Below, piece after piece: positions 1 to 64,000 of a DNA stretch of 64,000 nucleotides. The notes under the pieces are model-generated. The model made no database searches and had not been told where the DNA came from. It saw only the letters and a list, made by a program, of their open reading frames with translations. A program made the position numbers and the translations under genes. Within the stretch, counting starts at the first letter, position 1. Each line of letters opens with the position of its first letter. Location: the IMG/VR virus record IMGVR_UViG_3300035703_000010, positions 62,001 to 126,000 of that record. One strand, given 5' to 3'.

Positions 1-1
1 T

Positions 2-478
2 GTTGATAGTCAAGGTAATTTTATAAGCTTAGGCTCCGGTCGAGGTAGTCGGCAAGATAGAGCAGGTGGTCCAAATAGTCCAGAAAGAATAGCAAAAAAA
101 CTTTCATTGACTGCAGATGTATTATTGAAAAATTTATTACATCCAAAATCTTTTGATAGAGTTTTCAATATAATATTTGATCCAGATTCGTTTATCGTTG
201 ATGAATCTAAAACTAGTGTAGATACATTAGTCAAAATGAGAGAAATTGGAAGAATAAGACAGATTACATATAAGGGAAAGATCTACCACGTTGACAATGA
301 TAGATCTTTTAAAGATCCTACTTTAAATTCTTATTTTGTCAATATAGAAACCCTTAATTCTACCAAACCGATTATTCCGTCAAATTCTTCAAATCCTATG
401 ACACAATCTGGTGGTACTAATCAAAACATTCTAGATACTGCATTAAAAGTTAAAGTATTTGATGTTTGGAAAAACTAA
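2..478 (+). CDS. Hypothetical protein, 5'-truncated at window edge (probable virion/baseplate-region protein)
   Basis: The frame of track ORF 107..478 stays open back to base 2 (VDSQGNFISLGSGRGSRQD...), so the real start lies upstream. No motif recognised; role inferred from neighbours. Confidence 0.6.
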   Translation, partial: VDSQGNFISLGSGRGSRQDRAGGPNSPERIAKKLSLTADVLLKNLLHPKSFDRVFNIIFDPDSFIVDESKTSVDTLVKMREIGRIRQITYKGKIYHVDNDRSFKDPTLNSYFVNIETLNSTKPIIPSNSSNPMTQSGGTNQNILDTALKVKVFDVWKN

Positions 479-509
479 ATTATAATTTTAATCAAATTAA
501 GTAATTCAT

Positions 510-2426
510 ATGCCAAAGATATCATCTATACCATCTAAACTGATATATTCAGTTGATGTTCCTGAAGTTGAAAACTTTCAAGCACAATTTGTATACAACT
601 ATTATGTTCCAAATGAATCGATACAAGATTATAAAGATGATAAATTTGGGGAGTCTATTTTATTAGACAAAATGAATCTTAATCTTGATGTTTTAAAACA
701 GCCTGGATATGAAATAGAAGGTTTTTTAAACAAAAATTCTAGAATTTCTGATCTAAAAAAGTTACCTCGGTATATAAAACTGACTTGGGCTAATGACTTT
801 AAACTTTTGTCTAAAAGTAAATATGGTTTTTTTTATAAAGACAAAGTTAATAATGAAATTAAAGGAAAAGGTCTGACCGATTCTGATATATCAAAAATTG
901 TAAGAGAGGATCAGTTTGCTAGCAGCTATTATACGTCTATAGAATCTAGCAACAGGAATATCATAAATGGAATATCTTCTGTTTTTGACTCGATAGACAA
1001 TACTTTGTTAAAAGATCCAGATCTTAGAAACAATTTTCCAAAATCAGTTAAAGAAGTTAATACAGTTTATAAAGATTCTGAAGCTGATAATACAATTCAA
1101 GCTTCTATGTCTGCAATTGCGTATCAAAAGGGAGGTCTTGAATTAAAGAACCAAACCAAAGATTCGTATTTGCAAAAATTATCATCAACAAAATTTTATT
1201 CGCAAATTAATAATAATTTTTTGCACAGCGTAGTAATAAATGCGTTAAGTTCTCAACATCCGAACAACTCAATTTTTCAAAGCTTTATAGATTATTCAAA
1301 AAAAATTAATAAGCTAAACATAAACCGCAAGCTTTCTGATTCTGAGTATAAGGCTTCAATACCATACCATACTACTTACCAATGGGACGCAAGATCAAAT
1401 TTAGATAATGAGTCTACATTTAATGTTACTGGATATGTTATAGAAAAAGTCGAAATGTTTTCTGATGGAACAGTAAAACGATTTAATCCTATCGTGATAA
1501 GAGGAGGGGAAAAAAATAGTTACATAGATTTTCAAGTTAGATATGGAGCTATGTATTTCTATAGCATTAGAACTATCATGGATATAACATACAATGCTAT
1601 AGACAATAAAGAATATAAGTTCATGAGAGTAGGATCTTTTATTGCTTCAAAAGATACGACTATTGACGTACAAACGATAGAAAATGTTGCTCCTCCTCCT
1701 CCACAAGATTTGATGTTTGTCTGGAATTATGATAGAGTAAATCAAAATACGATTGTTTTTGATCATCAAAACAATAAGCCATTTCCAAATACAGGAGTAC
1801 CAGGATCATTAATGATAGCTTGGTCAATGCCAGTTAACTCTCAAATGGATATAAAAAAATTCCAAGTTTTTAGAAGAAAATCTGTTAATGATCCATTTGA
1901 ATTAATAAAAATGTACGATTTCGATGACTCTATTTCAAAGTTTGAAACTTTAGAAAACAACATAAATCCAACGTTGATTACTAAGAGCAAAGATCCTGTT
2001 TTATATTATTTTGATGATGATTTTTACAAAAATTCAGAATACATTTATGCAGTTGCTTCCATAGATGCTCATGGATTGACATCAAATTATTCTGAACAGT
2101 TTATGCTAAAATTTAATATGTTTTCAAACAAGATAGAAAAAATTTTAGTTTCTATAGCTGGAGCTCCAAAACAATACCCCAACATGTACCTAGAAAGAGA
2201 TTTATTTGTTGACACGATTAAAACTTCGAATAAAAATTCTATGCATGTTTATTTAAACCCAGATTGCATTAAGGTCAATAATGAAGACAATACTTCATAT
2301 TCAGTTTTACAAATGAAAGATCTTTCAAACAGTAGTGATAATTCAAAATATTGTATCAACATCATCAATACTGACGTTCAAAAAAGCAGGCAGTTAAACA
2401 TAAACATAACAAAAAAGGTATCATAA
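510..2426 (+). CDS. Putative virion structural protein with fibronectin type III-like beta domains
   Basis: 638-aa ORF. APPPPQDL followed by LMIAWSMP...KKFQVFRR...YYFDD...YIYAVASIDAHG, and an earlier YIDFQVRYGAMYFYSIRT, follow the Fn3 pattern. Confidence 0.5.
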   Translation: MPKISSIPSKLIYSVDVPEVENFQAQFVYNYYVPNESIQDYKDDKFGESILLDKMNLNLDVLKQPGYEIEGFLNKNSRISDLKKLPRYIKLTWANDFKLLSKSKYGFFYKDKVNNEIKGKGLTDSDISKIVREDQFASSYYTSIESSNRNIINGISSVFDSIDNTLLKDPDLRNNFPKSVKEVNTVYKDSEADNTIQASMSAIAYQKGGLELKNQTKDSYLQKLSSTKFYSQINNNFLHSVVINALSSQHPNNSIFQSFIDYSKKINKLNINRKLSDSEYKASIPYHTTYQWDARSNLDNESTFNVTGYVIEKVEMFSDGTVKRFNPIVIRGGEKNSYIDFQVRYGAMYFYSIRTIMDITYNAIDNKEYKFMRVGSFIASKDTTIDVQTIENVAPPPPQDLMFVWNYDRVNQNTIVFDHQNNKPFPNTGVPGSLMIAWSMPVNSQMDIKKFQVFRRKSVNDPFELIKMYDFDDSISKFETLENNINPTLITKSKDPVLYYFDDDFYKNSEYIYAVASIDAHGLTSNYSEQFMLKFNMFSNKIEKILVSIAGAPKQYPNMYLERDLFVDTIKTSNKNSMHVYLNPDCIKVNNEDNTSYSVLQMKDLSNSSDNSKYCINIINTDVQKSRQLNINITKKVS

Positions 2427-2461
2427 TCATTCATAGATAGTTAAAAAAATTTACTTTGATT

Positions 2462-2468
2462 ATAGTTA
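2462..2468 (+). promoter_or_regulatory. Candidate late promoter motif ATAGTTA (second copy at 2437-2443)
   Basis: ATANTTA motif about 20 nt upstream of ATG 2490. Confidence 0.45.
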
Positions 2469-2489
2469 CTGTAGATTTATTGAGGAAAT

Positions 2490-3221
2490 ATGGGATTTCT
2501 TGACCACAGCACAAATAACATAATTTTAGATGCAGTGCTTACTGATACTGGAAGACAATTTCTGTCTAAAAATGACGGATCATTCAGTCTTTTTAAGTTT
2601 GCGCTTGGAGATGATGAAGTTAATTACGGAATTATCACAAAATACGGAAGAAGCGTCGGTAGAGAAAAAATAGAAAAAAATACTCCTGTATTCGAAGGAT
2701 TAACAAATCAAGCTCACGCTCAAAAATATAAATTAGTTAGCGTTTCAAATCCAAACTTGATTAGACTACCAAGCTTCTCATTTTCAGGAGATTCTTCAGT
2801 TAGCGGAAATTCTATTTCTTTATACAACACTGGTGGAAGTAGAGGATTAAAAACTGGAGCATCAGTAACAATCGAGCAAACGATTTTAAATGAAACGTTA
2901 ATTGATGTTGAACTAAGAGATCAAGTCTTTTTAATAGATGTACCTAATTTATTTTTACGACTCAATGATGGAAGAGTTACACCAAACAACATTGATAATC
3001 AACAAAGAGCTTATTATGTGTTGACTAGGACTTCTAGCTCTTCAACTTCAGGTGGATCAATATTGACATTTACTGTTAGCGTTAAGTCATTAACACAAAC
3101 GTTGTACGATGTTTACGGAACTGGAACTTCTAAAAACGTAATAAAGACTTACATTAGAATAACAGGAATGCAATCAGGTACAGTAAAAGATATTGCAGTT
3201 GATATTAACCAAACAACATGA
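2490..3221 (+). CDS. Conserved large-phage virion/baseplate-associated protein
   Basis: SD GAGG upstream. N-terminal DAVLTDTGRQFLSKNDGSFSLFKFALGDDEVNY resembles a family I recognise from large uncultured myoviruses. Preceded by ATAGTTA motifs. Confidence 0.55.
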   Translation: MGFLDHSTNNIILDAVLTDTGRQFLSKNDGSFSLFKFALGDDEVNYGIITKYGRSVGREKIEKNTPVFEGLTNQAHAQKYKLVSVSNPNLIRLPSFSFSGDSSVSGNSISLYNTGGSRGLKTGASVTIEQTILNETLIDVELRDQVFLIDVPNLFLRLNDGRVTPNNIDNQQRAYYVLTRTSSSSTSGGSILTFTVSVKSLTQTLYDVYGTGTSKNVIKTYIRITGMQSGTVKDIAVDINQTT

Positions 3222-3235
3222 GAATGAAGTGAACA

Positions 3236-4444
3236 ATGGCAACATATAAGAATTTAGAACCTTCAGATGTAAAAACAGCTAGATCTTTTTTAAGCCAGTT
3301 AATTGACGTTATTCAAGAAGATGTAAGCGGATCTACGTCAAGAAGAAAGTATCAAGTTTTCGTAACTGGAGGTATTGGTCCTGGAGTAACTTCATCTTTA
3401 TTTCAAACTGTATATGATCAAGATTTTACTCTTCAAACAGCAAACCAAGTATTTGATTGCACAATAGGATTATTTCAAAATTCTGATATAGTTTCTTCTT
3501 CCTTGGCAGGTGTTGATTCGGTAGGAAAAGAATTATTTCCGTCTTCATCTTTAATGATGAGAGAAAAGATGGACAATTATAGACAATTTGCTCAGCTTCT
3601 TTTAGGAGATTCTAATGCTCAATTTGTCGCTCCATACAATTCAAATAGCGCTAACGACAAGATAGACGCTGCGTTTTTCATTGCTTTTAAGAGATTATTT
3701 GCAAGAGATCAAATTAAGCGTGAATCATTTGCAATGAGATTTTATCAATCTGCATCATTGTGCAGATATGATGGTGCACCAAATATCCCAAACATTTATT
3801 CTACTTCTGAATTAGGCGTTTCAGTATATACGGATATTGGATCTTCTAATGAAAAGTTTAATGTCTTTGGTGGTCAACTTGGTAATATCGTTGATGCAGC
3901 TGATACTACAAGAACAGTAGGTTTGATGTTTTATGATAGAGGAATCGCTCTATTAGATTTAGAAAAAGTAGTTTCAGCATCTCAATTTATGTCTGGAACC
4001 ATTGATGCGATGACCCCGACTGGATATACAATTCTTGGTCATCAAGGAACAGAAACTGCAGGAGTTTCAAAATTTATACCTGATTTTATAGTTTCAGCTT
4101 CCATTGACAACGTTGTTGATCATATTTGTGCAACAAGATTTAGTTCAGGATCGCAAACTGCAATAACATTCCAAAACACTACAAATATTAATAGTACGCT
4201 AATCTTCTGCCGAGCAGGTGCGGATGAATTCAATTATTCATCAAATCCTACGTTTACAGATTCTAACAATAGAATCGTTGTAATAGATCCAGGACAAGAA
4301 GATACGCAGCAAACGTTTACGTTCATTACATCCGTAGGGTTATATGATGCAAATGATAATCTTCTTGCTGTTGCTAAACTAAGTCGTCCTGTCGAGAAAA
4401 GCCCTGAAAGAGATTTGACTTTTAGAGTTCGTCTAGATTTCTGA
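3236..4444 (+). CDS. Putative baseplate/fibre-attachment structural protein
   Basis: 402 aa. C-terminal EFNYSSNPTF...FITSVGLYDANDNLLAVAKLSRPVEK...FRVRLDF domain, paralogous to the C-terminus of the next gene. Confidence 0.55.
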   Translation: MATYKNLEPSDVKTARSFLSQLIDVIQEDVSGSTSRRKYQVFVTGGIGPGVTSSLFQTVYDQDFTLQTANQVFDCTIGLFQNSDIVSSSLAGVDSVGKELFPSSSLMMREKMDNYRQFAQLLLGDSNAQFVAPYNSNSANDKIDAAFFIAFKRLFARDQIKRESFAMRFYQSASLCRYDGAPNIPNIYSTSELGVSVYTDIGSSNEKFNVFGGQLGNIVDAADTTRTVGLMFYDRGIALLDLEKVVSASQFMSGTIDAMTPTGYTILGHQGTETAGVSKFIPDFIVSASIDNVVDHICATRFSSGSQTAITFQNTTNINSTLIFCRAGADEFNYSSNPTFTDSNNRIVVIDPGQEDTQQTFTFITSVGLYDANDNLLAVAKLSRPVEKSPERDLTFRVRLDF

Positions 4445-4500
4445 TTTCTTTGCAGTCATTAATATTGATGAATGTCATGTCATCATATCTTTAATGATGT

Positions 4501-4507
4501 ATAATTA
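4501..4507 (+). promoter_or_regulatory. Candidate late promoter motif ATAATTA
   Basis: 12 nt upstream of ATG 4520. Confidence 0.45.
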
Positions 4508-4519
4508 GCAACACTAGAG

Positions 4520-7096
4520 ATGTCTATCTTTAAACTTAATCCTACTGATTTTCAAAGCGTAACTGTTACTACAAATCCTTCTAGAAATTATTCTTCAAGT
4601 TCTATTGGGGTAACAGGTTCAGTTAGGGTTTTTTCAAGAAAATCTTTTGTTGAAAAAGACATAGAAAACAAAGATGATCCTTCTACGTCTTTTAATGAAT
4701 CTTCTATCTTTAATTCTTGGAATACTTTAAAATCTACTACAAAAAATAAAATTAATATTTTTCAAGACGTAAACGGATTTTTAACTAAAGTTAATAGTGA
4801 AAATCTTTCATTAAAAAAGCAAAAAGTTTTAGATGTCATAAGGTTCACTCCTTCTGATGATTACAAAAATTTTCAAAATTTTGTATCAGGAAACTTTTAC
4901 TTTACTTCAGGAATAGGGTCAATAAACAATTTAAAAAAGTTAGCAATAAAAGATAATTTATCTCATTATTATAGAACAGCATATCCATCAGCACACTGGG
5001 GATATTGCAATTATCATAGCCTTAACTTTTTTTCGTCTTCTACAGTTCCTACATCTTCTGTGCTTTTATATCCTAATGTAGATGATAAAAAAATGCCTGT
5101 AGGATATTCTACTGGAAGATACGCAGTTAGTGGAGCATTCAGTTTAGATTTTTATATCAATCCTCGATATAGAAACTTAGATTCTAATGGTCATTTTAAA
5201 GCTGGAACTATTTTTCATTTATCATCAAGCTACGCTTTATCTTTAATAACCGGGTCATTGAAAGACGTTAATGGTCTTCCGTCTACTTTTAGACTTCAAT
5301 TACAATTAAGTCACAGTGCTGATATTTCACCATCTACTGCTATAGCTGGAAATTATCCAAAAGATCTTATTTTCTTATCTGAAGATAATTCTCTTAAATT
5401 AAATAATTGGCATCATGTTGTCGTTAGATGGGGAACTAATAACATTAATCACGGAACAGGATCTTTTAATATTGATGGAATTGATAAAGGTGTATTTGTT
5501 GTCCCTTCAGGGACAATTGCACCATTTGCATATGCAAATGATACGACCAATCCAGCTAATCCAGATGCATTGTGTATCGGAAATTACTATGAAGGAAACA
5601 ACATAGGTAACAACAAATTAAAAAGGTTTTTTGCTCACATATCTTCATTAGCTGAAGGTACGTACACAATGGATACATCAGCAGTAGAATCTCCTGATTC
5701 TTTTTCATTTAATCACCCCCTTCAAGCAGAAGTTCATGATCTCTCAATAAAAAGATTTTATGTTACTGATTCAGATATATTAACTTCTAGCTCAACAGGA
5801 ATTTCTGACTTTACTAACGTTTGTTTTTATTTGCCTCCATTTTTTACTGTTGATTCTCCTATTAGACAACTTTCAGCAGACGGAAAAGGCGTATTCATTA
5901 CGCCTAGAATAGCTTTACCTGGAATGACTACGACTCCATTCAACGTCGGTATGTCATTTGGCGTTGATGGTCATTACATAAATACAGAAAATTTCTTAAA
6001 AGATTTTTCATCAAATTATTATCCTAGACAATTGTTTTTGACAGGTACTGCGATAACTCAAAATTTTTCTAGCGAAGTAAAAGCGAATGAAATTCTATAT
6101 AACCAGCCAGAAATTAGAAAAAGGAATCTTTTGATTCTTCCGTGCGATGACGGAAACTTTTATCCAAATTATGATGTAATAAAAACAGAAAATATTTTTG
6201 TTATTGATAAAACCAGCGGCGGATCAAATCCGTATAATGAAACGAAAAAATTTACTATTGATCCTAAAAAAGTTTCTTACGTTGATGATATCGGAAATTA
6301 TTTACAAGGATTTATAACTTTGAATAACATGTTAAATGACGTGTCTAGACAAGAGTTATTTAACAATGATAAACTAAACGAGTTAATAACTTTTACTCCT
6401 CAATTTCCATTAAAGTCTTATGGAAGTAGCGTAAAAAGTAAATATGTCGATCCTATTCTTAATGATACTTTTAATAATAGCATTTTAAAAGCAGATAAAT
6501 TTTTCGTTACTCAAAGTCAAATCCCATTGTCGATTCCTTTCATAACCAAAGACACTTCATCAAATCAAGTAGTGTTTTTTGACATCAGCAATTTGTTTTA
6601 TGGAATAAGAATTTTGCCTGGAAGTTTTATGATAACAGATTCTGCGATTACTGGATCTGGCGGGGCGGTTAGCATAACAATAAGAGATGATGGAAATGGC
6701 ACTCTATATCGAGCAGATTCTTTGACGCCTCATTGCACATGGAATTCTGTTGGAACAATTTTTTATAATGAAGGAATCATAGCAATAAAGAGTCCACATT
6801 TATACTTTTTTGGTCAAGAACAATATGAAATGTCTTTTAAAGGTGAACAAAATCTTCATGTTTTAAGAACTGAAGTTTTAGCTCCTCAAAATTATTTAAA
6901 TTCTTCTTCTAATCCTTCTTATACTCAAGTTCCCTCTACCAATAGACCGAACGAACAAGATCCTAATTTCGTTTATATAACTGGTATTAATTTTCATGAT
7001 GATAATTTAAACGTTATCATGAAGACTCAATTAGCTCAACCTATTATGAAGCGTCATTCTGAAAAGATCTTATTTCGAATAAAATATGACTTCTAA
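4520..7096 (+). CDS. Putative structural protein with LamG/concanavalin-A-like domain and the same C-terminal domain as the previous gene
   Basis: 858 aa. FSLDFYINP...GTIFHL...LNNWHHVVVRWG...IDG is LamG-like. C-terminal NSSSNPSY...YITGINFHDDNLNVIMKTQLAQPIMK...FRIKYDF. Confidence 0.55.
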   Translation: MSIFKLNPTDFQSVTVTTNPSRNYSSSSIGVTGSVRVFSRKSFVEKDIENKDDPSTSFNESSIFNSWNTLKSTTKNKINIFQDVNGFLTKVNSENLSLKKQKVLDVIRFTPSDDYKNFQNFVSGNFYFTSGIGSINNLKKLAIKDNLSHYYRTAYPSAHWGYCNYHSLNFFSSSTVPTSSVLLYPNVDDKKMPVGYSTGRYAVSGAFSLDFYINPRYRNLDSNGHFKAGTIFHLSSSYALSLITGSLKDVNGLPSTFRLQLQLSHSADISPSTAIAGNYPKDLIFLSEDNSLKLNNWHHVVVRWGTNNINHGTGSFNIDGIDKGVFVVPSGTIAPFAYANDTTNPANPDALCIGNYYEGNNIGNNKLKRFFAHISSLAEGTYTMDTSAVESPDSFSFNHPLQAEVHDLSIKRFYVTDSDILTSSSTGISDFTNVCFYLPPFFTVDSPIRQLSADGKGVFITPRIALPGMTTTPFNVGMSFGVDGHYINTENFLKDFSSNYYPRQLFLTGTAITQNFSSEVKANEILYNQPEIRKRNLLILPCDDGNFYPNYDVIKTENIFVIDKTSGGSNPYNETKKFTIDPKKVSYVDDIGNYLQGFITLNNMLNDVSRQELFNNDKLNELITFTPQFPLKSYGSSVKSKYVDPILNDTFNNSILKADKFFVTQSQIPLSIPFITKDTSSNQVVFFDISNLFYGIRILPGSFMITDSAITGSGGAVSITIRDDGNGTLYRADSLTPHCTWNSVGTIFYNEGIIAIKSPHLYFFGQEQYEMSFKGEQNLHVLRTEVLAPQNYLNSSSNPSYTQVPSTNRPNEQDPNFVYITGINFHDDNLNVIMKTQLAQPIMKRHSEKILFRIKYDF

Positions 7097-7487
7097 GCCC
7101 AAGAAAAAAAGAAAGCGAAAAGGTCGCTATCAAAGAGGCGTGCATTCTTCACCGATAGCAGGAGAATGTAAGTATCGTTCGGGTTGGGAACAAAAATACA
7201 TGGTCTATCTCGACGACAATCCCGAAGTCGCCTCATGGTCGTACGAAAAACTAGTCATTGAATACGTTTCTAACAAAAAAACAAAAAAGATTCGAAAGTA
7301 TTACCCCGACTTCCAGATCGAATACAAAGACGGTCGAAAAGTCGTCGTAGAAATTAAACCTTCAAGAAAATTACAACAAGCGACCGTCGTAAAGAAGATT
7401 AGAGCCGCAAAAGAATGGTGCACAGAGCACGATATGATCTATAAAATATTGACGGAAATAGAATTAAAAGATATAGGTTTGCTTTAA
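7086..7487 (+). CDS. T4 gp4-like head completion nuclease (TnsA N-terminal-like PD-(D/E)XK)
   Basis: YRSGWEQKYMVYLDDNPEVASWSYE...YYPDF...VVEIKP motif set. Overlaps the previous stop by 11 nt. Confidence 0.75.
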   Translation: MTSKPKKKRKRKGRYQRGVHSSPIAGECKYRSGWEQKYMVYLDDNPEVASWSYEKLVIEYVSNKKTKKIRKYYPDFQIEYKDGRKVVVEIKPSRKLQQATVVKKIRAAKEWCTEHDMIYKILTEIELKDIGLL

Positions 7488-7528
7488 TTCAATTTTACTG
7501 GATGCATCTAGAGTTAAAATAACATGAT

Positions 7529-8122
7529 ATGGCATATCATGGATACATCCCATTTATAAAAGAAACATTACTTAAGTTTGATAAACCAAAGGTGTTAGAA
7601 GTCGGACTTGACAAAGGTGTAACAACTATTCCTACAATAGTTTTTTTGACAAGAACAAAAGAAAATTTTGAATTTGTCGGAGTAGACGTTTTAGTTCAAG
7701 AGCCATTATTCATCACTTTGAAAAACATAGACGTTTTAAGGGGTCAAAAAATATCGTTGTATCAAAACAATAGTTTGGATATTTTGCCTAAGCTTGTTGA
7801 GAATTCCCTTAAGTTTGACGTTGTTTTGCTTGATGGAGATCACAATTATTTCACTGTTTCAAAAGAGCTACAATATCTTAATGAATTGGTTTCTGATAAT
7901 GGAATAGTAATCATAGATGACTATCACGGTCGATGGGCTGAAAAAGATTTGTGGTATGCTGAACGTGATGGGTATGAAAAAGTAGAAATTGCAACTAAAA
8001 AAGTTGAAACTCAAAAGCATGGAGTAAAACCAGCAGTTGATGATTTTCTTTCTGCTAATCCACAATGGGAAACATTTACCTTAATGGATGGTGAACCTAT
8101 AGTTTTAAGAAGAAAATCATAA
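7529..8122 (+). CDS. Class I SAM-dependent methyltransferase (Methyltransf_24-like)
   Basis: VLEVGLDKGVTT (motif I), FVGVD, FDVVLLDGDHNY, IVIIDDY. Confidence 0.75.
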   Translation: MAYHGYIPFIKETLLKFDKPKVLEVGLDKGVTTIPTIVFLTRTKENFEFVGVDVLVQEPLFITLKNIDVLRGQKISLYQNNSLDILPKLVENSLKFDVVLLDGDHNYFTVSKELQYLNELVSDNGIVIIDDYHGRWAEKDLWYAERDGYEKVEIATKKVETQKHGVKPAVDDFLSANPQWETFTLMDGEPIVLRRKS

Positions 8123-8131
8123 GGAATTTAA

Positions 8132-8695
8132 ATGAATTTGATTTTAGGATTAGATGTTTCTACTACGGTTACTGGAATATGCATTTTAAATTCTGAAGTT
8201 ATTCCTGATGATAAAGGTTCTCATATAGTTTATTTAGATAAGGTAGATTTTAAGAAATGCAAAACGTTGTGGGAAAAAGCAGACGTTGTCGCAAATGAAT
8301 TTTCAAACTTATTATCAAAATATCCTGGTGAGTACAGAGTTGCATTAGAAGAGCCTTTGATGGGATTTCGAGCTGGAATGTCTTCTGCAGCGACCATAAC
8401 AACGTTGATGAGGTTTAATGGAATAGTTTCATATATCTCTAGAGAAATATTTAAAGTTGATCCTGAGTACATCGCTTCATCTTCAGCAAGAAAATTATGC
8501 GGAATTAAAATGCAAAAGACATCAGTTGCAGGCATGAATGGAAAAGAACAAGTCTTTAAATACATGTCAGAAAATGACTTAAAACATATTATTTGGCCAA
8601 CAAAAAAGAATGGTGAAGCCGTCGATTGGAGCCGTGATGCAACAGATGCTTATGTCGTAGCTAGAGGATACTCTTTATTATCTTCGAAATTGTAA
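8132..8695 (+). CDS. ruvC: RuvC-like Holliday junction resolvase
   Basis: ILGLDVSTTVTG, VALEEP and DATDAYVVA give the RNase H-fold acidic catalytic set. SD AAGGA upstream. Confidence 0.75.
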   Translation: MNLILGLDVSTTVTGICILNSEVIPDDKGSHIVYLDKVDFKKCKTLWEKADVVANEFSNLLSKYPGEYRVALEEPLMGFRAGMSSAATITTLMRFNGIVSYISREIFKVDPEYIASSSARKLCGIKMQKTSVAGMNGKEQVFKYMSENDLKHIIWPTKKNGEAVDWSRDATDAYVVARGYSLLSSKL

Positions 8696-8735
8696 ATTGA
8701 AAAATCTGCATCAAGTATGATAGTTTGCTTTTATT

Positions 8736-9710
8736 GTGCATTCTCTGTCTGATAAGATAAAGTTCTATGAGTCTATATTTGGACGTGGAAGAATTTCTAG
8801 CAATGGTAAGAACTTTGACGTTCGTTGCCCAGTTTGCGCTCCTCTAGATCCTTCTAAAAAAAAGCTAGCAATCAGAACAACTGATGACGCAAACCATTGT
8901 TGGGTATGCGGATGGAAATCTAGAAGTCTTGCTCCTTTATTAAGAAAATATGGAACTCAAGAACATCTAAACGCATATCGAACGTTAATTGGGATTGATG
9001 GCAAGTCAACATTACTAACTGCGCAAGTTGACAAAGCAACAAAAATAGAATTGCCAAAAGATTTTCAACTTTTGACATTATCAAACTATGAAGATCCTGA
9101 TGTAAAAGCTGCGTGGCGTTATGTCTACTCAAGAGGTCTATCTGATAGAGATGCGTGGTATTTTAAATTTGGATTATCAAATGAAGCAAAATGGCATAGA
9201 AGAGTTATCATGCCATCATTCGATGATAAAGGTGAGTTAAATTATTTTGTTGCAAGAGCAATCGATAAAGATAAAAAGCCCAAATACGACAATCCAGATA
9301 TCGATAAAAACCCAATTGTTTTTAATGAAATTAACATCGATTGGTCAAAGAGATTAGTTTTAGTAGAAGGACCATTCGATTTAGTGAAGTGTCCTGAAAA
9401 TTCTACAGCATTGTTAGGGTCTGATTTAGACGAACGTCATGAAGTCCTTAATAAAATTCTATTAAACAACACACCAGTTGCTTTAGCTTTAGATGGAGAC
9501 ATGTGGAGTAAAAAGACCCCTAGAATAGTTAAAAAGTTGCAAGAATACAACGTTGATGTTGTTGTTGTTGATGTACGTCCCTGGGGAGATCCAGGAAATA
9601 TGTCAAAAGCAGAATTTGAAGAAGCTCTTAATAGTGCTAAGCCGCTCCTTTGGGAAGATAGGTTTTTAACGAAGTTAGATAAGTTTGTTTCTTCAAGTTT
9701 TAGATTTTAG
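8736..9710 (+). CDS. DNA primase (Zn-binding domain plus TOPRIM)
   Basis: CPVC...HCWVC zinc ribbon, RVIMP, YFVARAI, LVEGPFD and LALDGD TOPRIM motifs. GTG start. Confidence 0.8.
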   Translation: MHSLSDKIKFYESIFGRGRISSNGKNFDVRCPVCAPLDPSKKKLAIRTTDDANHCWVCGWKSRSLAPLLRKYGTQEHLNAYRTLIGIDGKSTLLTAQVDKATKIELPKDFQLLTLSNYEDPDVKAAWRYVYSRGLSDRDAWYFKFGLSNEAKWHRRVIMPSFDDKGELNYFVARAIDKDKKPKYDNPDIDKNPIVFNEINIDWSKRLVLVEGPFDLVKCPENSTALLGSDLDERHEVLNKILLNNTPVALALDGDMWSKKTPRIVKKLQEYNVDVVVVDVRPWGDPGNMSKAEFEEALNSAKPLLWEDRFLTKLDKFVSSSFRF

Positions 9711-9713
9711 ATA

Positions 9714-9742
9714 TTGAACACTGTTTTCAAATAGTATATTGT
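9714..9742 (+). promoter_or_regulatory. Possible sigma70-like promoter for the Mre11-Rad50 gene
   Basis: TTGAAC (9714-9719), 17 bp, TATTGT (9737-9742). ATG at 9752 has no SD, so the mRNA may be nearly leaderless. Confidence 0.3.
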
Positions 9743-9751
9743 AATTAACTG

Positions 9752-12700
9752 ATGGCTATTATAGCTCATATTGCCGACGTTCACTGGCGCGGATTAAGTC
9801 GACACGATGAATATCGTGAAGTATTTTCCTCTTTTATTAAAGAGTGCAAGAAAAATCGTGTAGAACACATTTTTGTTGGTGGAGATATCTTCCATACAAA
9901 GACTTCAGGAATTTCTCCTGAATATATTGATCAATTAACTTGGTGGCTTGAGTCTATGTCTGAAGTCGCTAAAGTTCATTTAACGCTTGGAAATCATGAC
10001 GGAAACTTGACAAATCTAACAAGGCAAGACGCCGTATCTCCTATTGTTCAAGCGCTTAACAATAAAAATGTCTTCTTGTATAAGAAAAGCGGAGTATACG
10101 AATTTTCTTCAGGTTTTAATTGGTGCGTCTACAGCCTCTTTGATGAAGAAGGATGGGATAGCGTAAAACCAGAGCCCGGAAAAATTAATATTGCTTGTTA
10201 TCATGGTGCAGTGTTAGGATGCATGACGGAGTCTGGATGGGAGATTGATGAATCTCATATTAAAGTAGATTTTTTTAAAGATTATCCTTTCGCATTTTTA
10301 GGTGACATTCATCAAATGCAATATTTGGGATACAGGGAAGATGTAAGTGGGAATAAAAAACCATGGATAGCTTATCCAGGAACTCCAATACAACAAAATT
10401 ATGCTGAAGAGCTTGATCATGGGTATCTGTTATGGGATATTAAATCTCAAGATAATTGGGATGTAACTTTTAAAAAGTTACCTAATCCAAAACCTTATGT
10501 TACTATTCAATGGGTTGGTTCAAAAAAAGATTTCTTAAAAGAAGCTTCAAAATATCCAAAGCAAACAAGATTTCGTATCAAATCCGCAATTGATCTCTCT
10601 CAAGACGATGTTTCATTTTTAACAGAAACTTTGAAGTCGAGTTATTCTGCTACTGAAGTAACGTTTAAGTCTGAATATAGAGCAGAAAGCGAAACAATAA
10701 AAGCTGGATCATCTACAATTGCAAAATCTGATTTGACTTCATCAGATGTAATTTTAGGATTAATTCAAACTTACTGCAAAGAGAATGGAAATTCTGATGC
10801 AGACTGGGAAAGCATATCTTCTCAAATAAAAAAGTACATGTCAACAGTCGCATCATCTGATGACTATGTTAAAGGTTCAAAGTGGTCTTTAAAACACTTG
10901 AAGTGGGACAACACGTTTGGGTATGGAGAAGACAACGAAATTGATTTTTCAAAGCTAAATGGAATCGTAGGCATATTTGGATCTAACAGAATCGGTAAAT
11001 CGTCCATTGTCGGAACAATGATGTATTCATTGTTTAACTCTACTGACAGAGGATCTATAAAGAATCTTCACGTTTGTAATATTAGAAAAAACTATTGTTC
11101 AGCAAGAGCGATTTTTGAGCATAATGGAAAGCTTTATATTACTGAGCGACAAACAACAAAATCGATTACAAAAAAAGGTATCGTAAATGCTTCTACTTCA
11201 TTGAATTTTTTTAGAATGAGAGATGATGGTGAAGTTGACGATCTTTGTGACGATATTCGTACAGGAACAGAAAAAGTAATTAGAAATCTTATCGGCAGTA
11301 GCGAAGATTTTTCATTGACATCTTTATCAGCGCAAGGAGATATCAACGCTTTTATCCACCAAGGTTCAACAAAACGACGAGCATCTTTGTCAAGGTTTTT
11401 AGGATTAGACATTTTTGATAAAATGTGTGATCTTTCATCGAAGGATCTAAGCACTTACAAGGCTCAATTAAAAAACTTTCCAGAAAAAAACTGGGATGAA
11501 TTGAAGCTTATAAATGAGTCAAAAACTGTAGACATGTCTAACAAATTAGATGAGTTAGTCTCTTATATTTCAGATGCTCAAAATAAATGCAGCGAGCTTC
11601 GTTCTCAGCTATCGACTCACCAAGGGCATAAAGCTGTTACTGTTCATGATGTTGAAATACAAGAAAAAAGAGTTAACTCATTAACAGTATCATGCAATGA
11701 AGCTTGTTCTAAGATTGATGTTCTAAAAGATGATATTAATAGCTTATCAGAAAAGCTGAAGATAGTCGAAGAAGTACAGTCTTCTGATAATGTTGAAGAT
11801 TTAAAAAACAAGCTATCAATGATTGATTCATTAGAAAAATCAATTTTAGAAATTCAGCATCTTCATGAAAAAGAAACAACTCTATTAAAGTCTCAACAAA
11901 AGTCTCTAAAAATTTTAGATGAAGTACCATGTGGAGATGATTATCCAACATGCAAATTTATTAAAGATGCTCATCAAAACAAAGAAAAAATTTCTTTGCA
12001 AGAAGAAAAAACAAGATCTTTGTTAAAGAAGCTAAATGAATTGAATGATGCATTGAAAGTTTTAGAAAAGGATTCTTTAATTTCAAAGCTTAGTAAGCTT
12101 GAAAAAGCTTCAACGCTATCTTCAAAGCTTCATTTAGAAATCTCAAAGAAAGAAACGGAAATTGAAAAGATACGCTCAACATGTGATGTTACAACAGATC
12201 TGTTGAAAGACGCTAAGCAACGTTTGGATGACCTTAAAGAGGCATTAAAAAATGATGAAAATTCAGAGGTTGTTTCTTTAAGATCAAAAATTGAAACATT
12301 GTCTAGGTCAATTAAGGAATGGGATGAGCAAAGAATGACATTAGCGACACAACGTGGTCGTCTTATGTCTGAACTTGAAAAGCTTGAATCTGAAAAATCA
12401 GCTAGAGATAACTTGCTGAAAAGTATGAAAACTTATGAAATTATCTCTTCTGCTTTTTCTAAAAAAGGAATACCTTTAATCATCACAAGATCTCAAATAC
12501 CTGTTATTAATGCAGAAATATCAAAAATTTTGCATGGTATCGTAGACTTTTCAGTAGAATTAGAAAATGATGATGATTCTGATGCTTCTGAAATATACAT
12601 CAATTATGGAGATTCTAGAAGAATCATAGAATTATGTAGCGGCATGGAAAAAACAATCGCGTCAATTGCATTAAGAGTTGCTTTGATCAATATTTCTTCA

Positions 12701-12910
12701 ATGTCAAAATCAGACATGTTTGTAATAGATGAAGGGTTTGGAACACTTGATGATGCAGGAGTTGAAGCTTGTAATAGACTCTTGACCAGTCTTAAGAAAT
12801 ATTTTAGATTAATTTTAGTTATAACTCACGTTGATGGTATAAAAGATATAGCTGATCACGTTTTAGAAATAACTAAAAATGAAAAAGATTCAAGGGTTGT
12901 TTACGTATGA
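9752..12910 (+). CDS. Fused Mre11/SbcD nuclease - Rad50/SbcC ATPase (T4 gp47-gp46-like recombination endonuclease)
   Basis: N-terminal phosphoesterase motifs IADVHW, GGDIFH, LGNHDG, LGDIH. Then Walker A GSNRIGKSS, long coiled coil with central PCGDDYPTC, signature CSGME, Walker B FVIDEGFGTLD, H-loop ITH. One uninterrupted 1052-aa ORF. Confidence 0.9.
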   Translation: MAIIAHIADVHWRGLSRHDEYREVFSSFIKECKKNRVEHIFVGGDIFHTKTSGISPEYIDQLTWWLESMSEVAKVHLTLGNHDGNLTNLTRQDAVSPIVQALNNKNVFLYKKSGVYEFSSGFNWCVYSLFDEEGWDSVKPEPGKINIACYHGAVLGCMTESGWEIDESHIKVDFFKDYPFAFLGDIHQMQYLGYREDVSGNKKPWIAYPGTPIQQNYAEELDHGYLLWDIKSQDNWDVTFKKLPNPKPYVTIQWVGSKKDFLKEASKYPKQTRFRIKSAIDLSQDDVSFLTETLKSSYSATEVTFKSEYRAESETIKAGSSTIAKSDLTSSDVILGLIQTYCKENGNSDADWESISSQIKKYMSTVASSDDYVKGSKWSLKHLKWDNTFGYGEDNEIDFSKLNGIVGIFGSNRIGKSSIVGTMMYSLFNSTDRGSIKNLHVCNIRKNYCSARAIFEHNGKLYITERQTTKSITKKGIVNASTSLNFFRMRDDGEVDDLCDDIRTGTEKVIRNLIGSSEDFSLTSLSAQGDINAFIHQGSTKRRASLSRFLGLDIFDKMCDLSSKDLSTYKAQLKNFPEKNWDELKLINESKTVDMSNKLDELVSYISDAQNKCSELRSQLSTHQGHKAVTVHDVEIQEKRVNSLTVSCNEACSKIDVLKDDINSLSEKLKIVEEVQSSDNVEDLKNKLSMIDSLEKSILEIQHLHEKETTLLKSQQKSLKILDEVPCGDDYPTCKFIKDAHQNKEKISLQEEKTRSLLKKLNELNDALKVLEKDSLISKLSKLEKASTLSSKLHLEISKKETEIEKIRSTCDVTTDLLKDAKQRLDDLKEALKNDENSEVVSLRSKIETLSRSIKEWDEQRMTLATQRGRLMSELEKLESEKSARDNLLKSMKTYEIISSAFSKKGIPLIITRSQIPVINAEISKILHGIVDFSVELENDDDSDASEIYINYGDSRRIIELCSGMEKTIASIALRVALINISSMSKSDMFVIDEGFGTLDDAGVEACNRLLTSLKKYFRLILVITHVDGIKDIADHVLEITKNEKDSRVVYV

Positions 12911-13206
12911 GTGAATGGAAACCATATCTTAATGATAGAGTTATAAAAAAGTGTGAAGGTTTTTACGTAATAAAACCTGCTGAAGATAGAGAATTTGTGC
13001 CAATAGCATGTCCAGTTTGCGATTATTTAATGAGATCTTCAGATGATGAAAAATCCTATAGGCAATTTAGTTGTTGTGAAAGTTGCGAAACATATTGGGC
13101 ACGCCCCAATCTTACAGCATGGAGAAATGGGTGGAGACCAGACAAAAAAGATGTATTAAAAAAGTTCTCTGAAGGAAAAAAGATATCTGTTGGTGTACAC
13201 ATTTGA
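12907..13206 (+). CDS. Small Cys-rich hypothetical protein (possible Zn-binding)
   Basis: CPVC and CCESC motifs. ATGA overlap with the upstream gene implies translational coupling. Confidence 0.6.
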   Translation: MSEWKPYLNDRVIKKCEGFYVIKPAEDREFVPIACPVCDYLMRSSDDEKSYRQFSCCESCETYWARPNLTAWRNGWRPDKKDVLKKFSEGKKISVGVHI

Positions 13207-13215
13207 TTTGTCTCA

Positions 13216-13222
13216 ATATTTA
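13216..13222 (+). promoter_or_regulatory. Candidate late promoter motif ATATTTA
   Basis: Upstream of the 13240/terminase unit. Confidence 0.45.
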
Positions 13223-13239
13223 ATTGGTAGAGATATAAT

Positions 13240-13620
13240 ATGTCAGACTTAGATTATAACGCTTTAGGTCAAGCTATAGACACAACGTGGGGTAAATCAT
13301 CATCTCCAATCGTCAATTCTTTTTCAGTGAAAATGTCTTTAATTGGACCTGATATGCTAAGAGTTTCATATCAAACCATAGTCAATTTTGCTTCTGAAAG
13401 ACAAATGCTTCAAGTGAAGATTAAAGAACAAGAATTATCTTCTGGTAACATTAAAACAGTCCTTGATGCTGTGAAAAATAGTTACAAGGATTTAACTTCT
13501 AAAACTCTTAAGTTAAAAGAAGTTAGTTCTGGAGACTCTGTAGAAATTATTGGAATGGCAGTGCATAATCCAAAGAAAACAGCAATCTATAGAAAAAATG
13601 TTATGTTTGAAGTAGGATGA
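13240..13620 (+). CDS. Hypothetical protein immediately upstream of the terminase
   Basis: 126-aa ORF abutting the terminase start, preceded by ATATTTA motif. No family recognised. Confidence 0.6.
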   Translation: MSDLDYNALGQAIDTTWGKSSSPIVNSFSVKMSLIGPDMLRVSYQTIVNFASERQMLQVKIKEQELSSGNIKTVLDAVKNSYKDLTSKTLKLKEVSSGDSVEIIGMAVHNPKKTAIYRKNVMFEVG

Positions 13621-13621
13621 A

Positions 13622-15256
13622 ATGCAAGACAAACCGCTGACTAAACAACAACAAGTTAATGAAATTGTACGTTGCGGAAAAGATCCTGCATATTTCATAA
13701 AAAAATACGCTAAAATACAACATCCATTAAAAGGGACAATACCTTTTGAGCTGTATCCTTTTCAAGAAGATTGCTTAAACGATTTTCAAAACAATCGTTT
13801 CAATATAGTTCTTAAATCTCGTCAGCTAGGTTTATCCACAGTCTCAGCTGCATATGCTACATGGATGGCGATCTTTTATAAAGATAAAAACATTCTTGTA
13901 ATTGCAACAAAATTAGCTACTGCTCAAAACTTTATTAGAAAAGTTCATGTAATGCTTCAATCGCTTCCTAAGTGGTTGTTAATGCCAAAATTTGAACCTT
14001 CAAAACAACAAATTTCTTTTAGTAATGGATCTATAGTAAAGGCAGTTCCAACTTCTGAAGATGCAGGACGTTCTGAATCTCTTTCATTATTAATTGTTGA
14101 CGAATGTGCATTTATTCGAGACTTTGACACGATATGGACAGGTCTTTATCCTACATTGACGACTGGTGGTAATGCTATCTTAATTTCTTCTCCAAATGGT
14201 GTAGGTGGACTATATTATCGATTGTGGGTAGAAGCAGAAGCTGGAACAAATGAGTTTAACCCAATTAGACTTCCATGGACTGTTCATCCTGAACACGATG
14301 AAGAATGGTTCATCAAGGAAACTAGGAATTTACCAAAACGAAAAGTAAGTCAAGAGTATTTATGCGACTTCATTTCTTCTGGTGATACGTTCTTACAATC
14401 TGAAGATCTAGAAGATCTCAGATCTATGATTAGGCACCCTATTGAAAAAGCTGGGTTTGATAGAAATATTTGGGTATGGGAACAGCCTGAAATTGAAAAA
14501 AGCTATGTTATTTCAGCCGACGTAGCTAGAGGAGATGCGTCTGATTATTCTGCATTTCATGTTATAAACCAAAAAACATGTGAAGTTGTTGCTGAGTATA
14601 TGGGTAAGATACCCCCCGAAAAGTTTGCAGATTTGCTTTCAGAATGGGGTAAGAAGTATAATAACGCTTTAATATGTCCAGAAAATAATACCTTTGGCTA
14701 CTTCGTTAACGTAAAACTTAGAGATACTGGATATCAAAGACTTTATTACTCAGGGCACAGAGGAGATCCATTTACTTATTCCCCAGTTACTCAAGACGAA
14801 TTACCAGGGTTTCAAACAAACCAAAAATCCCGTGTACAAATCCTTACAAAATTAGAGGAATTAATCCGTAACAAGACTTTAAAGAGTCATTCTCAAAGGC
14901 TTTATGATCAGCTACAGGCCTTTATATGGAACGGCAATAAACCAATGGCTTCAAAGGATAGCCATGATGACTTAATCATGAGTCTTGCTATAGGAACGTG
15001 GCTAACTGAAGGCGGTACAGGAAATAATGATGCTGGTTACGCAATGGCCATGGCGATGTTAAAAGCGACTGGCGTTTCGAGTATTGACGCTAGAGCAATA
15101 CCGAACAATCCAACTTATGCATTAGGGTCAAATTCAAAAGGCCAAAACCAAATTAATCATTCAAATGTGTATAAGCTTAGAGAAGCTTCACAAGTAAAAC
15201 ACTTAGATCCAAAAGCAAGTCATGGTATGGATGATTTAACGTGGTTATACAAGTGA
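13622..15256 (+). CDS. terL: Terminase large subunit (T4 gp17-like)
   Basis: KSRQLGLST (Walker A region), LLIVDECAF (Walker B), SSPNG coupling motif, ISADVARG and HDDLIMSL nuclease motifs. Confidence 0.95.
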   Translation: MQDKPLTKQQQVNEIVRCGKDPAYFIKKYAKIQHPLKGTIPFELYPFQEDCLNDFQNNRFNIVLKSRQLGLSTVSAAYATWMAIFYKDKNILVIATKLATAQNFIRKVHVMLQSLPKWLLMPKFEPSKQQISFSNGSIVKAVPTSEDAGRSESLSLLIVDECAFIRDFDTIWTGLYPTLTTGGNAILISSPNGVGGLYYRLWVEAEAGTNEFNPIRLPWTVHPEHDEEWFIKETRNLPKRKVSQEYLCDFISSGDTFLQSEDLEDLRSMIRHPIEKAGFDRNIWVWEQPEIEKSYVISADVARGDASDYSAFHVINQKTCEVVAEYMGKIPPEKFADLLSEWGKKYNNALICPENNTFGYFVNVKLRDTGYQRLYYSGHRGDPFTYSPVTQDELPGFQTNQKSRVQILTKLEELIRNKTLKSHSQRLYDQLQAFIWNGNKPMASKDSHDDLIMSLAIGTWLTEGGTGNNDAGYAMAMAMLKATGVSSIDARAIPNNPTYALGSNSKGQNQINHSNVYKLREASQVKHLDPKASHGMDDLTWLYK

Positions 15257-15289
15257 GAGTATACATATAAGCATTTCAGGAGTTTAAAA

Positions 15290-15592
15290 ATGGTATTTAA
15301 TAAAACAAAATTAATAAAGTCTTTAAATGAAGATGCAAAGTTTATCTATGAAGGACTAAATTCTCAAGAAGCTAGAGATTTATTTAAATGCGTCACGGAT
15401 CTTTATGAAGAAGTTAATGAATTTGAAAGTTCTGCACCTTCTGCAGCAATTGATGCATTGTCTCCTCATTTGACACGAGTTAAAGACATGCTTGAAACTA
15501 TGATGCAAAATCCAATGAATTACGTTTCTGATGCTAAGCAAGAAGATGAATCAGTTCCACAAAAAGTCATATTAAAGCCTTCTAAGGGTTGA
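15290..15592 (+). CDS. Hypothetical protein
   Basis: SD AGGAG. 100-aa helical ORF between terminase and portal. Confidence 0.65.
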   Translation: MVFNKTKLIKSLNEDAKFIYEGLNSQEARDLFKCVTDLYEEVNEFESSAPSAAIDALSPHLTRVKDMLETMMQNPMNYVSDAKQEDESVPQKVILKPSKG

Positions 15593-15649
15593 TTTTTTTA
15601 ATCAAACAATAATTTAAGTTTTATAATACTAAAAAGTTGAAGGCAAAAA

Positions 15650-17626
15650 GTGTCTAAAGAAAATAAAAATTTATTTCAAAGATTAAGTCGTTTATTTAAA
15701 AGCGGCCCTGTCGTAAAAAGAAAAGTAAAATCTCTTGACACTACTATTGCAGTCGCTGATAAAGTTAAATCATCAGGGGCTCTTCTTTTTCAAAGATCGA
15801 CGTCTCCTACATATTCAGTAATAACTGCTAATTCCTATAATCTCTCCGAGCGCTTGATGAGATATCAAGATTTTCAAGAGATGGAATACACTGCTGAAAT
15901 TGCAGCAGCGATGGACATTTATGCTGATGAAACTGTCGCACAAGATGATAAAGGAAGAGTTCTTCACATCTATTCTGATGATGAAAAAATAAGGGATATT
16001 CTTGAAGATCTTTTTTATAACGTTCTAAACGTAGAATTTAATTTAAGATCATGGGCTAGAAACTTAGTTAAATACGGAGATTTTTTCCTTTATAACGACG
16101 TTTCTCCCACACAAGGCGTCGTTCATGCATTTCCTATTCCTGTAAACGAAATAGAACGTGAAGAAAACTATGACCGTGAAGATCCTTTTGCAGTTAGATA
16201 TAGATGGTCTACTTTAGGAAATAGAACACTAGAAAATTGGGAAGTTACACATTTTAGGTTGTTAGGAAATGATATGTTTCTTCCTTACGGTTCATCTTTA
16301 ATCGAACCAGCAAGAAGAATTTGGAGACAATTGATTCTTCTTGAAGATGCTATGCTCGTTTATAGAATCGTTCGTGCGCCTGAAAGGCGTGTATTTTATA
16401 TAGACGTTGCTAACATACCTCCAGAAAACGTACCGATGTATGTTGAAGAACAACGTAAGAATCTTCGAACGAATCAAGTTATTGATCGTAATACTGGAAG
16501 AGTAGACTTGCGTTATTCTCCATTAAGCGTTGAAGATGATTATTTTATTGCAGTTCGCGGCGGAGAGTCTGGAACTAAAATTGATACGCTTTCAGGAGGT
16601 CAAAATGCTGCGACCGTTGAAGACGTACAGTACATGCAAAAGAAGTTATTTGCTGCATTAAAAGTTCCAAGAGCATACCTTGGATATGATGAAATGTTGT
16701 CTTCTAAGGCTACATTAGCTCAAGAAGACATACGTTTTTCTAGAACAATTAACGTAATTCAAAAAACTTTTATATCAGAACTTAATAAGTTAGCAATCAT
16801 TCATTTATATTCTAACGGTTATGATGGAGAAGAATTACAAAACTTTACATTAAGACTTTCAAATCCTTCAACAATCGCTCAGCAACAAAAACTTGAACTG
16901 TGGAAATCTAAGTTTGAAATTGGAGGCGCTCTTCCTGAAGGAATGGGAAGCAGAAGATTTGTTCAACGAGAGATTTGGGGTCTTAACGATGAGCAAATCG
17001 ATGAGATGAATGCTCAACGTTTGAAAGAAAAAATCACTGATCTAGGTATTGAAGGCGCGAAGGCAGAAGGTGGGGAAGAAGGCGGAGAAGCTGCTGGTGG
17101 AGCTGAAGATCTATTCGGAGGCGGAGAAGCTGGACCTGAAACAGGTGGCGAAGAACCAGCTGCTGGTGGAGAAACAGAAGAGGAAGAACTAACGGCTTCT
17201 GATGATGCTGCGGATGACGCAGGATTAGGAACTAAGCTTTTGATGTCTGGAGATATAGACGATGATATTTTGCCAAACCTAGATGAAAAAGACAAGCTTC
17301 CTGTATCACCAGGTGCTTATGCAAAAAAATACATGTATAACAGAAAAAGAAGAAAAGTGCAAAAGCACATGCCTGATTTTAATAAAATGTTATCATCAAA
17401 GAACCAATCCTTGTCAGATCCTAATGACAAAAATTGGATAAAAAGTTTAGTTAGCGATCCTTTTGGTGAATCAGTTAGCTTTGACGGTTCTTCATCTTCA
17501 CAGCCACCTTTGTCACCAAATATGATTTCTACCTTAAAAAGAATGACAAATTCTCTAGGAATTGCAAAAAAACAAGAAGGGCTTTTAGTAGAAAATCAAG
17601 AAATAGATATTGATATAAAAGAATAA
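15650..17626 (+). CDS. gp20: Portal protein (T4 gp20-like)
   Basis: EIAAAMDIYADE, LLEDAMLVYRIVRAPERRVFYIDVANIP, EDDYFIAVRGGESGTKIDTLSGG, KKLFAALKVP. Acidic Gly/Glu-rich C-terminal extension. Confidence 0.95.
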   Translation: MSKENKNLFQRLSRLFKSGPVVKRKVKSLDTTIAVADKVKSSGALLFQRSTSPTYSVITANSYNLSERLMRYQDFQEMEYTAEIAAAMDIYADETVAQDDKGRVLHIYSDDEKIRDILEDLFYNVLNVEFNLRSWARNLVKYGDFFLYNDVSPTQGVVHAFPIPVNEIEREENYDREDPFAVRYRWSTLGNRTLENWEVTHFRLLGNDMFLPYGSSLIEPARRIWRQLILLEDAMLVYRIVRAPERRVFYIDVANIPPENVPMYVEEQRKNLRTNQVIDRNTGRVDLRYSPLSVEDDYFIAVRGGESGTKIDTLSGGQNAATVEDVQYMQKKLFAALKVPRAYLGYDEMLSSKATLAQEDIRFSRTINVIQKTFISELNKLAIIHLYSNGYDGEELQNFTLRLSNPSTIAQQQKLELWKSKFEIGGALPEGMGSRRFVQREIWGLNDEQIDEMNAQRLKEKITDLGIEGAKAEGGEEGGEAAGGAEDLFGGGEAGPETGGEEPAAGGETEEEELTASDDAADDAGLGTKLLMSGDIDDDILPNLDEKDKLPVSPGAYAKKYMYNRKRRKVQKHMPDFNKMLSSKNQSLSDPNDKNWIKSLVSDPFGESVSFDGSSSSQPPLSPNMISTLKRMTNSLGIAKKQEGLLVENQEIDIDIKE

Positions 17627-17712
17627 TAAAAATTTTTATTAAATAATTTCTATTTCTTAATTACATTATATTATTTATTTTTTGTAACCACACAAGAAAG
17701 GATCTGACCTTA

Positions 17713-18570
17713 ATGTCGGCTCATAATAAGAAAAGAAACACTGGCTTGTTGTATGAATTTTTAATAAAGACGATATCACAAGCATTAGTAGATGATGATA
17801 AAAAAAGATCATCAAAAGCATTAAAGATAGTAAAAACTCATTTTAAGCCAGGAACAGAGTTATATAAAGAATTTAGATTAGTAAATTCTATAATGAAAAC
17901 TACTGTTAGTTCAGAGGCTGTTGCTTCATCAATTTTAAATGAAGCTAAATCTGCCGCAAGATCGCATGACTTAAATGCTCTTGATAAAGAAAAATCATTA
18001 TTGATTAGGTCAATAAACCACCAATTAAATGATGATAATTTTTATGATCAACATATTTCCGAATATAGAACTTTCGCTACAATTCAAAATCTCTTGAATG
18101 ACTGGAGATCAAAGTCTCCAGATTTATCAAGAATGGCAGAATATGAGGATCAGCTTGTTCGTTGGCTTGTGACTCAAAAGCAAGAGAAAAAAGATCATAT
18201 TGTCGTTGAAGGGTCTACTGGTTCTAGCAGACTTTTAATGAAAATCATGATGAAAAAGCTAGGCGAAAAATATGATAACGCTTTGACAAATGAGCAGAAA
18301 TCTTTGATAAAAGCATACGCATTTTCATCTGCAAATGACGATGACAAAACTATTTTATTGAAATTAAATGAAATAAAGCAAAAGCTTGTTGCATCGATAG
18401 ATTCATACATTTCAGAAAATTCTAGAGATGAAAAATACTTGTCTGACAAATTAAACCAAGTTAGATCAAGTCTTTTAGTTGAACACACTAAAGTTGATGA
18501 TTCGATAGTTGCTGAATACATGTTATACATCAAATTAATTGATGAATTGTCAGGAGGGGAAAATGTCTGA
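17713..18570 (+). CDS. Conserved head-region protein (possible prohead core component)
   Basis: 285 aa starting HNKKRNTGLLYEFL. Lies between portal and prohead protease. SD AAAGGA. Confidence 0.6.
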   Translation: MSAHNKKRNTGLLYEFLIKTISQALVDDDKKRSSKALKIVKTHFKPGTELYKEFRLVNSIMKTTVSSEAVASSILNEAKSAARSHDLNALDKEKSLLIRSINHQLNDDNFYDQHISEYRTFATIQNLLNDWRSKSPDLSRMAEYEDQLVRWLVTQKQEKKDHIVVEGSTGSSRLLMKIMMKKLGEKYDNALTNEQKSLIKAYAFSSANDDDKTILLKLNEIKQKLVASIDSYISENSRDEKYLSDKLNQVRSSLLVEHTKVDDSIVAEYMLYIKLIDELSGGENV

Positions 18571-19174
18571 CTTAAGATTATTAAATTCATACCAAATTTT
18601 TGATTATACTCCTGAAAAAATAAGAGAAGCAAGAGAAGAAAATTCTGGAAAAATTGTCATGAAAGGAATTCTTCAAAAGTCTGACACTCTTAATCAGAAT
18701 GGAAGAATTTATCCTAGAGTTGTTTTAGAACGCGAAGTAAGAAATTATCAAAAATTTATAGTAGAAAATAGAGCGCTCGGCGAACTAGACCATCCAGATT
18801 CTTCAGTTGTTAATTTAAAGAATGTTTCTCATATTGTAAGAGAAGCATATTTAGACGGTGATGTTGTTTATGGCTCTGTAGAGATACTAGACACTCCATC
18901 AGGAAAAATCTTACAGTCTTTAGTAGAAAGCGGAGTGAAATTAGGAATTTCATCAAGAGGCGTAGGAACGACCAAGAAGCAAGGCGACTATCAAATAGTC
19001 CAAGATGATTTTCAATTAATTTGTTGGGACTTTGTTTCTGAACCTTCAACTCCAGGAGCATTTATGATGGCTGAAGGAAGACAAATTAATCCAGAAGAAT
19101 TGCAAAAAGTATTCACAAAGTCAGATAGAATTGATAGAATTCTAAACGACATTTTAGTTTCGAAAGGTAAATGA
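18563..19174 (+). CDS. gp21: Prohead protease (T4 gp21-like)
   Basis: GILQKSDTLNQNGRIYP, ALGELDHP, NVSH, GISSRGVG, DFVSEPS. Start moved to ATG 18563, which has SD GGAGGGG. Confidence 0.92.
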   Translation: MSDLRLLNSYQIFDYTPEKIREAREENSGKIVMKGILQKSDTLNQNGRIYPRVVLEREVRNYQKFIVENRALGELDHPDSSVVNLKNVSHIVREAYLDGDVVYGSVEILDTPSGKILQSLVESGVKLGISSRGVGTTKKQGDYQIVQDDFQLICWDFVSEPSTPGAFMMAEGRQINPEELQKVFTKSDRIDRILNDILVSKGK

Positions 19175-19584
19175 ACATGGGAATGAAAGATCCTAGAGTA
19201 GGTTTCAATTCAGTTACTGAATTCATGGGATCAGGTCTCCCATGGGTTATAACTAGTACCGCTACAGACGTAGTCACACGTCATTCATTCGAAAAGATTA
19301 CAAAACATGTAATTATTCATAATTTAGCAGCTAGCGGAGTTTACCTTAGAGTAGGGTTCACTGAAAATGGAATCAATGGCGTCGGCGCTAGCTATTATTA
19401 CAAAGTTAATGGCGGACAAGTTTTTGAATTTGATGCTAGAATAAAAGAAGTTTTTATTTTAAGAGATGGAGCTACTAGCGCAGCTTATAGTTTATATGCA
19501 GAACTAACTAATATAGATTCATTTATGATGCCTATATTAACAGGATCTTTAAATGGTTCTCCATTTTGGAATGGGATTGGATGA
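19171..19584 (+). CDS. Hypothetical protein (beta-rich, possible head-associated)
   Basis: 137-aa ORF coupled to the protease stop (ATGA overlap). Confidence 0.6.
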   Translation: MNMGMKDPRVGFNSVTEFMGSGLPWVITSTATDVVTRHSFEKITKHVIIHNLAASGVYLRVGFTENGINGVGASYYYKVNGGQVFEFDARIKEVFILRDGATSAAYSLYAELTNIDSFMMPILTGSLNGSPFWNGIG

Positions 19585-19589
19585 TAAAA

Positions 19590-20012
19590 ATGGGTATTAC
19601 TAAACAACAATTAAAGTCTATCGTAAAAGAGTGTTTGGTAGAAATTCTTTCTGAAGGAATTAATACAACAAAAAATTCTATTCAAGAAACAAGAAATTCT
19701 AAATCTTTTCAAAAGCCTATTTCTAATCAGCCTGTTCATAAACGTGGACAAAATGTGAAATATTCGCAGACACTAGCAGAGACAATAAAAAGAGAATCAA
19801 ACGGAAACCCCGTAATGGAATCAATTTTTGCTGATACAGCGGCAAGTACTCTTCAAACGATGTTGTCTGAAAATCAATATGCTCAACCGCAAGTACCTGC
19901 AGGCTCTATAGAAGGAACTGTCTCTCGCAGTACTCCTGAACAATTATTTGGAGATGATGTTGCTTCAAAATGGGCTGAACTAGCTTTTTCAGAAACTCCA
20001 AAGAAATTTTAA
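19590..20012 (+). CDS. Putative internal head/core protein
   Basis: Starts MGITKQQLKSIVKECLVEILSE, an amphipathic motif shared with other small head-region ORFs. Confidence 0.55.
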   Translation: MGITKQQLKSIVKECLVEILSEGINTTKNSIQETRNSKSFQKPISNQPVHKRGQNVKYSQTLAETIKRESNGNPVMESIFADTAASTLQTMLSENQYAQPQVPAGSIEGTVSRSTPEQLFGDDVASKWAELAFSETPKKF

Positions 20013-20029
20013 TTTTTTTTTTAGTAACA

Positions 20030-20036
20030 ATAATTA
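20030..20036 (+). promoter_or_regulatory. Candidate late promoter motif ATAATTA
   Basis: Upstream of the 20067-scaffold-MCP run. Confidence 0.45.
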
Positions 20037-20066
20037 AAGTATATATATTTGCACGAGGGTTATATC

Positions 20067-20369
20067 ATGAAGCTTACAACTACAGTATTAAAGAGAATAA
20101 TTGCAGAAGAAGTTGCCAAATTCAAGGAAGCAAAGCTATTTGGCGATATGGAATCAGTTGAAGATGTTGATGCAAAAGAAGTTGATGCAGATGAACTTGC
20201 TGATTCTCTTGAGCATCATGTAGATCATTACAAGGCTCTTGGTTTGGAAGAGGCTCGTTTAGTCAAGAGACTTTCACAGATTCAAGAAGCTAAGAAAAAG
20301 GTTGCAAAAAAAGTTGCATCAAAAAAAGCTGCATCTAAGAAGCCTGTAGAAAAAATGCCTAAAAAGTGA
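20067..20369 (+). CDS. Putative internal head/core protein (acidic middle, Lys-rich tail)
   Basis: SD GAGGG before ATG 20067. MKLTTTVLKRIIAEEVAKFKE. C-terminal KKKVAKKVASKKAASKK. Confidence 0.6.
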   Translation: MKLTTTVLKRIIAEEVAKFKEAKLFGDMESVEDVDAKEVDADELADSLEHHVDHYKALGLEEARLVKRLSQIQEAKKKVAKKVASKKAASKKPVEKMPKK

Positions 20370-20414
20370 TTGATCTATTTTATAATTTTAATTTCTTTGT
20401 AAGGAGGAAATAAT

Positions 20415-20909
20415 ATGGCTGGTCAAGGAAAATATACTGTTTATGCTCCGCCTAGTGGCGAAAAAAATACTTTGCTAGCGAAGTTATTTCCAAAATCTCC
20501 AACTGCACAGTTTGTTGGAAAAGAAGAAGATTACAGAAAAATCGTTCTTGAACAAGGAAATTTGAATCTAAAGAATGGATTACAAATGGGAGATTCATAC
20601 TTTGGAACTGGTGTGAATATGGATTTTGTAGGCTCACCGGACATCAGCAAAGGTGCTGATGGAATGTGGACAAGATCAGGAGATCCTGCAAATTCATACA
20701 CACCAGACATAACATCTCCAGGACCAGGAAAGACGGACGGGTCTGATAAAAATGAAGATCCTGGAATAAAAGCAGTCGATTTAAAGCCTACCTATGTCCC
20801 AGGTGGTCCCAATACTGGAACAAGAAATCCAGCTGAGTTTGCAAAAAAGATTGCTGCGCAAACGTTGGGTGTCGCTAATAAGATGGGATCTTCAGATTCT
20901 AACGGTTGA
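20415..20909 (+). CDS. Hypothetical protein (Gly/Pro-rich)
   Basis: Strong SD AAGGAGG. 164 aa directly upstream of the scaffold gene. Confidence 0.7.
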   Translation: MAGQGKYTVYAPPSGEKNTLLAKLFPKSPTAQFVGKEEDYRKIVLEQGNLNLKNGLQMGDSYFGTGVNMDFVGSPDISKGADGMWTRSGDPANSYTPDITSPGPGKTDGSDKNEDPGIKAVDLKPTYVPGGPNTGTRNPAEFAKKIAAQTLGVANKMGSSDSNG

Positions 20910-20926
20910 TTTTCGGAGATAATAAA

Positions 20927-22876
20927 ATGTCAAAAGAACTATACGAAGAAGCCATTGCTGATTTAAAGAAAGTAAAAGAAGTTGCAGAGGATAATGCAAA
21001 GCGTGCTATCGTTGAAGCAGTAGCTCCTCGTATAAGAGAATTGATTGAAAAAGAATTGTTAGGTGAATCCGTCGATGACCCAGAGGAAGGTATGGGCTGT
21101 GAATCTGAAGAAAAAGACGATGAGATTCTAACCGATAAGAAACCAGCTGATTCTGAACATGGTGATTCGGAGCATGACGACAAAGATTCATCTTCTTCAA
21201 AAGATGAAATGATGGGTGTAGATGAAATGACAAATGAAAATGAAGTTGTAGAAAACGTCATTTCTCCATCCATCGTTGAAGAAAAAGATGAAGTCGAAGA
21301 AAAATTACTCTACATTGAAACAATGTTGGACAAACTTTCAACATCACATATCTTTGAATCAAAGACATTTGGTCTAAGTTTAATCAGATTAAATGAGATG
21401 GTTGAAGCAATATATGGATATATCCAAGAATGTGTAGAGGATCCTAATGTCAGATTGGGATATGGATTAAAATTAAGAAAGTGTTTAAATAAACTTGAAA
21501 AACTTCAGGAGACAAAAATGAATCGAGATCTTTTAAATGAAGAAGACGTTATGTTAACAATCACAGGACTCCCAGATGATCTTGATCTTGAGGGTCTTGG
21601 AGTCACTTTACAAACCGGTGAAGAAGGAGAAGAAGCTCCTGAAGGTGAAGAAGGTGGCGAAGAAGAAGCAGAAGGAGAAGAAGCTCCTGAAGGAGATGAG
21701 GGCGGCGAAGAAGAGCTTGACCTTGACCTTGGAGGAGAATCAGAAGGCGAAGAAGAAGCAGGGAAGAAAGAAGAATCTCTTCAACTTTCTGATGACATGA
21801 TCGTTGAAATCGACGAAGGCATGCTCCGCCGTGAAATTTCTCGTATGAAAACTCTTCGTGAAGCTCATGATGAAGCTCATGATGTTCAGGCATGGGGTCA
21901 TGGAGCTGGTGATGTTTCAAGCGAGGAAGATTTTGAAGCAGACGATTTAGGAGAACCTCTTGAATTAGACCTTTCTGAGGCTCTTGCTGAACTTGATGGT
22001 GCAGCAACTCAAGGAGCTGCAACAGAACTTGAAGATTATACAGCTGAAGCTAAACCATCTTTAGATAAAGAAGAAGTCGAAGAAATGTATGAAGAAGTCG
22101 ATGAAGAAGTCGATGAAGAAGTCGATGAAGCTTCATGCGATGAAGAAGATTCTCAACATGAAGTTGATGAAGAGCTTGAAGAAATGATGGGTCAGGCATA
22201 TGATGAATCTGACAAGCAGCATTCTTCTGCTTCTCAACCTAACAGACAAACAAGAGAATCAATTCGTTCTGAAATGGCTAAGGAGCTCAAGCTACAAGAG
22301 TCACTTCGCGGACGAGCTGCTCAATTAAAGAAGCTTTATGAATCTTCAAAGAAAGCTTCTTCAAAGGCTTCTACAATTCTTGAAAGAAAAGAAGCTTCTC
22401 ATAAGGAAGCTCAAGTCAAGAAAGCATATGCTGAAACAGCAGATCGTTACAATGCTTCTGTAACACGATTTAACAAACTTTCACAAACCTTAGAAGAAGG
22501 TTTAACAAAGAACGTTCGCTCAAATAGCGATGTAAACCCTGTCGCTAGCACAGGTTCTGATACGCTACGCAAGAAGTTGGCAGAAACGAATCTGCTCAAC
22601 GCAAAGCTTCTCTTTACGAATAAGCTTCTTCAAACAGAGTCGCTCACTGCTCGCCAAAAGGCACAGATAATTGAGCAACTTGATTCAGCTGAAACAATTC
22701 GTGAAGCTAAGCTTGTGTACGAGAGCCTCTCAAAGGCTTTAATGAAGACTCGTACAACTGTGACAGAAGGCCGAATCCTCGGATCATCTTCACAAGCAAC
22801 ACGTCCTGCTTCAACCCAAACACTCAACGAAGGCATTGAAGCAGAGCGTTGGGCAAGACTCGCAGGCATCAAGTGA
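20927..22876 (+). CDS. Prohead core scaffolding protein (T4 gp22-like position)
   Basis: Very acidic coiled coil directly upstream of the MCP. Starts MSKELYEEAIADLKKVKEVAEDNAK, ends LAETNLLNAKLLFTNKL...RWARLAGIK. SD GGAG before ATG 20927. Confidence 0.8.
   Translation: MSKELYEEAIADLKKVKEVAEDNAKRAIVEAVAPRIRELIEKELLGESVDDPEEGMGCESEEKDDEILTDKKPADSEHGDSEHDDKDSSSSKDEMMGVDEMTNENEVVENVISPSIVEEKDEVEEKLLYIETMLDKLSTSHIFESKTFGLSLIRLNEMVEAIYGYIQECVEDPNVRLGYGLKLRKCLNKLEKLQETKMNRDLLNEEDVMLTITGLPDDLDLEGLGVTLQTGEEGEEAPEGEEGGEEEAEGEEAPEGDEGGEEELDLDLGGESEGEEEAGKKEESLQLSDDMIVEIDEGMLRREISRMKTLREAHDEAHDVQAWGHGAGDVSSEEDFEADDLGEPLELDLSEALAELDGAATQGAATELEDYTAEAKPSLDKEEVEEMYEEVDEEVDEEVDEASCDEEDSQHEVDEELEEMMGQAYDESDKQHSSASQPNRQTRESIRSEMAKELKLQESLRGRAAQLKKLYESSKKASSKASTILERKEASHKEAQVKKAYAETADRYNASVTRFNKLSQTLEEGLTKNVRSNSDVNPVASTGSDTLRKKLAETNLLNAKLLFTNKLLQTESLTARQKAQIIEQLDSAETIREAKLVYESLSKALMKTRTTVTEGRILGSSSQATRPASTQTLNEGIEAERWARLAGIK
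22091..22126 (+). repeat. Tandem 12-bp coding repeat (GAAGAAGTCGAT)x3 encoding EEVD x3
   Basis: Read directly within the scaffold gene. Confidence 0.9.
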
Positions 22877-22886
22877 TCCTCGAGTA

Positions 22887-22909
22887 AACAACTTTTTTAA
22901 CAACTTTTT
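22887..22909 (+). repeat. Tandem direct repeat AACAACTTTTT(T) x2 in the scaffold-MCP spacer
   Basis: 22887-22898 AACAACTTTTTT and 22899-22909 AACAACTTTTT, just upstream of the MCP SD (AGGAG). Confidence 0.8.
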
Positions 22910-22932
22910 GTACACGTATAGGAGATACAACA

Positions 22933-24825
22933 ATGAAGACTTTTACAATTGAACAACTTTCACAAGGCATTCGCGAAAAGCACGTCGGTGCCGAGCGTGC
23001 CCGTTTAACAGAAAAGTGGAGCCGCACAGGACTCCTCCGTGGCCTTGATGGTCAACGCCGCGAGATGATGGCACAACTTCTTGAAAACCAAGCAGCACAA
23101 GTCCTCAAGGAGAGCTCAGCTCTTTCTTCAGGCGGTGGAAACGTAACATCATCTGGACAAATCCAAGGCTTCTCTAACATCGCCTTCCCAATTGTCCGCC
23201 GAGTGTTCGGTGGCCTCGTCGCCAACGAGCTCGTTTCTATCCAACCAATGAGCCTTCCATCAGGTCTAATCTTCTACCTTGATTACACATATGGAACCAA
23301 CGTTGGTCAAGCAGCTGGACAAACCTCTGAGGCTACATACTCCAGAGGAACATCCATCTACAACAACCCAACCGGCCGCGGAGTCCAATCAGGATCTCTT
23401 GCAACTGGTGGTATGTACGACCTCGTTGGAACAGGTTACTCAAAGGTAACAGGTTCTCTTACAGCAGTCAACTTCGCTGCAGCTTCAGTTTACTCAGGAT
23501 CATGGGGCGGTGCAGATGGCTTAACATGGACAGACGGCTTAGTTCTTGGAACAGGAACAAGCTTCAGCGGTTCAAATGCTCGTTTAATGGACTTCGATAG
23601 CCAAGTTGAGACAGCACTCACAAACAACGATCTAGACGCACTCTTCGTCTATCTTCCAACAAGCGCATTAACCGGTGCTGATTTACTTGCAGTTGACCAA
23701 ATCGCTGTTTTCAGCGGCTTCGGTGCAAACGCAACAGCATGGGGAGATTCTTACCAAGGTGGAAGCGGCGTTCTCAACCTTCGTCGCCTCAACAAGCGTG
23801 GAACTCTTACAGGAACAGGAACATCATTGAAGTTCGTACCAGACGCACTCAATGGTAACTATGTCCAATTCGTTCTTAAGGGAGCAAACGGACTTTCTGC
23901 TCTCACATCAGCAACAGGTCGCGTTACCTTCGTCAAGTCTGATACAGTCTCTGCTCTTGGCGGAGACGGTGCAGGAGCCGGTGCAACACTCACAGTTCCT
24001 TCATTCGAATCTGATTTCGGAACGACACCATCTCCAGCAATCCCAGAGATTGACATCAAGATTGAGTCGCTCGCAATCACTGCAACAACCCGCAAGCTAC
24101 GTGCTCGCTGGTCACCAGAACTCGCACAAGACCTCAATGCATACCATTCAATGGATGCAGAGGTTGAGCTCACCTCAATCCTCTCAGAGCAAATCGCTCT
24201 TGAGATCGACCGCGAGATCCTCAATGACCTCGTTACACAAGCCAACGGCGCAAACTACTACTGGTCACGCGCTCCAGGCAAGTTCGTCAACAAGGTAACA
24301 GGAGCACCAGTTACTCTCGCATCTTCACTCTCTATCGGACCGGCCTTCACAGGTACAGTTCGCGAGTGGTACGAGACACTCGTTGAGACAATCATCGACG
24401 TTGCAAACACCATCCACCGCAAGACACTCCGCGGAAGTGCAAACTTCCTCGTCTGCGGTCCAGATGTTGCGACAGTCCTTGAATCATCTGTTCTCTACAA
24501 GCCAAAGTTCTCCATCGATGGTGAAGGACAAGTTGCTTCTCCATTCACAATCGGTGCAGAGGCAATCGGTTCACTCAGCAACCGCTTCACAGTCTACAAG
24601 GATCCTTACTTCGTTCGTAACAAGATCCTCGTCGGCTACAAGGGCGGCAGCTACCTCGAGACAGGCTACGTCTACGCACCATACGTTCCACTCATCGTGA
24701 CACCAACAATCTTCGCACCAGAAGACTTCACACCACGTAAGGGCGTGATGACTCGCTACGGTAAGAAGATGGTTCGCTCCGACTTCTTCGGAACAGTCAC
24801 TTGCTTGGACATGAACATCATCTGA
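22933..24825 (+). CDS. gp23: Major capsid protein (T4 gp23-like)
   Basis: FPIVRRVFGGLVANELVSIQPMSLPSGLIFYL, ATTRKLRARWSPELAQDLNAYHSMDAEVELTSILSEQIALEIDREIL, YAPYVPL, GVMTRYG. Confidence 0.97.
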   Translation: MKTFTIEQLSQGIREKHVGAERARLTEKWSRTGLLRGLDGQRREMMAQLLENQAAQVLKESSALSSGGGNVTSSGQIQGFSNIAFPIVRRVFGGLVANELVSIQPMSLPSGLIFYLDYTYGTNVGQAAGQTSEATYSRGTSIYNNPTGRGVQSGSLATGGMYDLVGTGYSKVTGSLTAVNFAAASVYSGSWGGADGLTWTDGLVLGTGTSFSGSNARLMDFDSQVETALTNNDLDALFVYLPTSALTGADLLAVDQIAVFSGFGANATAWGDSYQGGSGVLNLRRLNKRGTLTGTGTSLKFVPDALNGNYVQFVLKGANGLSALTSATGRVTFVKSDTVSALGGDGAGAGATLTVPSFESDFGTTPSPAIPEIDIKIESLAITATTRKLRARWSPELAQDLNAYHSMDAEVELTSILSEQIALEIDREILNDLVTQANGANYYWSRAPGKFVNKVTGAPVTLASSLSIGPAFTGTVREWYETLVETIIDVANTIHRKTLRGSANFLVCGPDVATVLESSVLYKPKFSIDGEGQVASPFTIGAEAIGSLSNRFTVYKDPYFVRNKILVGYKGGSYLETGYVYAPYVPLIVTPTIFAPEDFTPRKGVMTRYGKKMVRSDFFGTVTCLDMNII

Positions 24826-24851
24826 TAGTCGGAAACGACAATCTTTGATAG

Positions 24852-24886
24852 GAAAGGCCTTCGAAAGAAGGCCTTTCTTGTTTTTG
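24852..24886 (+). terminator. Rho-independent terminator after the MCP
   Basis: Perfect 11-bp stem GAAAGGCCTTC / GAAGGCCTTTC, GAAA loop, then TTGTTTTTG. Confidence 0.9.
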
Positions 24887-24983
24887 TTTGTAATAAACAT
24901 GCAATAATATAAATTGCATGTCTTTAGAATATTAAATCGTAGATTTATCTTGATGTTGTTATCACTAGAAGATATATAGTTTT

Positions 24984-25316
24984 ATGAAGAATCTTCGAGA
25001 TATTGTTGAAGAAAAGCGTTTGCGTCAAATTATAAAAGAAGAAATAGAATCTTTGAAGTTAACAGAGCAGACAGACACTGAATTAAATCGTTTTGTGAAA
25101 GACTTTGAAAGCGTCATTAGAAGCAGTGATTTTAAATCTAAGATTAGACCTGCAATATTACATATTTTTTCTGATGATCCTAAAGATGCGAAGCCTATTG
25201 ATTTTCAAGCATTAGGACATGTGTTATTTGATTTGATGAAGAGCCCTAATGAATCAGACATCAACGATATATGCAATTTATTGAAAAACTTAGCAAGAGA
25301 GCGTAAGCGAAGATAA
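24984..25316 (+). CDS. Putative internal head protein
   Basis: Starts MKNLRDIVEEKRLRQIIKEEIESLKLTE, with the shared amphipathic L..II.EE motif. Confidence 0.55.
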   Translation: MKNLRDIVEEKRLRQIIKEEIESLKLTEQTDTELNRFVKDFESVIRSSDFKSKIRPAILHIFSDDPKDAKPIDFQALGHVLFDLMKSPNESDINDICNLLKNLARERKRR

Positions 25317-25352
25317 GTTTTATCTTGTTATTCCTTAGCCTATAGTCAATAT

Positions 25353-25679
25353 GTGAAACGTCGCAGAACGTATGGTCAAGTCAAATTAAAGAAAGATCTA
25401 TGCGAAATTTGTAGCTGTGATCGATCTGCTGCATTGAACATACATCATATTATTCCAAGATGCGATCCTCGATGTTCAAATGACAACCACAACCTCGCTG
25501 TCGTTTGTCACACGTGTCACGACCTAATCCATGCAGGCGAAATTACAATTATTGGCGTTTATTCTTCTACGGGAGGAAGAAAGCTAATGTGGTTCCGTGA
25601 AGGAGAAGATCCTCCATTAGACAAGGAGTTCTGGAAGGTCAAAGAAAATCCTTTAGTATTAAGACGTAGGAAACATTAA
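25353..25679 (+). CDS. HNH endonuclease
   Basis: CEIC...IHHIIPR...NDNHNLAVVCHTCHDLIH. GTG start. Confidence 0.85.
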   Translation: MKRRRTYGQVKLKKDLCEICSCDRSAALNIHHIIPRCDPRCSNDNHNLAVVCHTCHDLIHAGEITIIGVYSSTGGRKLMWFREGEDPPLDKEFWKVKENPLVLRRRKH

Positions 25680-25720
25680 TCTTTTTTATAATTTTTTTGT
25701 GAAGGAAATATAATTGTTCT

Positions 25721-27184
25721 ATGTCAACAAGAAAAAGTGATTTTCTAAAAAGAGTTACGATCTTTTCATGTCTGCTGGGAACTTTGGTTTATGGTTGCGT
25801 TAGACCAAATCCAAATAAATTAGCAGGAGATACGTCTGCTGTTTTTAATGATTGTCCGACACCCTCAGACGTCGTTACAACCGTTGATGTTGTAACAGGA
25901 ACAACAACTGCTGGTGTTGAATCATCATCTAGTAAGACGTCAGGAATTTCAGCTGTTTCTACTGGTTCTGGTGAACAGAAACAAGAAGAGACCGAACTTG
26001 ATAATAGAGAGCTAGACTATTCAGAAGCTCTTCGCACTGCCAGCTTTTTAATAGTCGGAGATTCTCCTACTCTTTTTGAGATTTATGAATTAGGAGATCT
26101 TCCGCTAGATCAAAAAAAGCAAAAGTATGAAGAGTTAATTGATTCTAAGTTATCTGATCCAAGATTTGCTGATACGTTAGTTGAATTTTTTAAGTACACT
26201 TTTAAGATGGGTGGTGCTGCAACGACACCAGGAGAACCGACAAGAGACACTGCACCGACTTTTGCAGCAAGGACTGTTTATGAAGAAAAAGATTGGAGAA
26301 ACATTTTAACTCAAGATTCTAATACATGTCCTACATACAATCCTATGACAAAAGTATTTTCAGACGGAGATTGCAATAATCTTCCTGCTGGAATGAAACA
26401 TTCGGGAATTCTCACAGACCCCGGCGCACAAAGCTTATATTACGGTAATTTATCTTTTAGAAGAAATCGTTTCTATCATGAAACTTTTCTGTGTTTGTCC
26501 GGTAACGAACAAGCCGGTGGAGAACCGACTGATCAGCCACCTGTTGTATCACCTTGTAGTGGAGTAGATCCTATACCCGGATATCAAAATAAATGGCCTG
26601 TTAATGAAATTGCAGGAGAATGCAACGGTGGTAGAGTAGATTTTCATGCGTATAACACGAGCAACGTTTGTGCAAATTGCCATGCAACGTGGAATCATCG
26701 TTCACCTTTATTCAGTCAATTCGATTCTAGAGGAATTTTTCAACCATTGACGCCATCTGGAGAATATTCTGTATTTGTTCCAGTTGAAGGATCTCCTAGA
26801 GCAAAAATGTCAGATTGGTTGTGCGTAGATCCTGTTAAATGCCCTAATGGAGGAAACAATTTTACTGCATGGAAAAAAACTATGAAAGTTGATGGAGTTG
26901 AAGTTCCTGCTTTTGCATCAACTATTAATGAGTTAGGATCTCAAATGGCTAAAGATGATGAAGTCATTGAATGTGCGGTCAAAAGAATTTGGAATTATTC
27001 CATGGGCCGTGCTGACATAACTGAGATAGGCGGTAGAAGTTGGGTAAACTTACCTGATCGAAAAGATAAAAATGAAGAATTAATGACTATGAGCAAGTTA
27101 GTTTCTCAGTTTAAAGGAAATGGATACAACTTGAAGAAAGTTTTTAGAACAATTTTGGTATCGGATGACTTCACGAGGTTTTAA
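25721..27184 (+). CDS. Exported Cys-rich (lipo)protein with DUF1592/DUF1588/DUF1585-like domains and one CxxCH motif
   Basis: Signal peptide ending LVYG-C, Ser/Thr linker, ALRTASFLIVGDSPT...LSDPRF, HSGILTDP...RRNRF...TFLC, CANCH...PLFSQFDSRG, C-terminal ECAVKRIWNYSMGR...FKGNGYNLKKVFRTILVSDDF. Confidence 0.7.
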   Translation: MSTRKSDFLKRVTIFSCLLGTLVYGCVRPNPNKLAGDTSAVFNDCPTPSDVVTTVDVVTGTTTAGVESSSSKTSGISAVSTGSGEQKQEETELDNRELDYSEALRTASFLIVGDSPTLFEIYELGDLPLDQKKQKYEELIDSKLSDPRFADTLVEFFKYTFKMGGAATTPGEPTRDTAPTFAARTVYEEKDWRNILTQDSNTCPTYNPMTKVFSDGDCNNLPAGMKHSGILTDPGAQSLYYGNLSFRRNRFYHETFLCLSGNEQAGGEPTDQPPVVSPCSGVDPIPGYQNKWPVNEIAGECNGGRVDFHAYNTSNVCANCHATWNHRSPLFSQFDSRGIFQPLTPSGEYSVFVPVEGSPRAKMSDWLCVDPVKCPNGGNNFTAWKKTMKVDGVEVPAFASTINELGSQMAKDDEVIECAVKRIWNYSMGRADITEIGGRSWVNLPDRKDKNEELMTMSKLVSQFKGNGYNLKKVFRTILVSDDFTRF

Positions 27185-27185
27185 G

Positions 27186-28187
27186 ATGAAAATGCTGAAC
27201 AACAAATTTCTAAGTACATTAACGTTATTATTTATTGTTTCATGTGGTTCCGATGCTGCTGATATAAATGAAGGAGATTGTGAACAGCAAAAACAAAGTT
27301 CTTCAACTTTGTCTTCTCAGTCTTCTTCTGTAACTTCTTCTGTAACTTCAGGCGGAGGTGAGAAACAAGATCAACCTGTTTCTACAGCAGGTGCTGGAGG
27401 ATCTTCTCAATTACCTTCATACGATGTACCAACTCCTGATGAAATATCTTCTAGATTGCATTCATGTCATAAACTTTCTTATTCTCAGCTTGGAAACTTC
27501 TTAAGAGCTCGAGGAGCAGCGATTCCGTTTGGTAGCGTTTCAGATGTTAGAACTACTCAAGTTTCAGTGTTCGGAATGACTCAAACATTAGGATCTATAT
27601 TCGGCGGAAGCGGAGCGTCATGTGAGATGGCTGTTACTGTAGCAAATGGAACAAACGATCCTATTTGCCAAGGAAATGAAGTTTGTTTTTGCAACCAAGA
27701 CGATAAGATGAATCAAGTTAATCGTAGCTGTCTAGACGTAGGAAATAACTCTCCTGATGCCGCAGATGGATATTGCGTCGCAAAACCTGCTACTGCAGGT
27801 TATTTGTACTTTACTGGTAAAGATGCATTAGGAGTTCCTAAATTAGATTCTAGATTAGGAGAGAAAGATGAACATACGACTGCATCTGCAATGAGGTTGA
27901 TGGATATTTTCATTCAATCAGCGCCACAAATTATTGCAAATATTAGCGATCCTTCTAAAGCTCCTGCATGTACATTAAATGGTAAAAACAAACCGATGTT
28001 TGCTGCTGATGGAAGTTGTATAGAGGAATCAGTAAGCTGTTTGATAGGAATTCCAGCTACTGAAGATCATATGCTTCTTTGTAATTTATTGGTTGGAAAA
28101 GCTAATTCAAATGATGCGACTGATGTAATGAAAAAAAGAAATATCGCAGTATCTGTTTTGTTGTCTGCAGCACATTCATGTCAATGA
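27186..28187 (+). CDS. Cys-rich lipoprotein of the same module
   Basis: SD GAGG before ATG 27186. MKMLNNKFLSTLTLLFIVS-C lipobox, Ser/Gly-rich linker (SSSVTSSVTSGGG...GAGGSS), many paired Cys. Confidence 0.7.
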   Translation: MKMLNNKFLSTLTLLFIVSCGSDAADINEGDCEQQKQSSSTLSSQSSSVTSSVTSGGGEKQDQPVSTAGAGGSSQLPSYDVPTPDEISSRLHSCHKLSYSQLGNFLRARGAAIPFGSVSDVRTTQVSVFGMTQTLGSIFGGSGASCEMAVTVANGTNDPICQGNEVCFCNQDDKMNQVNRSCLDVGNNSPDAADGYCVAKPATAGYLYFTGKDALGVPKLDSRLGEKDEHTTASAMRLMDIFIQSAPQIIANISDPSKAPACTLNGKNKPMFAADGSCIEESVSCLIGIPATEDHMLLCNLLVGKANSNDATDVMKKRNIAVSVLLSAAHSCQ

Positions 28188-28200
28188 AGGAAAATAAAAA

Positions 28201-29805
28201 ATGTCAAACTGGAAATTAAAAGATCTTCGTAATGATAGACGTAGAACATTCTTAAAAATGTGTACTGTCGCAGCTGCAGTCGCAGGAATAGAAAGAACAA
28301 AATTACTAAATTTCCTTGCTGATGAAGGCGGCTATGGTTTAGCAGAAGCAGCTGGATCTACTTATGGACGATCATTGCTTGTTCCTTCGCCAAATGGAGT
28401 TTATGCATGGTTCCAAGAATTGTGGCCTGTTGCTGATGTTGGTCTAAAAGCTTGTCAAAACGCTAATGTTCCTGGATTGTCTTCAAACTTTGGAGGAACA
28501 TCATCTTATCTTTACACGTCTCAAAGAGGATATAACCCAGCAAATGGATACAGAGGAACTTATACAACTGGTAAAGGAAATCAAATGCCATCTTTGCCGA
28601 TGGGCGTAAAATCTTGGGACGGAGGAGACAAACCTTTCTTTTATGGTCCTGATGCTCCATGGTTTGACCATGTTTCTGGAAAACCGAAATATCCTGTGAC
28701 AGCATTCATGTCAGGAAAAGATGAAACTCATACAGAATTTCCAATTTCTCACATGTCTTTATCTGGAAATTCAACTCTTCAAGCAGCATTAGCTTCATTA
28801 GGCGCAGCAGGATCTTCTGCAATAGTTCCTGTCTTAGGTATAGATCCAGTAAAATATGGTCGTGCCCCTGGAGCTCCTGAGGTTGCGACAGTTCCAAGTT
28901 CTTTAGGTATGATTGACTTGTTTAATAGCGCTGCAAGCCAATTTACATTATTGAATAAAACTGATCAAGAATTGTTTGAGACATATTACAAGGCTCTTGT
29001 AGGTTTGAGAAAGTCTTCAAATAAATCATCATGGATTCCACAGATGTCAATAACCAAGAATTCTGCTAGAATCATTGGGTTAAATTTTGCATCTCAACTT
29101 ACTCCAACATCTCAAGATTTGGTCGATTTTGGTATTCAAGAAATGGTTGACAATGTAACTTCTAATTCAAATTATATGACTGCTGCTCAAAGAGCCGGAA
29201 TAGAAGAATTTGGAAGGGTTTTAATTGTAGTTGCAAAAGCATTTACGCTAGGATTATCTAAAACTGCAATTGTAGCCTTATCTCCAGGTCCGACTAGCGA
29301 CACGACCTTCACGGATCCTCACGTTACATTTGATAATTCTACCTTATTAAACCAAGGAAGAAATACTACGAAACATTTAGGGAAGGTTCTAGATGGTTTC
29401 TATAACTATTTATCGCAACAGGTGGATCCTGAAAGCCCTTCTGAGAAGTTAGATAAAAGCACTGTCTTTGTTGCTTATGGAGACACTCCTCATACTCCGT
29501 TAGTAGGGTCTACATGGCCTGACGCAACTCCTGATGCTTGTAATTGGATGTATGTTATGGATCCTCGTGGTCATATAAAGAATGGATGGTTCGGCCATGT
29601 TTATGCTAATAAAGTTAATAATCGAAATGCAGTAGGGTTTAATCCTTTAACAGGTATGGATGATGTCACAAAGACGTCTGAGCAAGTTTCTGCTTTTGCT
29701 TCAACTGCAACAGTATTTTCAGTAGCAAACGGAGATTCTAATAAGGCATCTGAATATGGAAATTCTCCTAACATCGTTTCAGGATTGATTAATAGCATAA
29801 AATGA
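28201..29805 (+). CDS. Tat-exported DUF1501/DUF1552-like protein
   Basis: Twin-arginine motif DRRRTFLK plus hydrophobic stretch. C-terminal TDPH...LGKVLDGFYNYL...LDKSTVFVAYGDTPHTP...GHIKNGWFG resembles the DUF1501 C-terminus. SD AAGGA. Confidence 0.65.
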   Translation: MSNWKLKDLRNDRRRTFLKMCTVAAAVAGIERTKLLNFLADEGGYGLAEAAGSTYGRSLLVPSPNGVYAWFQELWPVADVGLKACQNANVPGLSSNFGGTSSYLYTSQRGYNPANGYRGTYTTGKGNQMPSLPMGVKSWDGGDKPFFYGPDAPWFDHVSGKPKYPVTAFMSGKDETHTEFPISHMSLSGNSTLQAALASLGAAGSSAIVPVLGIDPVKYGRAPGAPEVATVPSSLGMIDLFNSAASQFTLLNKTDQELFETYYKALVGLRKSSNKSSWIPQMSITKNSARIIGLNFASQLTPTSQDLVDFGIQEMVDNVTSNSNYMTAAQRAGIEEFGRVLIVVAKAFTLGLSKTAIVALSPGPTSDTTFTDPHVTFDNSTLLNQGRNTTKHLGKVLDGFYNYLSQQVDPESPSEKLDKSTVFVAYGDTPHTPLVGSTWPDATPDACNWMYVMDPRGHIKNGWFGHVYANKVNNRNAVGFNPLTGMDDVTKTSEQVSAFASTATVFSVANGDSNKASEYGNSPNIVSGLINSIK

Positions 29806-29822
29806 TTTTTTAATATTTTCGC

Positions 29823-29829
29823 ATATTTA
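29823..29829 (+). promoter_or_regulatory. Candidate late promoter motif ATATTTA
   Basis: 5 nt upstream of the kinase ATG, which has no SD (possible leaderless mRNA). Confidence 0.4.
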
Positions 29830-29834
29830 ATGAA

Positions 29835-30608
29835 ATGCAAGACAAGCTAATAAAAGAATACGTTCGTCTAGTTTTAGAAAAAATCCGAACCGTCAAAAAA
29901 GGTTCTCCGTTTGGAGACAGGTTTGACGTTAGAAAGTTTAAATCTCTTGAAAACATAGAATTCATGAAAGCTTATGCTGATTCATTCCTTGAAATGTTAG
30001 GTGAAGGTTCTTCTAGAGTTGCTTACGCTTTATCAAGCAATAAAGTTCTTAAGATAGCATTAAATAAAAAAGGTATTGATCAAAACATTGCAGAATTAGA
30101 TGTTTTTACGAACCCGTTGACAAAACCGATGATATCTAAAATCCAAGATTATGATAATGACTATAGATGGTTGATTGCTGATTCTGTAAGAATTTTTAAT
30201 AATGAATCTGAATTTGAAAAAGAGACAGGATTAGCTTTCCAAAGTTTTGTAGAAGAAGTAAAAAATGCTCTAGTAAAATCTGTTCCACCTGAATCTGAGC
30301 TTGCAGCAAACACAGTAAAAACAATAGAAAATTCTGAATTGATGTTAGGAGATGTTGCTAGGATAGAACATTGGGGTAAATCAGCGGATGGAAGGGTTGT
30401 TTTGTTAGATTACGGCTTTACAAAAGAAGTTTGGAAGACTCATTATGCTAAAAAAGCACCTCCAAAGCCTCCTCGTAATCCTAAAAAATTACGAAATATA
30501 GAAGATCCTATTGCGTATGCGTCTACAGAAAAAGCTACAATTCCTGTAAAGAAAACTGATGATTTGCCTACATTGCCACTAACGATATCTACACGTCGTG
30601 TAGATTAA
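29835..30608 (+). CDS. Protein kinase-like (ePK/APH fold) protein
   Basis: LGEGSSRVAY Gly-loop, VLK lysine, QNIAE helix-C Glu, LGDV...HWG catalytic loop, VLLDYG (DFG equivalent). Confidence 0.75.
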   Translation: MQDKLIKEYVRLVLEKIRTVKKGSPFGDRFDVRKFKSLENIEFMKAYADSFLEMLGEGSSRVAYALSSNKVLKIALNKKGIDQNIAELDVFTNPLTKPMISKIQDYDNDYRWLIADSVRIFNNESEFEKETGLAFQSFVEEVKNALVKSVPPESELAANTVKTIENSELMLGDVARIEHWGKSADGRVVLLDYGFTKEVWKTHYAKKAPPKPPRNPKKLRNIEDPIAYASTEKATIPVKKTDDLPTLPLTISTRRVD

Positions 30609-30825
30609 AATGGTATAGTATTTTTTATGAAGACGCATGAAGCTTATCGTGTGTATTCATTAATTCATGTTTGATTAAGTAGTTTATCTTCTTTTCTTAA
30701 ATGAAAGGTCTTCATAGATCTCTCATTTTTTTGCTTTGTACACGACATGTCATAAGTAGTATCTTTTTATCACCGGCAACACCAAGCCGACATAGATTAA
30801 ATCGAAATAAATCGGAGAATATTTT

Positions 30826-31092
30826 ATGCCTAAGAATAAGAAGAATGATGTAACGACAAACAAGCATGCAACTATTCGTACTCGTCGTGATCGTACTGGC
30901 AAGCTTCGTACTGAGACAGCTCGTCGAGATGATGGATTCAATGCAGCATTGACAACAGACGTTCGTAATGATTCGACTAGATTCTTTATTGATTTTGATC
31001 AACAAACTGTCGAGTTTAGTGGCCGTGAAGCACGAACACTTTATCGCCTCCTACGTACTCATTACGAGTACACAGGCAAGCCGCGTCGTTGA
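30826..31092 (+). CDS. Small basic Arg/Thr-rich protein, stand-alone transcription unit
   Basis: SD GGAG. 88 aa, mostly CGT Arg codons. Own long upstream spacer and downstream terminator. Confidence 0.75.
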   Translation: MPKNKKNDVTTNKHATIRTRRDRTGKLRTETARRDDGFNAALTTDVRNDSTRFFIDFDQQTVEFSGREARTLYRLLRTHYEYTGKPRR

Positions 31093-31117
31093 TTTATTAA
31101 AAGTTAATTAGCTTTTT

Positions 31118-31150
31118 GGAGAGATTGAGAAATATCTCTCCTTTTATTTT
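31118..31150 (+). terminator. Rho-independent terminator
   Basis: Stem GGAGAGAT (31118-31125) / ATCTCTCC (31134-31141), then TTTTATTTT. Confidence 0.75.
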
Positions 31151-31170
31151 ATAAGAAAGAAGGTACTAAA

Positions 31171-31695
31171 ATGGAAATTAGCAAGCAGACTGCAATGTCA
31201 CTAATTAAGGTACTCTGTCATTATAACTCTTTAACGATGACAGGAGGCAATTATCCTATCATCGATAACACGGATGATATTTTAAGAGATTTTGAGAATT
31301 TTGTTTTAGGATTCGATGAAGAGCAAAAAACATTTGCTGACCTTTTTAGGGTCGATGGTGATATTTACCCGGAATCTTTGTGCGAATTACCTTCATTAAA
31401 TGGTCACATCAATAACTCTTGCATTGGAGAATCAGGAGAGGATGTGAATGTTTCATTTAAAAACGTTGTTCACGATGATTCAGAAGAAATTGATACTTTC
31501 CTTATGATTGATAAAGGAAGAGATTCAATCGGTCCAGTTACGTATATCAGGTTGTGTGATAGAGAGCTACAAGTAGCTACAGGCCAAGGTAGCGATAGAA
31601 CTTGGCATTATTTTGATATTGAGAATGTTCCTTCATCATGGGCTAGGGTTTTTGGTCAAGACTCAAGCTATTTTAGAGTTATTAACTGGCAGTAA
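31171..31695 (+). CDS. Hypothetical protein (acidic)
   Basis: SD GAAGG. 174-aa ORF, no family recognised. Confidence 0.7.
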   Translation: MEISKQTAMSLIKVLCHYNSLTMTGGNYPIIDNTDDILRDFENFVLGFDEEQKTFADLFRVDGDIYPESLCELPSLNGHINNSCIGESGEDVNVSFKNVVHDDSEEIDTFLMIDKGRDSIGPVTYIRLCDRELQVATGQGSDRTWHYFDIENVPSSWARVFGQDSSYFRVINWQ

Positions 31696-31716
31696 ATTGA
31701 CACTGTAACAAATAAT

Positions 31717-31971
31717 TTGTGCCACGTTACTAGTTTTAATTTGATATGTATTGGTAACGTGGCACACATTATTAAACCTTCTACAGTTGCAATAACGTTA
31801 TTAAAAACTAGAGACGAATTAAATGGTCTATTAGAGCTGATTCGTTCCTGGAGATTAAAGGGTATTAATGGTTCTGGTGTCGTTCCTATAGCAATTTTAC
31901 CTCTAGAAGCAAAACTAGAAAAATCTATTAAAGATATAGAAGCTATGATAAAAATTGCAGCAAACGTTTAA
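31717..31971 (+). CDS. Small hypothetical protein (start uncertain)
   Basis: Fills the gap in a co-directional run. TTG start without SD; GTG near 31750 is an alternative. Confidence 0.4.
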   Translation: MCHVTSFNLICIGNVAHIIKPSTVAITLLKTRDELNGLLELIRSWRLKGINGSGVVPIAILPLEAKLEKSIKDIEAMIKIAANV

Positions 31972-32000
31972 AAATCTTGCAATTGATGTATTTTGTTTTT

Positions 32001-32180
32001 ATGTCTGCAACAACAGAAACGTTATTATTACAAATTATTTCATTAGAAGAAAAATTAGCAGAGTCAAAACTAAAAGGTGAAGATTGTACTAATTTAGAAG
32101 ATTCTTTATTTGAATTAAAGAATCGTTTTGCGTCTTTAAATGAAACATTAAATAAAAACCAAAATGTTTTAAAAGGATAA
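32001..32180 (+). CDS. Small coiled-coil hypothetical protein
   Basis: MSATTETLLLQIISLEEKL...; ATG 32001 is in frame with the track ORF. Confidence 0.55.
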   Translation: MSATTETLLLQIISLEEKLAESKLKGEDCTNLEDSLFELKNRFASLNETLNKNQNVLKG

Positions 32181-32182
32181 TT

Positions 32183-32401
32183 ATGCAAAGAGTAGATCTA
32201 TACCAACCACTAATTCATTCTAGAGTAGGAGCTCCTCCTCTTGTTATCAACGTTGGAGTGAATCGTTCAGGAGCAGAAACGATGGGAGGTCCAATTGAAA
32301 ATGCAATTAGACCAGAAGCATATGTTCTTTTATCTGCATTGCCAGACGAATTAAAAGAAAGAGTTAAAACTGCTATACAAGCTTTAATTTCATCTATGTG
32401 A
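32183..32401 (+). CDS. Small hypothetical protein
   Basis: SD AAAGGA. 72 aa, coupled to the endolysin. Confidence 0.6.
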   Translation: MQRVDLYQPLIHSRVGAPPLVINVGVNRSGAETMGGPIENAIRPEAYVLLSALPDELKERVKTAIQALISSM

Positions 32402-32406
32402 TTTTT

Positions 32407-33195
32407 ATGATTCAAATTCTTCGATTAGGGTCTTCAGGAGATGACGTAGAAAGATGGCAAAATTTTTTACGAGGCCAATCTCCAAATAGTTCTATTATAG
32501 TAACAGGAAACTTTGATTCGAAAACTGAATTAGAGACTAAGTCTTTTCAATCTCGTAAAGGTTTGGTTCCTGATGGAATTGTCGGTCCTAAGACTTTGTC
32601 AACTGCATTACAAGCAGGATATCCTTTAATGGATGACCCTACTGCATCGATGGATGGTCCAAACTGGCCACCTAGGCCTTCTGAAAATCCTTTATCGTCA
32701 GTTGAACGAGAAAAAGTTTTTGGTAAATTTTCACATGTAGCAGCTCCTACACAATCCAATCCAGAAGCGATTACAATTACGGGAGATTGGATTAAAAAGA
32801 ATATTTCAAATGTAAACATTCCACAATTAAGTGGAACTCCCGGAGCTCCTAAGTCGTGTAATATTACGATTCATAATAGCATTTCAAAACAGTTTGTTGA
32901 TCTTTTTAATGAATGGGATAATGCTGGATTATTGTATCTTATTATGTCTTGGGGAGGTTCTTGGTCTCCAAGATTTATAAGAGGATCTAGAACAACATTA
33001 TCTAATCATGCATGGGCAACAGCATTTGATATTAATGTTCAATGGAATGGTTTAGGTGTTCAACCTGCTTTAAGAGGTGAAACAGGATCTGTTAGAGAAC
33101 TTGTAGAGATTGCATATAATCATGGATTCTATTGGGGTGGATGGTTCCAAAAAAGACCTGACGGTATGCACTTTGAAGCTTTTAAAATACTTTGA
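32407..33195 (+). CDS. Endolysin: peptidoglycan-binding domain plus M15-family Zn peptidase
   Basis: LRLGSSGDDVERWQNFL...FQSRKGLVPDGIVGPKT (PG_binding_1). R...SNHAWATAFDIN...DGMHFE gives the M15 Zn ligands H, D, H. Confidence 0.88.
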   Translation: MIQILRLGSSGDDVERWQNFLRGQSPNSSIIVTGNFDSKTELETKSFQSRKGLVPDGIVGPKTLSTALQAGYPLMDDPTASMDGPNWPPRPSENPLSSVEREKVFGKFSHVAAPTQSNPEAITITGDWIKKNISNVNIPQLSGTPGAPKSCNITIHNSISKQFVDLFNEWDNAGLLYLIMSWGGSWSPRFIRGSRTTLSNHAWATAFDINVQWNGLGVQPALRGETGSVRELVEIAYNHGFYWGGWFQKRPDGMHFEAFKIL

Positions 33196-33219
33196 ATTGT
33201 CATTTTTTTATCAATGATG

Positions 33220-33226
33220 ATAGTTA
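33220..33226 (+). promoter_or_regulatory. Candidate late promoter motif ATAGTTA
   Basis: Upstream of ATG 33236. Confidence 0.45.
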
Positions 33227-33235
33227 ATCATTGAA

Positions 33236-33640
33236 ATGGCAATAATCAACAGAGATATATCAAGGTCTAGAAAAGCATATTCATACTATAGACCGCGACC
33301 TATATATCGAGCTATAGCTACAGAGGAACAGATGAATAATGTTAATGATGCTATGAAGCAAGTTGAAGCGATGAGGCAAATGGTCAATACCATTAATTCT
33401 ACATCTGATGCTATCGTTTGGAATGAGATACCCTCAGGAGCAGTTGACGGAAGCAATGCTTCTTTTGATTTGCAACATACTCCTGAGTTAAATGGAAAAG
33501 TTCTTATTTTCGTAAACGGAGTTCTACAAGAACGTCATGATTCTTCAGCAGATTATAATCTTGTTGGAAAAACAATCACGTTTACTTCCCCTCCTCGTAG
33601 AGACTCAAAGATACTTGTCACATACGCAAAAGCAACTTAA
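33236..33640 (+). CDS. Small virion structural protein with a phage beta-sandwich module
   Basis: IFVNGVLQ...DYNLVGKTITFTSPP...ILVTY module typical of T4-like virion/fibre proteins. Preceded by ATAGTTA. Confidence 0.6.
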   Translation: MAIINRDISRSRKAYSYYRPRPIYRAIATEEQMNNVNDAMKQVEAMRQMVNTINSTSDAIVWNEIPSGAVDGSNASFDLQHTPELNGKVLIFVNGVLQERHDSSADYNLVGKTITFTSPPRRDSKILVTYAKAT

Positions 33641-33649
33641 ATTATTTGC

Positions 33650-34249
33650 TTAAACTTCTTTTGGTTTTCTTCCTCTTTTTTTTAATGAATTTTCTTTATT
33701 AAGGATTGAGGATTCTTTTGCTTTCTTTTTTCGCTCAGCAATATCGATTGCTGCTCTTCCAATTTTTGTGTTTGGATTTTTGTCTGGTCTAACTTTTTGA
33801 ATTTCTTCTTTAACTTCAACTTCTTTTTTCAATTCATTTTTTTCAGTTGCTTTTAAAGCAACTTCATGGTTCTTTTTCAAGACAACCATTTTTTCAATAT
33901 CTTGTTTTAGGAATACTGTTTCTCCTTGTTTTGAGAAAAACAATCTTTCAGCATCTAATGATACGCTTTTTACGAATGATATCATACTGTTAAAAACGCT
34001 GTCTAAAAATGAAAAAATTTCTTTAGAAACTTTTCCTTGTGAAGCTAATTCTTTTAGTTCATTCTTTTGTTGCTTTATATGCTTTTCTATTTTTTCGACA
34101 GATTCTTTAGAACCTAAAACGTAACCGTCCAATCTTTTTAAGCCTTCTATTAGATTGTTTAATTGTGACGTTTTAGTCTCAACTATCTCTGAAAGAATTT
34201 CTATTCTAGTTGTTAATGTTTTTGGATCAAATGCTTGTTGTTCACTCAT
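33650..34249 (-). CDS. Coiled-coil hypothetical protein with basic C-terminus
   Basis: 199-aa ORF, SD-like GAGG, ATATTTA motif upstream on the minus strand. Confidence 0.7.
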   Translation of the reverse strand: MSEQQAFDPKTLTTRIEILSEIVETKTSQLNNLIEGLKRLDGYVLGSKESVEKIEKHIKQQKNELKELASQGKVSKEIFSFLDSVFNSMISFVKSVSLDAERLFFSKQGETVFLKQDIEKMVVLKKNHEVALKATEKNELKKEVEVKEEIQKVRPDKNPNTKIGRAAIDIAERKKKAKESSILNKENSLKKRGRKPKEV

Positions 34250-34281
34250 GAAAGCCTCAAAAGTATTACTAAATTATTTAT

Positions 34282-34288
34282 TAAATAT
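34282..34288 (-). promoter_or_regulatory. Candidate late promoter motif ATATTTA (minus strand)
   Basis: Between the terminator at 34306-34331 and the ATG at 34249. Confidence 0.4.
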
Positions 34289-34295
34289 TCTTTAG

Positions 34296-34331
34296 TAAAA
34301 ATAAAAAGGCCTGAAGTTTCCTTCAGGCCTT
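34296..34331 (-). terminator. Rho-independent terminator of the minus-strand fibre gene
   Basis: 11-bp stem AAGGCCTGAAG / CTTCAGGCCTT (34306-34331), GAAA loop on the minus strand, then a T-tract on the minus strand. Confidence 0.88.
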
Positions 34332-34377
34332 CCCAGATCAGTCAGTCTAGATCTGTGTCGATATTAGTTTCCTAATA

Positions 34378-36747
34378 TCAGGCTGCGTTGTGGATTGCGA
34401 CGAAGATTCTATCTTCAGCAACTGTAGCTACCTTGAGTTGAAGCTGTGTTGTTGAAGAGATGATGTAGTCGTCTCCGTATGAGAGGCGAACGCCGTTGAG
34501 GTAAACGTCCATTGCAAGCTTCTTAGCAGCATCATCAGCGACTGAAGCAGCGCGGAGGGTACCGACTGAAGAGAATGCGATGTTTGTGTCAGCTGCGACG
34601 ACTCCTGGTAAGAAGGCATCTTGCTTGAAGTTACCACCTGAAGCTGCAGAGATGATCGCATCAACGAGTGATACACCAGCTCCGAATTGTGCTTCAAATT
34701 GTGCTTGGTCGCCATCGCTTGCTAACTTGAAGGATTCATCGCCACGTGCAACGAGCATGAGATCAACTCCTGCTGCAGACTTGAGTTCCATTGCACCAGC
34801 GCTGATTCCTGCATGGCCAAGTTCTGTTCCTTCTGCGTTTCCGAAGTAAGAACCAGACATCCAAGCCTTGACGAGTGCTGCACCATTGAGGTCTGCTGGC
34901 GTAGTACCGTCTGCATTGTGTGCAACTTGTGCGAAGATGAGCTCTCCTGCTCCACCGTCTTGTCCGACCACGAGGTCATAAGAAGCACCAGCACCCTTGC
35001 TGAGGACGATACCGGAATCAACTGATCCGTTAGATCCTGTTGCGAGGTAGATGAATGCATCCTTAACCTTCATGTTTTCGGTTTCAACGTAGGTGAATGC
35101 ACCCTTAACGAGGAGGTTTCCATCGACTTGAGCATTACCAGAAACACGAATGTCTCCTGTAACGTCGAGCTTGGATCCGTCGAATGTTAACTTGGCTTCA
35201 TCCTTGATTGAACCGTCTGAATCAACGATATAGAGGCGTTGTGCAACGTCGCCATCGATGCTGATCTTGTTTGAGGTCAAGTCTGCGTTGACGTCGAGGG
35301 CTGCTCCGTTGATAGCTGCACCTGCAGAGAATGTAGCTGCGCCGGTTACGCCGAGTGTTCCACCGACTGTTGCGTTGTTTGTAACGCCGAGTGATGAAAG
35401 TGTAGATGCACCAGCGGAGAGTGTGCTGGAGAGTGTTACTGCTCCTGTTACTCCGAGTGTGCTTCCGAGTTGAGCTGCGCCAAGAACTCCGAGTGTACCA
35501 GCAATGGATGTGTTACCTGTTCCGTCTGCAACGACGAACTTGTCTGTATCCATTGTTAATCCACCATTGAGTTGTGCTCCTCCTGCGACGGATAATGAAC
35601 CGGCTGTTGCAACGTTTCCGGTTCCGTCTTGTACGGAGAATGCACCGGAATCCATGGACAATCCACCGTTAAGTGTTGTTGCACCGGTTACGGTGAGTGT
35701 GCTTGCCATAGAAACGGCTTGAGCAAATCCAGCCATTCCTGCAACTTGAAGTGAACCAGAGAGTCCTGCTGGTCCGCTAGCGTAGATTCCGCCTGTGATT
35801 GACATTGCGGATCCGTCGAAGATGAGTTTGGATTCATCCTTGAGGGAACCGTCTGAGTCAACGATGTAGAGACGTTGTGCAACATCGCCATCAATCTTGA
35901 GTGCAGATGCTGAAACTACGTTGTTGACATCAAGGATGCCGTCGATTCTTGCAGAGCTTAACATGTGAACGCTGCCGGTGACTGCGAGTGTACCAACAAG
36001 TTCAGAGTTTCCTGCAACTGCGAGATCTGACATTGTGCTTAAGTCGCCCATGATTGCTGCATCTTCGGTGACTGTGAGGTCGCCTGTGATAGCAGCTCCA
36101 CCGGAGATTGAAGCTCCTCCTGCGGAAATTTCGAGGCCTGCTGATCCGCTAATTGCTGCAGCAAATTTTGCAATTCCTGCGACGTCTAATGAACCAGAGA
36201 GTCCTGCTGGACCGCTTGCATAAAGTCCACCTGTGATTGACATTGCAGAACCATCAAAAACGAGTTTTGATTCATCTTTGATTGAACCGTCTGAGTCAAC
36301 GATGTAGAGACGAGAAGCAACATCACCATCGATGCTGATTTTGTTTGCAGTTAAATCAGCATTGACATCGAGTGCTGCACCGCTGATGGAAGCGCCGTTT
36401 GCGAATGTAGCTGCTTGAGCAACTGCAAGTGAACCGGAAACTCCAACTGCGCCAGCAAAGTATGCTGCTGAATCGAAATCAGCAACTCCAGCGACGTCAA
36501 TTGCGCCTTGGAAGTTTGCTTTTGTTCCGTCCATGTGAACGGCTGTGTAGATTGCTGAAAGGTTTTGTGAACCAGCAAGGTCGTCGTACCAGTTTGTTTG
36601 ACCGAGTACGCGCTTGACCTGCGAACGAAGTGCGTCAAGGTCTCCTGCGAGTGTAGATCTTGAAGCTAATGATGAACCTGCTCCGAGTGCATCATTAAAA
36701 GAAAGCGAACCACTAATTTGTGCTTGCTGAACTTTAGTAAAAGCCAT
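34378..36747 (-). CDS. Tail fibre/whisker-like repetitive virion protein (about 789 aa)
   Basis: Start placed at ATG 36747 (SD AGGTGG). Gly/Ala/Ser/Thr beta-repeats, three DGDVAxRLYIVDSDGS modules, two GGLxMD...DGTGN repeats, C-terminal VYLNGVRL...DYII module. Codon usage like the MCP. Confidence 0.7.
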   Translation of the reverse strand: MAFTKVQQAQISGSLSFNDALGAGSSLASRSTLAGDLDALRSQVKRVLGQTNWYDDLAGSQNLSAIYTAVHMDGTKANFQGAIDVAGVADFDSAAYFAGAVGVSGSLAVAQAATFANGASISGAALDVNADLTANKISIDGDVASRLYIVDSDGSIKDESKLVFDGSAMSITGGLYASGPAGLSGSLDVAGIAKFAAAISGSAGLEISAGGASISGGAAITGDLTVTEDAAIMGDLSTMSDLAVAGNSELVGTLAVTGSVHMLSSARIDGILDVNNVVSASALKIDGDVAQRLYIVDSDGSLKDESKLIFDGSAMSITGGIYASGPAGLSGSLQVAGMAGFAQAVSMASTLTVTGATTLNGGLSMDSGAFSVQDGTGNVATAGSLSVAGGAQLNGGLTMDTDKFVVADGTGNTSIAGTLGVLGAAQLGSTLGVTGAVTLSSTLSAGASTLSSLGVTNNATVGGTLGVTGAATFSAGAAINGAALDVNADLTSNKISIDGDVAQRLYIVDSDGSIKDEAKLTFDGSKLDVTGDIRVSGNAQVDGNLLVKGAFTYVETENMKVKDAFIYLATGSNGSVDSGIVLSKGAGASYDLVVGQDGGAGELIFAQVAHNADGTTPADLNGAALVKAWMSGSYFGNAEGTELGHAGISAGAMELKSAAGVDLMLVARGDESFKLASDGDQAQFEAQFGAGVSLVDAIISAASGGNFKQDAFLPGVVAADTNIAFSSVGTLRAASVADDAAKKLAMDVYLNGVRLSYGDDYIISSTTQLQLKVATVAEDRIFVAIHNAA
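35171..36397 (-). repeat. Three dispersed internal repeats in the fibre gene
   Basis: Near-identical DNA blocks at about 35171-35325, 35753-35900 and 36191-36397 (e.g. GAACCGTCTGA(G/A)TCAACGAT). Confidence 0.85.
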
Positions 36748-36813
36748 GTTACCACCTAATTTAGTTATTTTTGCATAGTAATCAAGCACCACGCTTGATT
36801 TTCTACGCAATGA

Positions 36814-36820
36814 TAAGTAT
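36814..36820 (-). promoter_or_regulatory. Candidate late promoter motif ATACTTA(TCA) (minus strand)
   Basis: Same ATACTTAT core as before sheaths 1 and 2. Upstream of the fibre gene. Confidence 0.5.
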
Positions 36821-36831
36821 TCGTTAACGAA
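36820..36831. promoter_or_regulatory. Perfect 12-bp palindrome TTCGTTAACGAA (possible operator)
   Basis: Abuts the minus-strand ATACTTA motif in the divergent spacer. Confidence 0.35.
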
Positions 36832-36857
36832 CTGAGCTATCTGAATAGTTACACACT

Positions 36858-36879
36858 AATTGTCATAAAATTGTCATAA
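36858..36879 (+). promoter_or_regulatory. Pho-box-like tandem 11-bp repeat (AATTGTCATAA)x2
   Basis: TTGTCAT-AAAA-TTGTCAT (36860-36877) versus the E. coli pstS Pho box CTGTCAT-AAAA-CTGTCAT. Lies in the divergent intergenic spacer. Confidence 0.5.
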
Positions 36880-36998
36880 TGTTCTTTTTTTAGATTACAA
36901 GCTTAAGAAGTTAATTCAGCTTCAAAAATGTTTGAGACGTTTTAGTTGTGTACCATACTTTTATTTAAGCATCTCGCTTGCCGAGGTTTAAATTCATT

Positions 36999-38186
36999 AT
37001 GACAACATTTGCAACAACGATTAATCCAACACCGTTTGGTTTTTTTGATGCTGAGGCAGCATTTCAGACAGAAGCTGATTCAATGGTTCTTTTTGTTAAA
37101 AGAAAATTAGGAGATGATGTTCTTTCTGTCGAATTAACTAAAAAAGAAATTTGGGCATGTTTTGAAGAAGCATGCTGCGAATATTCACGATTAATACATG
37201 AAATGAAAATAACCTCTGACTTGACCAACGTACTTGGAATGCCAACTGGATCTACTGATTTAACGAATAAATACGCAAAGAGAACCGTTGAATATCTTCT
37301 ACGCATGGCAGAACCATACGCAACAGAAGCATATGTTGGTGGATCATACGATGCAACATTAGGATATATAGACCTTATTTCTGGTCAACAAGATTATAAC
37401 ATCTATAAAGATGTTAAGGTTGCAACAGGAAACAACAAAGATCAAGTCGTTTTTGACACAATACCTTCTGGGTCAAAAGGTAAAATGAAAGTTGTTGAGT
37501 TATTTCATATGGAGCCTTTAGCATCTCAACAGTTTTTATTAAACGCTTCAAACATAACAAACTTCCTCGCTACAAATTTTAATTATGAATCATATGTTAA
37601 CTCAACGGTTTTCTACGTCCTACCCGTCTTTGAAGATGTTCTTAGAAGAGGAATGTTAGAAACGGCATTTAGAGTTAGGCGTTCAAATTATTCCTATGAA
37701 ATAATAGGAAGCAATTTAAGAATTTATCCTGTGCCATCTACTGATCTACAAACAGGAAAACTTTTCATAAAGTTAATGACTCCACATAATCCATTAAGCC
37801 CATCTGCGTATACCGATGATTCAATATATGGTATATCAGGTCCAAGCAATATACCATTTGGAAATATACCTTTTGCTACAATAAACCAACCTGGTAAGCA
37901 ATGGATTAGGCAGTACACTTTAGCATTATGCAAAGAGTTATTAGGGTTGATTCGATCTAAGTTTTCTTCTATCCCAATACCAAATGCAGATCTACAATTA
38001 AATGGTGCTGATCTTGTTAGCCAAGGAAGAGATGACAAAGATAAATTGACAACTCAAATGAAAGAATTTTTGGGAAATTTGACGCATGCAAAACTTCTAG
38101 AACAAGATGCGTTAGCTTCTGAGAACATGCAAAAACAATTACGATACATCCCAATGCCGTTAGGTAAATCAATCGTTATAGGTTGA
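36999..38186 (+). CDS. Neck protein (T4 gp13-like)
   Basis: FVKRKLGDDVLSVEL...WIRQYTLALCKELLGLIRSKF...LNGADL. Start moved to ATG 36999 (SD GAGG). Confidence 0.75.
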   Translation: MTTFATTINPTPFGFFDAEAAFQTEADSMVLFVKRKLGDDVLSVELTKKEIWACFEEACCEYSRLIHEMKITSDLTNVLGMPTGSTDLTNKYAKRTVEYLLRMAEPYATEAYVGGSYDATLGYIDLISGQQDYNIYKDVKVATGNNKDQVVFDTIPSGSKGKMKVVELFHMEPLASQQFLLNASNITNFLATNFNYESYVNSTVFYVLPVFEDVLRRGMLETAFRVRRSNYSYEIIGSNLRIYPVPSTDLQTGKLFIKLMTPHNPLSPSAYTDDSIYGISGPSNIPFGNIPFATINQPGKQWIRQYTLALCKELLGLIRSKFSSIPIPNADLQLNGADLVSQGRDDKDKLTTQMKEFLGNLTHAKLLEQDALASENMQKQLRYIPMPLGKSIVIG

Positions 38187-38198
38187 TGAAAGGATAAC

Positions 38199-38870
38199 AT
38201 GGCAAGGCTTTTTATTACTCAAAGAGAAATAAACTTTATTTCTGATATAACAAAAGAAATAGTCAAGGATGTAGTAGGACAAAAGATCTACTATTATCCA
38301 GTTTCTGAAACAAAAACAAAATCTCATGAAGTGTATGATGAAGCTTTGCAAAAAATATTTGATAATCCGATAGTAGTTGATGTTTTAGTAAATAGCGAAT
38401 TTCAAACTGAAACGAAGATTAACAAGTTTGGAATTGACGCTCAATTTACATTAGAAGTGTATATACAGCATAGAGACATGGTAGAAAAAGCTATCAATCC
38501 ATCAATAGGAGATTATTTTTCATTTGGTGCAATATTCTACGAGATTACAGAATATAAATACATGAGGACCATTTACGGTCAAGCTGAAAACATAGATGGA
38601 GTTTCTTTAATTGGAACTAGAGTTCGTGAAAGCCAATTTAAAGCTCTTACAAATGGTCCAACTGACATTAAGTATTCTGATAAAGACGCCATACAAGATA
38701 CATTCGTTCAGCAACGTGGTTATGAAAATGATGCTAATGGAGATCCTACAGGAGACGTTAGAGATCTTGTTAAAAACGGAGTTCTTGATGAACCTTTGAC
38801 AGGTCCTAAACAAGTATCTCCAAAAGGTGACTTAACCGGTGCTGGAAGCGCATTTTACGATGAGGATTGA
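38199..38870 (+). CDS. Neck/head-closure protein (T4 gp14-like)
   Basis: GQKIYYYP...VYDEA...KFGID...PSIGDYF...YEIT. Follows the gp13-like gene. Confidence 0.65.
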   Translation: MARLFITQREINFISDITKEIVKDVVGQKIYYYPVSETKTKSHEVYDEALQKIFDNPIVVDVLVNSEFQTETKINKFGIDAQFTLEVYIQHRDMVEKAINPSIGDYFSFGAIFYEITEYKYMRTIYGQAENIDGVSLIGTRVRESQFKALTNGPTDIKYSDKDAIQDTFVQQRGYENDANGDPTGDVRDLVKNGVLDEPLTGPKQVSPKGDLTGAGSAFYDED

Positions 38871-38872
38871 TT

Positions 38873-40213
38873 ATGCCTACTAGATTTAATTCTAAAAGTC
38901 AAGATAGATTTGGTGTTGCAGGTATTAATGCAGACAATCACCAAGGTACTGCTGATTTGACAATACCCCCAGTAGGCATAGAAGATGTTGACGTTGCCTT
39001 ATTTAAATTATTTGAAAATGAAATTAATTTGCAGGTAGGAGGAGATAATTCTGATTTTAAAAAGGTTCCTGTCATTTTTGCAACAGGAGAAAAATGGGCA
39101 ATTTTAAAGAAAAAAAAAGCTCTAAGAGATAAGAATAATTCTCTCATATTACCTTTAATAACGATATCTAGAACCTCAATTTCTCAAGATATTTCTTCAG
39201 ACATTGCTGGAAGAGGAATCAACCAACAAACTGGAGAAATTGTCATACGAAGAAGGTTAGATAAATCTGACAGAGGATATCAAAATTTAATCAATAGATT
39301 TTTGCTAAAAAATCAAAAGAACGTTGCAACAAACCCCACCAAAGAACATTTAGACAACCAACTATTGACTGACAGGACAGTCGGAGAAGATTCTAATGAA
39401 TCTTTAGTTGATGATGGAGCTTGGCTTGCTGACGTCAAAACAAACAACATTTATGAAACGATAGTCATACCATCACCACAGTTTTATAACGTTACTTATG
39501 AAGTAACGATGTGGACGCAATATACTCAACACATGAATCAATTGCTGGAACAAATTGTTTCATCATTTTTACCTCAGGCTAATTCATGGAAGCTACAAAC
39601 CCCTAAAGGATATTGGTTCGTAGCAACCGTAGACAATAATTCTTATGAACCTGAAAACAACTTAGACGAAATAGGTCAAGAAGAAAGAGTCATAAAGTAT
39701 AAATTTTCAGTTAATGTAAAATCTTACGTTTTTGCTTCTCAACATCCTGGTAATGGAGTTCCTATCAAACGCTGGGTATCATATCCTATTGTCACATTCG
39801 ATACGGGGCTAGAACCAGGAGGAGGAATGGGTCTATATCCAGCGCCAGGTTCTCAAGATCCATTTTTAGGATCTGACGACCCAACGCTTCCTTTAAGTGA
39901 TTCTAAAAACTCAACTCCTGGGCAACGTAATGTTGGAGGGACTATGTTGTATAATCCTAAAGATATAACTTCTGCAGATCCAGCAAGACAAAGCAGATCT
40001 TCAAAACAATATGCCCCAATTTATAAAAAGATAGTTTCTACTGATTTAAACGGAAACAAGTCGATAAATCACGTAAGAGTATATTCTGTTAATCAGCCCT
40101 CAGGAGAGTCTGTAATAAAAATAGCTACTCAGGTTGGATCAACACCAGCTCCGTCATTAGCAGAATCTTTATTAGGGGGATTAACATATCATACGATGCA
40201 AGATGATGAATAA
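38873..40213 (+). CDS. Tail sheath stabiliser/terminator (T4 gp15-like)
   Basis: KVPVIFATGEKW, LPLITISR, YEVTMWTQYTQHMNQLLEQI. Lies between neck and sheath genes. Confidence 0.65.
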   Translation: MPTRFNSKSQDRFGVAGINADNHQGTADLTIPPVGIEDVDVALFKLFENEINLQVGGDNSDFKKVPVIFATGEKWAILKKKKALRDKNNSLILPLITISRTSISQDISSDIAGRGINQQTGEIVIRRRLDKSDRGYQNLINRFLLKNQKNVATNPTKEHLDNQLLTDRTVGEDSNESLVDDGAWLADVKTNNIYETIVIPSPQFYNVTYEVTMWTQYTQHMNQLLEQIVSSFLPQANSWKLQTPKGYWFVATVDNNSYEPENNLDEIGQEERVIKYKFSVNVKSYVFASQHPGNGVPIKRWVSYPIVTFDTGLEPGGGMGLYPAPGSQDPFLGSDDPTLPLSDSKNSTPGQRNVGGTMLYNPKDITSADPARQSRSSKQYAPIYKKIVSTDLNGNKSINHVRVYSVNQPSGESVIKIATQVGSTPAPSLAESLLGGLTYHTMQDDE

Positions 40214-40236
40214 ATAGTATTTTTAGTTTTTTTCAA

Positions 40237-40243
40237 ATACTTA
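40237..40243 (+). promoter_or_regulatory. Candidate late promoter motif ATACTTA(T)
   Basis: Upstream of sheath 1. Confidence 0.5.
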
Positions 40244-40280
40244 TAAGAGAAGTTTATTCATTGCATGAAGGAGCAGGATA

Positions 40281-43200
40281 ATGGCTGAGCAAGTTTTTAG
40301 GTCTCCTAATTTTTTTGAGAGAGAAATAGAGTTAAAAGCACCACCAAGCGGAGGTCCTGTAGGCGTACCAGCTGGTGTAATCGGAATGTCAAATAAAGGA
40401 CCGGCTTTTGTACCGGTCACGGTTGCCAATTTTAATGAATTCGTTAGCGTGTTTGGAGACTTAGATCCTAAAAAGTTCGGTCCTTATGCCGTAAATGAGT
40501 TTTTAAAGAATAGAACAGCATTAACTTATATGAGAGTGTTAGGCGCAGGATCAAATAAAACTGCTACTGACATTTCTTCCACTGCATTAACTGGAAGAGT
40601 AAAAAATGCTGGGTTTAAGCTTGAAGGTAATTTAGCATCTCATGATGCTCAAGGTCGTCATGCTGGTGCAGTTCAGTTTTTAGTTGCAGATCATACCCTA
40701 CAAACTAACGAAGCGTATGGAATGCCCATGTTTACTGATAATGATTCACGTTCACAAACTAGCAACGTCAATCTAATCAGAGGAGTTGTCATGTTAGCAT
40801 CTGGTGCTAGAATGATAGTTCTCAATGGAAATGAAAATGTTCCACCTGCATTCGTAGGAGCTACTACGATTGATGACGCAGCTCAAGTAAAAAGTGGAAA
40901 ATTTAAGTTAGTTATTTCATCTGCATTAGGATCAACATTCGCATTTGATGATAAGCTACCTGGAATAAAGGTTTATACTGCATCCTTAAATCCTTCTAGC
41001 GACGATTATTTTGCTAAAGTATTAAATAGAGATCCTGAAAAGTTTGAGCAATACCAACATTTACTTCATTCTGATTTTGCAGTTGATGATGAAATTGCAA
41101 AAGTTGTTGATGATGATTACGTTGCAGTGTTGTCAGGATCTGCATCAACAAGCAATGTTTCAGGTGAACCAACTACTGAGTTTAGAAAAGCTTTTGGTGC
41201 CTTTGATACTAGATTTACTTCACCAAAGACTCCATCCTTCATCTCTCAACCATTCGGTTCTACTGAATACGATTTATTCCAAGTTGAATCATTAGATGAT
41301 GGTGCATATGCAAATAGCCTCTACAAGATCTCAATAACAAACTTAAAGGTTTCTGAGAATGAAGCATATGAGTATGGAACGTTTAACGTTCAAGTCCGCG
41401 ATTGGAATGACACAGATTTAAATCCTGCAGTTTTAGAAGAATTCGTCAACTGTTCTTTAGATCCTGATTCAGACAATTACATCGGAAAAGTTATAGGCGA
41501 TAGAAAAGTAACTTATGATTTTGATCAAGACATTCTTTCCGAAAGAAGAATCATCACGAGCGGCAAGTATGACAATGTGTCAAAATACATTAGAGTTATA
41601 ATTTCTCAAAATGTTGAAGATAAAAAAGTTCCAGCTGCCTCGTTGCCATTTGGATTCAGAGGGCCAGAATTACTAAAGACTAATGATACCTTGAAAGACG
41701 GAGAAATTGCAGCAACTGGAGCTGCTGCCTCATCATTAAAGAGATTAACCGGATTGTTTGCTTCTGATGCAGTCGGTTTCCTCTCACAATCAATATTACC
41801 ACCTGTCCCCTTTAGATTCAAGGTAACGAAAGGTCCGATGACAACACCCGCATGGGATGGTGATCCAGGACCACAAGAGGTTGCATCTCCTCAATTCTAT
41901 TGGGGCGTTAAGTTTGAAAGAAATGATTCACCATTAAATTCAAACATTTCTGAAGTAAAGAATAGCCTCTTAGAAAGCTATACGAAGTTTAGCGGAATCA
42001 AAAAGTTAGATGTTCTTGTAACTGGCTCAGGCGCGGATACATTTAACAACAACAAATTCTCATTATCTAATGTAGCATTTTCAGCAGGAACGATTGCTCA
42101 ATTAACAGGCACCGTTCGATCTCACATGAAAGAAGCTGCATACATCAGAAATGCAAAAGTTGATCCAACAACATACACGATTAATGATGCTGTATTAGGA
42201 GAAAGAATAACATTCGCTTCTCTATTATCAAATGGTGAACCATACGAGTTTAACAAGTATTCATCTTTTGCTAAGTTCACTACATTCATGCAAGGAGGAT
42301 TTGATGGATTAAACATCTTAGATCCTGCTGCATCAAGGATGAATGATAAAGCAACTTCTTTCGAAACTCCTCTTGGAGGAGCATCATCTACTTTCACATC
42401 TCCTGGAATGTTAACAAACCTTGCCGGAGTAGGAGTAGATAATAACGCGGTAAATTCATACATTACTGCAATTGATGTTATGACGGATCCCTTACAAGTC
42501 AACGTCAATTTATTGGCAATACCAGGAATTCGTGAAGATTACATAACGAACTACACGTCAAAGAAGATTAGAGACTATGGCTTAGGCATGTATATCATGG
42601 ATCTTCCAAACTACGATGACGATGACAATCGTATTTATGATGATTCAACAGCAAGAATCAACATTGAAAACACTGCAGCAACTTTTGAGGCAAGATCATT
42701 TGACAACAATTATGTTGCAACTTATTTCCCAAATGTTTACGTAAATGATGTAACTAACAATAGATACGTTAAAGTTCCATCATCTGTCGCTGCTTTAGGA
42801 GCGTTAGGGTTTAATGATAAAGTTGCATATCCGTGGTTCGCACCAGCAGGATTCAATAGAGCAGCTTTAGACTTCGTTAACAACGTAGAAGTTAGACTTA
42901 ACGTTTCTGATAGAGATAGACTCTATGATGCTAGAATTAATCCAATTGCAACTTTCCCAAGATTGGGATTTGTAATTTATGGACAAAAGACATTACAAAT
43001 AAGAAAATCAGCATTGGATAGAGTCAACGTTCGTAGATTACTTTTAGAAGTCAAGCGTTTAATCATCAACATAGCAAACAGAATTGTGTTCGAACAAAAC
43101 ACACCAGCTGTTCGTAACAAGTTTGTTGCAGACGCAATACTTCAATTAGGATTAATTCAAGCACAAGCTGGTATTGAAGCATACCAAGTTGTCATGAATG

Positions 43201-43331
43201 AAACGAACAATACGCAAGAAGATGTTGATCTAAATAGACTAAATGGAAGAATCGTCGTTGTTCCGACAAGAGCAATTGAATTTATTGCAATTGACTTCAT
43301 CGTAACAAATTCAGGCGTTCAGTTCGTTTGA
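40281..43331 (+). CDS. gp18: Tail sheath protein, paralog 1
   Basis: N-terminal SPNFFEREIEL...GPAFVPV. C-terminal PWFAPAGFNR...RINPIATF...YGQKTL...RVNVRRLL...PTRAIEFIAIDF. Confidence 0.92.
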   Translation: MAEQVFRSPNFFEREIELKAPPSGGPVGVPAGVIGMSNKGPAFVPVTVANFNEFVSVFGDLDPKKFGPYAVNEFLKNRTALTYMRVLGAGSNKTATDISSTALTGRVKNAGFKLEGNLASHDAQGRHAGAVQFLVADHTLQTNEAYGMPMFTDNDSRSQTSNVNLIRGVVMLASGARMIVLNGNENVPPAFVGATTIDDAAQVKSGKFKLVISSALGSTFAFDDKLPGIKVYTASLNPSSDDYFAKVLNRDPEKFEQYQHLLHSDFAVDDEIAKVVDDDYVAVLSGSASTSNVSGEPTTEFRKAFGAFDTRFTSPKTPSFISQPFGSTEYDLFQVESLDDGAYANSLYKISITNLKVSENEAYEYGTFNVQVRDWNDTDLNPAVLEEFVNCSLDPDSDNYIGKVIGDRKVTYDFDQDILSERRIITSGKYDNVSKYIRVIISQNVEDKKVPAASLPFGFRGPELLKTNDTLKDGEIAATGAAASSLKRLTGLFASDAVGFLSQSILPPVPFRFKVTKGPMTTPAWDGDPGPQEVASPQFYWGVKFERNDSPLNSNISEVKNSLLESYTKFSGIKKLDVLVTGSGADTFNNNKFSLSNVAFSAGTIAQLTGTVRSHMKEAAYIRNAKVDPTTYTINDAVLGERITFASLLSNGEPYEFNKYSSFAKFTTFMQGGFDGLNILDPAASRMNDKATSFETPLGGASSTFTSPGMLTNLAGVGVDNNAVNSYITAIDVMTDPLQVNVNLLAIPGIREDYITNYTSKKIRDYGLGMYIMDLPNYDDDDNRIYDDSTARINIENTAATFEARSFDNNYVATYFPNVYVNDVTNNRYVKVPSSVAALGALGFNDKVAYPWFAPAGFNRAALDFVNNVEVRLNVSDRDRLYDARINPIATFPRLGFVIYGQKTLQIRKSALDRVNVRRLLLEVKRLIINIANRIVFEQNTPAVRNKFVADAILQLGLIQAQAGIEAYQVVMNETNNTQEDVDLNRLNGRIVVVPTRAIEFIAIDFIVTNSGVQFV

Positions 43332-43355
43332 TGCTAAAAATTCTTAGGTAATCTG

Positions 43356-43362
43356 ATACTTA
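43356..43362 (+). promoter_or_regulatory. Candidate late promoter motif ATACTTA(TCA)
   Basis: Upstream of sheath 2. Confidence 0.5.
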
Positions 43363-43388
43363 TCAAGCAAGTTGTAGGAGCGAAATAA

Positions 43389-46300
43389 ATGGCACAGCTC
43401 AAATTTGGAAGCGCAGGGGTAACGACTAGAGAAATTGATTTAACAGGACCAGTTGAAACGTCACCTACAGGTGTTCCTGCAGGAATAATTGGTACCGCAG
43501 TGAAAGGACCAGCATTCGTTCCTTTAACTTATGGTACTTTAAATGACTTTTTTGCAAAATTCGGTGCTAGTGATTCTAAGAAATTTGGACCAATGGCTGT
43601 TGCCGAATGGCTTAGAAGAGCAACATCAGTTACTTATCTTAGAGTTTTAGGCGTTGGTGATGGTAAGAAAAGATCTTCTAGCGGTCAAACTGCAGGTGAT
43701 GTAACTAATGCAGGGTTTACAGTTGGAGAGCAACTTCCTTCTTCAAACGGAACATTATCATCAAATCCTTATGCAAATGAAAATGGCGTTTTGGGAAGAA
43801 CATATTTCCTCGGATGCTTTATGTCAGAATCAGTAGGTTCTACATTATTCAATGGCGCAGGATTACAAGGAACAGGTAGCGTTAATGGAATTGGTATAAA
43901 CACAGCAGTTCCAATCGTCAGAGGTGTGTTGATGGCACCTTCTGGAGTAGTTTTACGCTTGTCTGCTTCTGCAGCAGGATTAGATTCAAACAAACCATCT
44001 TCATCTTTAGTTGGATCAGATGCAACCGCAAAAGGAACATCATTAGGTTCTTTGGTGTTTGGATCGACACATTCAAAACAGGAATTTACTCTTCTCCTTA
44101 ACGGACACAAAGGAACAGATTCTTCATATCCGAATGTTTTGACTGCATCATTTGATGTAACATCTGCAAACTATATTAGCAAGGTTTTAAATACCGACCC
44201 TTATAAGATCCAGCAAGCAGGACATTATTTAGCAGCACATTGGGATATACACCCAACTCTAGCTGTAGTCACGGGAGTAGGAGCAGTTTCAGAATCTCCA
44301 GTTAATAACAGCGAAAGATCTGTTTTCTTACTCACATCCTCTTTAGCAAGAAACATTGGATCTTCTGAAGTTCCAAACTATGAAGGTTTCAGAGACAGAT
44401 TTACAAATGCAAAAACTCCTTGGGTAATTTCTCAAAAGTTTGGTGGAACGCCAGAAAATCTATTTAAGCTTCACGCACTTGATTCTGGCGGTGGGGTTTC
44501 AAATAAATTTAAGATTTCTATTTACAATATAACTCCATCTTCTGATCCTTTGAACAAGTATGGATCATTTAGCTTAGCAATAAGAAACTTAACTGACACA
44601 GATATTGATCAAAAGGTTTTAGAAAAATGGGAAGGAATCAACCTAGATCCTTCTTCAGATAGATACATTTGTAAGGTCATTGGAGATATTGACGCATACT
44701 ATGATTTTGATCGTGATGAAGCAGCTCAAAAGCTTGTTATCGAAGGAAATTACGAGTTAAGATCAAGATATGTTCGCGTTGAAGTTTCTTCTGCTGTTTC
44801 AGAACAAGCAGTTGATCCTACTGCAATCCCAATGGGATTCAGAGGAATTTCACATTTGGTTACTTCAGGTTCATCTCCGCTTGCAAGCCTTGGAGGAGTT
44901 GATTCTTCGGCTTTATCAAATGCAACATTCACTAGAAACACTGTTGAACCACCACTTCCATTTAGAAATCATCTAAATGACGGAACTGGACAACAGACAC
45001 AAGTTAATTCAAGATATCATTGGGGTTCAAAGTTTGAACACATAATCAGTTTAACAGAACAAAATAGCTCTGTTTTACAAGACAAATCTTTCAATAGCTT
45101 TACGAAACATTTCCCATTGCATTCGATTACTAACATGAACTTTGTCGTTGCAGATAACTCTGGTGCTGCAGACACTGTTGCAAATGGAATTATTGATGTT
45201 GATAGATTCTGCAATAACTTGTTTACTCTAGAAAATGTCAAGATCTTAACAGGATCAAATGGAACAGTCGCACAAAATGACGATTGGAAGTATGCAACTT
45301 ACATTAGACAAGGAAACATTGTTGCAAATGACGCAGCGAAGACAAGAGCTGTTAATGTAAGCGATTTTTCTAATTCTCAGAATAGAAAGTTCCTTAAATT
45401 CTCTTTCATCATGCAAGGAGGATTCGATGGAGTTAATATCTTCGATAAAGATGAAGCAGAAATTAACAATGCAGCCGTTGTTGCAGACATGGATGATGTA
45501 AACAGAGGCCGTTCATCTGGCCCAAGCGTATCATCATACTTGAAGGCTCTTGAAGTTATGAAGAATACAACAAACGTTGATATTCAACTTCTTGCAATAC
45601 CTGGAATTAGAGCTCCAATTGTTACTGATGAAGCAATAAGAGCAACGGAAGAACGCTTTGATGCTCTCTATATCATGGATATAGAACAAGTTGATAAAGA
45701 CGGAAACTTGATAAACATTACTTCAAATGTTAAACCTTCAGTTACTGAGACAGTAGCGCAACATAAGGCAAGAAACCTTAACACATCTTTCGCTGCGTCT
45801 TACTTCCCTGACGTTTTAATCAAGGATCCATCATTACAAACAAATTCAGTCATCGTTCCACCTTCAGTCGTCGTCATGGGCGCTTTAGCATTGAACGATT
45901 CATTAGGATATCCTTGGTTCGCACCAGCAGGATTGACAAGAGGCGATCTACCTTCTACTCTTGAAACAAGCATCCAATTGAAGGATTCAGATTTGGATTC
46001 TCTATACGATGAAGACATCAATCCAATCTATGCTCCAACCACTACGACAAGAGGTGGTACGGGTCCAAAGGGTGGAGTTGTTGTATGGGGACAAAAGACG
46101 ATGCTTCAATCAGCATCTGCTCTTGATAGAATTAACGTAAGACGTCTTCTTATCGACATTCGTCGACAAGTTAGAGAGATTGCTCAAACAATCATCTTCG
46201 AGCCAAACCGCGAAGCGACCTTGGCAAGATTTACAGCTGCAGTTACTCCACGTCTTCAAAGAATTCAAGCTCTTGCAGGTCTTGAGAGATTCCGCGTGAT

Positions 46301-46439
46301 TATTGATTCTTCAACGACGACGCAACAAGACGTTGAGAACAACACGGTTCGCGGTAAGATCTTCTTACAACCCACCAAGACGATTGAATTCGTATCATTG
46401 GATTTCGTTGTGGCAAATAACCTACAACAAGTACAGTGA
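43389..46439 (+). CDS. gp18: Tail sheath protein, paralog 2
   Basis: SAGVTTREIDL...KGPAFVP, PWFAPAGLTRG, INPI, WGQKT, RINVRRLL, PTKTIEFVSLDF. Confidence 0.92.
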   Translation: MAQLKFGSAGVTTREIDLTGPVETSPTGVPAGIIGTAVKGPAFVPLTYGTLNDFFAKFGASDSKKFGPMAVAEWLRRATSVTYLRVLGVGDGKKRSSSGQTAGDVTNAGFTVGEQLPSSNGTLSSNPYANENGVLGRTYFLGCFMSESVGSTLFNGAGLQGTGSVNGIGINTAVPIVRGVLMAPSGVVLRLSASAAGLDSNKPSSSLVGSDATAKGTSLGSLVFGSTHSKQEFTLLLNGHKGTDSSYPNVLTASFDVTSANYISKVLNTDPYKIQQAGHYLAAHWDIHPTLAVVTGVGAVSESPVNNSERSVFLLTSSLARNIGSSEVPNYEGFRDRFTNAKTPWVISQKFGGTPENLFKLHALDSGGGVSNKFKISIYNITPSSDPLNKYGSFSLAIRNLTDTDIDQKVLEKWEGINLDPSSDRYICKVIGDIDAYYDFDRDEAAQKLVIEGNYELRSRYVRVEVSSAVSEQAVDPTAIPMGFRGISHLVTSGSSPLASLGGVDSSALSNATFTRNTVEPPLPFRNHLNDGTGQQTQVNSRYHWGSKFEHIISLTEQNSSVLQDKSFNSFTKHFPLHSITNMNFVVADNSGAADTVANGIIDVDRFCNNLFTLENVKILTGSNGTVAQNDDWKYATYIRQGNIVANDAAKTRAVNVSDFSNSQNRKFLKFSFIMQGGFDGVNIFDKDEAEINNAAVVADMDDVNRGRSSGPSVSSYLKALEVMKNTTNVDIQLLAIPGIRAPIVTDEAIRATEERFDALYIMDIEQVDKDGNLINITSNVKPSVTETVAQHKARNLNTSFAASYFPDVLIKDPSLQTNSVIVPPSVVVMGALALNDSLGYPWFAPAGLTRGDLPSTLETSIQLKDSDLDSLYDEDINPIYAPTTTTRGGTGPKGGVVVWGQKTMLQSASALDRINVRRLLIDIRRQVREIAQTIIFEPNREATLARFTAAVTPRLQRIQALAGLERFRVIIDSSTTTQQDVENNTVRGKIFLQPTKTIEFVSLDFVVANNLQQVQ

Positions 46440-46495
46440 AATTAATTCGATAAAAATGTTCGATATGTTTAGACATTAAAATATCGAATAAATTT

Positions 46496-46525
46496 TAAAG
46501 GCCTCTTATGAGGCCTTTATTTTTA
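46496..46525 (+). terminator. Rho-independent terminator after sheath 2
   Basis: Stem TAAAGGCCTC / GAGGCCTTTA (46496-46519), TTAT loop, then TTTTT. Confidence 0.85.
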
Positions 46526-46549
46526 TTGGTATGCATAGATAAAATCTGC

Positions 46550-46556
46550 ATAGTTA
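46550..46556 (+). promoter_or_regulatory. Candidate late promoter motif ATAGTTA(T)
   Basis: Downstream of the sheath-2 terminator, upstream of sheath 3. Confidence 0.5.
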
Positions 46557-46577
46557 TGAATCAAAGAATCTTGTTAA

Positions 46578-49500
46578 ATGCCAAACAATAACAATAGTCC
46601 AGGAGTTTCATCTAAAGACGCAGGAAGCATATCAAATGTTGATGTAAATGTTTCTTCACAAACGTATACATTGGTTATAGGTACGTCACCAAACGGACCA
46701 GCTTTTGTTCCTGTAGGATTTTCAAATGCTGCAGATTTTCGATCAGTGTTTGGTGTACCTAACGTTGTAGGATCTTCTATCACGCCGATTGGACGAGTCA
46801 CAAACTATGCTCCTTTTGGTGCATATCAATGGTTACAGAATCAAAATTCTCTAGCATTTATGAGAGTTTTAGGAGTAGGAAACGGTAAGAGAAGAGTAAC
46901 TTTAGGAACGAATGCTGGTGATGTAATTGGCGCTGGATTCACTGTCGGTGAAAATCAACCTTCAGGATCTTTAAAAGCTCTTGGTTCAAATCCTTATGCA
47001 AATGAAAATGGTGTTCCTGGAAGAACATACTTTTTAGGATGCTTCATGTCAGAATCTGCAAATTCTACATTTTTCAATGGAGCAGGACTACAAGGAACAG
47101 GAAGCGTCAATGGAATTGGAGTAAACACGTCAGTTCCAATTGTCAGAGGCATATTGATGGCACCTTCAGGAGTCATTTTGCGTTTATCTGCTTCTGCAAC
47201 AGGGCAAGATTCATCTGCTCCTTTATCGACACAATTTGCTATTGATTCATCAGCAAAAGGTGCTACTTTAGGCGATGTTAAACTGTTCAATGACAATGGA
47301 GCATCATTGCAACAGTTCGTAATTTTATTAAATGGTCATAAAGGCACAGAAGATTATCCCAACGTAATTACTGCATCATTTGATATAAAATCCAATCTAT
47401 ATCTTACAAGGGTTTTAAACACAACAGCTTCATTGATTCAAGAAGCAGGACATTATCTTGCAGCTAATTGGGACATACATCCTGCGATTGCAGTTTTAAC
47501 TGGATCTGGCGTCGTTGCTTCAGGAGCAGGTTCACCGAGTAATTCTTCAAGAGTGTTTTCTACTGAAAGATCTGCTTTTTTGCTTACATCGTCCTTATCA
47601 AGAGATGTAGGAAGTACATCTGTTCCAAATTATGAAAACTTTAGAGATAGATTTTCTAGTGCAACAACTCCGTGGATAATATCTCAAAAAATACACGGCA
47701 AGTATATAAACCTATTTAAGCTTCATTCACTATCAGATGGTGAACAAGGATCTTATAAGATAATCATAAGCAATATAAAACCAGCAAGTCAAGATTCTGA
47801 ATACGATTTTTGCACTTTCGACATCATCGTGAGATCTATTTACGATTTTGATGAAACAATCTCAGCTTTAGAAAAATACACTGTTTCATTAGACCCAAAA
47901 TCTGACATCTACATTTCAAAAGTGATAGGTGACAAATACACATATTTTGATTTTGACAGGCCTGATAACAATCAAAAGCTTGTTGTCGAAGGAAACTACC
48001 CAAACAGATCGACAAGATTTAGAGTTGAAGTTTCTGACGAAGTTTCAAATGATCGACTACCTTCAAATATTCTTCCTATGGGATTTAGAGGACTACCTCA
48101 TATAATCACATCTGGATCAAACGTAATGGCTCCGTTGGGAGGTCATGATGCTTCTGCATTAATAAATTCAAGCTTTTTAACTAATTTAGTCGTACCTCCA
48201 ATACCTCTTACTGAGAATATTGCTACGTTTTCTAACGGAACAAAAACCCCGTCTGACGTTCGACGGTGGGGACTTAAGTTTGATCATGTCACCAATGTTG
48301 AACAACAAAACAATTTTTACGATGCAAATTTGTCAACAATTTTGAAACATTTTCCGAATCACTCGACGACAAATATAAACTTTTCAGTTTCAGATAATCA
48401 AGGAACACCGGATACTTCTCAGTTAGGAATTGTTGATGCAGATAGATTTTGCAACAATGTCTTTACGTTAGAAAATATAAAAATTACAACAGGCTCAGCT
48501 GGATACGCTACGAAAGAAGGCTGGTCAAATGCCGTGTATATAAGAAACGGTATTATATCAGAAGATATGACAGCTAAAACAAGAAGAGTCAATGTTTCTG
48601 ATTTTAACGACATAATCAGCAGAAACTATCTAACATTTCAAACTTCTTTATACGGTGGATTTGACGGAACAAGCATTTTCGACGTTGATGAATTTAACAT
48701 GACTGATGCAGCAGTTGCATCTGACATGAATGATCCCAATAGAGGAAGAGAATTCGGTCCGTCTGTCATGTCTTATCTAAAGGCTTTAGAAATAATAAAT
48801 GACACGACAACCATAGATACTAGCTTGTTAGCAATTCCAGGAATTAGAGCTCCGATTGTTACTGATGCTGCTATAAATGTTGCAGAAAGCAGGATGGATT
48901 GTTTATACCTGATGGATATAGAACAATTTGATGGATCAGGAAATAGAATAGATCTTTCAACAAGATTGCCGTATGACAAATCATTCGTTCCTGATATACA
49001 AAATACAATAAATGAATTTGACTCTAGGTCTTTAAATACTTCATATGCAGCTGCGTATTATCCTGACGTAGAATTGAAAATTGATGAAAATTTATATGGC
49101 ATTTCTACAGTTATAGTTCCTGCGACGGTTGCAGCATTAGGAGCGTTTTCTGTAAATGATACGCAAAGTTCTTTTTCAGCTCCAGCAGGAAATTCTAGAG
49201 GCGCCGCGCTAAACGTCTTATCTACTGTTTCAAAATTAAAGAAATCAGATGAAAATTCTTTATACGAAAAAAATATCAATTATCTAATAGCTAGCAATAC
49301 ATCAGTCGGTGGAGAACAGACAGGAATTATTGTTCAAGGACAAAAAACCTTGGGTAAATCTAGAAGTTCATTATCTTCACTATCTAGAATCAATGTTAGA
49401 AGAATGCTTCTTGAAGCAAGAAGAAGAATAAGAGTCATAGCAATGAGACTCTTGTTCGATCCAAATAGAGATTCTATTGTATCAAAATTTGTTTTGCAAG

Positions 49501-49697
49501 CTGGTGATGCTCTGTCTTCGATGCAATCTTCTTTTGGACTAGAAAATTATAAAATCGAAATTGATGCTTCTACGACGACGCAAAATGATATTGACAACAA
49601 CACGATTAGAGGAAAAATTTATATTAAGCCTGCTAAATCCATCGATTATGTATCAATAAATTACATTGTATCGAATAAACTACAGTCTGAAGTTTGA
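46578..49697 (+). CDS. gp18: Tail sheath protein, paralog 3 (diverged duplicate of paralog 2)
   Basis: SPGVSSKD, GPAFVP, FSAPAGNSRG, QGQKT, RINVRRML, PAKSIDYV. Collinear with and locally DNA-identical to paralog 2. Confidence 0.88.
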   Translation: MPNNNNSPGVSSKDAGSISNVDVNVSSQTYTLVIGTSPNGPAFVPVGFSNAADFRSVFGVPNVVGSSITPIGRVTNYAPFGAYQWLQNQNSLAFMRVLGVGNGKRRVTLGTNAGDVIGAGFTVGENQPSGSLKALGSNPYANENGVPGRTYFLGCFMSESANSTFFNGAGLQGTGSVNGIGVNTSVPIVRGILMAPSGVILRLSASATGQDSSAPLSTQFAIDSSAKGATLGDVKLFNDNGASLQQFVILLNGHKGTEDYPNVITASFDIKSNLYLTRVLNTTASLIQEAGHYLAANWDIHPAIAVLTGSGVVASGAGSPSNSSRVFSTERSAFLLTSSLSRDVGSTSVPNYENFRDRFSSATTPWIISQKIHGKYINLFKLHSLSDGEQGSYKIIISNIKPASQDSEYDFCTFDIIVRSIYDFDETISALEKYTVSLDPKSDIYISKVIGDKYTYFDFDRPDNNQKLVVEGNYPNRSTRFRVEVSDEVSNDRLPSNILPMGFRGLPHIITSGSNVMAPLGGHDASALINSSFLTNLVVPPIPLTENIATFSNGTKTPSDVRRWGLKFDHVTNVEQQNNFYDANLSTILKHFPNHSTTNINFSVSDNQGTPDTSQLGIVDADRFCNNVFTLENIKITTGSAGYATKEGWSNAVYIRNGIISEDMTAKTRRVNVSDFNDIISRNYLTFQTSLYGGFDGTSIFDVDEFNMTDAAVASDMNDPNRGREFGPSVMSYLKALEIINDTTTIDTSLLAIPGIRAPIVTDAAINVAESRMDCLYLMDIEQFDGSGNRIDLSTRLPYDKSFVPDIQNTINEFDSRSLNTSYAAAYYPDVELKIDENLYGISTVIVPATVAALGAFSVNDTQSSFSAPAGNSRGAALNVLSTVSKLKKSDENSLYEKNINYLIASNTSVGGEQTGIIVQGQKTLGKSRSSLSSLSRINVRRMLLEARRRIRVIAMRLLFDPNRDSIVSKFVLQAGDALSSMQSSFGLENYKIEIDASTTTQNDIDNNTIRGKIYIKPAKSIDYVSINYIVSNKLQSEV

Positions 49698-51370
49698 ATT
49701 TCTAATTCAAAAACATAATTTTTGCATCCCCATATTTTGACTACTCCTGCGTGTTCAGCTACTTGTGCTTCAGTCAATCCTTCAGAAGCGTCAGCTTTAA
49801 ACTTAAATCTGTTGTATCTATTTTCGAAATCAGTCCACCAAAATCGAGGAGGAGTGGTTGAGGACAATACAAATCCAGCATGTTGATATCCATCGCCAGA
49901 TCCTCCCCAGCGGCTATCAACATATGTTATTATTTTTTTATAACCATTTTCATTACACCATTTTTTAGAATATTTTATTAGCTTACTAATGCCTCCTGGC
50001 ACGTTGTGATTTAACGCAGGACAACATCTAGCAACTTCTATTCCTTCATGCTTTTTATGAAAAGGTTTTCTTAAAGACAAGGCATAAACTATTTTTTCTT
50101 GATTGTCAAAGAGGCCAAACGCTATGATAGATGTTACGTCTCCATCTGCATGATTTTCTTCAAAAAACGTTTTTCGTTCTTGTTTTGTTAAATGTCTAAT
50201 TTTGCATTTTCTTGCATGTATAGTTTGGATTGACATTCCTAATCTAGAAGATATCATCGATTTGACTATGTCCTGTTTGTCTCTCCATTCATCTTCAAAT
50301 ACATGCATCAATTTGATTCCTGCGCATGCTGATTGAACAGACTTATTGTCATGATAATTTTGGGTTTTATTAACATGGCTGTGCCAATACAATCCGTTGT
50401 ATTCTATTGCAAGATGTTTATCTTCAATAAAGATGTCTAATTCAAGACCTCCTAACGTTTTTCTTATATTTCTTTTAACGTTGAATCCCAATGATTCAAT
50501 CCACTTTGCAAGTTCTTCTTGAGCAGCAGAACCTCCTGGAGAACATGAAAAACAACGACCGCGTTGAAGACTTCTTAAAGATCCTTGAAATTGTTTTCCG
50601 CATCCCTTACATTCTACTATGATAACCTTTTGTGCATCGTTTATATAACTTTCAAGACCTCCTATAACAGTAAGTTGTCCTGATTTTTCTATTCTTCCTT
50701 TTATTTCATCATGTGATAATCTTTTTAAATGATCTAACCTATTTCTTATTTGTTTTTCTTTTAATTTTATTGAAACCTTTTGTGATATCTTCTTGACCCT
50801 GTCGTCTGTTTCTTTGGTTAGACCTTTTGCCCAAGGCGTTAATTCCCCTGTTTCAAATCTGCTTTTTAAATGTTCTTTAGCTTTTTTTATTCTATCATCA
50901 GTCTCAGATGACAATCCTTTGTTCCAAGCCTTTATTTTTCCTGTTTCAAACCTTTCTTTTCTTCCTTTGCTAGTTGCTTCTGCTCTATTTTTGATTCTAA
51001 AATCAGATTCTTTTGTTAATCCTGCAGCCCATCCTGGTTTTCCCTTTAACGACTTTGATCTTTTTTCTGCGACTTTTTTTGCAGATTCTTGATCCATCAC
51101 CTTATAGATGAAAGCATTATGTCCATTAATGACTTTTGAATACCCATTCCACCATCCATTCCATTTTGTATAGGCCTCGCATCCACAAGCACACTTAACT
51201 GGACCATCATTCAATTGATCCCATAACTCTTTGCAAGTTGTTTGATGTTCTTCTTGAAGATGACGTTCAAACGCAGTCAGTCTTTTTGACTCAAACCCGA
51301 TGCATAGCGGACATTTTACGATTCTTAGGCCACTTTTATTTGTAGCCATCCGTTCTTGCTCTTCCATCAC
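49661..51370 (-). mobile_element. Free-standing homing endonuclease (Hef-like): Zn motifs, NUMOD3-like repeats, PD-(D/E)XK/DUF559-like nuclease, GNAT-like C-terminus
   Basis: CPLC...H...H, CACGC, three W.xGL(T/S)xE(T/S)DxR repeats, CxxC...CxxC, ELDIFIEDKHLAIEYNGLYWHS, C-terminal IHARKC...ITYVDSRW...KIWGCK. Antisense within the tail operon. Confidence 0.75.
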
Positions 51371-51432
51371 TCATAATATATTCTTAAGTTGAAAAAAAGT
51401 GATCAAAAAATATCTCTGCTTTTCTTGCAAGA

Positions 51433-51439
51433 ATATTTA
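51433..51439 (+). promoter_or_regulatory. Candidate late promoter motif ATATTTA(T)
   Basis: Between the homing endonuclease and the tail tube. Confidence 0.5.
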
Positions 51440-51471
51440 TGAATACTCACCTCATATAGGAGAATCTTACA

Positions 51472-51960
51472 ATGGCTGAGACATTAGACGTTACATCAAT
51501 GATTCCCAATAAATTCGAGCCAAAGCGCAAGAATCGTTGGGTTCTTATGATTGAAGGTATTGATGCTTATATAATGAAGACCGCTGCACGTCCTCAAATA
51601 TCAACTGAAGAAGTTGCAATTCCATTCATCAATTCAACTCGTTATCTTGCAGGAAGAACTACATTCGGACAAATGAACATCACACTTCATGATCCAATTG
51701 CACCATCTGGAGCACAACAGGTCATGGAATGGATTCGTTTGCATTTTGAATCAGTTTCAGGTCGTTCTGGTTATGCTGACTTCTACAAACGCGACATTCA
51801 ATTGAAAATGTTAGATCCCGTTGGTACAGTCGTCGAATTATGGGACATTAAGGGAGCATTCATCATGGATGCAAACTTCAATGAAGTTACCTATGAAGAT
51901 GGCAACCCAGTTGAAATCTCATTAACTCTTCGTTATGACAATTGCGTGCTGCAATACTGA
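51472..51960 (+). CDS. gp19: Tail tube protein (T4 gp19-like)
   Basis: EPKRKNRW, ARPQI...IPFIN...YLAGR, ITLHDP, VMEW, YKRDI.L..LDP.G..VE.W..KGAF. SD AGGAG. Confidence 0.9.
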   Translation: MAETLDVTSMIPNKFEPKRKNRWVLMIEGIDAYIMKTAARPQISTEEVAIPFINSTRYLAGRTTFGQMNITLHDPIAPSGAQQVMEWIRLHFESVSGRSGYADFYKRDIQLKMLDPVGTVVELWDIKGAFIMDANFNEVTYEDGNPVEISLTLRYDNCVLQY

Positions 51961-51982
51961 GAAATTGCTAGCTGCATGAATC

Positions 51983-52018
51983 AAAAGGCCTATGTTTTCA
52001 TAGGCCTTTTTTGTTTTT
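51983..52018 (+). terminator. Rho-independent terminator after the tail tube
   Basis: 12-bp stem AAAAGGCCTATG / CATAGGCCTTTT, TTTT loop, then TTGTTTTT. Confidence 0.88.
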
Positions 52019-52035
52019 TATTTTCTATTATATAG

Positions 52036-52065
52036 GTTTACTTTTCTTATAAATGATTACATAAT
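52036..52065 (+). promoter_or_regulatory. Possible sigma70/T4-early-like promoter for the chaperone gene
   Basis: GTTTACT (52036-52042), 17 bp, CATAAT (52060-52065). SD AGGAG before ATG 52088. Confidence 0.4.
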
Positions 52066-52087
52066 TTAAGCAATCATTAGGAGTAAC

Positions 52088-52951
52088 ATGTCCGATAATA
52101 GAGAAATAAAAAATTCAGTTTTTACACAAGGCGCACCCAACCATGATCCACGGATTCCTTCGATGTCTCAAGCTGACGCAGTAAAAGCAGAGTTCGGCCT
52201 AGACATTCCAACTGAATTGGTACCTCTTCCTTCTAATGGTAAAGTTTATCCTCCTTCATCGTCTCTTTACGCAAAAGAAACAGTTGAAATTCGTCCTATG
52301 ACAGCAAGAGAAGAAGACATTTTAACTTCTCGTGCCTTATTAAAAAAAGGAACTGTTGTAACTGAATTAATTAAATCATGCCTAGTGGATAAGTCTATCA
52401 ATACGTTAGATCTTCTTGCTGGAGATAGAAACGCGTTAATGGTTGCTGTTAGAATCACAGGATACGGCCCTGAATATTCAGCGGAAGTTACATGCAATGA
52501 GTGTGATGCAAAAAATCAGCAAACTTTTAATTTGGCAGAACTTCCTATTAAACGCCTCGAGATAGAGCCAGTTGCGGACGGACAAAACTTATTTGAGTTT
52601 TCTCTTCCTCATACAAAGAAGAGAGTTAAGTTTAAGTTCACGACTGGAAAAGATGAAGAAGAATTAAGCATAACTCAAGAGAAGCAAAAGAAGCTTGGCT
52701 TAAAGACTGATACAACGGTTACAACTGCATTACAGCAAGCAATTGTTTCAATCGATGGAATAGAAGATCGATCAAAGATTAACAATTTCATAAAGATGAT
52801 GCCTGCAAGAGATTCTTTGGCACTTAGAAATTATATTCGCCAAAATGAACCAGGATTGACCATGAAACAAGATATGACATGCCCAGAATGTGGTCATTCC
52901 GAGGAGGTGAATATGCCGCTCGGTGTTAGCTTTCTTTGGCCTACGACCTGA
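52088..52951 (+). CDS. Tail assembly chaperone / baseplate hub assembly protein (gp26/gp51-like; G of a G/GT pair)
   Basis: LVPLPSNGKVY...IRPMTAREEDIL, CNEC and CPEC Zn pairs. Lies between tube and tape measure. Confidence 0.75.
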   Translation: MSDNREIKNSVFTQGAPNHDPRIPSMSQADAVKAEFGLDIPTELVPLPSNGKVYPPSSSLYAKETVEIRPMTAREEDILTSRALLKKGTVVTELIKSCLVDKSINTLDLLAGDRNALMVAVRITGYGPEYSAEVTCNECDAKNQQTFNLAELPIKRLEIEPVADGQNLFEFSLPHTKKRVKFKFTTGKDEEELSITQEKQKKLGLKTDTTVTTALQQAIVSIDGIEDRSKINNFIKMMPARDSLALRNYIRQNEPGLTMKQDMTCPECGHSEEVNMPLGVSFLWPTT

Positions 52952-53204
52952 AGATAAAGCCGATATAATTCTAGAGCCCATATTCTTGTTGATGTACTAC
53001 GGAGGGTTTACTTACAAAGAAGCTTATAATCTTCCAGTATCTCACAAGCATTGGTTCGTTCAAAGAATAAGCAAAGAACTATCTAGAACAAGCGACGAGG
53101 GACACACACAATCACGAGCATTGCACGATAACTCTCCTGATGTTAGAGCTTTGTCAGGCCATGCTCGTACAGAAACCCCCTCTAGGCTTAGAAGGTTTAG
53201 TTAA
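52923..53204 (+). CDS. Overlapping T-like ORF of the tail chaperone pair (probably expressed as a frameshift fusion)
   Basis: +1 frame relative to 52088..52951, overlap 29 nt. FFGLRPEDK...YYGGFTYKEAYNLPVSHKHWFVQRI resembles T-domain sequences. Confidence 0.65.
   Translation: MLAFFGLRPEDKADIILEPIFLLMYYGGFTYKEAYNLPVSHKHWFVQRISKELSRTSDEGHTQSRALHDNSPDVRALSGHARTETPSRLRRFS
52931..52939 (+). other. Candidate +1 ribosomal frameshift site TTT CTT TGG
   Basis: Zero frame F-L-W, +1 frame TTC TTT GGC (F-F-G). tRNA-Phe can re-pair UUU to UUC. Confidence 0.5.
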
Positions 53205-53255
53205 TTTATTTTGATTATCTAGGCATATCTTTTTTTTTAGTGTGTAGATATATGC

Positions 53256-53558
53256 ATGGCGAACCGTGAGAAGATTAAAGTTTATTTAAGTGATCTAAAA
53301 AACGATGTAGAATCACAAAAAGCTTTATTCGAATCTATGTCTTTTTGGTTGCAAGGAAGTGATCAATTTGACATATGTTTTTTAGGAACAAAAGAACAGA
53401 TTAGCGCTGCAAAACTTGTCATGCTTGAAACAAAAAAATTTCAAGATGTTCTATTTTGTAAAGACGCAACTTTAAAAGAAGTATTTGAAAATTTGTCTTC
53501 TAAACACTCAGCCGCTAATTCTTTTAAGGAAGTTTTTAGGATTTCTTGGATTTTTTGA
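53256..53558 (+). CDS. Hypothetical protein upstream of the tape measure
   Basis: 100-aa co-directional ORF filling the gap. Confidence 0.6.
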   Translation: MANREKIKVYLSDLKNDVESQKALFESMSFWLQGSDQFDICFLGTKEQISAAKLVMLETKKFQDVLFCKDATLKEVFENLSSKHSAANSFKEVFRISWIF

Positions 53559-53571
53559 GACGGTGAATTAA

Positions 53572-56500
53572 ATGGCTAAGTCGAAGCTACCAGGTGGAAC
53601 AGGCGAAACGGTTCAGGAACAAGCTGAACGTATGAAACAAGCGAAGACCACGCTTGAAGAATTTGTTGCAGCAAACATAAAGATGTCACAAGAGTTACAA
53701 AAAGTAACTGAACAATCGAGCGCTTTCTTTCAGCTTGCAGCAGAAGGAGCTTCAAAAGTAGCAGACGAGATGAAAAATATCGATTCATCATCTCAATCAA
53801 CATCTCAAAACATTAATGGATTAACAAAAGCTATAGAAAAACAAGGAAAAGCTTTTGAAAAAGCCAACAAAGAAGCTGGTTTCAAGAAAGGCGGAGATGG
53901 AAGAAACAACGTTTTTGAACAAATGGCAAAATCTTCAAAAGCTGCCAAGGTAGGAATTACTCTTTTAACTGGTGCTTTTAACCTTTTAGGTAAAGCTATA
54001 AAGGGTGTCGCGACATTCATAGGTGGTGTGTTCGACGTTTTTACTTCTATATTAGGAGCCATCCCAGGGTTGATTGGAGGATTTTTAAATTTTGGAAAGA
54101 GCATATTCGAATCTATGGTCCAAGGTTCTGAAGATGTTCGTCAATTTTCATTTGAAGTCAGACAAGCATTAGAACGAGTAAAAGAAAAATTTGGAGACAC
54201 ATCAAAAGGCGCTGCAGCTGATATAAAGTCTTTCGTTTCTACTGCAGTTGGAATGTATAACAGATTTGGAGACAGCATATTTGCTTCTGTTGATGATGCA
54301 GCAAATTTTGCTCTTGAACTTGCTGGTACTGGAGAAATGGCGACTATTCTTAGCGGCCAATTAAAAGAAAGTTCTAATGAAATAATCAAGTTCGCAAAAG
54401 GGATGGGAACGACTGGAGAAGAGTCTGCTGCATTGATGAACATGGCTTATTCATCTGGAACTGACATAGTAGACATTTATAAACAAATAGGTCAACAGTC
54501 GCAAGGCTTAGCTAAAAGGCTTAATTTAGATGCAAAAGTTTTAGCAAAAAATATTCAAATTGCTGCAAAAGACGTCAAACATTTCGGCAAAGCTACGGTT
54601 CAATCGATGTCAGAATCTGCAGCTTATGCAAATAAGATGGGCTTATCTCTTGACAAGATCGTTGGGGTTCTTGACAAGTTTGACACATTTGAAGATGCTG
54701 CAAATAACGTTTCTAAACTTTCGCAAGCATTCGGCCTTAACTTAGATACGATGAAGCTTCTTGAGGCTGAAACTCCAGAAGAACGTTTGGAATTGTTAAA
54801 AGATTCTTTCAACACAGCTGGAAAATCTTTAGACAATTTGAACCGTAGAGAATTAAACTATGCTGCTAGTTTGATAGGATTAGATGAAGCAAGCACAAAA
54901 AATCTTCTTTCTAACGAAAATAGAAAAAATTCTCTTGATGATGTAAAAGATGCATCAAGCGCTGTAGCAATGCAAACTAGAACGATGGCTGATGTCTTAA
55001 GCCAAGCCACAAAAGACATCGCTATGAATTTAAAACAACTTACTAGAGAGACGAAAGGATTTTTTGACACGTTTATTGACGGTGTATTGACAGGCATTGA
55101 ACGAACGCCTGAAATGCAAAAAATCTTCATGAATATTTCTAGAGCCCTTGACATGGTTTTCATAGCTGGAAATAAACTTGGCGCGGCTTTCGTTAATGCA
55201 TTTCCAGGTGTTAAGAAAATGCTAGATGCTCTAGCACAGTTTTTTAATCCTACGAAGATAGGAGACATGTTTAATGGATTCACAAGATCCTTTGAAGCTT
55301 TCTTTAAAAAGCTAGGAACAGGAACAGGCGATGTTCGTGAACTGTTTAGCGATTTATCCAAAAATTTGACAGATTATTTCACTGCTCAAGGACCTGCCGG
55401 CAGCCAATTCCTACAAGGATTAAAAGATTTTTGGAATGCAATAAAGCAAGTTATTGCGACAGCAATCCTTGGAATAGGAGATGTTATCGCAGAAGGACTT
55501 TCTTTTATTGCTGATTTCTTCGAAGGAAAGAGAAAACTTCCAAGCGGAAAAAATCTTCTTGCTGCAGCAAAAGGAGGATTAGGGAAAGTAGGTGAAGAAT
55601 TATCTCCGATTGGAGAAGCTGCGATGGCAAGCTTTGGAAAAATAGGAGAACAGTTCGGTAGAATTTGGGAACCATTGAAAGAATCATTGAAGACGTCATT
55701 AAAAGAAGGTATCGATTATATCTGGGAATACATAAAAGAAAAGTTTTCAGAAAATAAAGGAAAGATTCTTCTTGGAGGTCTTCTCGGCTTTGCTTCTTCA
55801 GGTGATGGAGGAATATTAGGATTACTTGGAAAAGGTGCCATGGCATACAAAATGCACCAATTAACCAAGCTTGTTACGTCAGGTGCAGCTGCAGGAACAG
55901 CGGCCACAGAAGCCGCGGCTACAGGAGGAGCTGCTGCTACGGTGGGAGGAGCTGCACCTCTTATTACAAAAGCAGGTCTTGCGACAGCTGGTGCGACAGC
56001 TGGTGCTGCTGTTCTTGCAATAGGGGCAACAGCGGCTGCGATAGACCAAGCTATGGCTTTATCAGACGATTTAGAGATTATTGCAGGTCAACAACAAAGT
56101 GCAGTTGACGAAATTAATGATTTAGTTAAATCAGGGCAAATTGAAACGTTAACATATAAATTAGGGTTAGGAGAAGGTCAATCAGGAGAAGGAGCAGGAT
56201 GGTCTGAGCTTTCAAATGAAGAATTAGTAGAACGATATGGGCAATTAATAGGAGGAGCTAGCTGGCTTTCTTCTGATACTGAAGATGCAGAAAAAATAAG
56301 AAGAATATTACAACAAAAATTCAATCAAGCTAAACAAATTCAAGAACAACAAAAAGAAGCGCAAAATAAGCTAATTGAAGAAAAAAAGAAACAAGAGAAG
56401 CAATTAAAAGAAGAAGCTCAAAAGAAAAAAGATGAAGATGAATACAATGCATTTATGAAAGCTTTGGGTGTCGGCGGCAATGGAGAAATTAACATGCTGA

Positions 56501-57693
56501 CATTCAAACAAAAAATTGCTGAAATTGACAAGCTTGCAAAAGATGTAACAAAAGGTTCGTCAAATTTGCAGAAAAATTTCGACATTATAAGAAATCATCT
56601 TAAGACGATGAATTTTAATTTGTTTGGAGCAAATTCAGCAGAATCAAAAGCAAAAGTTGAAGAAATGAAAGCCGCCGGTGAGACGATGATGCACATGTTA
56701 ACGATCATCAAAACGATGGCGCTTATTTCAGGCCAATCTCAAGAATCTGCAAAACAATTGGAGAAATTTGGTGATCCAGAAAAAGGAGACTCAATTGCTG
56801 GAAAGGCCGTAAAATTTGTTGAAAATCAAAAAGTTACAATTGATAAGATAACCGAAGCTTTCATGAAGGATTCGACAAAAGGACAATCTGTTCCCGTTTC
56901 GCAAGTAAAAGAAAATATGTCTAATCTGAAAGAATCTTTGAAATCAGCTGAAGATTCTTTTTCTAGTATATCCAAAGTAAAAGATTCTATCGTTGCAATG
57001 GCTGATCCAAAGAATGCGATAACTGAAAAAATAGCGAATGATGCTCAAAACAATATACAACAAATGAGCCTTCCTCTTAAGACCCTTTGGTCAACAATAG
57101 GATCACAATTAGGCAGCGATATGCTTGCAGATGAAAAAGGCGTATCAAGAATGTCTAAAATAGAACTAGCGATGCAGCAGACAAGAGGCGCAGTAAGCAC
57201 GACAGTTGAACTGTTTAATGAGTTATCAGGCGTTATTTCTAAGCTTGACGCGGATACGACACTTAGAGGTATGTCTTTCCTCAGTGATACGCTTCAAAAA
57301 TTCTCTGATCACGTATCTATCGCGATTGATTCAGTTTCAGTAGAAAGAATCAACGAACTTAGAAATAAGATTGCTGAGATTAAACAATTGACTTTAGATC
57401 TAGATGCATTAATGCCAAATCAAGTCACTGTTGCTGCGACGCCATCAGCCAGTACAAACGTAGTTGCTACGAAAGTGTCTCCTCAGGTTGTTAAACCGAA
57501 GCAAGGCGTTCAAATAAACATGAAATTTGATATTGTCATGGATGCTAAGTCATTAGAAAAAGCACTTGTCACAAGAACTGATTCTCTTGTTGTTAAGGCT
57601 CTTACACAAGGTTTTGGTGAAGGAAAAGTTCAAGCTTCACCTGGGTATGACTTAAACGTTTCTAAGACAACAGCAGCAAATGGAACGCCTTGA
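53572..57693 (+). CDS. Tape measure protein
   Basis: 1373 aa, helical, Ala/Lys/Gly-rich with hydrophobic amphipathic stretches. Canonical position after tube and chaperones. Confidence 0.85.
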   Translation: MAKSKLPGGTGETVQEQAERMKQAKTTLEEFVAANIKMSQELQKVTEQSSAFFQLAAEGASKVADEMKNIDSSSQSTSQNINGLTKAIEKQGKAFEKANKEAGFKKGGDGRNNVFEQMAKSSKAAKVGITLLTGAFNLLGKAIKGVATFIGGVFDVFTSILGAIPGLIGGFLNFGKSIFESMVQGSEDVRQFSFEVRQALERVKEKFGDTSKGAAADIKSFVSTAVGMYNRFGDSIFASVDDAANFALELAGTGEMATILSGQLKESSNEIIKFAKGMGTTGEESAALMNMAYSSGTDIVDIYKQIGQQSQGLAKRLNLDAKVLAKNIQIAAKDVKHFGKATVQSMSESAAYANKMGLSLDKIVGVLDKFDTFEDAANNVSKLSQAFGLNLDTMKLLEAETPEERLELLKDSFNTAGKSLDNLNRRELNYAASLIGLDEASTKNLLSNENRKNSLDDVKDASSAVAMQTRTMADVLSQATKDIAMNLKQLTRETKGFFDTFIDGVLTGIERTPEMQKIFMNISRALDMVFIAGNKLGAAFVNAFPGVKKMLDALAQFFNPTKIGDMFNGFTRSFEAFFKKLGTGTGDVRELFSDLSKNLTDYFTAQGPAGSQFLQGLKDFWNAIKQVIATAILGIGDVIAEGLSFIADFFEGKRKLPSGKNLLAAAKGGLGKVGEELSPIGEAAMASFGKIGEQFGRIWEPLKESLKTSLKEGIDYIWEYIKEKFSENKGKILLGGLLGFASSGDGGILGLLGKGAMAYKMHQLTKLVTSGAAAGTAATEAAATGGAAATVGGAAPLITKAGLATAGATAGAAVLAIGATAAAIDQAMALSDDLEIIAGQQQSAVDEINDLVKSGQIETLTYKLGLGEGQSGEGAGWSELSNEELVERYGQLIGGASWLSSDTEDAEKIRRILQQKFNQAKQIQEQQKEAQNKLIEEKKKQEKQLKEEAQKKKDEDEYNAFMKALGVGGNGEINMLTFKQKIAEIDKLAKDVTKGSSNLQKNFDIIRNHLKTMNFNLFGANSAESKAKVEEMKAAGETMMHMLTIIKTMALISGQSQESAKQLEKFGDPEKGDSIAGKAVKFVENQKVTIDKITEAFMKDSTKGQSVPVSQVKENMSNLKESLKSAEDSFSSISKVKDSIVAMADPKNAITEKIANDAQNNIQQMSLPLKTLWSTIGSQLGSDMLADEKGVSRMSKIELAMQQTRGAVSTTVELFNELSGVISKLDADTTLRGMSFLSDTLQKFSDHVSIAIDSVSVERINELRNKIAEIKQLTLDLDALMPNQVTVAATPSASTNVVATKVSPQVVKPKQGVQINMKFDIVMDAKSLEKALVTRTDSLVVKALTQGFGEGKVQASPGYDLNVSKTTAANGTP

Positions 57694-57714
57694 TTAATAA
57701 GGACCATCAATTAA

Positions 57715-57990
57715 ATGAAAATACCTACAAAACAAGAATATTTTAAGAAGCTTCGTTCTAATCAAGAATATCAATCTTTGTTGAAGAAAATTCCTGACGC
57801 AGAAGAAAGAAAGCAAGCTATCAACACCATTGAATACATCATGGAAAATTTTATCAATGCTTTTTCCATGGTGGCTTCTGAAGCAGCTAAAAACCCTGAA
57901 TCTGCTGAAAAAATAATGGAGGCTTTGAAAACAGGCGACAACATAATTAAGGAAAGTGATGGTGAACCCATCAATCCGAAAGCGAAGTAG
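57715..57990 (+). CDS. Hypothetical protein
   Basis: SD AAGGA. 91-aa helical ORF. Confidence 0.65.
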   Translation: MKIPTKQEYFKKLRSNQEYQSLLKKIPDAEERKQAINTIEYIMENFINAFSMVASEAAKNPESAEKIMEALKTGDNIIKESDGEPINPKAK

Positions 57991-57995
57991 CACCA

Positions 57996-60900
57996 ATGTC
58001 AGGAATAAAGACAGGAAATAAAGGGTTTGTCAATCCAGTTGATAATAAGGTTTATAGCATTGTCAACGGTGAGGAAGATCCAGAAAATCCAATTAATCCT
58101 GTTTCTGAAACGTATGATCCAGGTAATATGACTGTCGATAAGACAGTCAAAGACATCAGTAAGACAGTAAAGACAACTTTAGCAAACTATCTTAGCAAAG
58201 CAACATTGGGTCAAGCCGGTGCCTCAACGACGGCAAATGCTTATCCTATCGACGGATCTACACTATCAACAATAGAATCTTCGCTTACAACCCCTACCGG
58301 ATACCCATCCCCCCTTACCCCTGCCTCTTCAGGAAATTCTAAAAAATTTGCCGACCAAGACCACCAAATACCTTCGTCAATATCAGACAATTATGCAAAA
58401 GGAACGAATACGGAAGGTACAATTACGACTCTTCTTTCAAAAGGAAAGAGTGAAGAGTCAGCCACAAAACAGCTCTTGGACGGTAACGAATTGCTTCGAG
58501 GCGTGACTAAAGTTCAAAACGTAGTTACGCTACCATCTCCCTTAGGGGCATACTTTTCAGCTGCAATTACACCAAACTATCGAGCACCAACAGACAAGTT
58601 TTTTTCTGAAAGTGATATCTTAAATCCTCCAAAGGCTTTTAATCCAAAACTATTAAATTATAAAGTTTCATTTGCACCAGATCCTGGTTCTACTACAGTC
58701 GACAGCTCAAATCTTAGTTTGCGATTAGACAAAGTTGTCACTACTGATACTTCAGTTTTCAATTTTGCATCAGGATTAACAGGAAAAAACTTTTTCTCTG
58801 TTTCAGCTCCAGATCCGTTAACTCTTAAATCGATAACGGTGAATGAGGTTCCTCCAACTCTAGCCACTGCTGAAAGCCAAAACACGAAAGTATTTGCTAG
58901 CGGGTTAAGGAATTCTTACACTGACGATTATACGGATCTAAGCGTCAATAACAAGGACGGATTGCAAAAAGGCAAAACTGAACATTCGATAGATCCCACA
59001 ATCCCAAAGCCCAGTGGAAATTCATTTTTATCAAAGATCGTAATTGAAGGTACGAGTATAAAAGCTGGAACTGGATTAGACTTTTTAAAAACTTATACAA
59101 ATTCCGCAATATCCCCGAATTATAGAAATGCAGCAGGACAATTTACGACGGAAGACATATTGTCTCCTTCTGGTAAGTTTGATTACAAGCTAATCGATTA
59201 CAGCTCTTTACAAAAGGTTGAGCCTAAAACTGAAGCTGTTAAACAAGGCGATTTAACATTAACCCTTTCTAGTATTTTCAATTTTGCTTCAAAGTTGACA
59301 AATCCAGCTGCTGGGTTTATTTCATTAACAACTTCGGTAAAAAATTCTTATCCTGTTTCTGCACCTGATAAGTTTTCTGCAGATAGTTTATATCCGATAA
59401 CGACTGACGGATTTCCATCTCCTCGGAATGTTGGAACGAACAAGAACACGTTTGTTTTTAATGACAATTTGCCTTCATCTTATTCTGCAGAATTTGATAG
59501 CGTTTCTGGTCAATTTAAGAAAGGCAAGCAAAACACATCCGGGGTAGATGGACATGCTTTATTGTCCAAAAGCATCATTACAGATTCTTTTGGATTTACT
59601 AGACTGAATCCATCTTTACGAAATTATTTTGAGAATGTTGCTGTAGTTAATTTCTTTTATCCTGATATTTCAAATTCTGTTTTATCAAAAGACTCAAATG
59701 AAAAAGCTTTTTTGTTGAAGCAAATTGACATATCATCCCCTCCGCGGGCTTTTGAACCCATCATAAACATTGGAACGACTTTTGGAAAGTATTCTGGACA
59801 AGAATCTTTAAAAACGCAGTGGAACTTAATAGATCAAAGAAAGAAAGCTTCTGAAATAACTCAAGTAAATCAATACTCAGTTGATCTTTCTTTAGAAGAT
59901 TTAATTCATACTAATGATCCTTCGACTTCTCTTCCGCTTCCTCTTTCGCAAAAAAACAATGATTCTTACGTAAAACGAGAAGATATCAAGCCTTTATCTC
60001 GTGATGCAACGATAAAGAATTTTTCAAAAGGTAAAGAATCATTAAACAATGATGACAACGTTACGACAGGTCATACTCTTTTAAAGGATGGAGTTCCTGG
60101 AAACTATGACGTTTTGACTGGGCTTCCATCTAACGAAAGCCCTACAGGAATTGAAGAATCTAGCCCGCTTTATGAGTATGTAGGAAATCGTGGAGCAACA
60201 GTTCTTAACGTAGGAGCAAATCGTTTCATTGGATCTTCAAGACCTGAAAGAGGATTTAATCCTACTTTGACGCTTCCAGGTGGAAAGACAATTTCTCAGT
60301 TAAAGATGTCTAACGTTGCAAGAGAACTACTTAATCGAGCAACGGGACGAGCAGAAAGATCGGCAACCGAAGTAGACTTTGCTGAAAATCCTGTTATTTC
60401 AAGCCCTGATTTAGGAATAGCAAAAGTCAACAATATTCTTTTAGAAGCAGCAGACGCAATAAATTCATTGTCTATTGATAATGAAATTGACGAAGGATCT
60501 CTAACATCGATCAGCGGCATTTACGACGATTCTGGTAATGGACAATCATGGGGAACTTTAACGACTCCTGATAGCAAGTTTGACCAACCTCTCAATACTC
60601 GTTTTATTGTTCTTATGTTGTTGCTTTTGACCGCGATAATTACGCTATTTGGGTTCTTCGGATTTTTTACTCCTCAAGATAAAAGAACGTCCGATCCATT
60701 GAAGCCAAGCAGAGATCCAAACGGACAATTGGCTCTTGGAAATCATAAGTTCAAAAGCAAAGACGACGGTCTTTTCGGGCTCGGAGGCGGAGTTTTAACG
60801 ATTGAAAACATGTTAGGAATAAGGGAAACATTTAATCCTGCAATTTCTGCATTAAACGCAGGAGTTAAAGCGTTTTTCATAGGAGCTTCAAACGCTGATG

Positions 60901-62846
60901 TAACGATAGCTCAAATTGCAGCTGCAGTTGCTGGAATAGGAATAGACTCTATTGTTGGGGAAGGGTCTGCTGTTGGAGCAAACATAGTCGTAGCTCGTAC
61001 GATAGTTAGATCCAGCTTAATAATAGCTCAACAGGTTGAAAGCATACAAAATGCAAATGAAACTTCATTAAGTCCAGCGTTGTCAAAGGTCTCTGGAATA
61101 GCGACTATCGGTAAGTTGTTTAGGACTTCTAAGCTTATTTCTGCAATAAACGTGTTCATGTCTCTAGGTGATGCTTTACTAAGCAGACAATCAACAATGG
61201 TTTTAGGCCCAGATGGGTCTCCGCGCACCTCAAGCGGCGCAGATAGACAGGATCCCTTAGGGGCTCATTCGACTGTTAGGAAAAGTCGGTTGACGTATGA
61301 CGATGGTCAAGGAACGGTAAAGTACGATCCTGAACTTGCATGGTCGTCTAGAAGAGCTCCTTCACTGTATCTTGTTCCTGCATCCATCGCGGGAATTCAA
61401 AATCGTGATGCAAGCCAAGGAAATCCCCTAGGATCATTCGGGGGATCTGGGTATTTACGTAAACATGATGGCACAGGGAAATCAAAAACGATATCTTCTT
61501 TAGCACCTGATTCAGGAAGGTTCAGTAAAGAAATCAGGGAAAGCATGGAGAAGCTTTTGGATGCAGAATATGTTCCTTTCTATTTCCATGATATCAGAAC
61601 GAATGAAATCATTTCTTTTCATGCTTTCTTGACGTCTTTAACAGATGATTATACTGCATCGTATGATTCAGTGGAAGGTTTTGGTCGTGTCGAACCAGTT
61701 AAGATATACAAAGGAACGCAAAGAAAGATAAGCCTAAGTTTCATCATCGCCTCGACGAGTGAAGAAGATTTTCACGATATGTGGTTCAAAATCAATAAGC
61801 TTGTCACGTTAGCTTATCCACAATATACTTCAGGTAGATCTTTGGTCGGTCCTGGATATGATTTTAAGGCTCCATTCAGTCAAATGATAGGAGCATCTCC
61901 TCTAATCAGAATAAGATTAGGAGATTTGCTACGCTCAAATTATTCTAGGTTCGGATTGGCAAGATTGTTCGGCGCAGGATCAGAATCTACAACAATTCCA
62001 ACACCAGCCACCGATGGGTCCGCCACTCCTTCGAATGATTCTCCTCAACAATCAAATGCTGGTAAAAATTTACAGGCTTTGGTTACTGTTAATGATGCAA
62101 CTAAAAAGTTTATATCTGATCTTTCTAAGACATCAACGCAAGCTTTTGCAGATAACCTTAGAGGTTTAAGTATTCCTTATAACTCTAGTCATGTTGCTCA
62201 AGGAATAACATTAGTTGATAATTCCAATAGAAACAATGGAAAAACCTTAGAAACAGTTGCTGATGATGACGTTTCTAATCCTTCATATTATGGAAAAAAT
62301 CGTGCTCCTTTTAGAAATACAACAATAAAAGTTTTAGGGGTACAAGAATTTGACTATTTAATTTCTGTAGAATATTTCAATATGAAATTAATGAAAATGG
62401 TAGAATCAAGAAATCTCATCACACCTCAGCAACTATCTGTATTAGTGAACAGTTCTATAGGCGTAAAAAATGCCTTAAATGAAAGGTTAAATACCCAACC
62501 TCAAAACGTTGCCATTTCTGGATATAATAGCATCGTATCATTTATGCAAGAGAACACGAACGCAATTGTTCGTTCTTTTGAATCCGCAGGAGGAAAAGGA
62601 CTTGCCGGTGTTATCGAGTCTATGAATTTTGATTGGTACAGCCAAACAACATGGGAGATAGCCCCTGGATCAACTGCTCCAAAAATGTGTAAGGTAACGG
62701 TTAACTTCTCACCGATACATGATATCACACCAGGTATTGATCACATGGGTTATAATCGTGCACCGGTATATTCAGTTGGTAATGCCATGAATTCCACAAC
62801 TCCGAATCAAGTTTCTGCGAACACGGTAGAGAAATCATCTAAGTAA
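57996..62846 (+). CDS. Large baseplate/tube-initiator-like protein with N-terminal repeats
   Basis: C-terminal YVPFYFHDIRTNEIISFHAFLTSLTDDYTASYDSVEGFGRVEPVKIYKGTQRKISLSF...PLIRIRLGD...GVIESMNFDW...PKMCKVTVNFSPIHD resembles gp48/gp54-type tube-like baseplate domains. Followed by a LysM gene. Confidence 0.65.
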   Translation: MSGIKTGNKGFVNPVDNKVYSIVNGEEDPENPINPVSETYDPGNMTVDKTVKDISKTVKTTLANYLSKATLGQAGASTTANAYPIDGSTLSTIESSLTTPTGYPSPLTPASSGNSKKFADQDHQIPSSISDNYAKGTNTEGTITTLLSKGKSEESATKQLLDGNELLRGVTKVQNVVTLPSPLGAYFSAAITPNYRAPTDKFFSESDILNPPKAFNPKLLNYKVSFAPDPGSTTVDSSNLSLRLDKVVTTDTSVFNFASGLTGKNFFSVSAPDPLTLKSITVNEVPPTLATAESQNTKVFASGLRNSYTDDYTDLSVNNKDGLQKGKTEHSIDPTIPKPSGNSFLSKIVIEGTSIKAGTGLDFLKTYTNSAISPNYRNAAGQFTTEDILSPSGKFDYKLIDYSSLQKVEPKTEAVKQGDLTLTLSSIFNFASKLTNPAAGFISLTTSVKNSYPVSAPDKFSADSLYPITTDGFPSPRNVGTNKNTFVFNDNLPSSYSAEFDSVSGQFKKGKQNTSGVDGHALLSKSIITDSFGFTRLNPSLRNYFENVAVVNFFYPDISNSVLSKDSNEKAFLLKQIDISSPPRAFEPIINIGTTFGKYSGQESLKTQWNLIDQRKKASEITQVNQYSVDLSLEDLIHTNDPSTSLPLPLSQKNNDSYVKREDIKPLSRDATIKNFSKGKESLNNDDNVTTGHTLLKDGVPGNYDVLTGLPSNESPTGIEESSPLYEYVGNRGATVLNVGANRFIGSSRPERGFNPTLTLPGGKTISQLKMSNVARELLNRATGRAERSATEVDFAENPVISSPDLGIAKVNNILLEAADAINSLSIDNEIDEGSLTSISGIYDDSGNGQSWGTLTTPDSKFDQPLNTRFIVLMLLLLTAIITLFGFFGFFTPQDKRTSDPLKPSRDPNGQLALGNHKFKSKDDGLFGLGGGVLTIENMLGIRETFNPAISALNAGVKAFFIGASNADVTIAQIAAAVAGIGIDSIVGEGSAVGANIVVARTIVRSSLIIAQQVESIQNANETSLSPALSKVSGIATIGKLFRTSKLISAINVFMSLGDALLSRQSTMVLGPDGSPRTSSGADRQDPLGAHSTVRKSRLTYDDGQGTVKYDPELAWSSRRAPSLYLVPASIAGIQNRDASQGNPLGSFGGSGYLRKHDGTGKSKTISSLAPDSGRFSKEIRESMEKLLDAEYVPFYFHDIRTNEIISFHAFLTSLTDDYTASYDSVEGFGRVEPVKIYKGTQRKISLSFIIASTSEEDFHDMWFKINKLVTLAYPQYTSGRSLVGPGYDFKAPFSQMIGASPLIRIRLGDLLRSNYSRFGLARLFGAGSESTTIPTPATDGSATPSNDSPQQSNAGKNLQALVTVNDATKKFISDLSKTSTQAFADNLRGLSIPYNSSHVAQGITLVDNSNRNNGKTLETVADDDVSNPSYYGKNRAPFRNTTIKVLGVQEFDYLISVEYFNMKLMKMVESRNLITPQQLSVLVNSSIGVKNALNERLNTQPQNVAISGYNSIVSFMQENTNAIVRSFESAGGKGLAGVIESMNFDWYSQTTWEIAPGSTAPKMCKVTVNFSPIHDITPGIDHMGYNRAPVYSVGNAMNSTTPNQVSANTVEKSSK

Positions 62847-62866
62847 AGTAATTACTTACAATAAAA

Positions 62867-63166
62867 ATGGCAATTTTCAGTCGATATAAAAACGATCCTT
62901 CATTAGGCTTTGGGTTTCAATATGGAACATCAACTTCGATATCTGCTGTAAGAAGCGCAATCAATGAAGGATTCATACCCATCGTAAAGACGATAGTTTT
63001 GACTGAAAATCAAAGGCTTGATCAACTTGCTGCGATATATTACAAAGATGCAAGATTTTGGTGGGTTTTGGCCGCAGGTTCAGACATAGGATGGGGATTA
63101 CAAGTTCCTCCTGGAACGATAATAAACATACCTGACATCAACGCCGTCGCCGCAATCGTGACTTGA
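62867..63166 (+). CDS. LysM-domain baseplate wedge protein (gp53/tail X-like)
   Basis: ENQRLDQLAAIYYKDARFWWVLAAGSDI...PPGTIINIP. Confidence 0.8.
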   Translation: MAIFSRYKNDPSLGFGFQYGTSTSISAVRSAINEGFIPIVKTIVLTENQRLDQLAAIYYKDARFWWVLAAGSDIGWGLQVPPGTIINIPDINAVAAIVT

Positions 63167-63186
63167 AAAGGTTGTATAATTGAGCT

Positions 63187-64000
63187 ATGTCAAAAAGCTT
63201 TACAGATAGATTTAGCGCTAACTCTAACTATCAAGACGTGTATGCCGATTTTTCTTTTCCACAAGAACAAGACAAAGGATTAAGAGATCTTATAAGCATT
63301 CTGTTTCCTACATCTGCAGCTGGATTTTTAGATGCAAAACAAATTTGGGAAAAATTTAAAAATTTAGGATCGACATCGCCTTCATCAGGACAAACTATTG
63401 ATAATAAAAAGCTTGTATCATCTCTTTTAAGGATGTATCATTATCCTGGAAAGTTAGAAACTAATGGCATACCGCAACAAATAAAAGAATTTTATGCTGA
63501 AGATAACGCTGCAAGACCTTCTGCATATAATGCGTATTCTGAAGAACAGAAAAAAAGTAAAAGCGGATTTGCTGTTGTGGATGGAGATGTTTTAGAACAG
63601 CTATTTAAAATACAGCTGGCTGAAGAGAAATTTCAGTTTAATAGCGTTAATGAAGTTTTGCCCTCGGCGCTGTCTATGATTTTAGTCGATACACCATTGA
63701 TTGATTTGAAATTAAGAAACTGTGATATTGTTTCAACATTTCTTAATTACACACCCGGTATATTTGCTTCTCAGTTAGTACCTTATCTTGAAGCAACTTT
63801 CTCTTTTGAAAGAACAAAAACTGGACAAAGAGATTCGGCAGGAAGAGAAGTTGTAAAATCGAACAAAGTTATGTCTCCATTAACGTTTTTGTTGGGGCAA
63901 GAAGATGCATCTGCGGGTGACAAAGGGGGTTTAACAACTGCAACTTCTCTCATTTATGATTCATATGCAGCGACGAAAACGAAGAAATTTTATTCAACTG
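63187..64000 (+). CDS. Hypothetical protein, 3'-truncated (baseplate hub-region position)
   Basis: Not in the ORF track. My translation from ATG 63187 (MSKSFTDRFSANSNYQDVY...) is open to the window end. Role inferred from position only. Confidence 0.7.
   Translation, partial: MSKSFTDRFSANSNYQDVYADFSFPQEQDKGLRDLISILFPTSAAGFLDAKQIWEKFKNLGSTSPSSGQTIDNKKLVSSLLRMYHYPGKLETNGIPQQIKEFYAEDNAARPSAYNAYSEEQKKSKSGFAVVDGDVLEQLFKIQLAEEKFQFNSVNEVLPSALSMILVDTPLIDLKLRNCDIVSTFLNYTPGIFASQLVPYLEATFSFERTKTGQRDSAGREVVKSNKVMSPLTFLLGQEDASAGDKGGLTTATSLIYDSYAATKTKKFYST

Follow-up and report, generated by a model that had tools for sequence, protein, structure and literature searches.

Our analysis shows that large T4-like phages from freshwater lakes carry, beside their capsid gene, an intact three-gene operon for predicted exported cell-envelope proteins, and that this operon was captured twice independently from myxobacteria of the class Polyangia. 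The DNA examined here, referred to as the window, is the 64,000-nucleotide stretch from position 62,001 to 126,000 of IMG/VR record IMGVR_UViG_3300035703_000010, a 204.6-kb T4-like phage contig in which the three co-directional genes (A, B and C) lie in the head module, between gp23 and the neck genes. An earlier sequence-only reading had described this block as a lipoprotein with a CxxCH motif, a second lipoprotein and a Tat-exported protein next to the capsid gene, and what it saw in the sequence is confirmed by our results. Its interpretation, that the phage keeps an ameliorated copy of a periplasmic or surface complex built from DUF1592-DUF1588-DUF1585-like and DUF1501/DUF1552-like proteins, is only partly supported. 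The coordinates of the features are collected in the table below.

Features of the trio and its surroundings, in positions of the window
Feature	Position (strand)	Description
gp23-type major capsid protein	22933-24825 (+)	Landmark beside which the module sits; Pfam Gp23 E=3e-77; GC3 outlier (0.47 against 0.18-0.27 for other window genes)
Intrinsic-terminator-like hairpin	24847-24882 (+)	16-bp stem plus T run directly after gp23; strong; separates the capsid transcript from the downstream block
110-aa ORF	24984-25316 (+)	First gene after the gp23 terminator; no family found; conserved at 80% in two related phage loci
HNH homing-type endonuclease	25353-25679 (+)	Immediately upstream of the trio; PHROG 144 E=5e-9; Pfam HNH 19.4 bits, below the 21.4 cut-off; present in most related phages, including those without the trio
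Promoter-like motif	25684-25693 (+)	TTTTATAATT, about 30 nt upstream of the A start; the same motif sits about 30-37 nt upstream of the portal and p164 head-gene starts; function inferred
Gene A	25721-27184 (+)	487 aa; lipobox-like L-V-Y-G-C ending at Cys26 (25784-25798); Ser/Thr/Gly linker of about 60 aa; helical domain with a single CxxCH motif (CANCH, residues 317-321, 26669-26683) followed by N325-H326 and four further invariant Cys; many Cys; distant PSCyt2/PSCyt3/PSD2 relative
Gene B	27165-28187 (+), probable true start 27186	340 aa; I-V-S-C with Cys27 counted from 27165 (27243-27245); Ser/Thr/Gly-type linker (Ser/Thr); many Cys; conserved Cys-containing domain; extra Cys-rich insert of about 90 aa (about 27525-27791) found only in the phage and freshwater 'long form'; no Pfam, PHROG or NCBIfam family
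Gene C	28201-29805 (+)	534 aa; twin-arginine (Tat) signal RRRTFLK (28237-28257); conserved L-A-E-A possible cleavage site near residue 50; invariant polar motifs ETHT (175-178), DPH (372-374), GDTPH (427-431), WPD (439-441) and N448
257-aa phage ORF	29835-30608 (+)	phrog_4301; follows C here and in several related phages; marks the return to ordinary phage genes

Each of the three genes has hundreds of homologues at E-values down to 0, and comparison with orthologues suggests that B really starts at Met8, 1 nt after the A stop. The assignment of the export signals rests on motifs and conservation. In A, the Cys column that ends the lipobox holds in 18 of 19 phage and 55 of 57 cellular homologues, while C317, C320 and H321 of the CxxCH motif are invariant in all 77 homologues checked. 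In C, R14, R15 and F17 are invariant in 33 sequences, the NCBIfam model TAT_signal_seq scores 16.1 bits against a cut-off of 16.7, and Pfam TAT_signal hits 16 of 33 family members at the lax threshold of E<=1, with a best value of 2e-4. Apart from the lipobox Cys, for which the counts are those given above, every candidate functional residue is kept in all of the phage copies checked, namely CxxCH, N325 and H326 of A and RR, H177, T178, D372, H374, D428, T429, D441 and N448 of C. Upstream of A, the promoter-like motif is only mildly enriched (5 copies against 1.68 expected, with 2 of 100 shuffles reaching 5), although a T-rich tract plus a TATAAT/TATTAT element is kept at this position in related phages.

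The family assignments proposed by the sequence-only reading hold only in part. A resembles the PSCyt/PSD families, but the window protein is below every Pfam cut-off (DUF1585 20.8 against 25.8; DUF1549 17.6 against 29.8), so that it is best described as a marginal PSCyt2/PSCyt3/PSD2 (DUF1549/1588/1585) relative; its relatives just pass for DUF1549 and DUF1588, and no match to DUF1592, DUF1587 or DUF1595 was seen. The assignment of C to DUF1501 or DUF1552 is not supported by sequence, since neither family was matched in any of the 43 family members scanned and two profile searches did not reach those families; C, like B, matches no Pfam family. What remains is weak fold evidence. The AF2 model of C is confident (pLDDT 79.7, pTM 0.80) with no close solved analogue, and most of the top 50 Foldseek matches in the PDB, including the best, are alkaline-phosphatase-superfamily enzymes (sulfatases, autotaxin and phosphoglycerate mutase), while the top match in BFVD is a DUF1501 protein. 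However, none of these matches is significant (best E=0.11 against the PDB and 0.04 against BFVD; TM 0.1-0.29).

The same A-B-C order occurs in 66 of 66 matching genome loci, and every locus with an informative name belongs to Myxococcota, class Polyangia, with a GC content of 57-74% and no gp23 nearby. The sequence-only reading had placed such operons in both Myxococcota and Planctomycetota, which was wrong in scope for this particular trio, as it was found only in Polyangia and not in Planctomycetota. The closest cellular copies (C 76%, A 65-70% and B 56-62% identical) lie between glmS/clpB and GH35/antiporter genes on contigs of 88-261 kb from lakes. In our tree, twenty phage C proteins form one clade (SH-aLRT 98-99) nested inside cellular diversity, among freshwater Polyangiaceae copies. 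A second type of trio, only 33-38% identical, is carried by a related phage (locus L126) and by loci L176 and L177, and it falls in the other deep cellular clade (100 support); in L126 it lies upstream of the HNH gene instead of downstream. For each type, A, B and C share the same nearest cellular loci, so the operon moved as a unit.

The trio is a stable, yet accessory, part of these phages. At least 35 type-1 contigs and 3 type-2 contigs exist in IMG/VR, and those type-1 loci that reach back to gp23 share the synteny gp23-(HNH)-A-B-C, whereas close gp23 relatives (84% and 79% identical) lack the trio. The GC3 of the three genes (0.20-0.24) equals the phage background, in contrast to 0.77-0.88 in the closest cellular copies, and the proposal that the phage keeps an intact, ameliorated copy of a cellular extracytoplasmic three-gene module is supported, the amelioration being complete. 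The dN/dS values of about 0.06-0.14 are at or below the 0.155 of gp23, although they are approximate because dS is saturated. The suggestion that the module is undescribed in phages is also supported: we found no PHROG family, no tblastn match in 50,697 GenBank phage records and no paper in the library searched.

Our results suggest that the block is a host-derived, still functional three-gene envelope operon carried by the phage as an auxiliary module that rebuilds the periplasmic complex of the host, a reading that we hold with moderate confidence as a whole. In this view, an ancestor of this freshwater T4-like phage clade captured the whole operon from a planktonic lake Polyangiaceae lineage, which is therefore the probable host, while a sister phage lineage separately captured a different paralogue of an operon that is fixed in Polyangia and often present in several paralogous copies per genome. 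During infection, the trio would be transcribed from its own promoter-like element downstream of the gp23 terminator. A and B would be exported by Sec, lipidated by Lgt/Lsp and anchored in the envelope, with A receiving one covalently bound haem c from the host maturation system, whereas C would fold in the cytoplasm, probably with metal, and be exported by Tat. The signals imply use of host Sec/Lgt, Tat and cytochrome c maturation, as the sequence-only reading had proposed, for the last only as a possibility. The rebuilt complex could then sustain or boost an envelope activity that the phage needs once host gene expression declines, which is the same logic as for other auxiliary metabolic genes. 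The most likely chemistry, which is weakly supported, is that C is a divergent alkaline-phosphatase-superfamily metalloenzyme that hydrolyses or transfers a phospho- or sulfo-ester group on an extracytoplasmic substrate, with the haem lipoprotein A as its redox or targeting partner and B as a scaffold.

The conserved operon, its two captures as a unit, its synteny, its amelioration and the purifying selection on it are results of the sequence comparisons, while activity, haem binding, lipidation, Tat export, complex formation, promoter function and timing of expression are all inferred. Accordingly, we are nearly certain of the cell-to-phage capture of a real operon, we consider envelope localization by the three export routes to be likely and retention of the native activity to be probable, but ester-processing chemistry remains doubtful. 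A concern about the probable host is that the phage has 36.5% GC over the window while the presumed donors have 63-71%, an unusually large phage-host gap, so donor and present host may differ. In addition, the cellular gene neighborhoods gave no pathway clue and none shows phosphate-regulon genes. The redox, nutrient scavenging and superinfection exclusion roles put forward by the sequence-only reading remain hypotheses.

Of the alternate explanations, superinfection exclusion or receptor masking deserves the most attention, although we consider it unlikely. The exported lipoproteins and enzyme could alter or cover a surface glycan, lipid or receptor of the infected cell so that further phages, or released progeny, would not adsorb to it. 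Two lipoproteins plus an exported enzyme suit the envelope, phage lipoproteins such as T5 Llp and Cor block receptors, alkaline-phosphatase-superfamily enzymes include lipid A and glycan modifiers, and the long form has the extra Cys-rich insert in B. However, phage proteins that stay 56-76% identical to chromosomal orthologues and keep the conserved residues fit the native activity better than a new blocking role, the cellular operon is a fixed feature of Polyangia genomes with no sign of prophage linkage, and nothing ties it to a receptor.

It is even less likely that the trio is neutral cargo moved between phages by the neighboring homing endonucleases with no benefit to the phage. HNH and NUMOD3-type endonuclease genes do flank the insertion sites and presence varies among close relatives, yet strong purifying selection acts on all three genes over divergences where dS is saturated, codon amelioration is complete, the same operon type was captured twice, and all three genes are intact in every full-length copy examined. 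The position in the head module and the promoter-like motif shared with head genes could point to capsid decoration or assembly factors, but this is very improbable because all three proteins carry conserved export signals that would remove them from the cytoplasm where heads assemble, the orthologues are chromosomal genes of bacteria with no phage context, there is no PHROG match, and the close relatives mentioned above, including that with gp23 84% identical, lack the genes. An assembly or binning artefact, in which a host fragment is wrongly joined to a phage contig, had been named beforehand as a result that would overturn the observation, and several near relatives are indeed filed in public databases as bacterial MAG proteins. 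This possibility is refuted by the at least 35 independent IMG/VR contigs from many samples, of which those reaching back to gp23 have phage genes on both sides of the trio, and by a GC3 that differs by about 0.6 from that of cellular copies.

Among known systems, Kamneva et al. 2012 (PMC3542564) described PSCyt1/PSCyt2/PSD1 cytochrome-motif proteins paired with Tat-signal DUF1501 proteins in Planctomycetes and Verrucomicrobia, in conserved modules of unknown function. As in our trio, a large exported protein with a CxxCH motif and PSCyt-type regions lies next to a Tat-signal protein of about 450-530 aa, the gene pairing is fixed, genomes hold several paralogous copies, relatives of A pass the Pfam PSCyt2 cut-off, and the best viral structural match of C is a DUF1501 protein. 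In contrast, C gives no DUF1501 HMM match, A is short (390-500 aa), predicted to be lipid-anchored and lacks PSCyt1 and PSD1, a third gene (B) is always present, and the range is Polyangia plus their phages rather than PVC bacteria. In another system, DUF1587/1592/1595/1588/1585 proteins are paired with DUF1552 (HXXSHH) proteins; relatives of A match PSCyt3/DUF1588 around the CxxCH motif and PSD2/DUF1585 at the C terminus, and the partner carries a Tat signal, however C has no DUF1552 HMM match and no HXXSHH motif, its motifs being ETHT, DPH and GDTPH/K. The DUF1800-DUF1501 operons of Proteobacteria (PMC5122149) are likewise a two-gene exported module of unknown function that moves by horizontal transfer as a unit, and the Minicystis A protein gives a faint DUF1800 match, but this match (15.4 bits) is far below the 26.1 cut-off, the gene number and taxa differ, and there is no link to chitin synthase. 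Comparison of C with arylsulfatases, NPP/autotaxin and cofactor-independent phosphoglycerate mutase shows conserved Asp/His pairs spaced like the metal ligands of the alkaline-phosphatase superfamily, a residue mapping that is our inference, yet the PDB matches stay at E>=0.11 and TM<=0.25, no nucleophile motif such as CxPxR is present, and the position expected for the first metal-binding Asp is Asn in type 1 and Asp in type 2. Phage auxiliary genes for periplasmic nutrient capture, such as cyanophage pstS and phoA, are also host-derived genes for exported proteins that are kept by T4-like aquatic phages under purifying selection, with the presumed role of sustaining a host function during infection; the module described here differs from them in lacking any phosphate-regulon context in its cellular neighborhoods and in being a complete three-gene operon that, judging from its signals, needs three export or maturation routes.

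The window is the structural module of a T4-like myovirus, which belongs to IMG/VR contig UViG_3300035703_000010 (204,651 bp), and in order it encodes a gp46/47-type nuclease, the large terminase, the gp20 portal, an S77 prohead protease, an acidic scaffold protein, the gp23 capsid protein, an M15 endolysin, gp13- and gp15-type neck and tail proteins, and tail sheath genes. A strong terminator follows gp23, after which come a 110-aa ORF, an HNH endonuclease and then the genes A, B and C. The protein in the scaffold position (656 aa) is extremely acidic, with long Glu/Gly/Asp repeats and no family match, and a spurious 139-aa ORF lies on its opposite strand. The three tandem tail-sheath paralogues, of 1016, 1016 and 1039 aa, all match phrog_23, the first two being 34% identical over their full length; three sheath-type genes in a row is unusual for a T4-like phage. 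A large homing/HNH endonuclease gene (phrog_3339, E=1e-74) lies directly after the third of them. Inside the structural module a GC-rich (about 0.47) 810-aa ORF on the opposite strand has weak bactofilin-like (beta-helix) and phrog_697 'structural protein' matches and is conserved in the related phage L002.

Coordinates of the features discussed, in the window and in two comparison loci (L126, the contig of a related phage with a second type of trio; L001, a locus with the longer operon)
Sequence	Coordinates	Strand	Feature
Window	20906-22876		Acidic protein in the scaffold position
Window	22933-24825		gp23 capsid protein
Window	24847-24882		Strong terminator after gp23
Window	25721-27184		Gene A
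Window	27165-28187		Gene B (probable start 27186)
Window	28201-29805		Gene C
Window	34378-36810	-	810-aa ORF
Window	40281-43331	+	Tail-sheath paralogue (first)
Window	43389-46439	+	Tail-sheath paralogue (second)
Window	46578-49697	+	Tail-sheath paralogue (third)
Window	49661-51370	-	Homing/HNH endonuclease
L126	11006-12439 and 16463-17068		NUMOD3-motif ORF (homing-endonuclease type) and cytidylyltransferase-like ORF flanking the trio
L001	6769-8019		Fourth gene of the Polyangia operon
L001	5022-6512	-	Kelch gene

The observation made in the sequence-only reading, three neighbouring genes whose products all carry export signals, is confirmed, and the signals are conserved. A has a lipobox, L-V-Y-G-C26, in which the Cys column is kept in 18 of 19 phage and 55 of 57 cellular sequences, followed by a low-complexity Ser/Thr/Gly linker (residues 1-87 are disordered in the AF2 model) and a helical domain. 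B has a canonical lipobox, I-V-S-C27, and a Cys-containing domain; lipoboxes are found in 5 of 6 aligned B orthologues, the ORF start of the sixth being truncated. A strict regular expression applied to automatically chosen starts found fewer lipoboxes, which reflects start-codon miscalls. A and B thus have the sequence features of bacterial lipoproteins, although their lipidation by Lgt/Lsp is inferred from motif and conservation alone. In A, C317-x-x-C320-H321, N325, H326 and four more Cys do not vary, or hardly vary, across 77 homologues (19 phage type-1, 1 phage type-2 and 57 cellular sequences), and the haem-attachment motif itself, C317-A-N-C320-H321, is invariant in a protein with a Sec-type lipoprotein signal; that haem is covalently bound there is a prediction from the motif. 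C has RRRTFLK at residues 13-19, in agreement with a twin-arginine (Tat) signal, and R14, R15 and F17 are invariant in 33 sequences. A Tat motif is found in 22 of 25 phage and 64 of 67 cellular copies, and the ones lacking it are partial sequences or loci with incomplete matches, while TIGR01409 scores 16.1 bits against a cut-off of 16.7. Export of C by the Tat route is likewise inferred from sequence.

The interpretation offered in the sequence-only reading is supported only in part, since the family assignments it proposed, DUF1592-DUF1588-DUF1585-like for A and DUF1501/DUF1552-like for C, do not all hold. Window A falls below every Pfam cut-off. For PSCyt2 (DUF1549, PF07583; gathering cut-off 29.8 bits) it scores 17.6 bits, whereas the Minicystis orthologue scores 30.5 and A2, the A protein of L126, scores 29.9, both just above, with only profile positions of about 18-88 of 209 being matched. 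For PSCyt3 (DUF1588, PF07627; cut-off 27 bits, over the CxxCH region) window A has no hit and Minicystis A scores 18.8, below the cut-off, while L126 A2 scores 28.8, above it, covering profile positions 3-96 of 98. For PSD2 (DUF1585, PF07624; cut-off 25.8 bits, at the C terminus) window A scores 20.8 bits (E=3e-4), and many homologues carry a precomputed, mostly faint PF07624 hit. No match to DUF1592, DUF1595 or DUF1587 was seen at E<=0.1 in window A, Minicystis A or L126 A2. A is therefore a compact, marginal relative of the 'planctomycete cytochrome' proteins. Its AF2 model has no solved structural analogue (best Foldseek E against PDB of 2.2), and sequence and profile searches of PDB with A and with C found nothing.

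Pfam, NCBIfam and PHROG scans of B and C found nothing except the Tat signal of C. The DUF1501 model (PF07394) gave no hit at E<=1 in any of 33 members of the C family, nor at E<=0.01 in 10 distant lipoprotein-type relatives, and none of these proteins has a Pfam domain. DUF1552 (PF07586) likewise gave no hit, and its HXXSHH motif does not appear in alignments A1 or A3. Our attempts to bridge C to these families by other means were also without a link. An exhaustive profile search of 1.84 billion representatives returned 325 proteins, all of the C family itself, and a second-iteration profile search of 5.8 billion proteins returned 163 hits, again only the family itself, with none of the 120 listed carrying DUF1501 or DUF1552. 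Flanks of 67 Polyangia loci were scanned for Tat-signal ORFs in order to collect DUF1501/DUF1552 sequences for a profile-profile test, and none was found. The contexts of two distant relatives showed no A-type partner, only thioredoxin-fold neighbours that may be coincidental. By sequence, C is therefore not DUF1501 or DUF1552.

The AF2 model of C is confident (pLDDT 79.7, pTM 0.80) but has no significant solved analogue. Even so, most of its top 50 Foldseek PDB matches, including the best, are alkaline-phosphatase-superfamily enzymes (sulfatases, autotaxin, iPGM), at E=0.11-1.2 and TM 0.1-0.25. The top BFVD match is a DUF1501 protein of an uncultured phage, at E=0.04, probability 0.44 and TM 0.27-0.29 over 525 columns, which is suggestive but not significant. 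We read these matches as a weak hint that C could be a very divergent member of the alkaline-phosphatase superfamily. The invariant ETHT, DPH, GDTP(H/K) and WPD motifs, with H177/T178, D372/H374, D428 and D441, are candidate metal ligands by inference only. A protein annotated as 'DUF1501 domain-containing' (BFVD entry A0A6J5M742) already exists in an uncultured Caudovirales phage, so that genuine DUF1501 genes also occur in phages, although we found no paper that discusses this. Literature searches for functional work on these DUF families, or on their presence in phages, found only descriptive papers, and no paper in the library searched links any of these families to phages.

A scan of one genome per species found 66 loci encoding C relatives. 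Nearly all of those that reach far enough upstream have A and B directly upstream in the same order, at GC 57-74% and without phage genes. All informatively named records are Myxococcota of the class Polyangia: Polyangiaceae, Byssovorax, Minicystis, Chondromyces, Polyangium, Labilithrix and Kofleriaceae. Exact-protein look-ups for the loci L039 and L046 returned no record. All-against-all clustering of flank ORFs in the high-GC loci was too noisy, because spurious ORFs merged clusters, and was replaced by targeted tblastn. Most Polyangia operons have a fourth conserved gene upstream (about 400-425 aa, no Pfam; L001 and homologues in about 55 Polyangia loci), which overlaps the A start, and at least a dozen also have a divergently transcribed Kelch/Dicty_CTDC repeat gene. 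Both are missing from both phage types and from a freshwater 'long form' of the operon, which has an insert of about 90 aa in B plus inserts in C and occurs in lake MAGs from Rimov, Zurich, Tanganyika and Baikal. These lake copies are the closest to the phage (C 76%, A 65-70% and B 56-62% identical), and they lie in ordinary chromosomal context between glmS/clpB and GH35/antiporter genes, on contigs of 88-261 kb. In a maximum-likelihood tree, 20 phage C proteins form one clade (support 98-99) nested within the cellular sequences, next to these lake copies. The direction of transfer is therefore cell to phage.

At least 35 IMG/VR contigs carry the type-1 trio, as found with an alignment-based scan using alignment A1. 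In the 23 loci examined for flanks, those reaching back to gp23 keep gp23-(HNH)-A-B-C synteny, with locus GC of 37-46%, and phage genes lie on both sides in the contigs examined. None of 50,697 GenBank phage records has a match to A, C or C2 (the C protein of L126). Of 29 gp23-related loci that had enough downstream sequence to be scored, eight have a trio and 21 do not, and the 21 include relatives with 84% and 79% gp23 identity, so the trio is accessory. One relative, L126 (a 200-kb contig; gp23 83% identical), carries a different short-form trio, encoding A2 (388 aa), B2 (241 aa) and C2 (459 aa), which are only 33-38% identical to the window's proteins. This trio lies on the other side of the HNH gene, has phage-like GC3 of 0.29-0.38, and is flanked by a NUMOD3-motif ORF and a cytidylyltransferase-like ORF that are absent from the window. 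With two further contigs it falls in the other deep cellular clade, with 100 support. For each type, all three genes share the same nearest cellular loci; the whole operon was therefore captured as a unit on two separate occasions.

GC3 of the window trio is 0.20-0.24, the same as other window genes (0.18-0.27), while the closest cellular copies have 0.77-0.88. Among phages dN/dS is about 0.09 for A, 0.12 for B and 0.06 for C, against 0.155 for gp23, over divergences at which dS is saturated (above 1.5), and the trio's values are 0.06-0.14. All candidate functional residues are kept in every phage copy checked. The trio therefore satisfies what is expected of phage auxiliary genes of host origin, namely a cellular origin shown by phylogeny, a location inside a bona fide phage genome, and purifying selection. 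Chimeric assembly, a virion protein role and neutral cargo were considered as alternate explanations and rejected.

What the analysis shows is a host-derived, intact and selected operon whose three products carry conserved signals for lipoprotein sorting, haem c attachment and Tat export. How it would act is a matter of inference: the trio may be transcribed from its own element, its products would be exported and matured by host machinery, and the host-type periplasmic complex would be rebuilt to sustain an envelope activity during infection. A TTTTATAATT motif lies about 30 nt before A and also precedes the portal gene and a head gene, with 5 copies against 1.7 expected, whereas the T4 late-promoter consensus TATAAATA is not used here (1 copy against 4.9 expected). 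It is only a speculation that C acts as an ester-processing metalloenzyme with A as its haem partner, and the cellular neighbourhoods give no pathway clue.

A concern about the presumed host is that the GC gap between the phage (36.5% over the window) and the donors (63-71%) is very large. Two independent captures from Polyangia, and co-occurrence in the same lake samples, still make Polyangiaceae the most economical host. The capsid gene is a strong composition outlier (GC 0.51 and GC3 0.47, against GC3 0.18-0.27 for all other large genes), and its GC3 of 0.47-0.70 across the phage clade may be codon selection toward a high-GC host, with which it is compatible without proving it. Phages with gp23 63-95% identical to the window's (loci L096-L175) span locus GC from 0.34 to 0.66, and this single capsid lineage has therefore adapted to hosts or compositions of very different GC. 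With this caveat, the operon gives a gene-based host assignment, to freshwater planktonic Polyangiaceae, for an abundant, uncultured clade of roughly 200-kb T4-like lake phages that has no close cultured relative, the best gp23 match in GenBank phages being below 50% identity.

The analysis also defines a previously unnamed operon that occurs across many Polyangia lineages, often in several copies per genome. The closest cellular and phage copies differ by about 0.6 in GC3 while staying up to 76% identical in protein, which is a clean example of amelioration under selection. Convergent capture by phages is strong natural evidence that the activity of the operon matters during infection, and the double capture and strong selection make it of more interest than a single stray gene. 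The phage versions are the minimal unit, A-B-C alone, without the fourth gene, which makes them a convenient starting point for biochemistry on the wider, long-unexplained family of cytochrome-motif plus Tat-enzyme modules. A bolder reading, which we regard as possible but less likely than not, is that the independent acquisition of paralogous copies by two related lineages of lake phages would mean that the complex performs a step that limits phage reproduction in Polyangia. It would then be a new kind of auxiliary module, a multi-subunit periplasmic haem-plus-metalloenzyme machine that needs Sec/Lol, cytochrome c maturation and Tat at once. The compact phage versions would in that case give the first experimental handle on the whole class of unexplained PSCyt/PSD with DUF1501/DUF1552 modules, which are abundant in Planctomycetota, Verrucomicrobiota and Myxococcota.

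The nearest described system is the PSCyt/PSD plus DUF1501 module of Planctomycetes and Verrucomicrobia, a conserved pair of a cytochrome-motif protein and a Tat-signal enzyme of unknown function (PMC3542564). The related DUF1800-DUF1501 pairs are transferred as units (PMC5122149). The trio works like these in layout, and such unexplained cytochrome-motif plus Tat-enzyme modules are its relatives. As a host-derived auxiliary operon it fails the sequence criteria for the enzyme partner, adds a third gene, and has a different host range.

What the first reader, a model, noticed from the sequence alone, without database searches (positions are those of the whole stretch)
40281..49697. Three full-length tandem tail sheath paralogs serving one tube gene
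Seen: three consecutive ORFs of 1016, 1016 and 1039 aa, each with sheath N- and C-terminal motifs and its own ATANTTA motif. A terminator separates 2 from 3. Paralogs 2 and 3 are collinear and share DNA-identical runs (e.g. 26 nt at 43761-43786 and 46986-47011), indicating a more recent duplication. Paralog 3 has drifted at conserved positions (FSAPAG for WFAPAG, INYL for INPI). Known: T4 has a single gp18, whereas Afp and PVC contractile injection systems use three sheath proteins. Inference: a heteropolymeric or positionally layered sheath in a true phage, or alternative tails.
Basis: partly seen in the sequence, partly recalled or inferred. Interest (0 to 1): 0.68.

Follow-up and report, generated by a model that had tools for sequence, protein, structure and literature searches.

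The report
Phage with three sheath gene copies
An uncultured freshwater jumbo phage carries three tandem copies of its contractile-tail sheath gene: two ancient, equally conserved partners that probably build a two-protein sheath, and a younger, fast-changing third copy that is kept by selection but probably no longer acts as a bulk building block.

Summary
There are three tandem ORFs of 1016, 1016 and 1039 aa, all gp18-type sheath proteins. They lie between a gp15-like sheath terminator and a single gp19-like tube gene, in a 204.7-kb IMG/VR phage record that also carries terminase, portal and capsid genes. The copies fall into two classes.

**S1 and S2 (34% identical).** This duplication is ancient. 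S1 precedes S2 in 46 of 46 related loci with enough sequence, down to about 40% identity. Both evolve slowly at the same rate (dN/dS about 0.03-0.06), are most conserved in the polymerisation core, and each has a conserved promoter-like motif and a strong ribosome-binding site. The best reading is an obligate two-component sheath, with precedents in Pseudomonas phage PaBG and the Afp2/Afp3 trunk.

**S3.** S3 is a later duplicate of S2, found only in the low-GC subclade (36 of 36 loci; none in more distant relatives). It sits behind a conserved terminator, with a variant motif and a weak ribosome-binding site. Its protein has diverged about 3.5 times as far as S2's since the duplication, mainly in the core. 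It has lost 22 of 78 core positions that are invariant in S1 and S2, but only 5 of 44 outer ones. It is still under purifying selection (dN/dS about 0.05-0.10). It is most likely a low-copy, specialised sheath-derived subunit. Its position and stoichiometry are untested. I rate it a new variant of a known kind.

The parts
38867..40213 (+). gp15-like tail sheath stabiliser/terminator gene, directly upstream of the sheath genes
   Evidence: Pfam T4-gp15_tss E 2.7e-15 and phrog_227; its position is syntenic in all relatives.
40237..40244 (+). ATACTTAT, a candidate promoter element for S1, followed by a strong GGAG ribosome-binding site
   Evidence: conserved in 9 orthologous upstream regions; the motif class is enriched about 11-fold upstream of genes.
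40281..43331 (+). S1, sheath paralog 1 (1016 aa)
   Evidence: forms the S1 clade present in all relatives; dN/dS about 0.03-0.06.
43356..43363 (+). ATACTTAT, a candidate promoter element for S2, followed by a strong GGAG ribosome-binding site; no terminator between S1 and S2
43389..46439 (+). S2, sheath paralog 2 (1016 aa)
   Evidence: forms the S2 clade present in all relatives; dN/dS about 0.03-0.06.
43761..43988 (+). 228-nt stretch of S2 that is 84% identical to 46986-47213 in S3; it starts with the 26-nt identical run
   Evidence: local dS is 0.59 against more than 1 elsewhere; a small within-genome identity excess is seen in some lineages. This could be a gene-conversion patch on a strongly constrained segment.
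46496..46527 (+). Intrinsic terminator (10-bp GC-rich stem, 4-nt loop, T run) that closes the S1-S2 unit
   Evidence: a stem-loop plus T run is visible at the same place in 7 of the 9 relatives shown; not discernible in the L032/L033 intergenic region.
46550..46557 (+). ATAGTTAT, a variant candidate promoter element for S3, followed by a weak purine-poor ribosome-binding site
   Evidence: The G variant and the weak site are conserved in all S3 orthologs shown.
46578..49697 (+). S3, sheath paralog 3 (1039 aa): a younger duplicate of S2, fast-evolving, with a relaxed core
46986..47213 (+). The S3 copy of the 228-nt conserved stretch
49661..51370 (-). HNH/homing-endonuclease-like gene. It converges on S3, overlaps its last 37 nt, and is a mobile insertion rather than part of the tail module
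   Evidence: phrog_3339 E 1e-74 and phrog_559; present, absent, moved or inverted among relatives.
51472..51960 (+). gp19-like tail tube gene, the only one found in the record
   Evidence: phrog_4542 E 1e-29; single match in the 204.7-kb record; 91-93% identical in three-copy relatives.
51983..52010 (+). Intrinsic terminator after the tube gene

Best explanation
The locus holds two different things.

(1) S1 and S2 are an old, obligate pair. Both are needed to build the contractile sheath around the single tube, most likely as a roughly equimolar two-component lattice. Each has kept its own invariant N-terminal arm and C-terminal arm for the strand-exchange mesh that holds sheaths together.

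(2) S3 arose later by tandem duplication of S2 in one low-GC subclade. It became a separate transcription unit behind a terminator, with a variant promoter-like motif and a weak ribosome-binding site. It then lost much of the constraint on the lattice-forming core while keeping the outer domains it shares with S2. I read it as a low-copy, sheath-derived subunit that can still dock on the S1/S2 lattice but is not a bulk lattice builder. It could form a terminal ring or be a sparse subunit.

Shown here: homology, order of duplication, rates, where constraint lies, expression signals, and the recombination breakpoint. Inferred: virion presence, stoichiometry and position.
For: **S1/S2 pair**
- S1 lies directly upstream of S2 in 46 of 46 related loci with enough sequence, down to about 40% identity.
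- The S1/S2 split predates all these lineages (tree).
- The two diverge in step: 92/92, 90/90, 83/80, 76/74, 64/61 and 43/41% identity to the window across relatives.
- dN/dS is about 0.03-0.06 for both.
- Both are most conserved in the N-terminal 80 and C-terminal 200 residues, with conservation 0.84-0.99. These residues align to the gp18 inner domains.
- Each has its own conserved ATACTTAT motif and GGAG site, with no terminator between them.
- Precedent: both PaBG sheath paralogs are virion proteins. Afp2 and Afp3 are both in the solved Afp trunk, cap and baseplate entries.

**S3**
- It is sister to S2 of the three-copy subclade.
- It is present in 36 of 36 loci whose S2 is at least 73% identical to the window's, and absent from the 60% and 40% clades, with no remnant between S2 and tube.
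- Root-to-tip distance since the duplication is about 0.87 for S3 against 0.25 for S2.
- The nearest relative among 5.8 billion protein clusters is 66% identical for S3 and 93% for S2.
- S3 retains 56 of 78 core positions but 39 of 44 outer positions that are invariant in all 26 S1+S2 sequences.
- The conservation profile is inverted: core 0.36-0.63, residues 121-400 0.58-0.77.
- The R-E-I-D N-arm motif is loosened to x-[D/E]-x-G, and most S3 have an 11-residue insert.
- The ORF is intact in 35 of 36 loci, and dN/dS is 0.05-0.10 in close pairs.
- The sheath fold is kept.
- The terminator (7 of 9 relatives shown), the ATAGTTAT variant and the weak ribosome-binding site are conserved.
- The codon-adaptation proxy is 0.665 for S3, like the low-copy gp15-like (0.658) and gp54-like (0.663) proteins. 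S1 scores 0.715, S2 0.735 and tube 0.775.
- Complex prediction of two S2 cores plus one S3 core gave weak support: score 0.51, best of 3 controls 0.00. The mark was reached by 51 of 78 solved complexes and 2 of 108 mismatched pairs. At 0.60 or under it was reached by only 5 of those 78 and by all 4 mismatches that passed. The runs agree in at least 89% of contacts, and the partner's pLDDT is at least 66. The pass may reflect memory of solved sheaths.
Against: - There are no protein-level data. No isolate, virion proteome or RNA run holds this phage, so presence in the virion, copy number and position are inferred for all three proteins.
- Equal rates and equal translation signals do not prove that S1 and S2 are both trunk components. 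In PVC only one of three paralogs builds the trunk.
- A structural end-ring adaptor would be expected to keep a conserved core that co-evolves with its partner. The five-fold faster core of S3 fits that picture only loosely.
- Two-copy relatives assemble tails without S3, so whatever it does is dispensable at the level of the clade.
- One locus (L054) has S3 split over three frames.
- The codon-usage difference is small.
- dS is saturated in most pairs, so dN/dS rests on a few close pairs.
Confidence: 0.45

Rival explanations
1. S3 has left the tail lattice altogether. On this reading it is a neofunctionalised sheath paralog whose job depends on the outer domains it shares with S2. Candidates include a decoration or docking protein on the sheath surface, a host-surface or defence-facing protein under diversifying selection, or an assembly factor for S2.
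For: Constraint is kept on outer residues 121-400 and relaxed in the core. Divergent S3 alleles sit beside nearly identical S1/S2: in L017 against L025, identity is 98-100% up to the S2/S3 intergenic region and 55-75% after it. That is the pattern usually seen for exchangeable, interaction-facing genes. Most S3 clusters no longer score as Pfam sheath C-domain in the precomputed annotation.
Against: S3 keeps full length, both arms, the GQKT and R-x3-RR core motifs and 56-71 of 78 core invariants. This is hard to explain if the core had no lattice-type contact left. The outer domains, which would face a host or a defence system, are its most conserved part rather than its most variable. The low identity in L017/L025 continues beyond S3, so the breakpoint may be ordinary mosaicism.
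Confidence: 0.18
2. Only one of S1 and S2 builds the trunk of the sheath. The other is the positional specialist (the ring next to the baseplate or neck), as Pvc3 and Pvc4 are in PVC. S3 would be a second specialist or a spare.
For: In PVC, Pvc2 is in the trunk, contracted-sheath and baseplate entries, while Pvc3 and Pvc4 occur only in the baseplate entry. Afp4 occurs only in baseplate entries. S1 and S2 have kept distinct arms over deep time.
Against: S1 and S2 evolve at the same slow rate, show the same conservation profile, have equally strong ribosome-binding sites and similar codon adaptation. A 6- or 12-copy adaptor and a bulk subunit of several hundred copies (my estimate from the tape-measure length) would usually differ in these respects. 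In PaBG both paralogs are visible bands in the virion proteome.
Confidence: 0.15
3. All three proteins are stoichiometric bulk components of a three-component heteropolymeric sheath.
For: All three are full-length with a sheath fold and arms. Each has a promoter-like motif. There is weak support for S3-core/S2-core contact.
Against: The 60% clade, which has the same S1 and S2, lacks S3. S3 has diverged about 3.5 times as far as S2 and has lost 28% of the invariant core positions. It sits behind a terminator with a weak ribosome-binding site. A bulk lattice subunit must fit both the extended and the contracted lattice and should be as constrained as S1 and S2.
Confidence: 0.08
4. S3 is a redundant duplicate drifting towards loss, with no function of its own.
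For: It evolves faster, its constraint is relaxed, and one relative has a frameshifted copy.
Against: A 3.1-kb ORF stays open in 35 of 36 loci although synonymous sites are saturated between most of them. dN/dS is 0.05-0.10 in close pairs. Its own terminator (most relatives), motif and start context are conserved.
Confidence: 0.07
5. Alternative tails: individual virions use either S2 or S3 with S1, giving two tail types from one genome.
For: S3 derives from S2 and shares its outer domains. It has a separate transcription unit and a variant motif.
Against: No switch, invertible element or regulator is seen. The S3 core has diverged at positions that S2 keeps invariant, so S3 is unlikely to replace S2 one-for-one. 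Nothing in the data calls for this reading.
Confidence: 0.05
6. Assembly artefact: the third copy is a mis-joined strain variant of S2.
For: The source is metagenomic, and a 228-nt stretch is shared at 84% identity.
Against: S2 and S3 are only 51% identical. Contigs from other studies bridge the junction with 0-2 differences: X4 covers 45835-47084 and X7 covers 46400-46701. The same layout is seen in 36 related loci.
Confidence: 0.01

Closest known systems
Two-component tail sheath of Pseudomonas jumbo phage PaBG and the proposed 'Lupandier' group (Kurochkina et al. 2018, as cited in PMC7412058)
   Same: A true jumbo myophage with two sheath paralogs (38% identical there, 34% here) that arose by gene duplication. 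In PaBG both are virion proteins. The review PMC9230969 notes that some phage genomes encode two sheath copies.
   Different: The PaBG proteins are about 58 kDa and are encoded by genes 76 and 213, far apart by number. Here the proteins are about 110 kDa and the genes are tandem. This is a different, uncultured clade with T4-like capsid and tail genes. There is a third paralog, and I found no phage report of that in the paper library. Virion presence is untested here.
Afp (Afp2/3/4) and PVC (Pvc2/3/4) extracellular contractile injection systems
   Same: Three sheath paralogs serve one tube family. [quoted passage not shown] S1+S2 resemble Afp2+Afp3, and S3 may resemble Afp4 or Pvc3/4.
   Different: Those are capsid-less tailocin-like particles with sheaths of 350-450 aa. 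Sequence identity to the S3 model is 14-19%. The duplications here happened inside this phage clade, so the triplication is independent. The fast core evolution of S3 has no described counterpart in Afp4, Pvc3 or Pvc4.
T4 gp18 (single sheath protein)
   Same: It is the best structural and sequence match. The gene neighbourhood is the same: gp15-like, sheath, gp19-like tube, gp48/54-like baseplate protein. The presumed mesh mechanism is the same, with N- and C-terminal extensions inserted into the C-terminal domains of the ring below, as described for phiKp24 gp118.
   Different: T4 has one gene of 659 aa. Here there are three genes of about 1020 aa with larger outer domains.
Microcystis phage Mel-JY01 and the uncultured 484-kb phage LR756508
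   Same: These are the nearest records in the phage collection. Mel-JY01 has the same order of adaptor, gp15-like, sheath, tube and gp54-like genes. LR756508 has two sheath paralogs of 830 and 827 aa about 1 kb apart.
   Different: Mel-JY01 has a single sheath gene of 812 aa. Identity to the window's proteins is only 27-36%. Neither has three copies.

Membership tests
Contractile-tail sheath proteins (T4 gp18 / Phage_sheath_1 superfamily) | C-terminal sheath domain recognisable by sequence | tested here: met
   phrog_23 E 9e-51 (S1), 1e-54 (S2), 5e-29 (S3). Pfam PF17482 scores are 22.4, 28.8 and 26.4 bits against a cut-off of 26.9, so only S2 passes. The family profile matches T4 gp18 at E 4e-43.
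Contractile-tail sheath proteins (T4 gp18 / Phage_sheath_1 superfamily) | Sheath fold in three dimensions | tested here: met
   The S3 model (pLDDT 81.7) has T4 gp18 9mkb as its top Foldseek hit (E 7e-18), followed by other phage, pyocin and eCIS sheaths. S1 and S2 were not folded.
Contractile-tail sheath proteins (T4 gp18 / Phage_sheath_1 superfamily) | N-terminal and C-terminal extension arms for the inter-ring mesh | tested here: inconclusive
   The arms are present and invariant in S1 and S2. In S3 they have the same length, but the R-E-I-D motif is loosened and the sequence is variable. Whether they engage a neighbour cannot be read from sequence. The complex prediction gave only weak support.
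Contractile-tail sheath proteins (T4 gp18 / Phage_sheath_1 superfamily) | Encoded beside tube and sheath-terminator genes of a tail module | tested here: met
   The order gp15-like, S1, S2, S3, (HNH), tube, gp48/54-like is seen here and is conserved in relatives.
Contractile-tail sheath proteins (T4 gp18 / Phage_sheath_1 superfamily) | Polymerises on the tube and contracts | not testable with these tools
   This needs virions or recombinant polysheaths.
Two-component phage sheath (PaBG type) | Two diverged sheath paralogs from a duplication, both retained | tested here: met
   S1 and S2 are 34% identical. The duplication node lies below all relatives. They co-occur in 46 of 46 loci.
Two-component phage sheath (PaBG type) | Both proteins present in the virion tail | not testable with these tools
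   No isolate, proteome or RNA run is available.
Two-component phage sheath (PaBG type) | Descent from the same duplication as PaBG/Lu11 | not tested
   PaBG is not among the 30 best phage records for S2, and its proteins are half the size. No joint tree was built.
eCIS three-sheath sets (Afp2/3/4, Pvc2/3/4) | Three sheath paralogs in one locus | tested here: met
eCIS three-sheath sets (Afp2/3/4, Pvc2/3/4) | Capsid-less injection particle with no head or packaging genes | tested here: not met
   Terminase, portal and major head protein genes lie at window 13622-24825. The record is classed as a virus.
eCIS three-sheath sets (Afp2/3/4, Pvc2/3/4) | Orthology of the paralogs to Afp2/3/4 or Pvc2/3/4 | tested here: not met
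   Both duplications lie inside this phage clade. Identity to eCIS sheaths is 14-19% and limited to the core.

The most novel reading that the evidence does not exclude
S3 may be the first example of a phage sheath paralog that has escaped the contractile lattice. On this reading it is a sheath-derived protein kept for its outer domains, exchanged between closely related phages as a cassette, and serving an interaction-facing role such as sheath decoration or docking, host-surface contact, or dealing with a host defence. It would sit beside an obligate two-protein sheath shared by a very large, globally distributed clade of uncultured jumbo phages.
Probability: 0.18. Interest if true: 0.75.

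Novelty: new variant of a known kind. Interest (0 to 1): 0.55.

Why it matters
Contractile sheaths are a standard example of a machine built from one protein that must fit two lattices, extended and contracted.

This locus suggests that a large, widespread clade of uncultured jumbo phages has used two non-interchangeable sheath proteins for a very long time. More than 2000 homologous protein clusters were found, on contigs up to 357 kb, and the window's own sequence turns up in 12 studies of freshwater, groundwater and other aquatic samples. If so, the PaBG two-component sheath would be a recurrent solution rather than a curiosity.

The third copy is a natural experiment in what happens to a lattice protein after duplication. 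Its core relaxes while its outer domains stay constrained. That marks which residues the lattice constrains, and may show how the positional sheath specialists of Afp and PVC systems arise.

The locus gives clear targets for cryo-EM, for recombinant polysheath work and for engineering sheath surfaces.

Tried and rejected
**Searches that found nothing**
- No RNA run holds the stretch, so relative expression could not be measured. The runs that were laid are contigs, so depth cannot rank the genes.
- The paper searches for three sheath genes in a phage found nothing. The PaBG primary paper (PubMed 29268081) is not held.

**Artefacts and failed runs**
- The apparent joint '47213 goes back to 44000' in two runs is cross-matching of the 228-nt shared stretch, not a rearrangement.
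- The first tree, with 96 rows and the mixture model, did not finish. I reduced it to 53 rows with LG+G4 and a quick search. The long branches of LR756508 and Mel-JY01 make the deepest nodes unsure, so I draw no conclusion on whether the LR756508 duplication is the same event.
- The first all-pairs dN/dS script timed out and was redone on one alignment per paralog. In that script a simple N-terminal pattern put three mis-trimmed S2 rows (L011, L015, L016) among S3; the L015-L016 row is not used.
- Folding the S3 outer region alone (residues 100-700) gave a poor model (pLDDT 55.5, first 260 residues under 50). It was not searched against structure libraries, so the outer domains remain without a functional assignment.

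**Ideas tested and set aside**
- Concerted evolution of S2 and S3 is at most local. Within-genome identity exceeds between-genome identity only for residues 121-200, and only in some lineages.
- I looked for a recombination tract private to S3. L032/L033 and L005/L007 show general mosaicism. L017/L025 show a sharp breakpoint at the S2/S3 boundary, but low identity continues downstream.
- I looked for an S3 remnant in two-copy genomes and found none.

- The large representative search was not used, because the claim does not rest on absence of relatives.
- No alternative genetic code was used.
- Read laying was given exactly 6000 letters.

Full report
**The observation**

The window has three consecutive + strand ORFs at 40281-43331, 43389-46439 and 46578-49697, encoding 1016, 1016 and 1039 aa. 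I call them S1, S2 and S3.
- They are collinear over their whole length. Identity is 34% for S1/S2, 51% for S2/S3 and 29% for S1/S3.
- All three match the PHROG tail-sheath family phrog_23 (E 9e-51, 1e-54, 5e-29) and the Pfam sheath C-terminal domain. Only S2 passes the Pfam cut-off.
- A profile built from 43 family members matches T4 gp18 at E 4e-43. Its N-terminus (positions 7-85) and last 190 positions align to gp18 residues 4-82 and 463-649.
- An AlphaFold2 model of S3 (mean pLDDT 81.7, pTM 0.85) has T4 gp18 as its best Foldseek hit (E 7e-18), followed by other phage, pyocin and eCIS sheaths.
The 26-nt identical run at 43761/46986 opens a 228-nt stretch of 84% identity. FSAPAG and INYL in S3 stand where S1 and S2 have WFAPAG and INPI.
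- A strong terminator lies at 46496-46519.
- ATACTTAT, ATACTTAT and ATAGTTAT lie 44, 33 and 28 nt before the three start codons.

**Context**

The window is bases 62001-126000 of a 204,651-base IMG/VR virus record that CheckV rates 60% complete.
- It carries a large terminase, a portal and a gp23-like major head gene.
- Around the sheath genes lie a head-tail adaptor, a gp15-like sheath terminator, a gp19-like tube, a gp48/54-like baseplate protein and a tape-measure-like protein of 1373 aa. This is therefore a phage and not a tailocin or eCIS.
- Only one tube gene is found in the record.
- The gene between S3 and the tube (49661-51370, - strand) resembles HNH or homing endonucleases. In relatives it is absent, moved or inverted, so it is a mobile insert.
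- The stretch is held by runs from 12 studies of freshwater, groundwater and other aquatic samples.
- Contigs from two other studies bridge the S2-S3 junction with 0-2 differences. Together with the related loci below, this rules out an assembly artefact.

**Relatives and the order of events**

S2 brought in 69 related IMG/VR loci. A word search found more than 2000 homologous protein clusters, all metagenomic, on contigs up to 357 kb.
- In all 46 loci with enough upstream sequence, an S1 ortholog lies directly before S2, down to relatives only about 40% identical.
- In a tree of 53 copies, S1 and S2 form two clades that each contain every lineage. Their duplication therefore predates the whole group (quick LG+G4 search; the deepest nodes involve long branches and are not relied on).
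- S3 forms a clade sister to the S2 of one subclade only. It is present in all 36 loci whose S2 is at least 73% identical to the window's and that extend far enough.
- S3 is absent from the 60% clade (L041, L042, L051, L060) and from the 40% clade.
- In the two-copy genomes, the space between S2 and the tube holds either 43 nt or a small unrelated ORF. There is no S3 remnant.
- The ancestral order was therefore gp15-like, S1, S2, tube. S3 is a later tandem duplicate of S2.
- The nearest cultured relative, Microcystis phage Mel-JY01, has the same gene order with one sheath gene of 812 aa.
- The uncultured 484-kb phage LR756508 has two sheath paralogs.

**Selection**

S1 and S2 diverge in step across relatives.
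- Their dN/dS is about 0.03-0.06.
- Both are most conserved where sheath proteins make the lattice. Mean pairwise identity among 12 orthologs is 0.87-0.93 in the first 80 residues and 0.84-0.99 in the last 200.

S3 differs.
- Its root-to-tip distance since the duplication is about 0.87 substitutions per site, against about 0.25 for S2.
- Its nearest relative among 5.8 billion protein clusters is 66% identical, against 93% for S2.
- Its conservation profile is inverted: 0.44-0.49 in the first 80 residues, 0.36-0.63 in the last 200, and 0.58-0.77 in residues 121-400.
- Of 122 alignment columns invariant in all 26 S1 and S2 sequences, the window's S3 keeps 56 of 78 in the core and 39 of 44 in the outer region. 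Other S3 orthologs keep 54-71 and 36-41.
- The N-terminal arm motif (S1 F-F-E-R-E-I, S2 T-R-E-I-D-L) is loosened to x-[D/E]-x-G. Most S3 carry an 11-residue insert after the conserved F-G.
- The window's own subclade has further lost PWFAPAG, INP and WGQKT.

S3 is nevertheless not decaying.
- The 3.1-kb frame is open in 35 of 36 loci although synonymous sites are saturated between most of them.
- In the few close pairs (dS 0.08-0.31), dN/dS is 0.05-0.10. That is two to three times the 0.03-0.04 of S1 and S2 at dS 0.5-0.6.
- One locus (L054) has the third copy split over three frames. This is either a rare loss or an assembly error.

Divergent S3 alleles also sit beside nearly identical S1/S2. 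L017 and L025 are 98-100% identical through S1 and S2. Identity drops to 55-75% exactly at the S2/S3 intergenic region and stays low beyond S3. Other pairs show general mosaicism. Part of the apparent speed of S3 is therefore allele exchange.

**Expression signals**

- ATACTTAT followed by a GGAG-type ribosome-binding site is conserved upstream of S1 and S2 in nine relatives whose flanks have diverged. There is no terminator between S1 and S2.
- Upstream of S3, the ATAGTTAT variant and a weak, purine-poor ribosome-binding site are conserved in all nine, and the terminator is visible in seven of them (not in L032/L033).
- In the whole record, 34 of 108 ATANTTA sites lie within 60 nt upstream of a gene on the same strand, where 3.0 are expected. 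AT-rich spacers explain part of this. I call the motif a candidate promoter, no more.
- A codon-adaptation proxy referenced to capsid, tube and portal gives S1 0.715, S2 0.735 and S3 0.665. S3 is close to the low-copy gp15-like (0.658) and gp54-like (0.663) proteins. The effect is small.

**How it most likely works**

[quoted passage not shown] S1 and S2 each keep their own version of these arms invariant over deep time. They evolve at the same slow rate and have equal translation signals. I infer that both are bulk, non-interchangeable lattice components of a two-protein sheath. Whether they alternate by ring or within rings cannot be said.

S3 keeps the fold, both arms in loosened form and most core invariants. 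It has shed much of the two-state lattice constraint and appears to be made in smaller amounts. I infer a low-copy subunit that docks on the S1/S2 lattice, either as an end ring or as a sparse subunit.

A complex prediction of two S2 cores with one S3 core gave only weak support.
- The score was 0.51, and the best of 3 controls was 0.00.
- The mark was reached by 51 of 78 solved complexes and 2 of 108 mismatched pairs.
- At 0.60 or under it was reached by only 5 of those 78 and by all 4 mismatches that passed.
- The runs agree in at least 89% of contacts, and the partner's pLDDT is at least 66.
- The pass may come from memory of solved sheaths.

Virion presence, copy number and position are all untested.

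**Comparison with what is known**

- Two-component sheaths are known in phage PaBG and its group. There the paralogs are 38% identical, both are virion proteins and they arose by duplication. A survey notes that some phage genomes encode two copies.
- Three sheath proteins are known in Afp and PVC. In the PDB, Afp2 and Afp3 occur in trunk, cap and baseplate entries and Afp4 only in baseplate entries. Pvc2 occurs in trunk entries, and Pvc3 and Pvc4 only in the baseplate entry.
- S1+S2 work like Afp2+Afp3 or the PaBG pair. S3 may work like Afp4, Pvc3 or Pvc4.
- Membership in the eCIS sets fails on two tested features. Head and packaging genes are present, and the duplications lie inside this phage clade.
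- Searches of the paper library for three sheath genes in a phage found nothing. That is a limited library, not proof of novelty.

**Verdict**

- The notable findings are an ancient two-protein sheath shared by a very large uncultured clade, and a younger third copy whose lattice core has relaxed while its outer domains stay constrained.
- I rate it a new variant of a known kind, with interest 0.55.

Noticed in passing
window 49661-51370 (- strand): A 569-aa HNH/homing-endonuclease-like gene (phrog_3339 E 1e-74) converges on S3 and overlaps its last 37 nt. In relatives it is absent, lies after the tube gene, or is inverted, so it is a mobile insertion in the tail module.
   Followed up: partly
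window 22933-24825 and 34378-36810: The major head gene (GC 0.505, GC3 0.467) and an 810-aa structural-protein-like gene on the - strand (GC 0.494) are far more GC-rich than the rest of the window (about 0.36). Whether this reflects codon bias for high expression, amino-acid composition or transfer is unexplained.
   Followed up: no
whole record G000; e.g. window 2437, 4501, 13216, 29823, 33220, 40237, 43356, 46550, 51433, 57943: ATANTTA is depleted overall (35 sites in the window against 64 expected) but concentrated just upstream of genes: 34 of 108 genome sites lie within 60 nt upstream on the same strand, against 3.0 expected. It is a candidate phage promoter element, with a conserved C (S1, S2) or G (S3) at position 4.
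   Followed up: partly
L054:1100-3914: In one relative whose S2 is 86% identical to the window's, the third sheath copy is split over three reading frames and lacks about 40 residues. This is either a pseudogene or an assembly error.
   Followed up: partly
L017:3800 against L025 (S2/S3 intergenic region): Two contigs are 98-100% identical through S1 and S2. Identity drops to 55-75% exactly at the S2/S3 intergenic terminator region and stays low through S3 and beyond, which marks a recombination breakpoint at the gene boundary.
   Followed up: partly
L041:13046-14205, L051:13100-13554, L042:13046-13434: The two-copy '60%' relatives are GC-rich in this stretch (0.54-0.57) and carry a small unrelated ORF of 116-126 aa between S2 and the tube gene. 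The family therefore spans phages of very different base composition, presumably with different hosts.
   Followed up: no
L073:7284-9773 and 10782-13262 (LR756508.1): An unannotated 484-kb uncultured phage also has two sheath paralogs (830 and 827 aa) about 1 kb apart. Long branches prevent deciding whether this is the same duplication as S1/S2.
   Followed up: partly
window 43761-43988 and 46986-47213 (S2 residues about 124-200, S3 about 136-212): This segment is the part of S2 and S3 most alike (80-87% aa identity in several genomes) but is not conserved in S1. In the window's lineage its dS is low (0.59), which suggests a small gene-conversion patch on a strongly constrained, S2/S3-specific surface of unknown function.
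   Followed up: partly
window 51983-52010: There is a strong terminator directly after the tube gene, and the tube gene has its own upstream motif, so the tube looks like a monocistronic, highly expressed unit.
   Followed up: no
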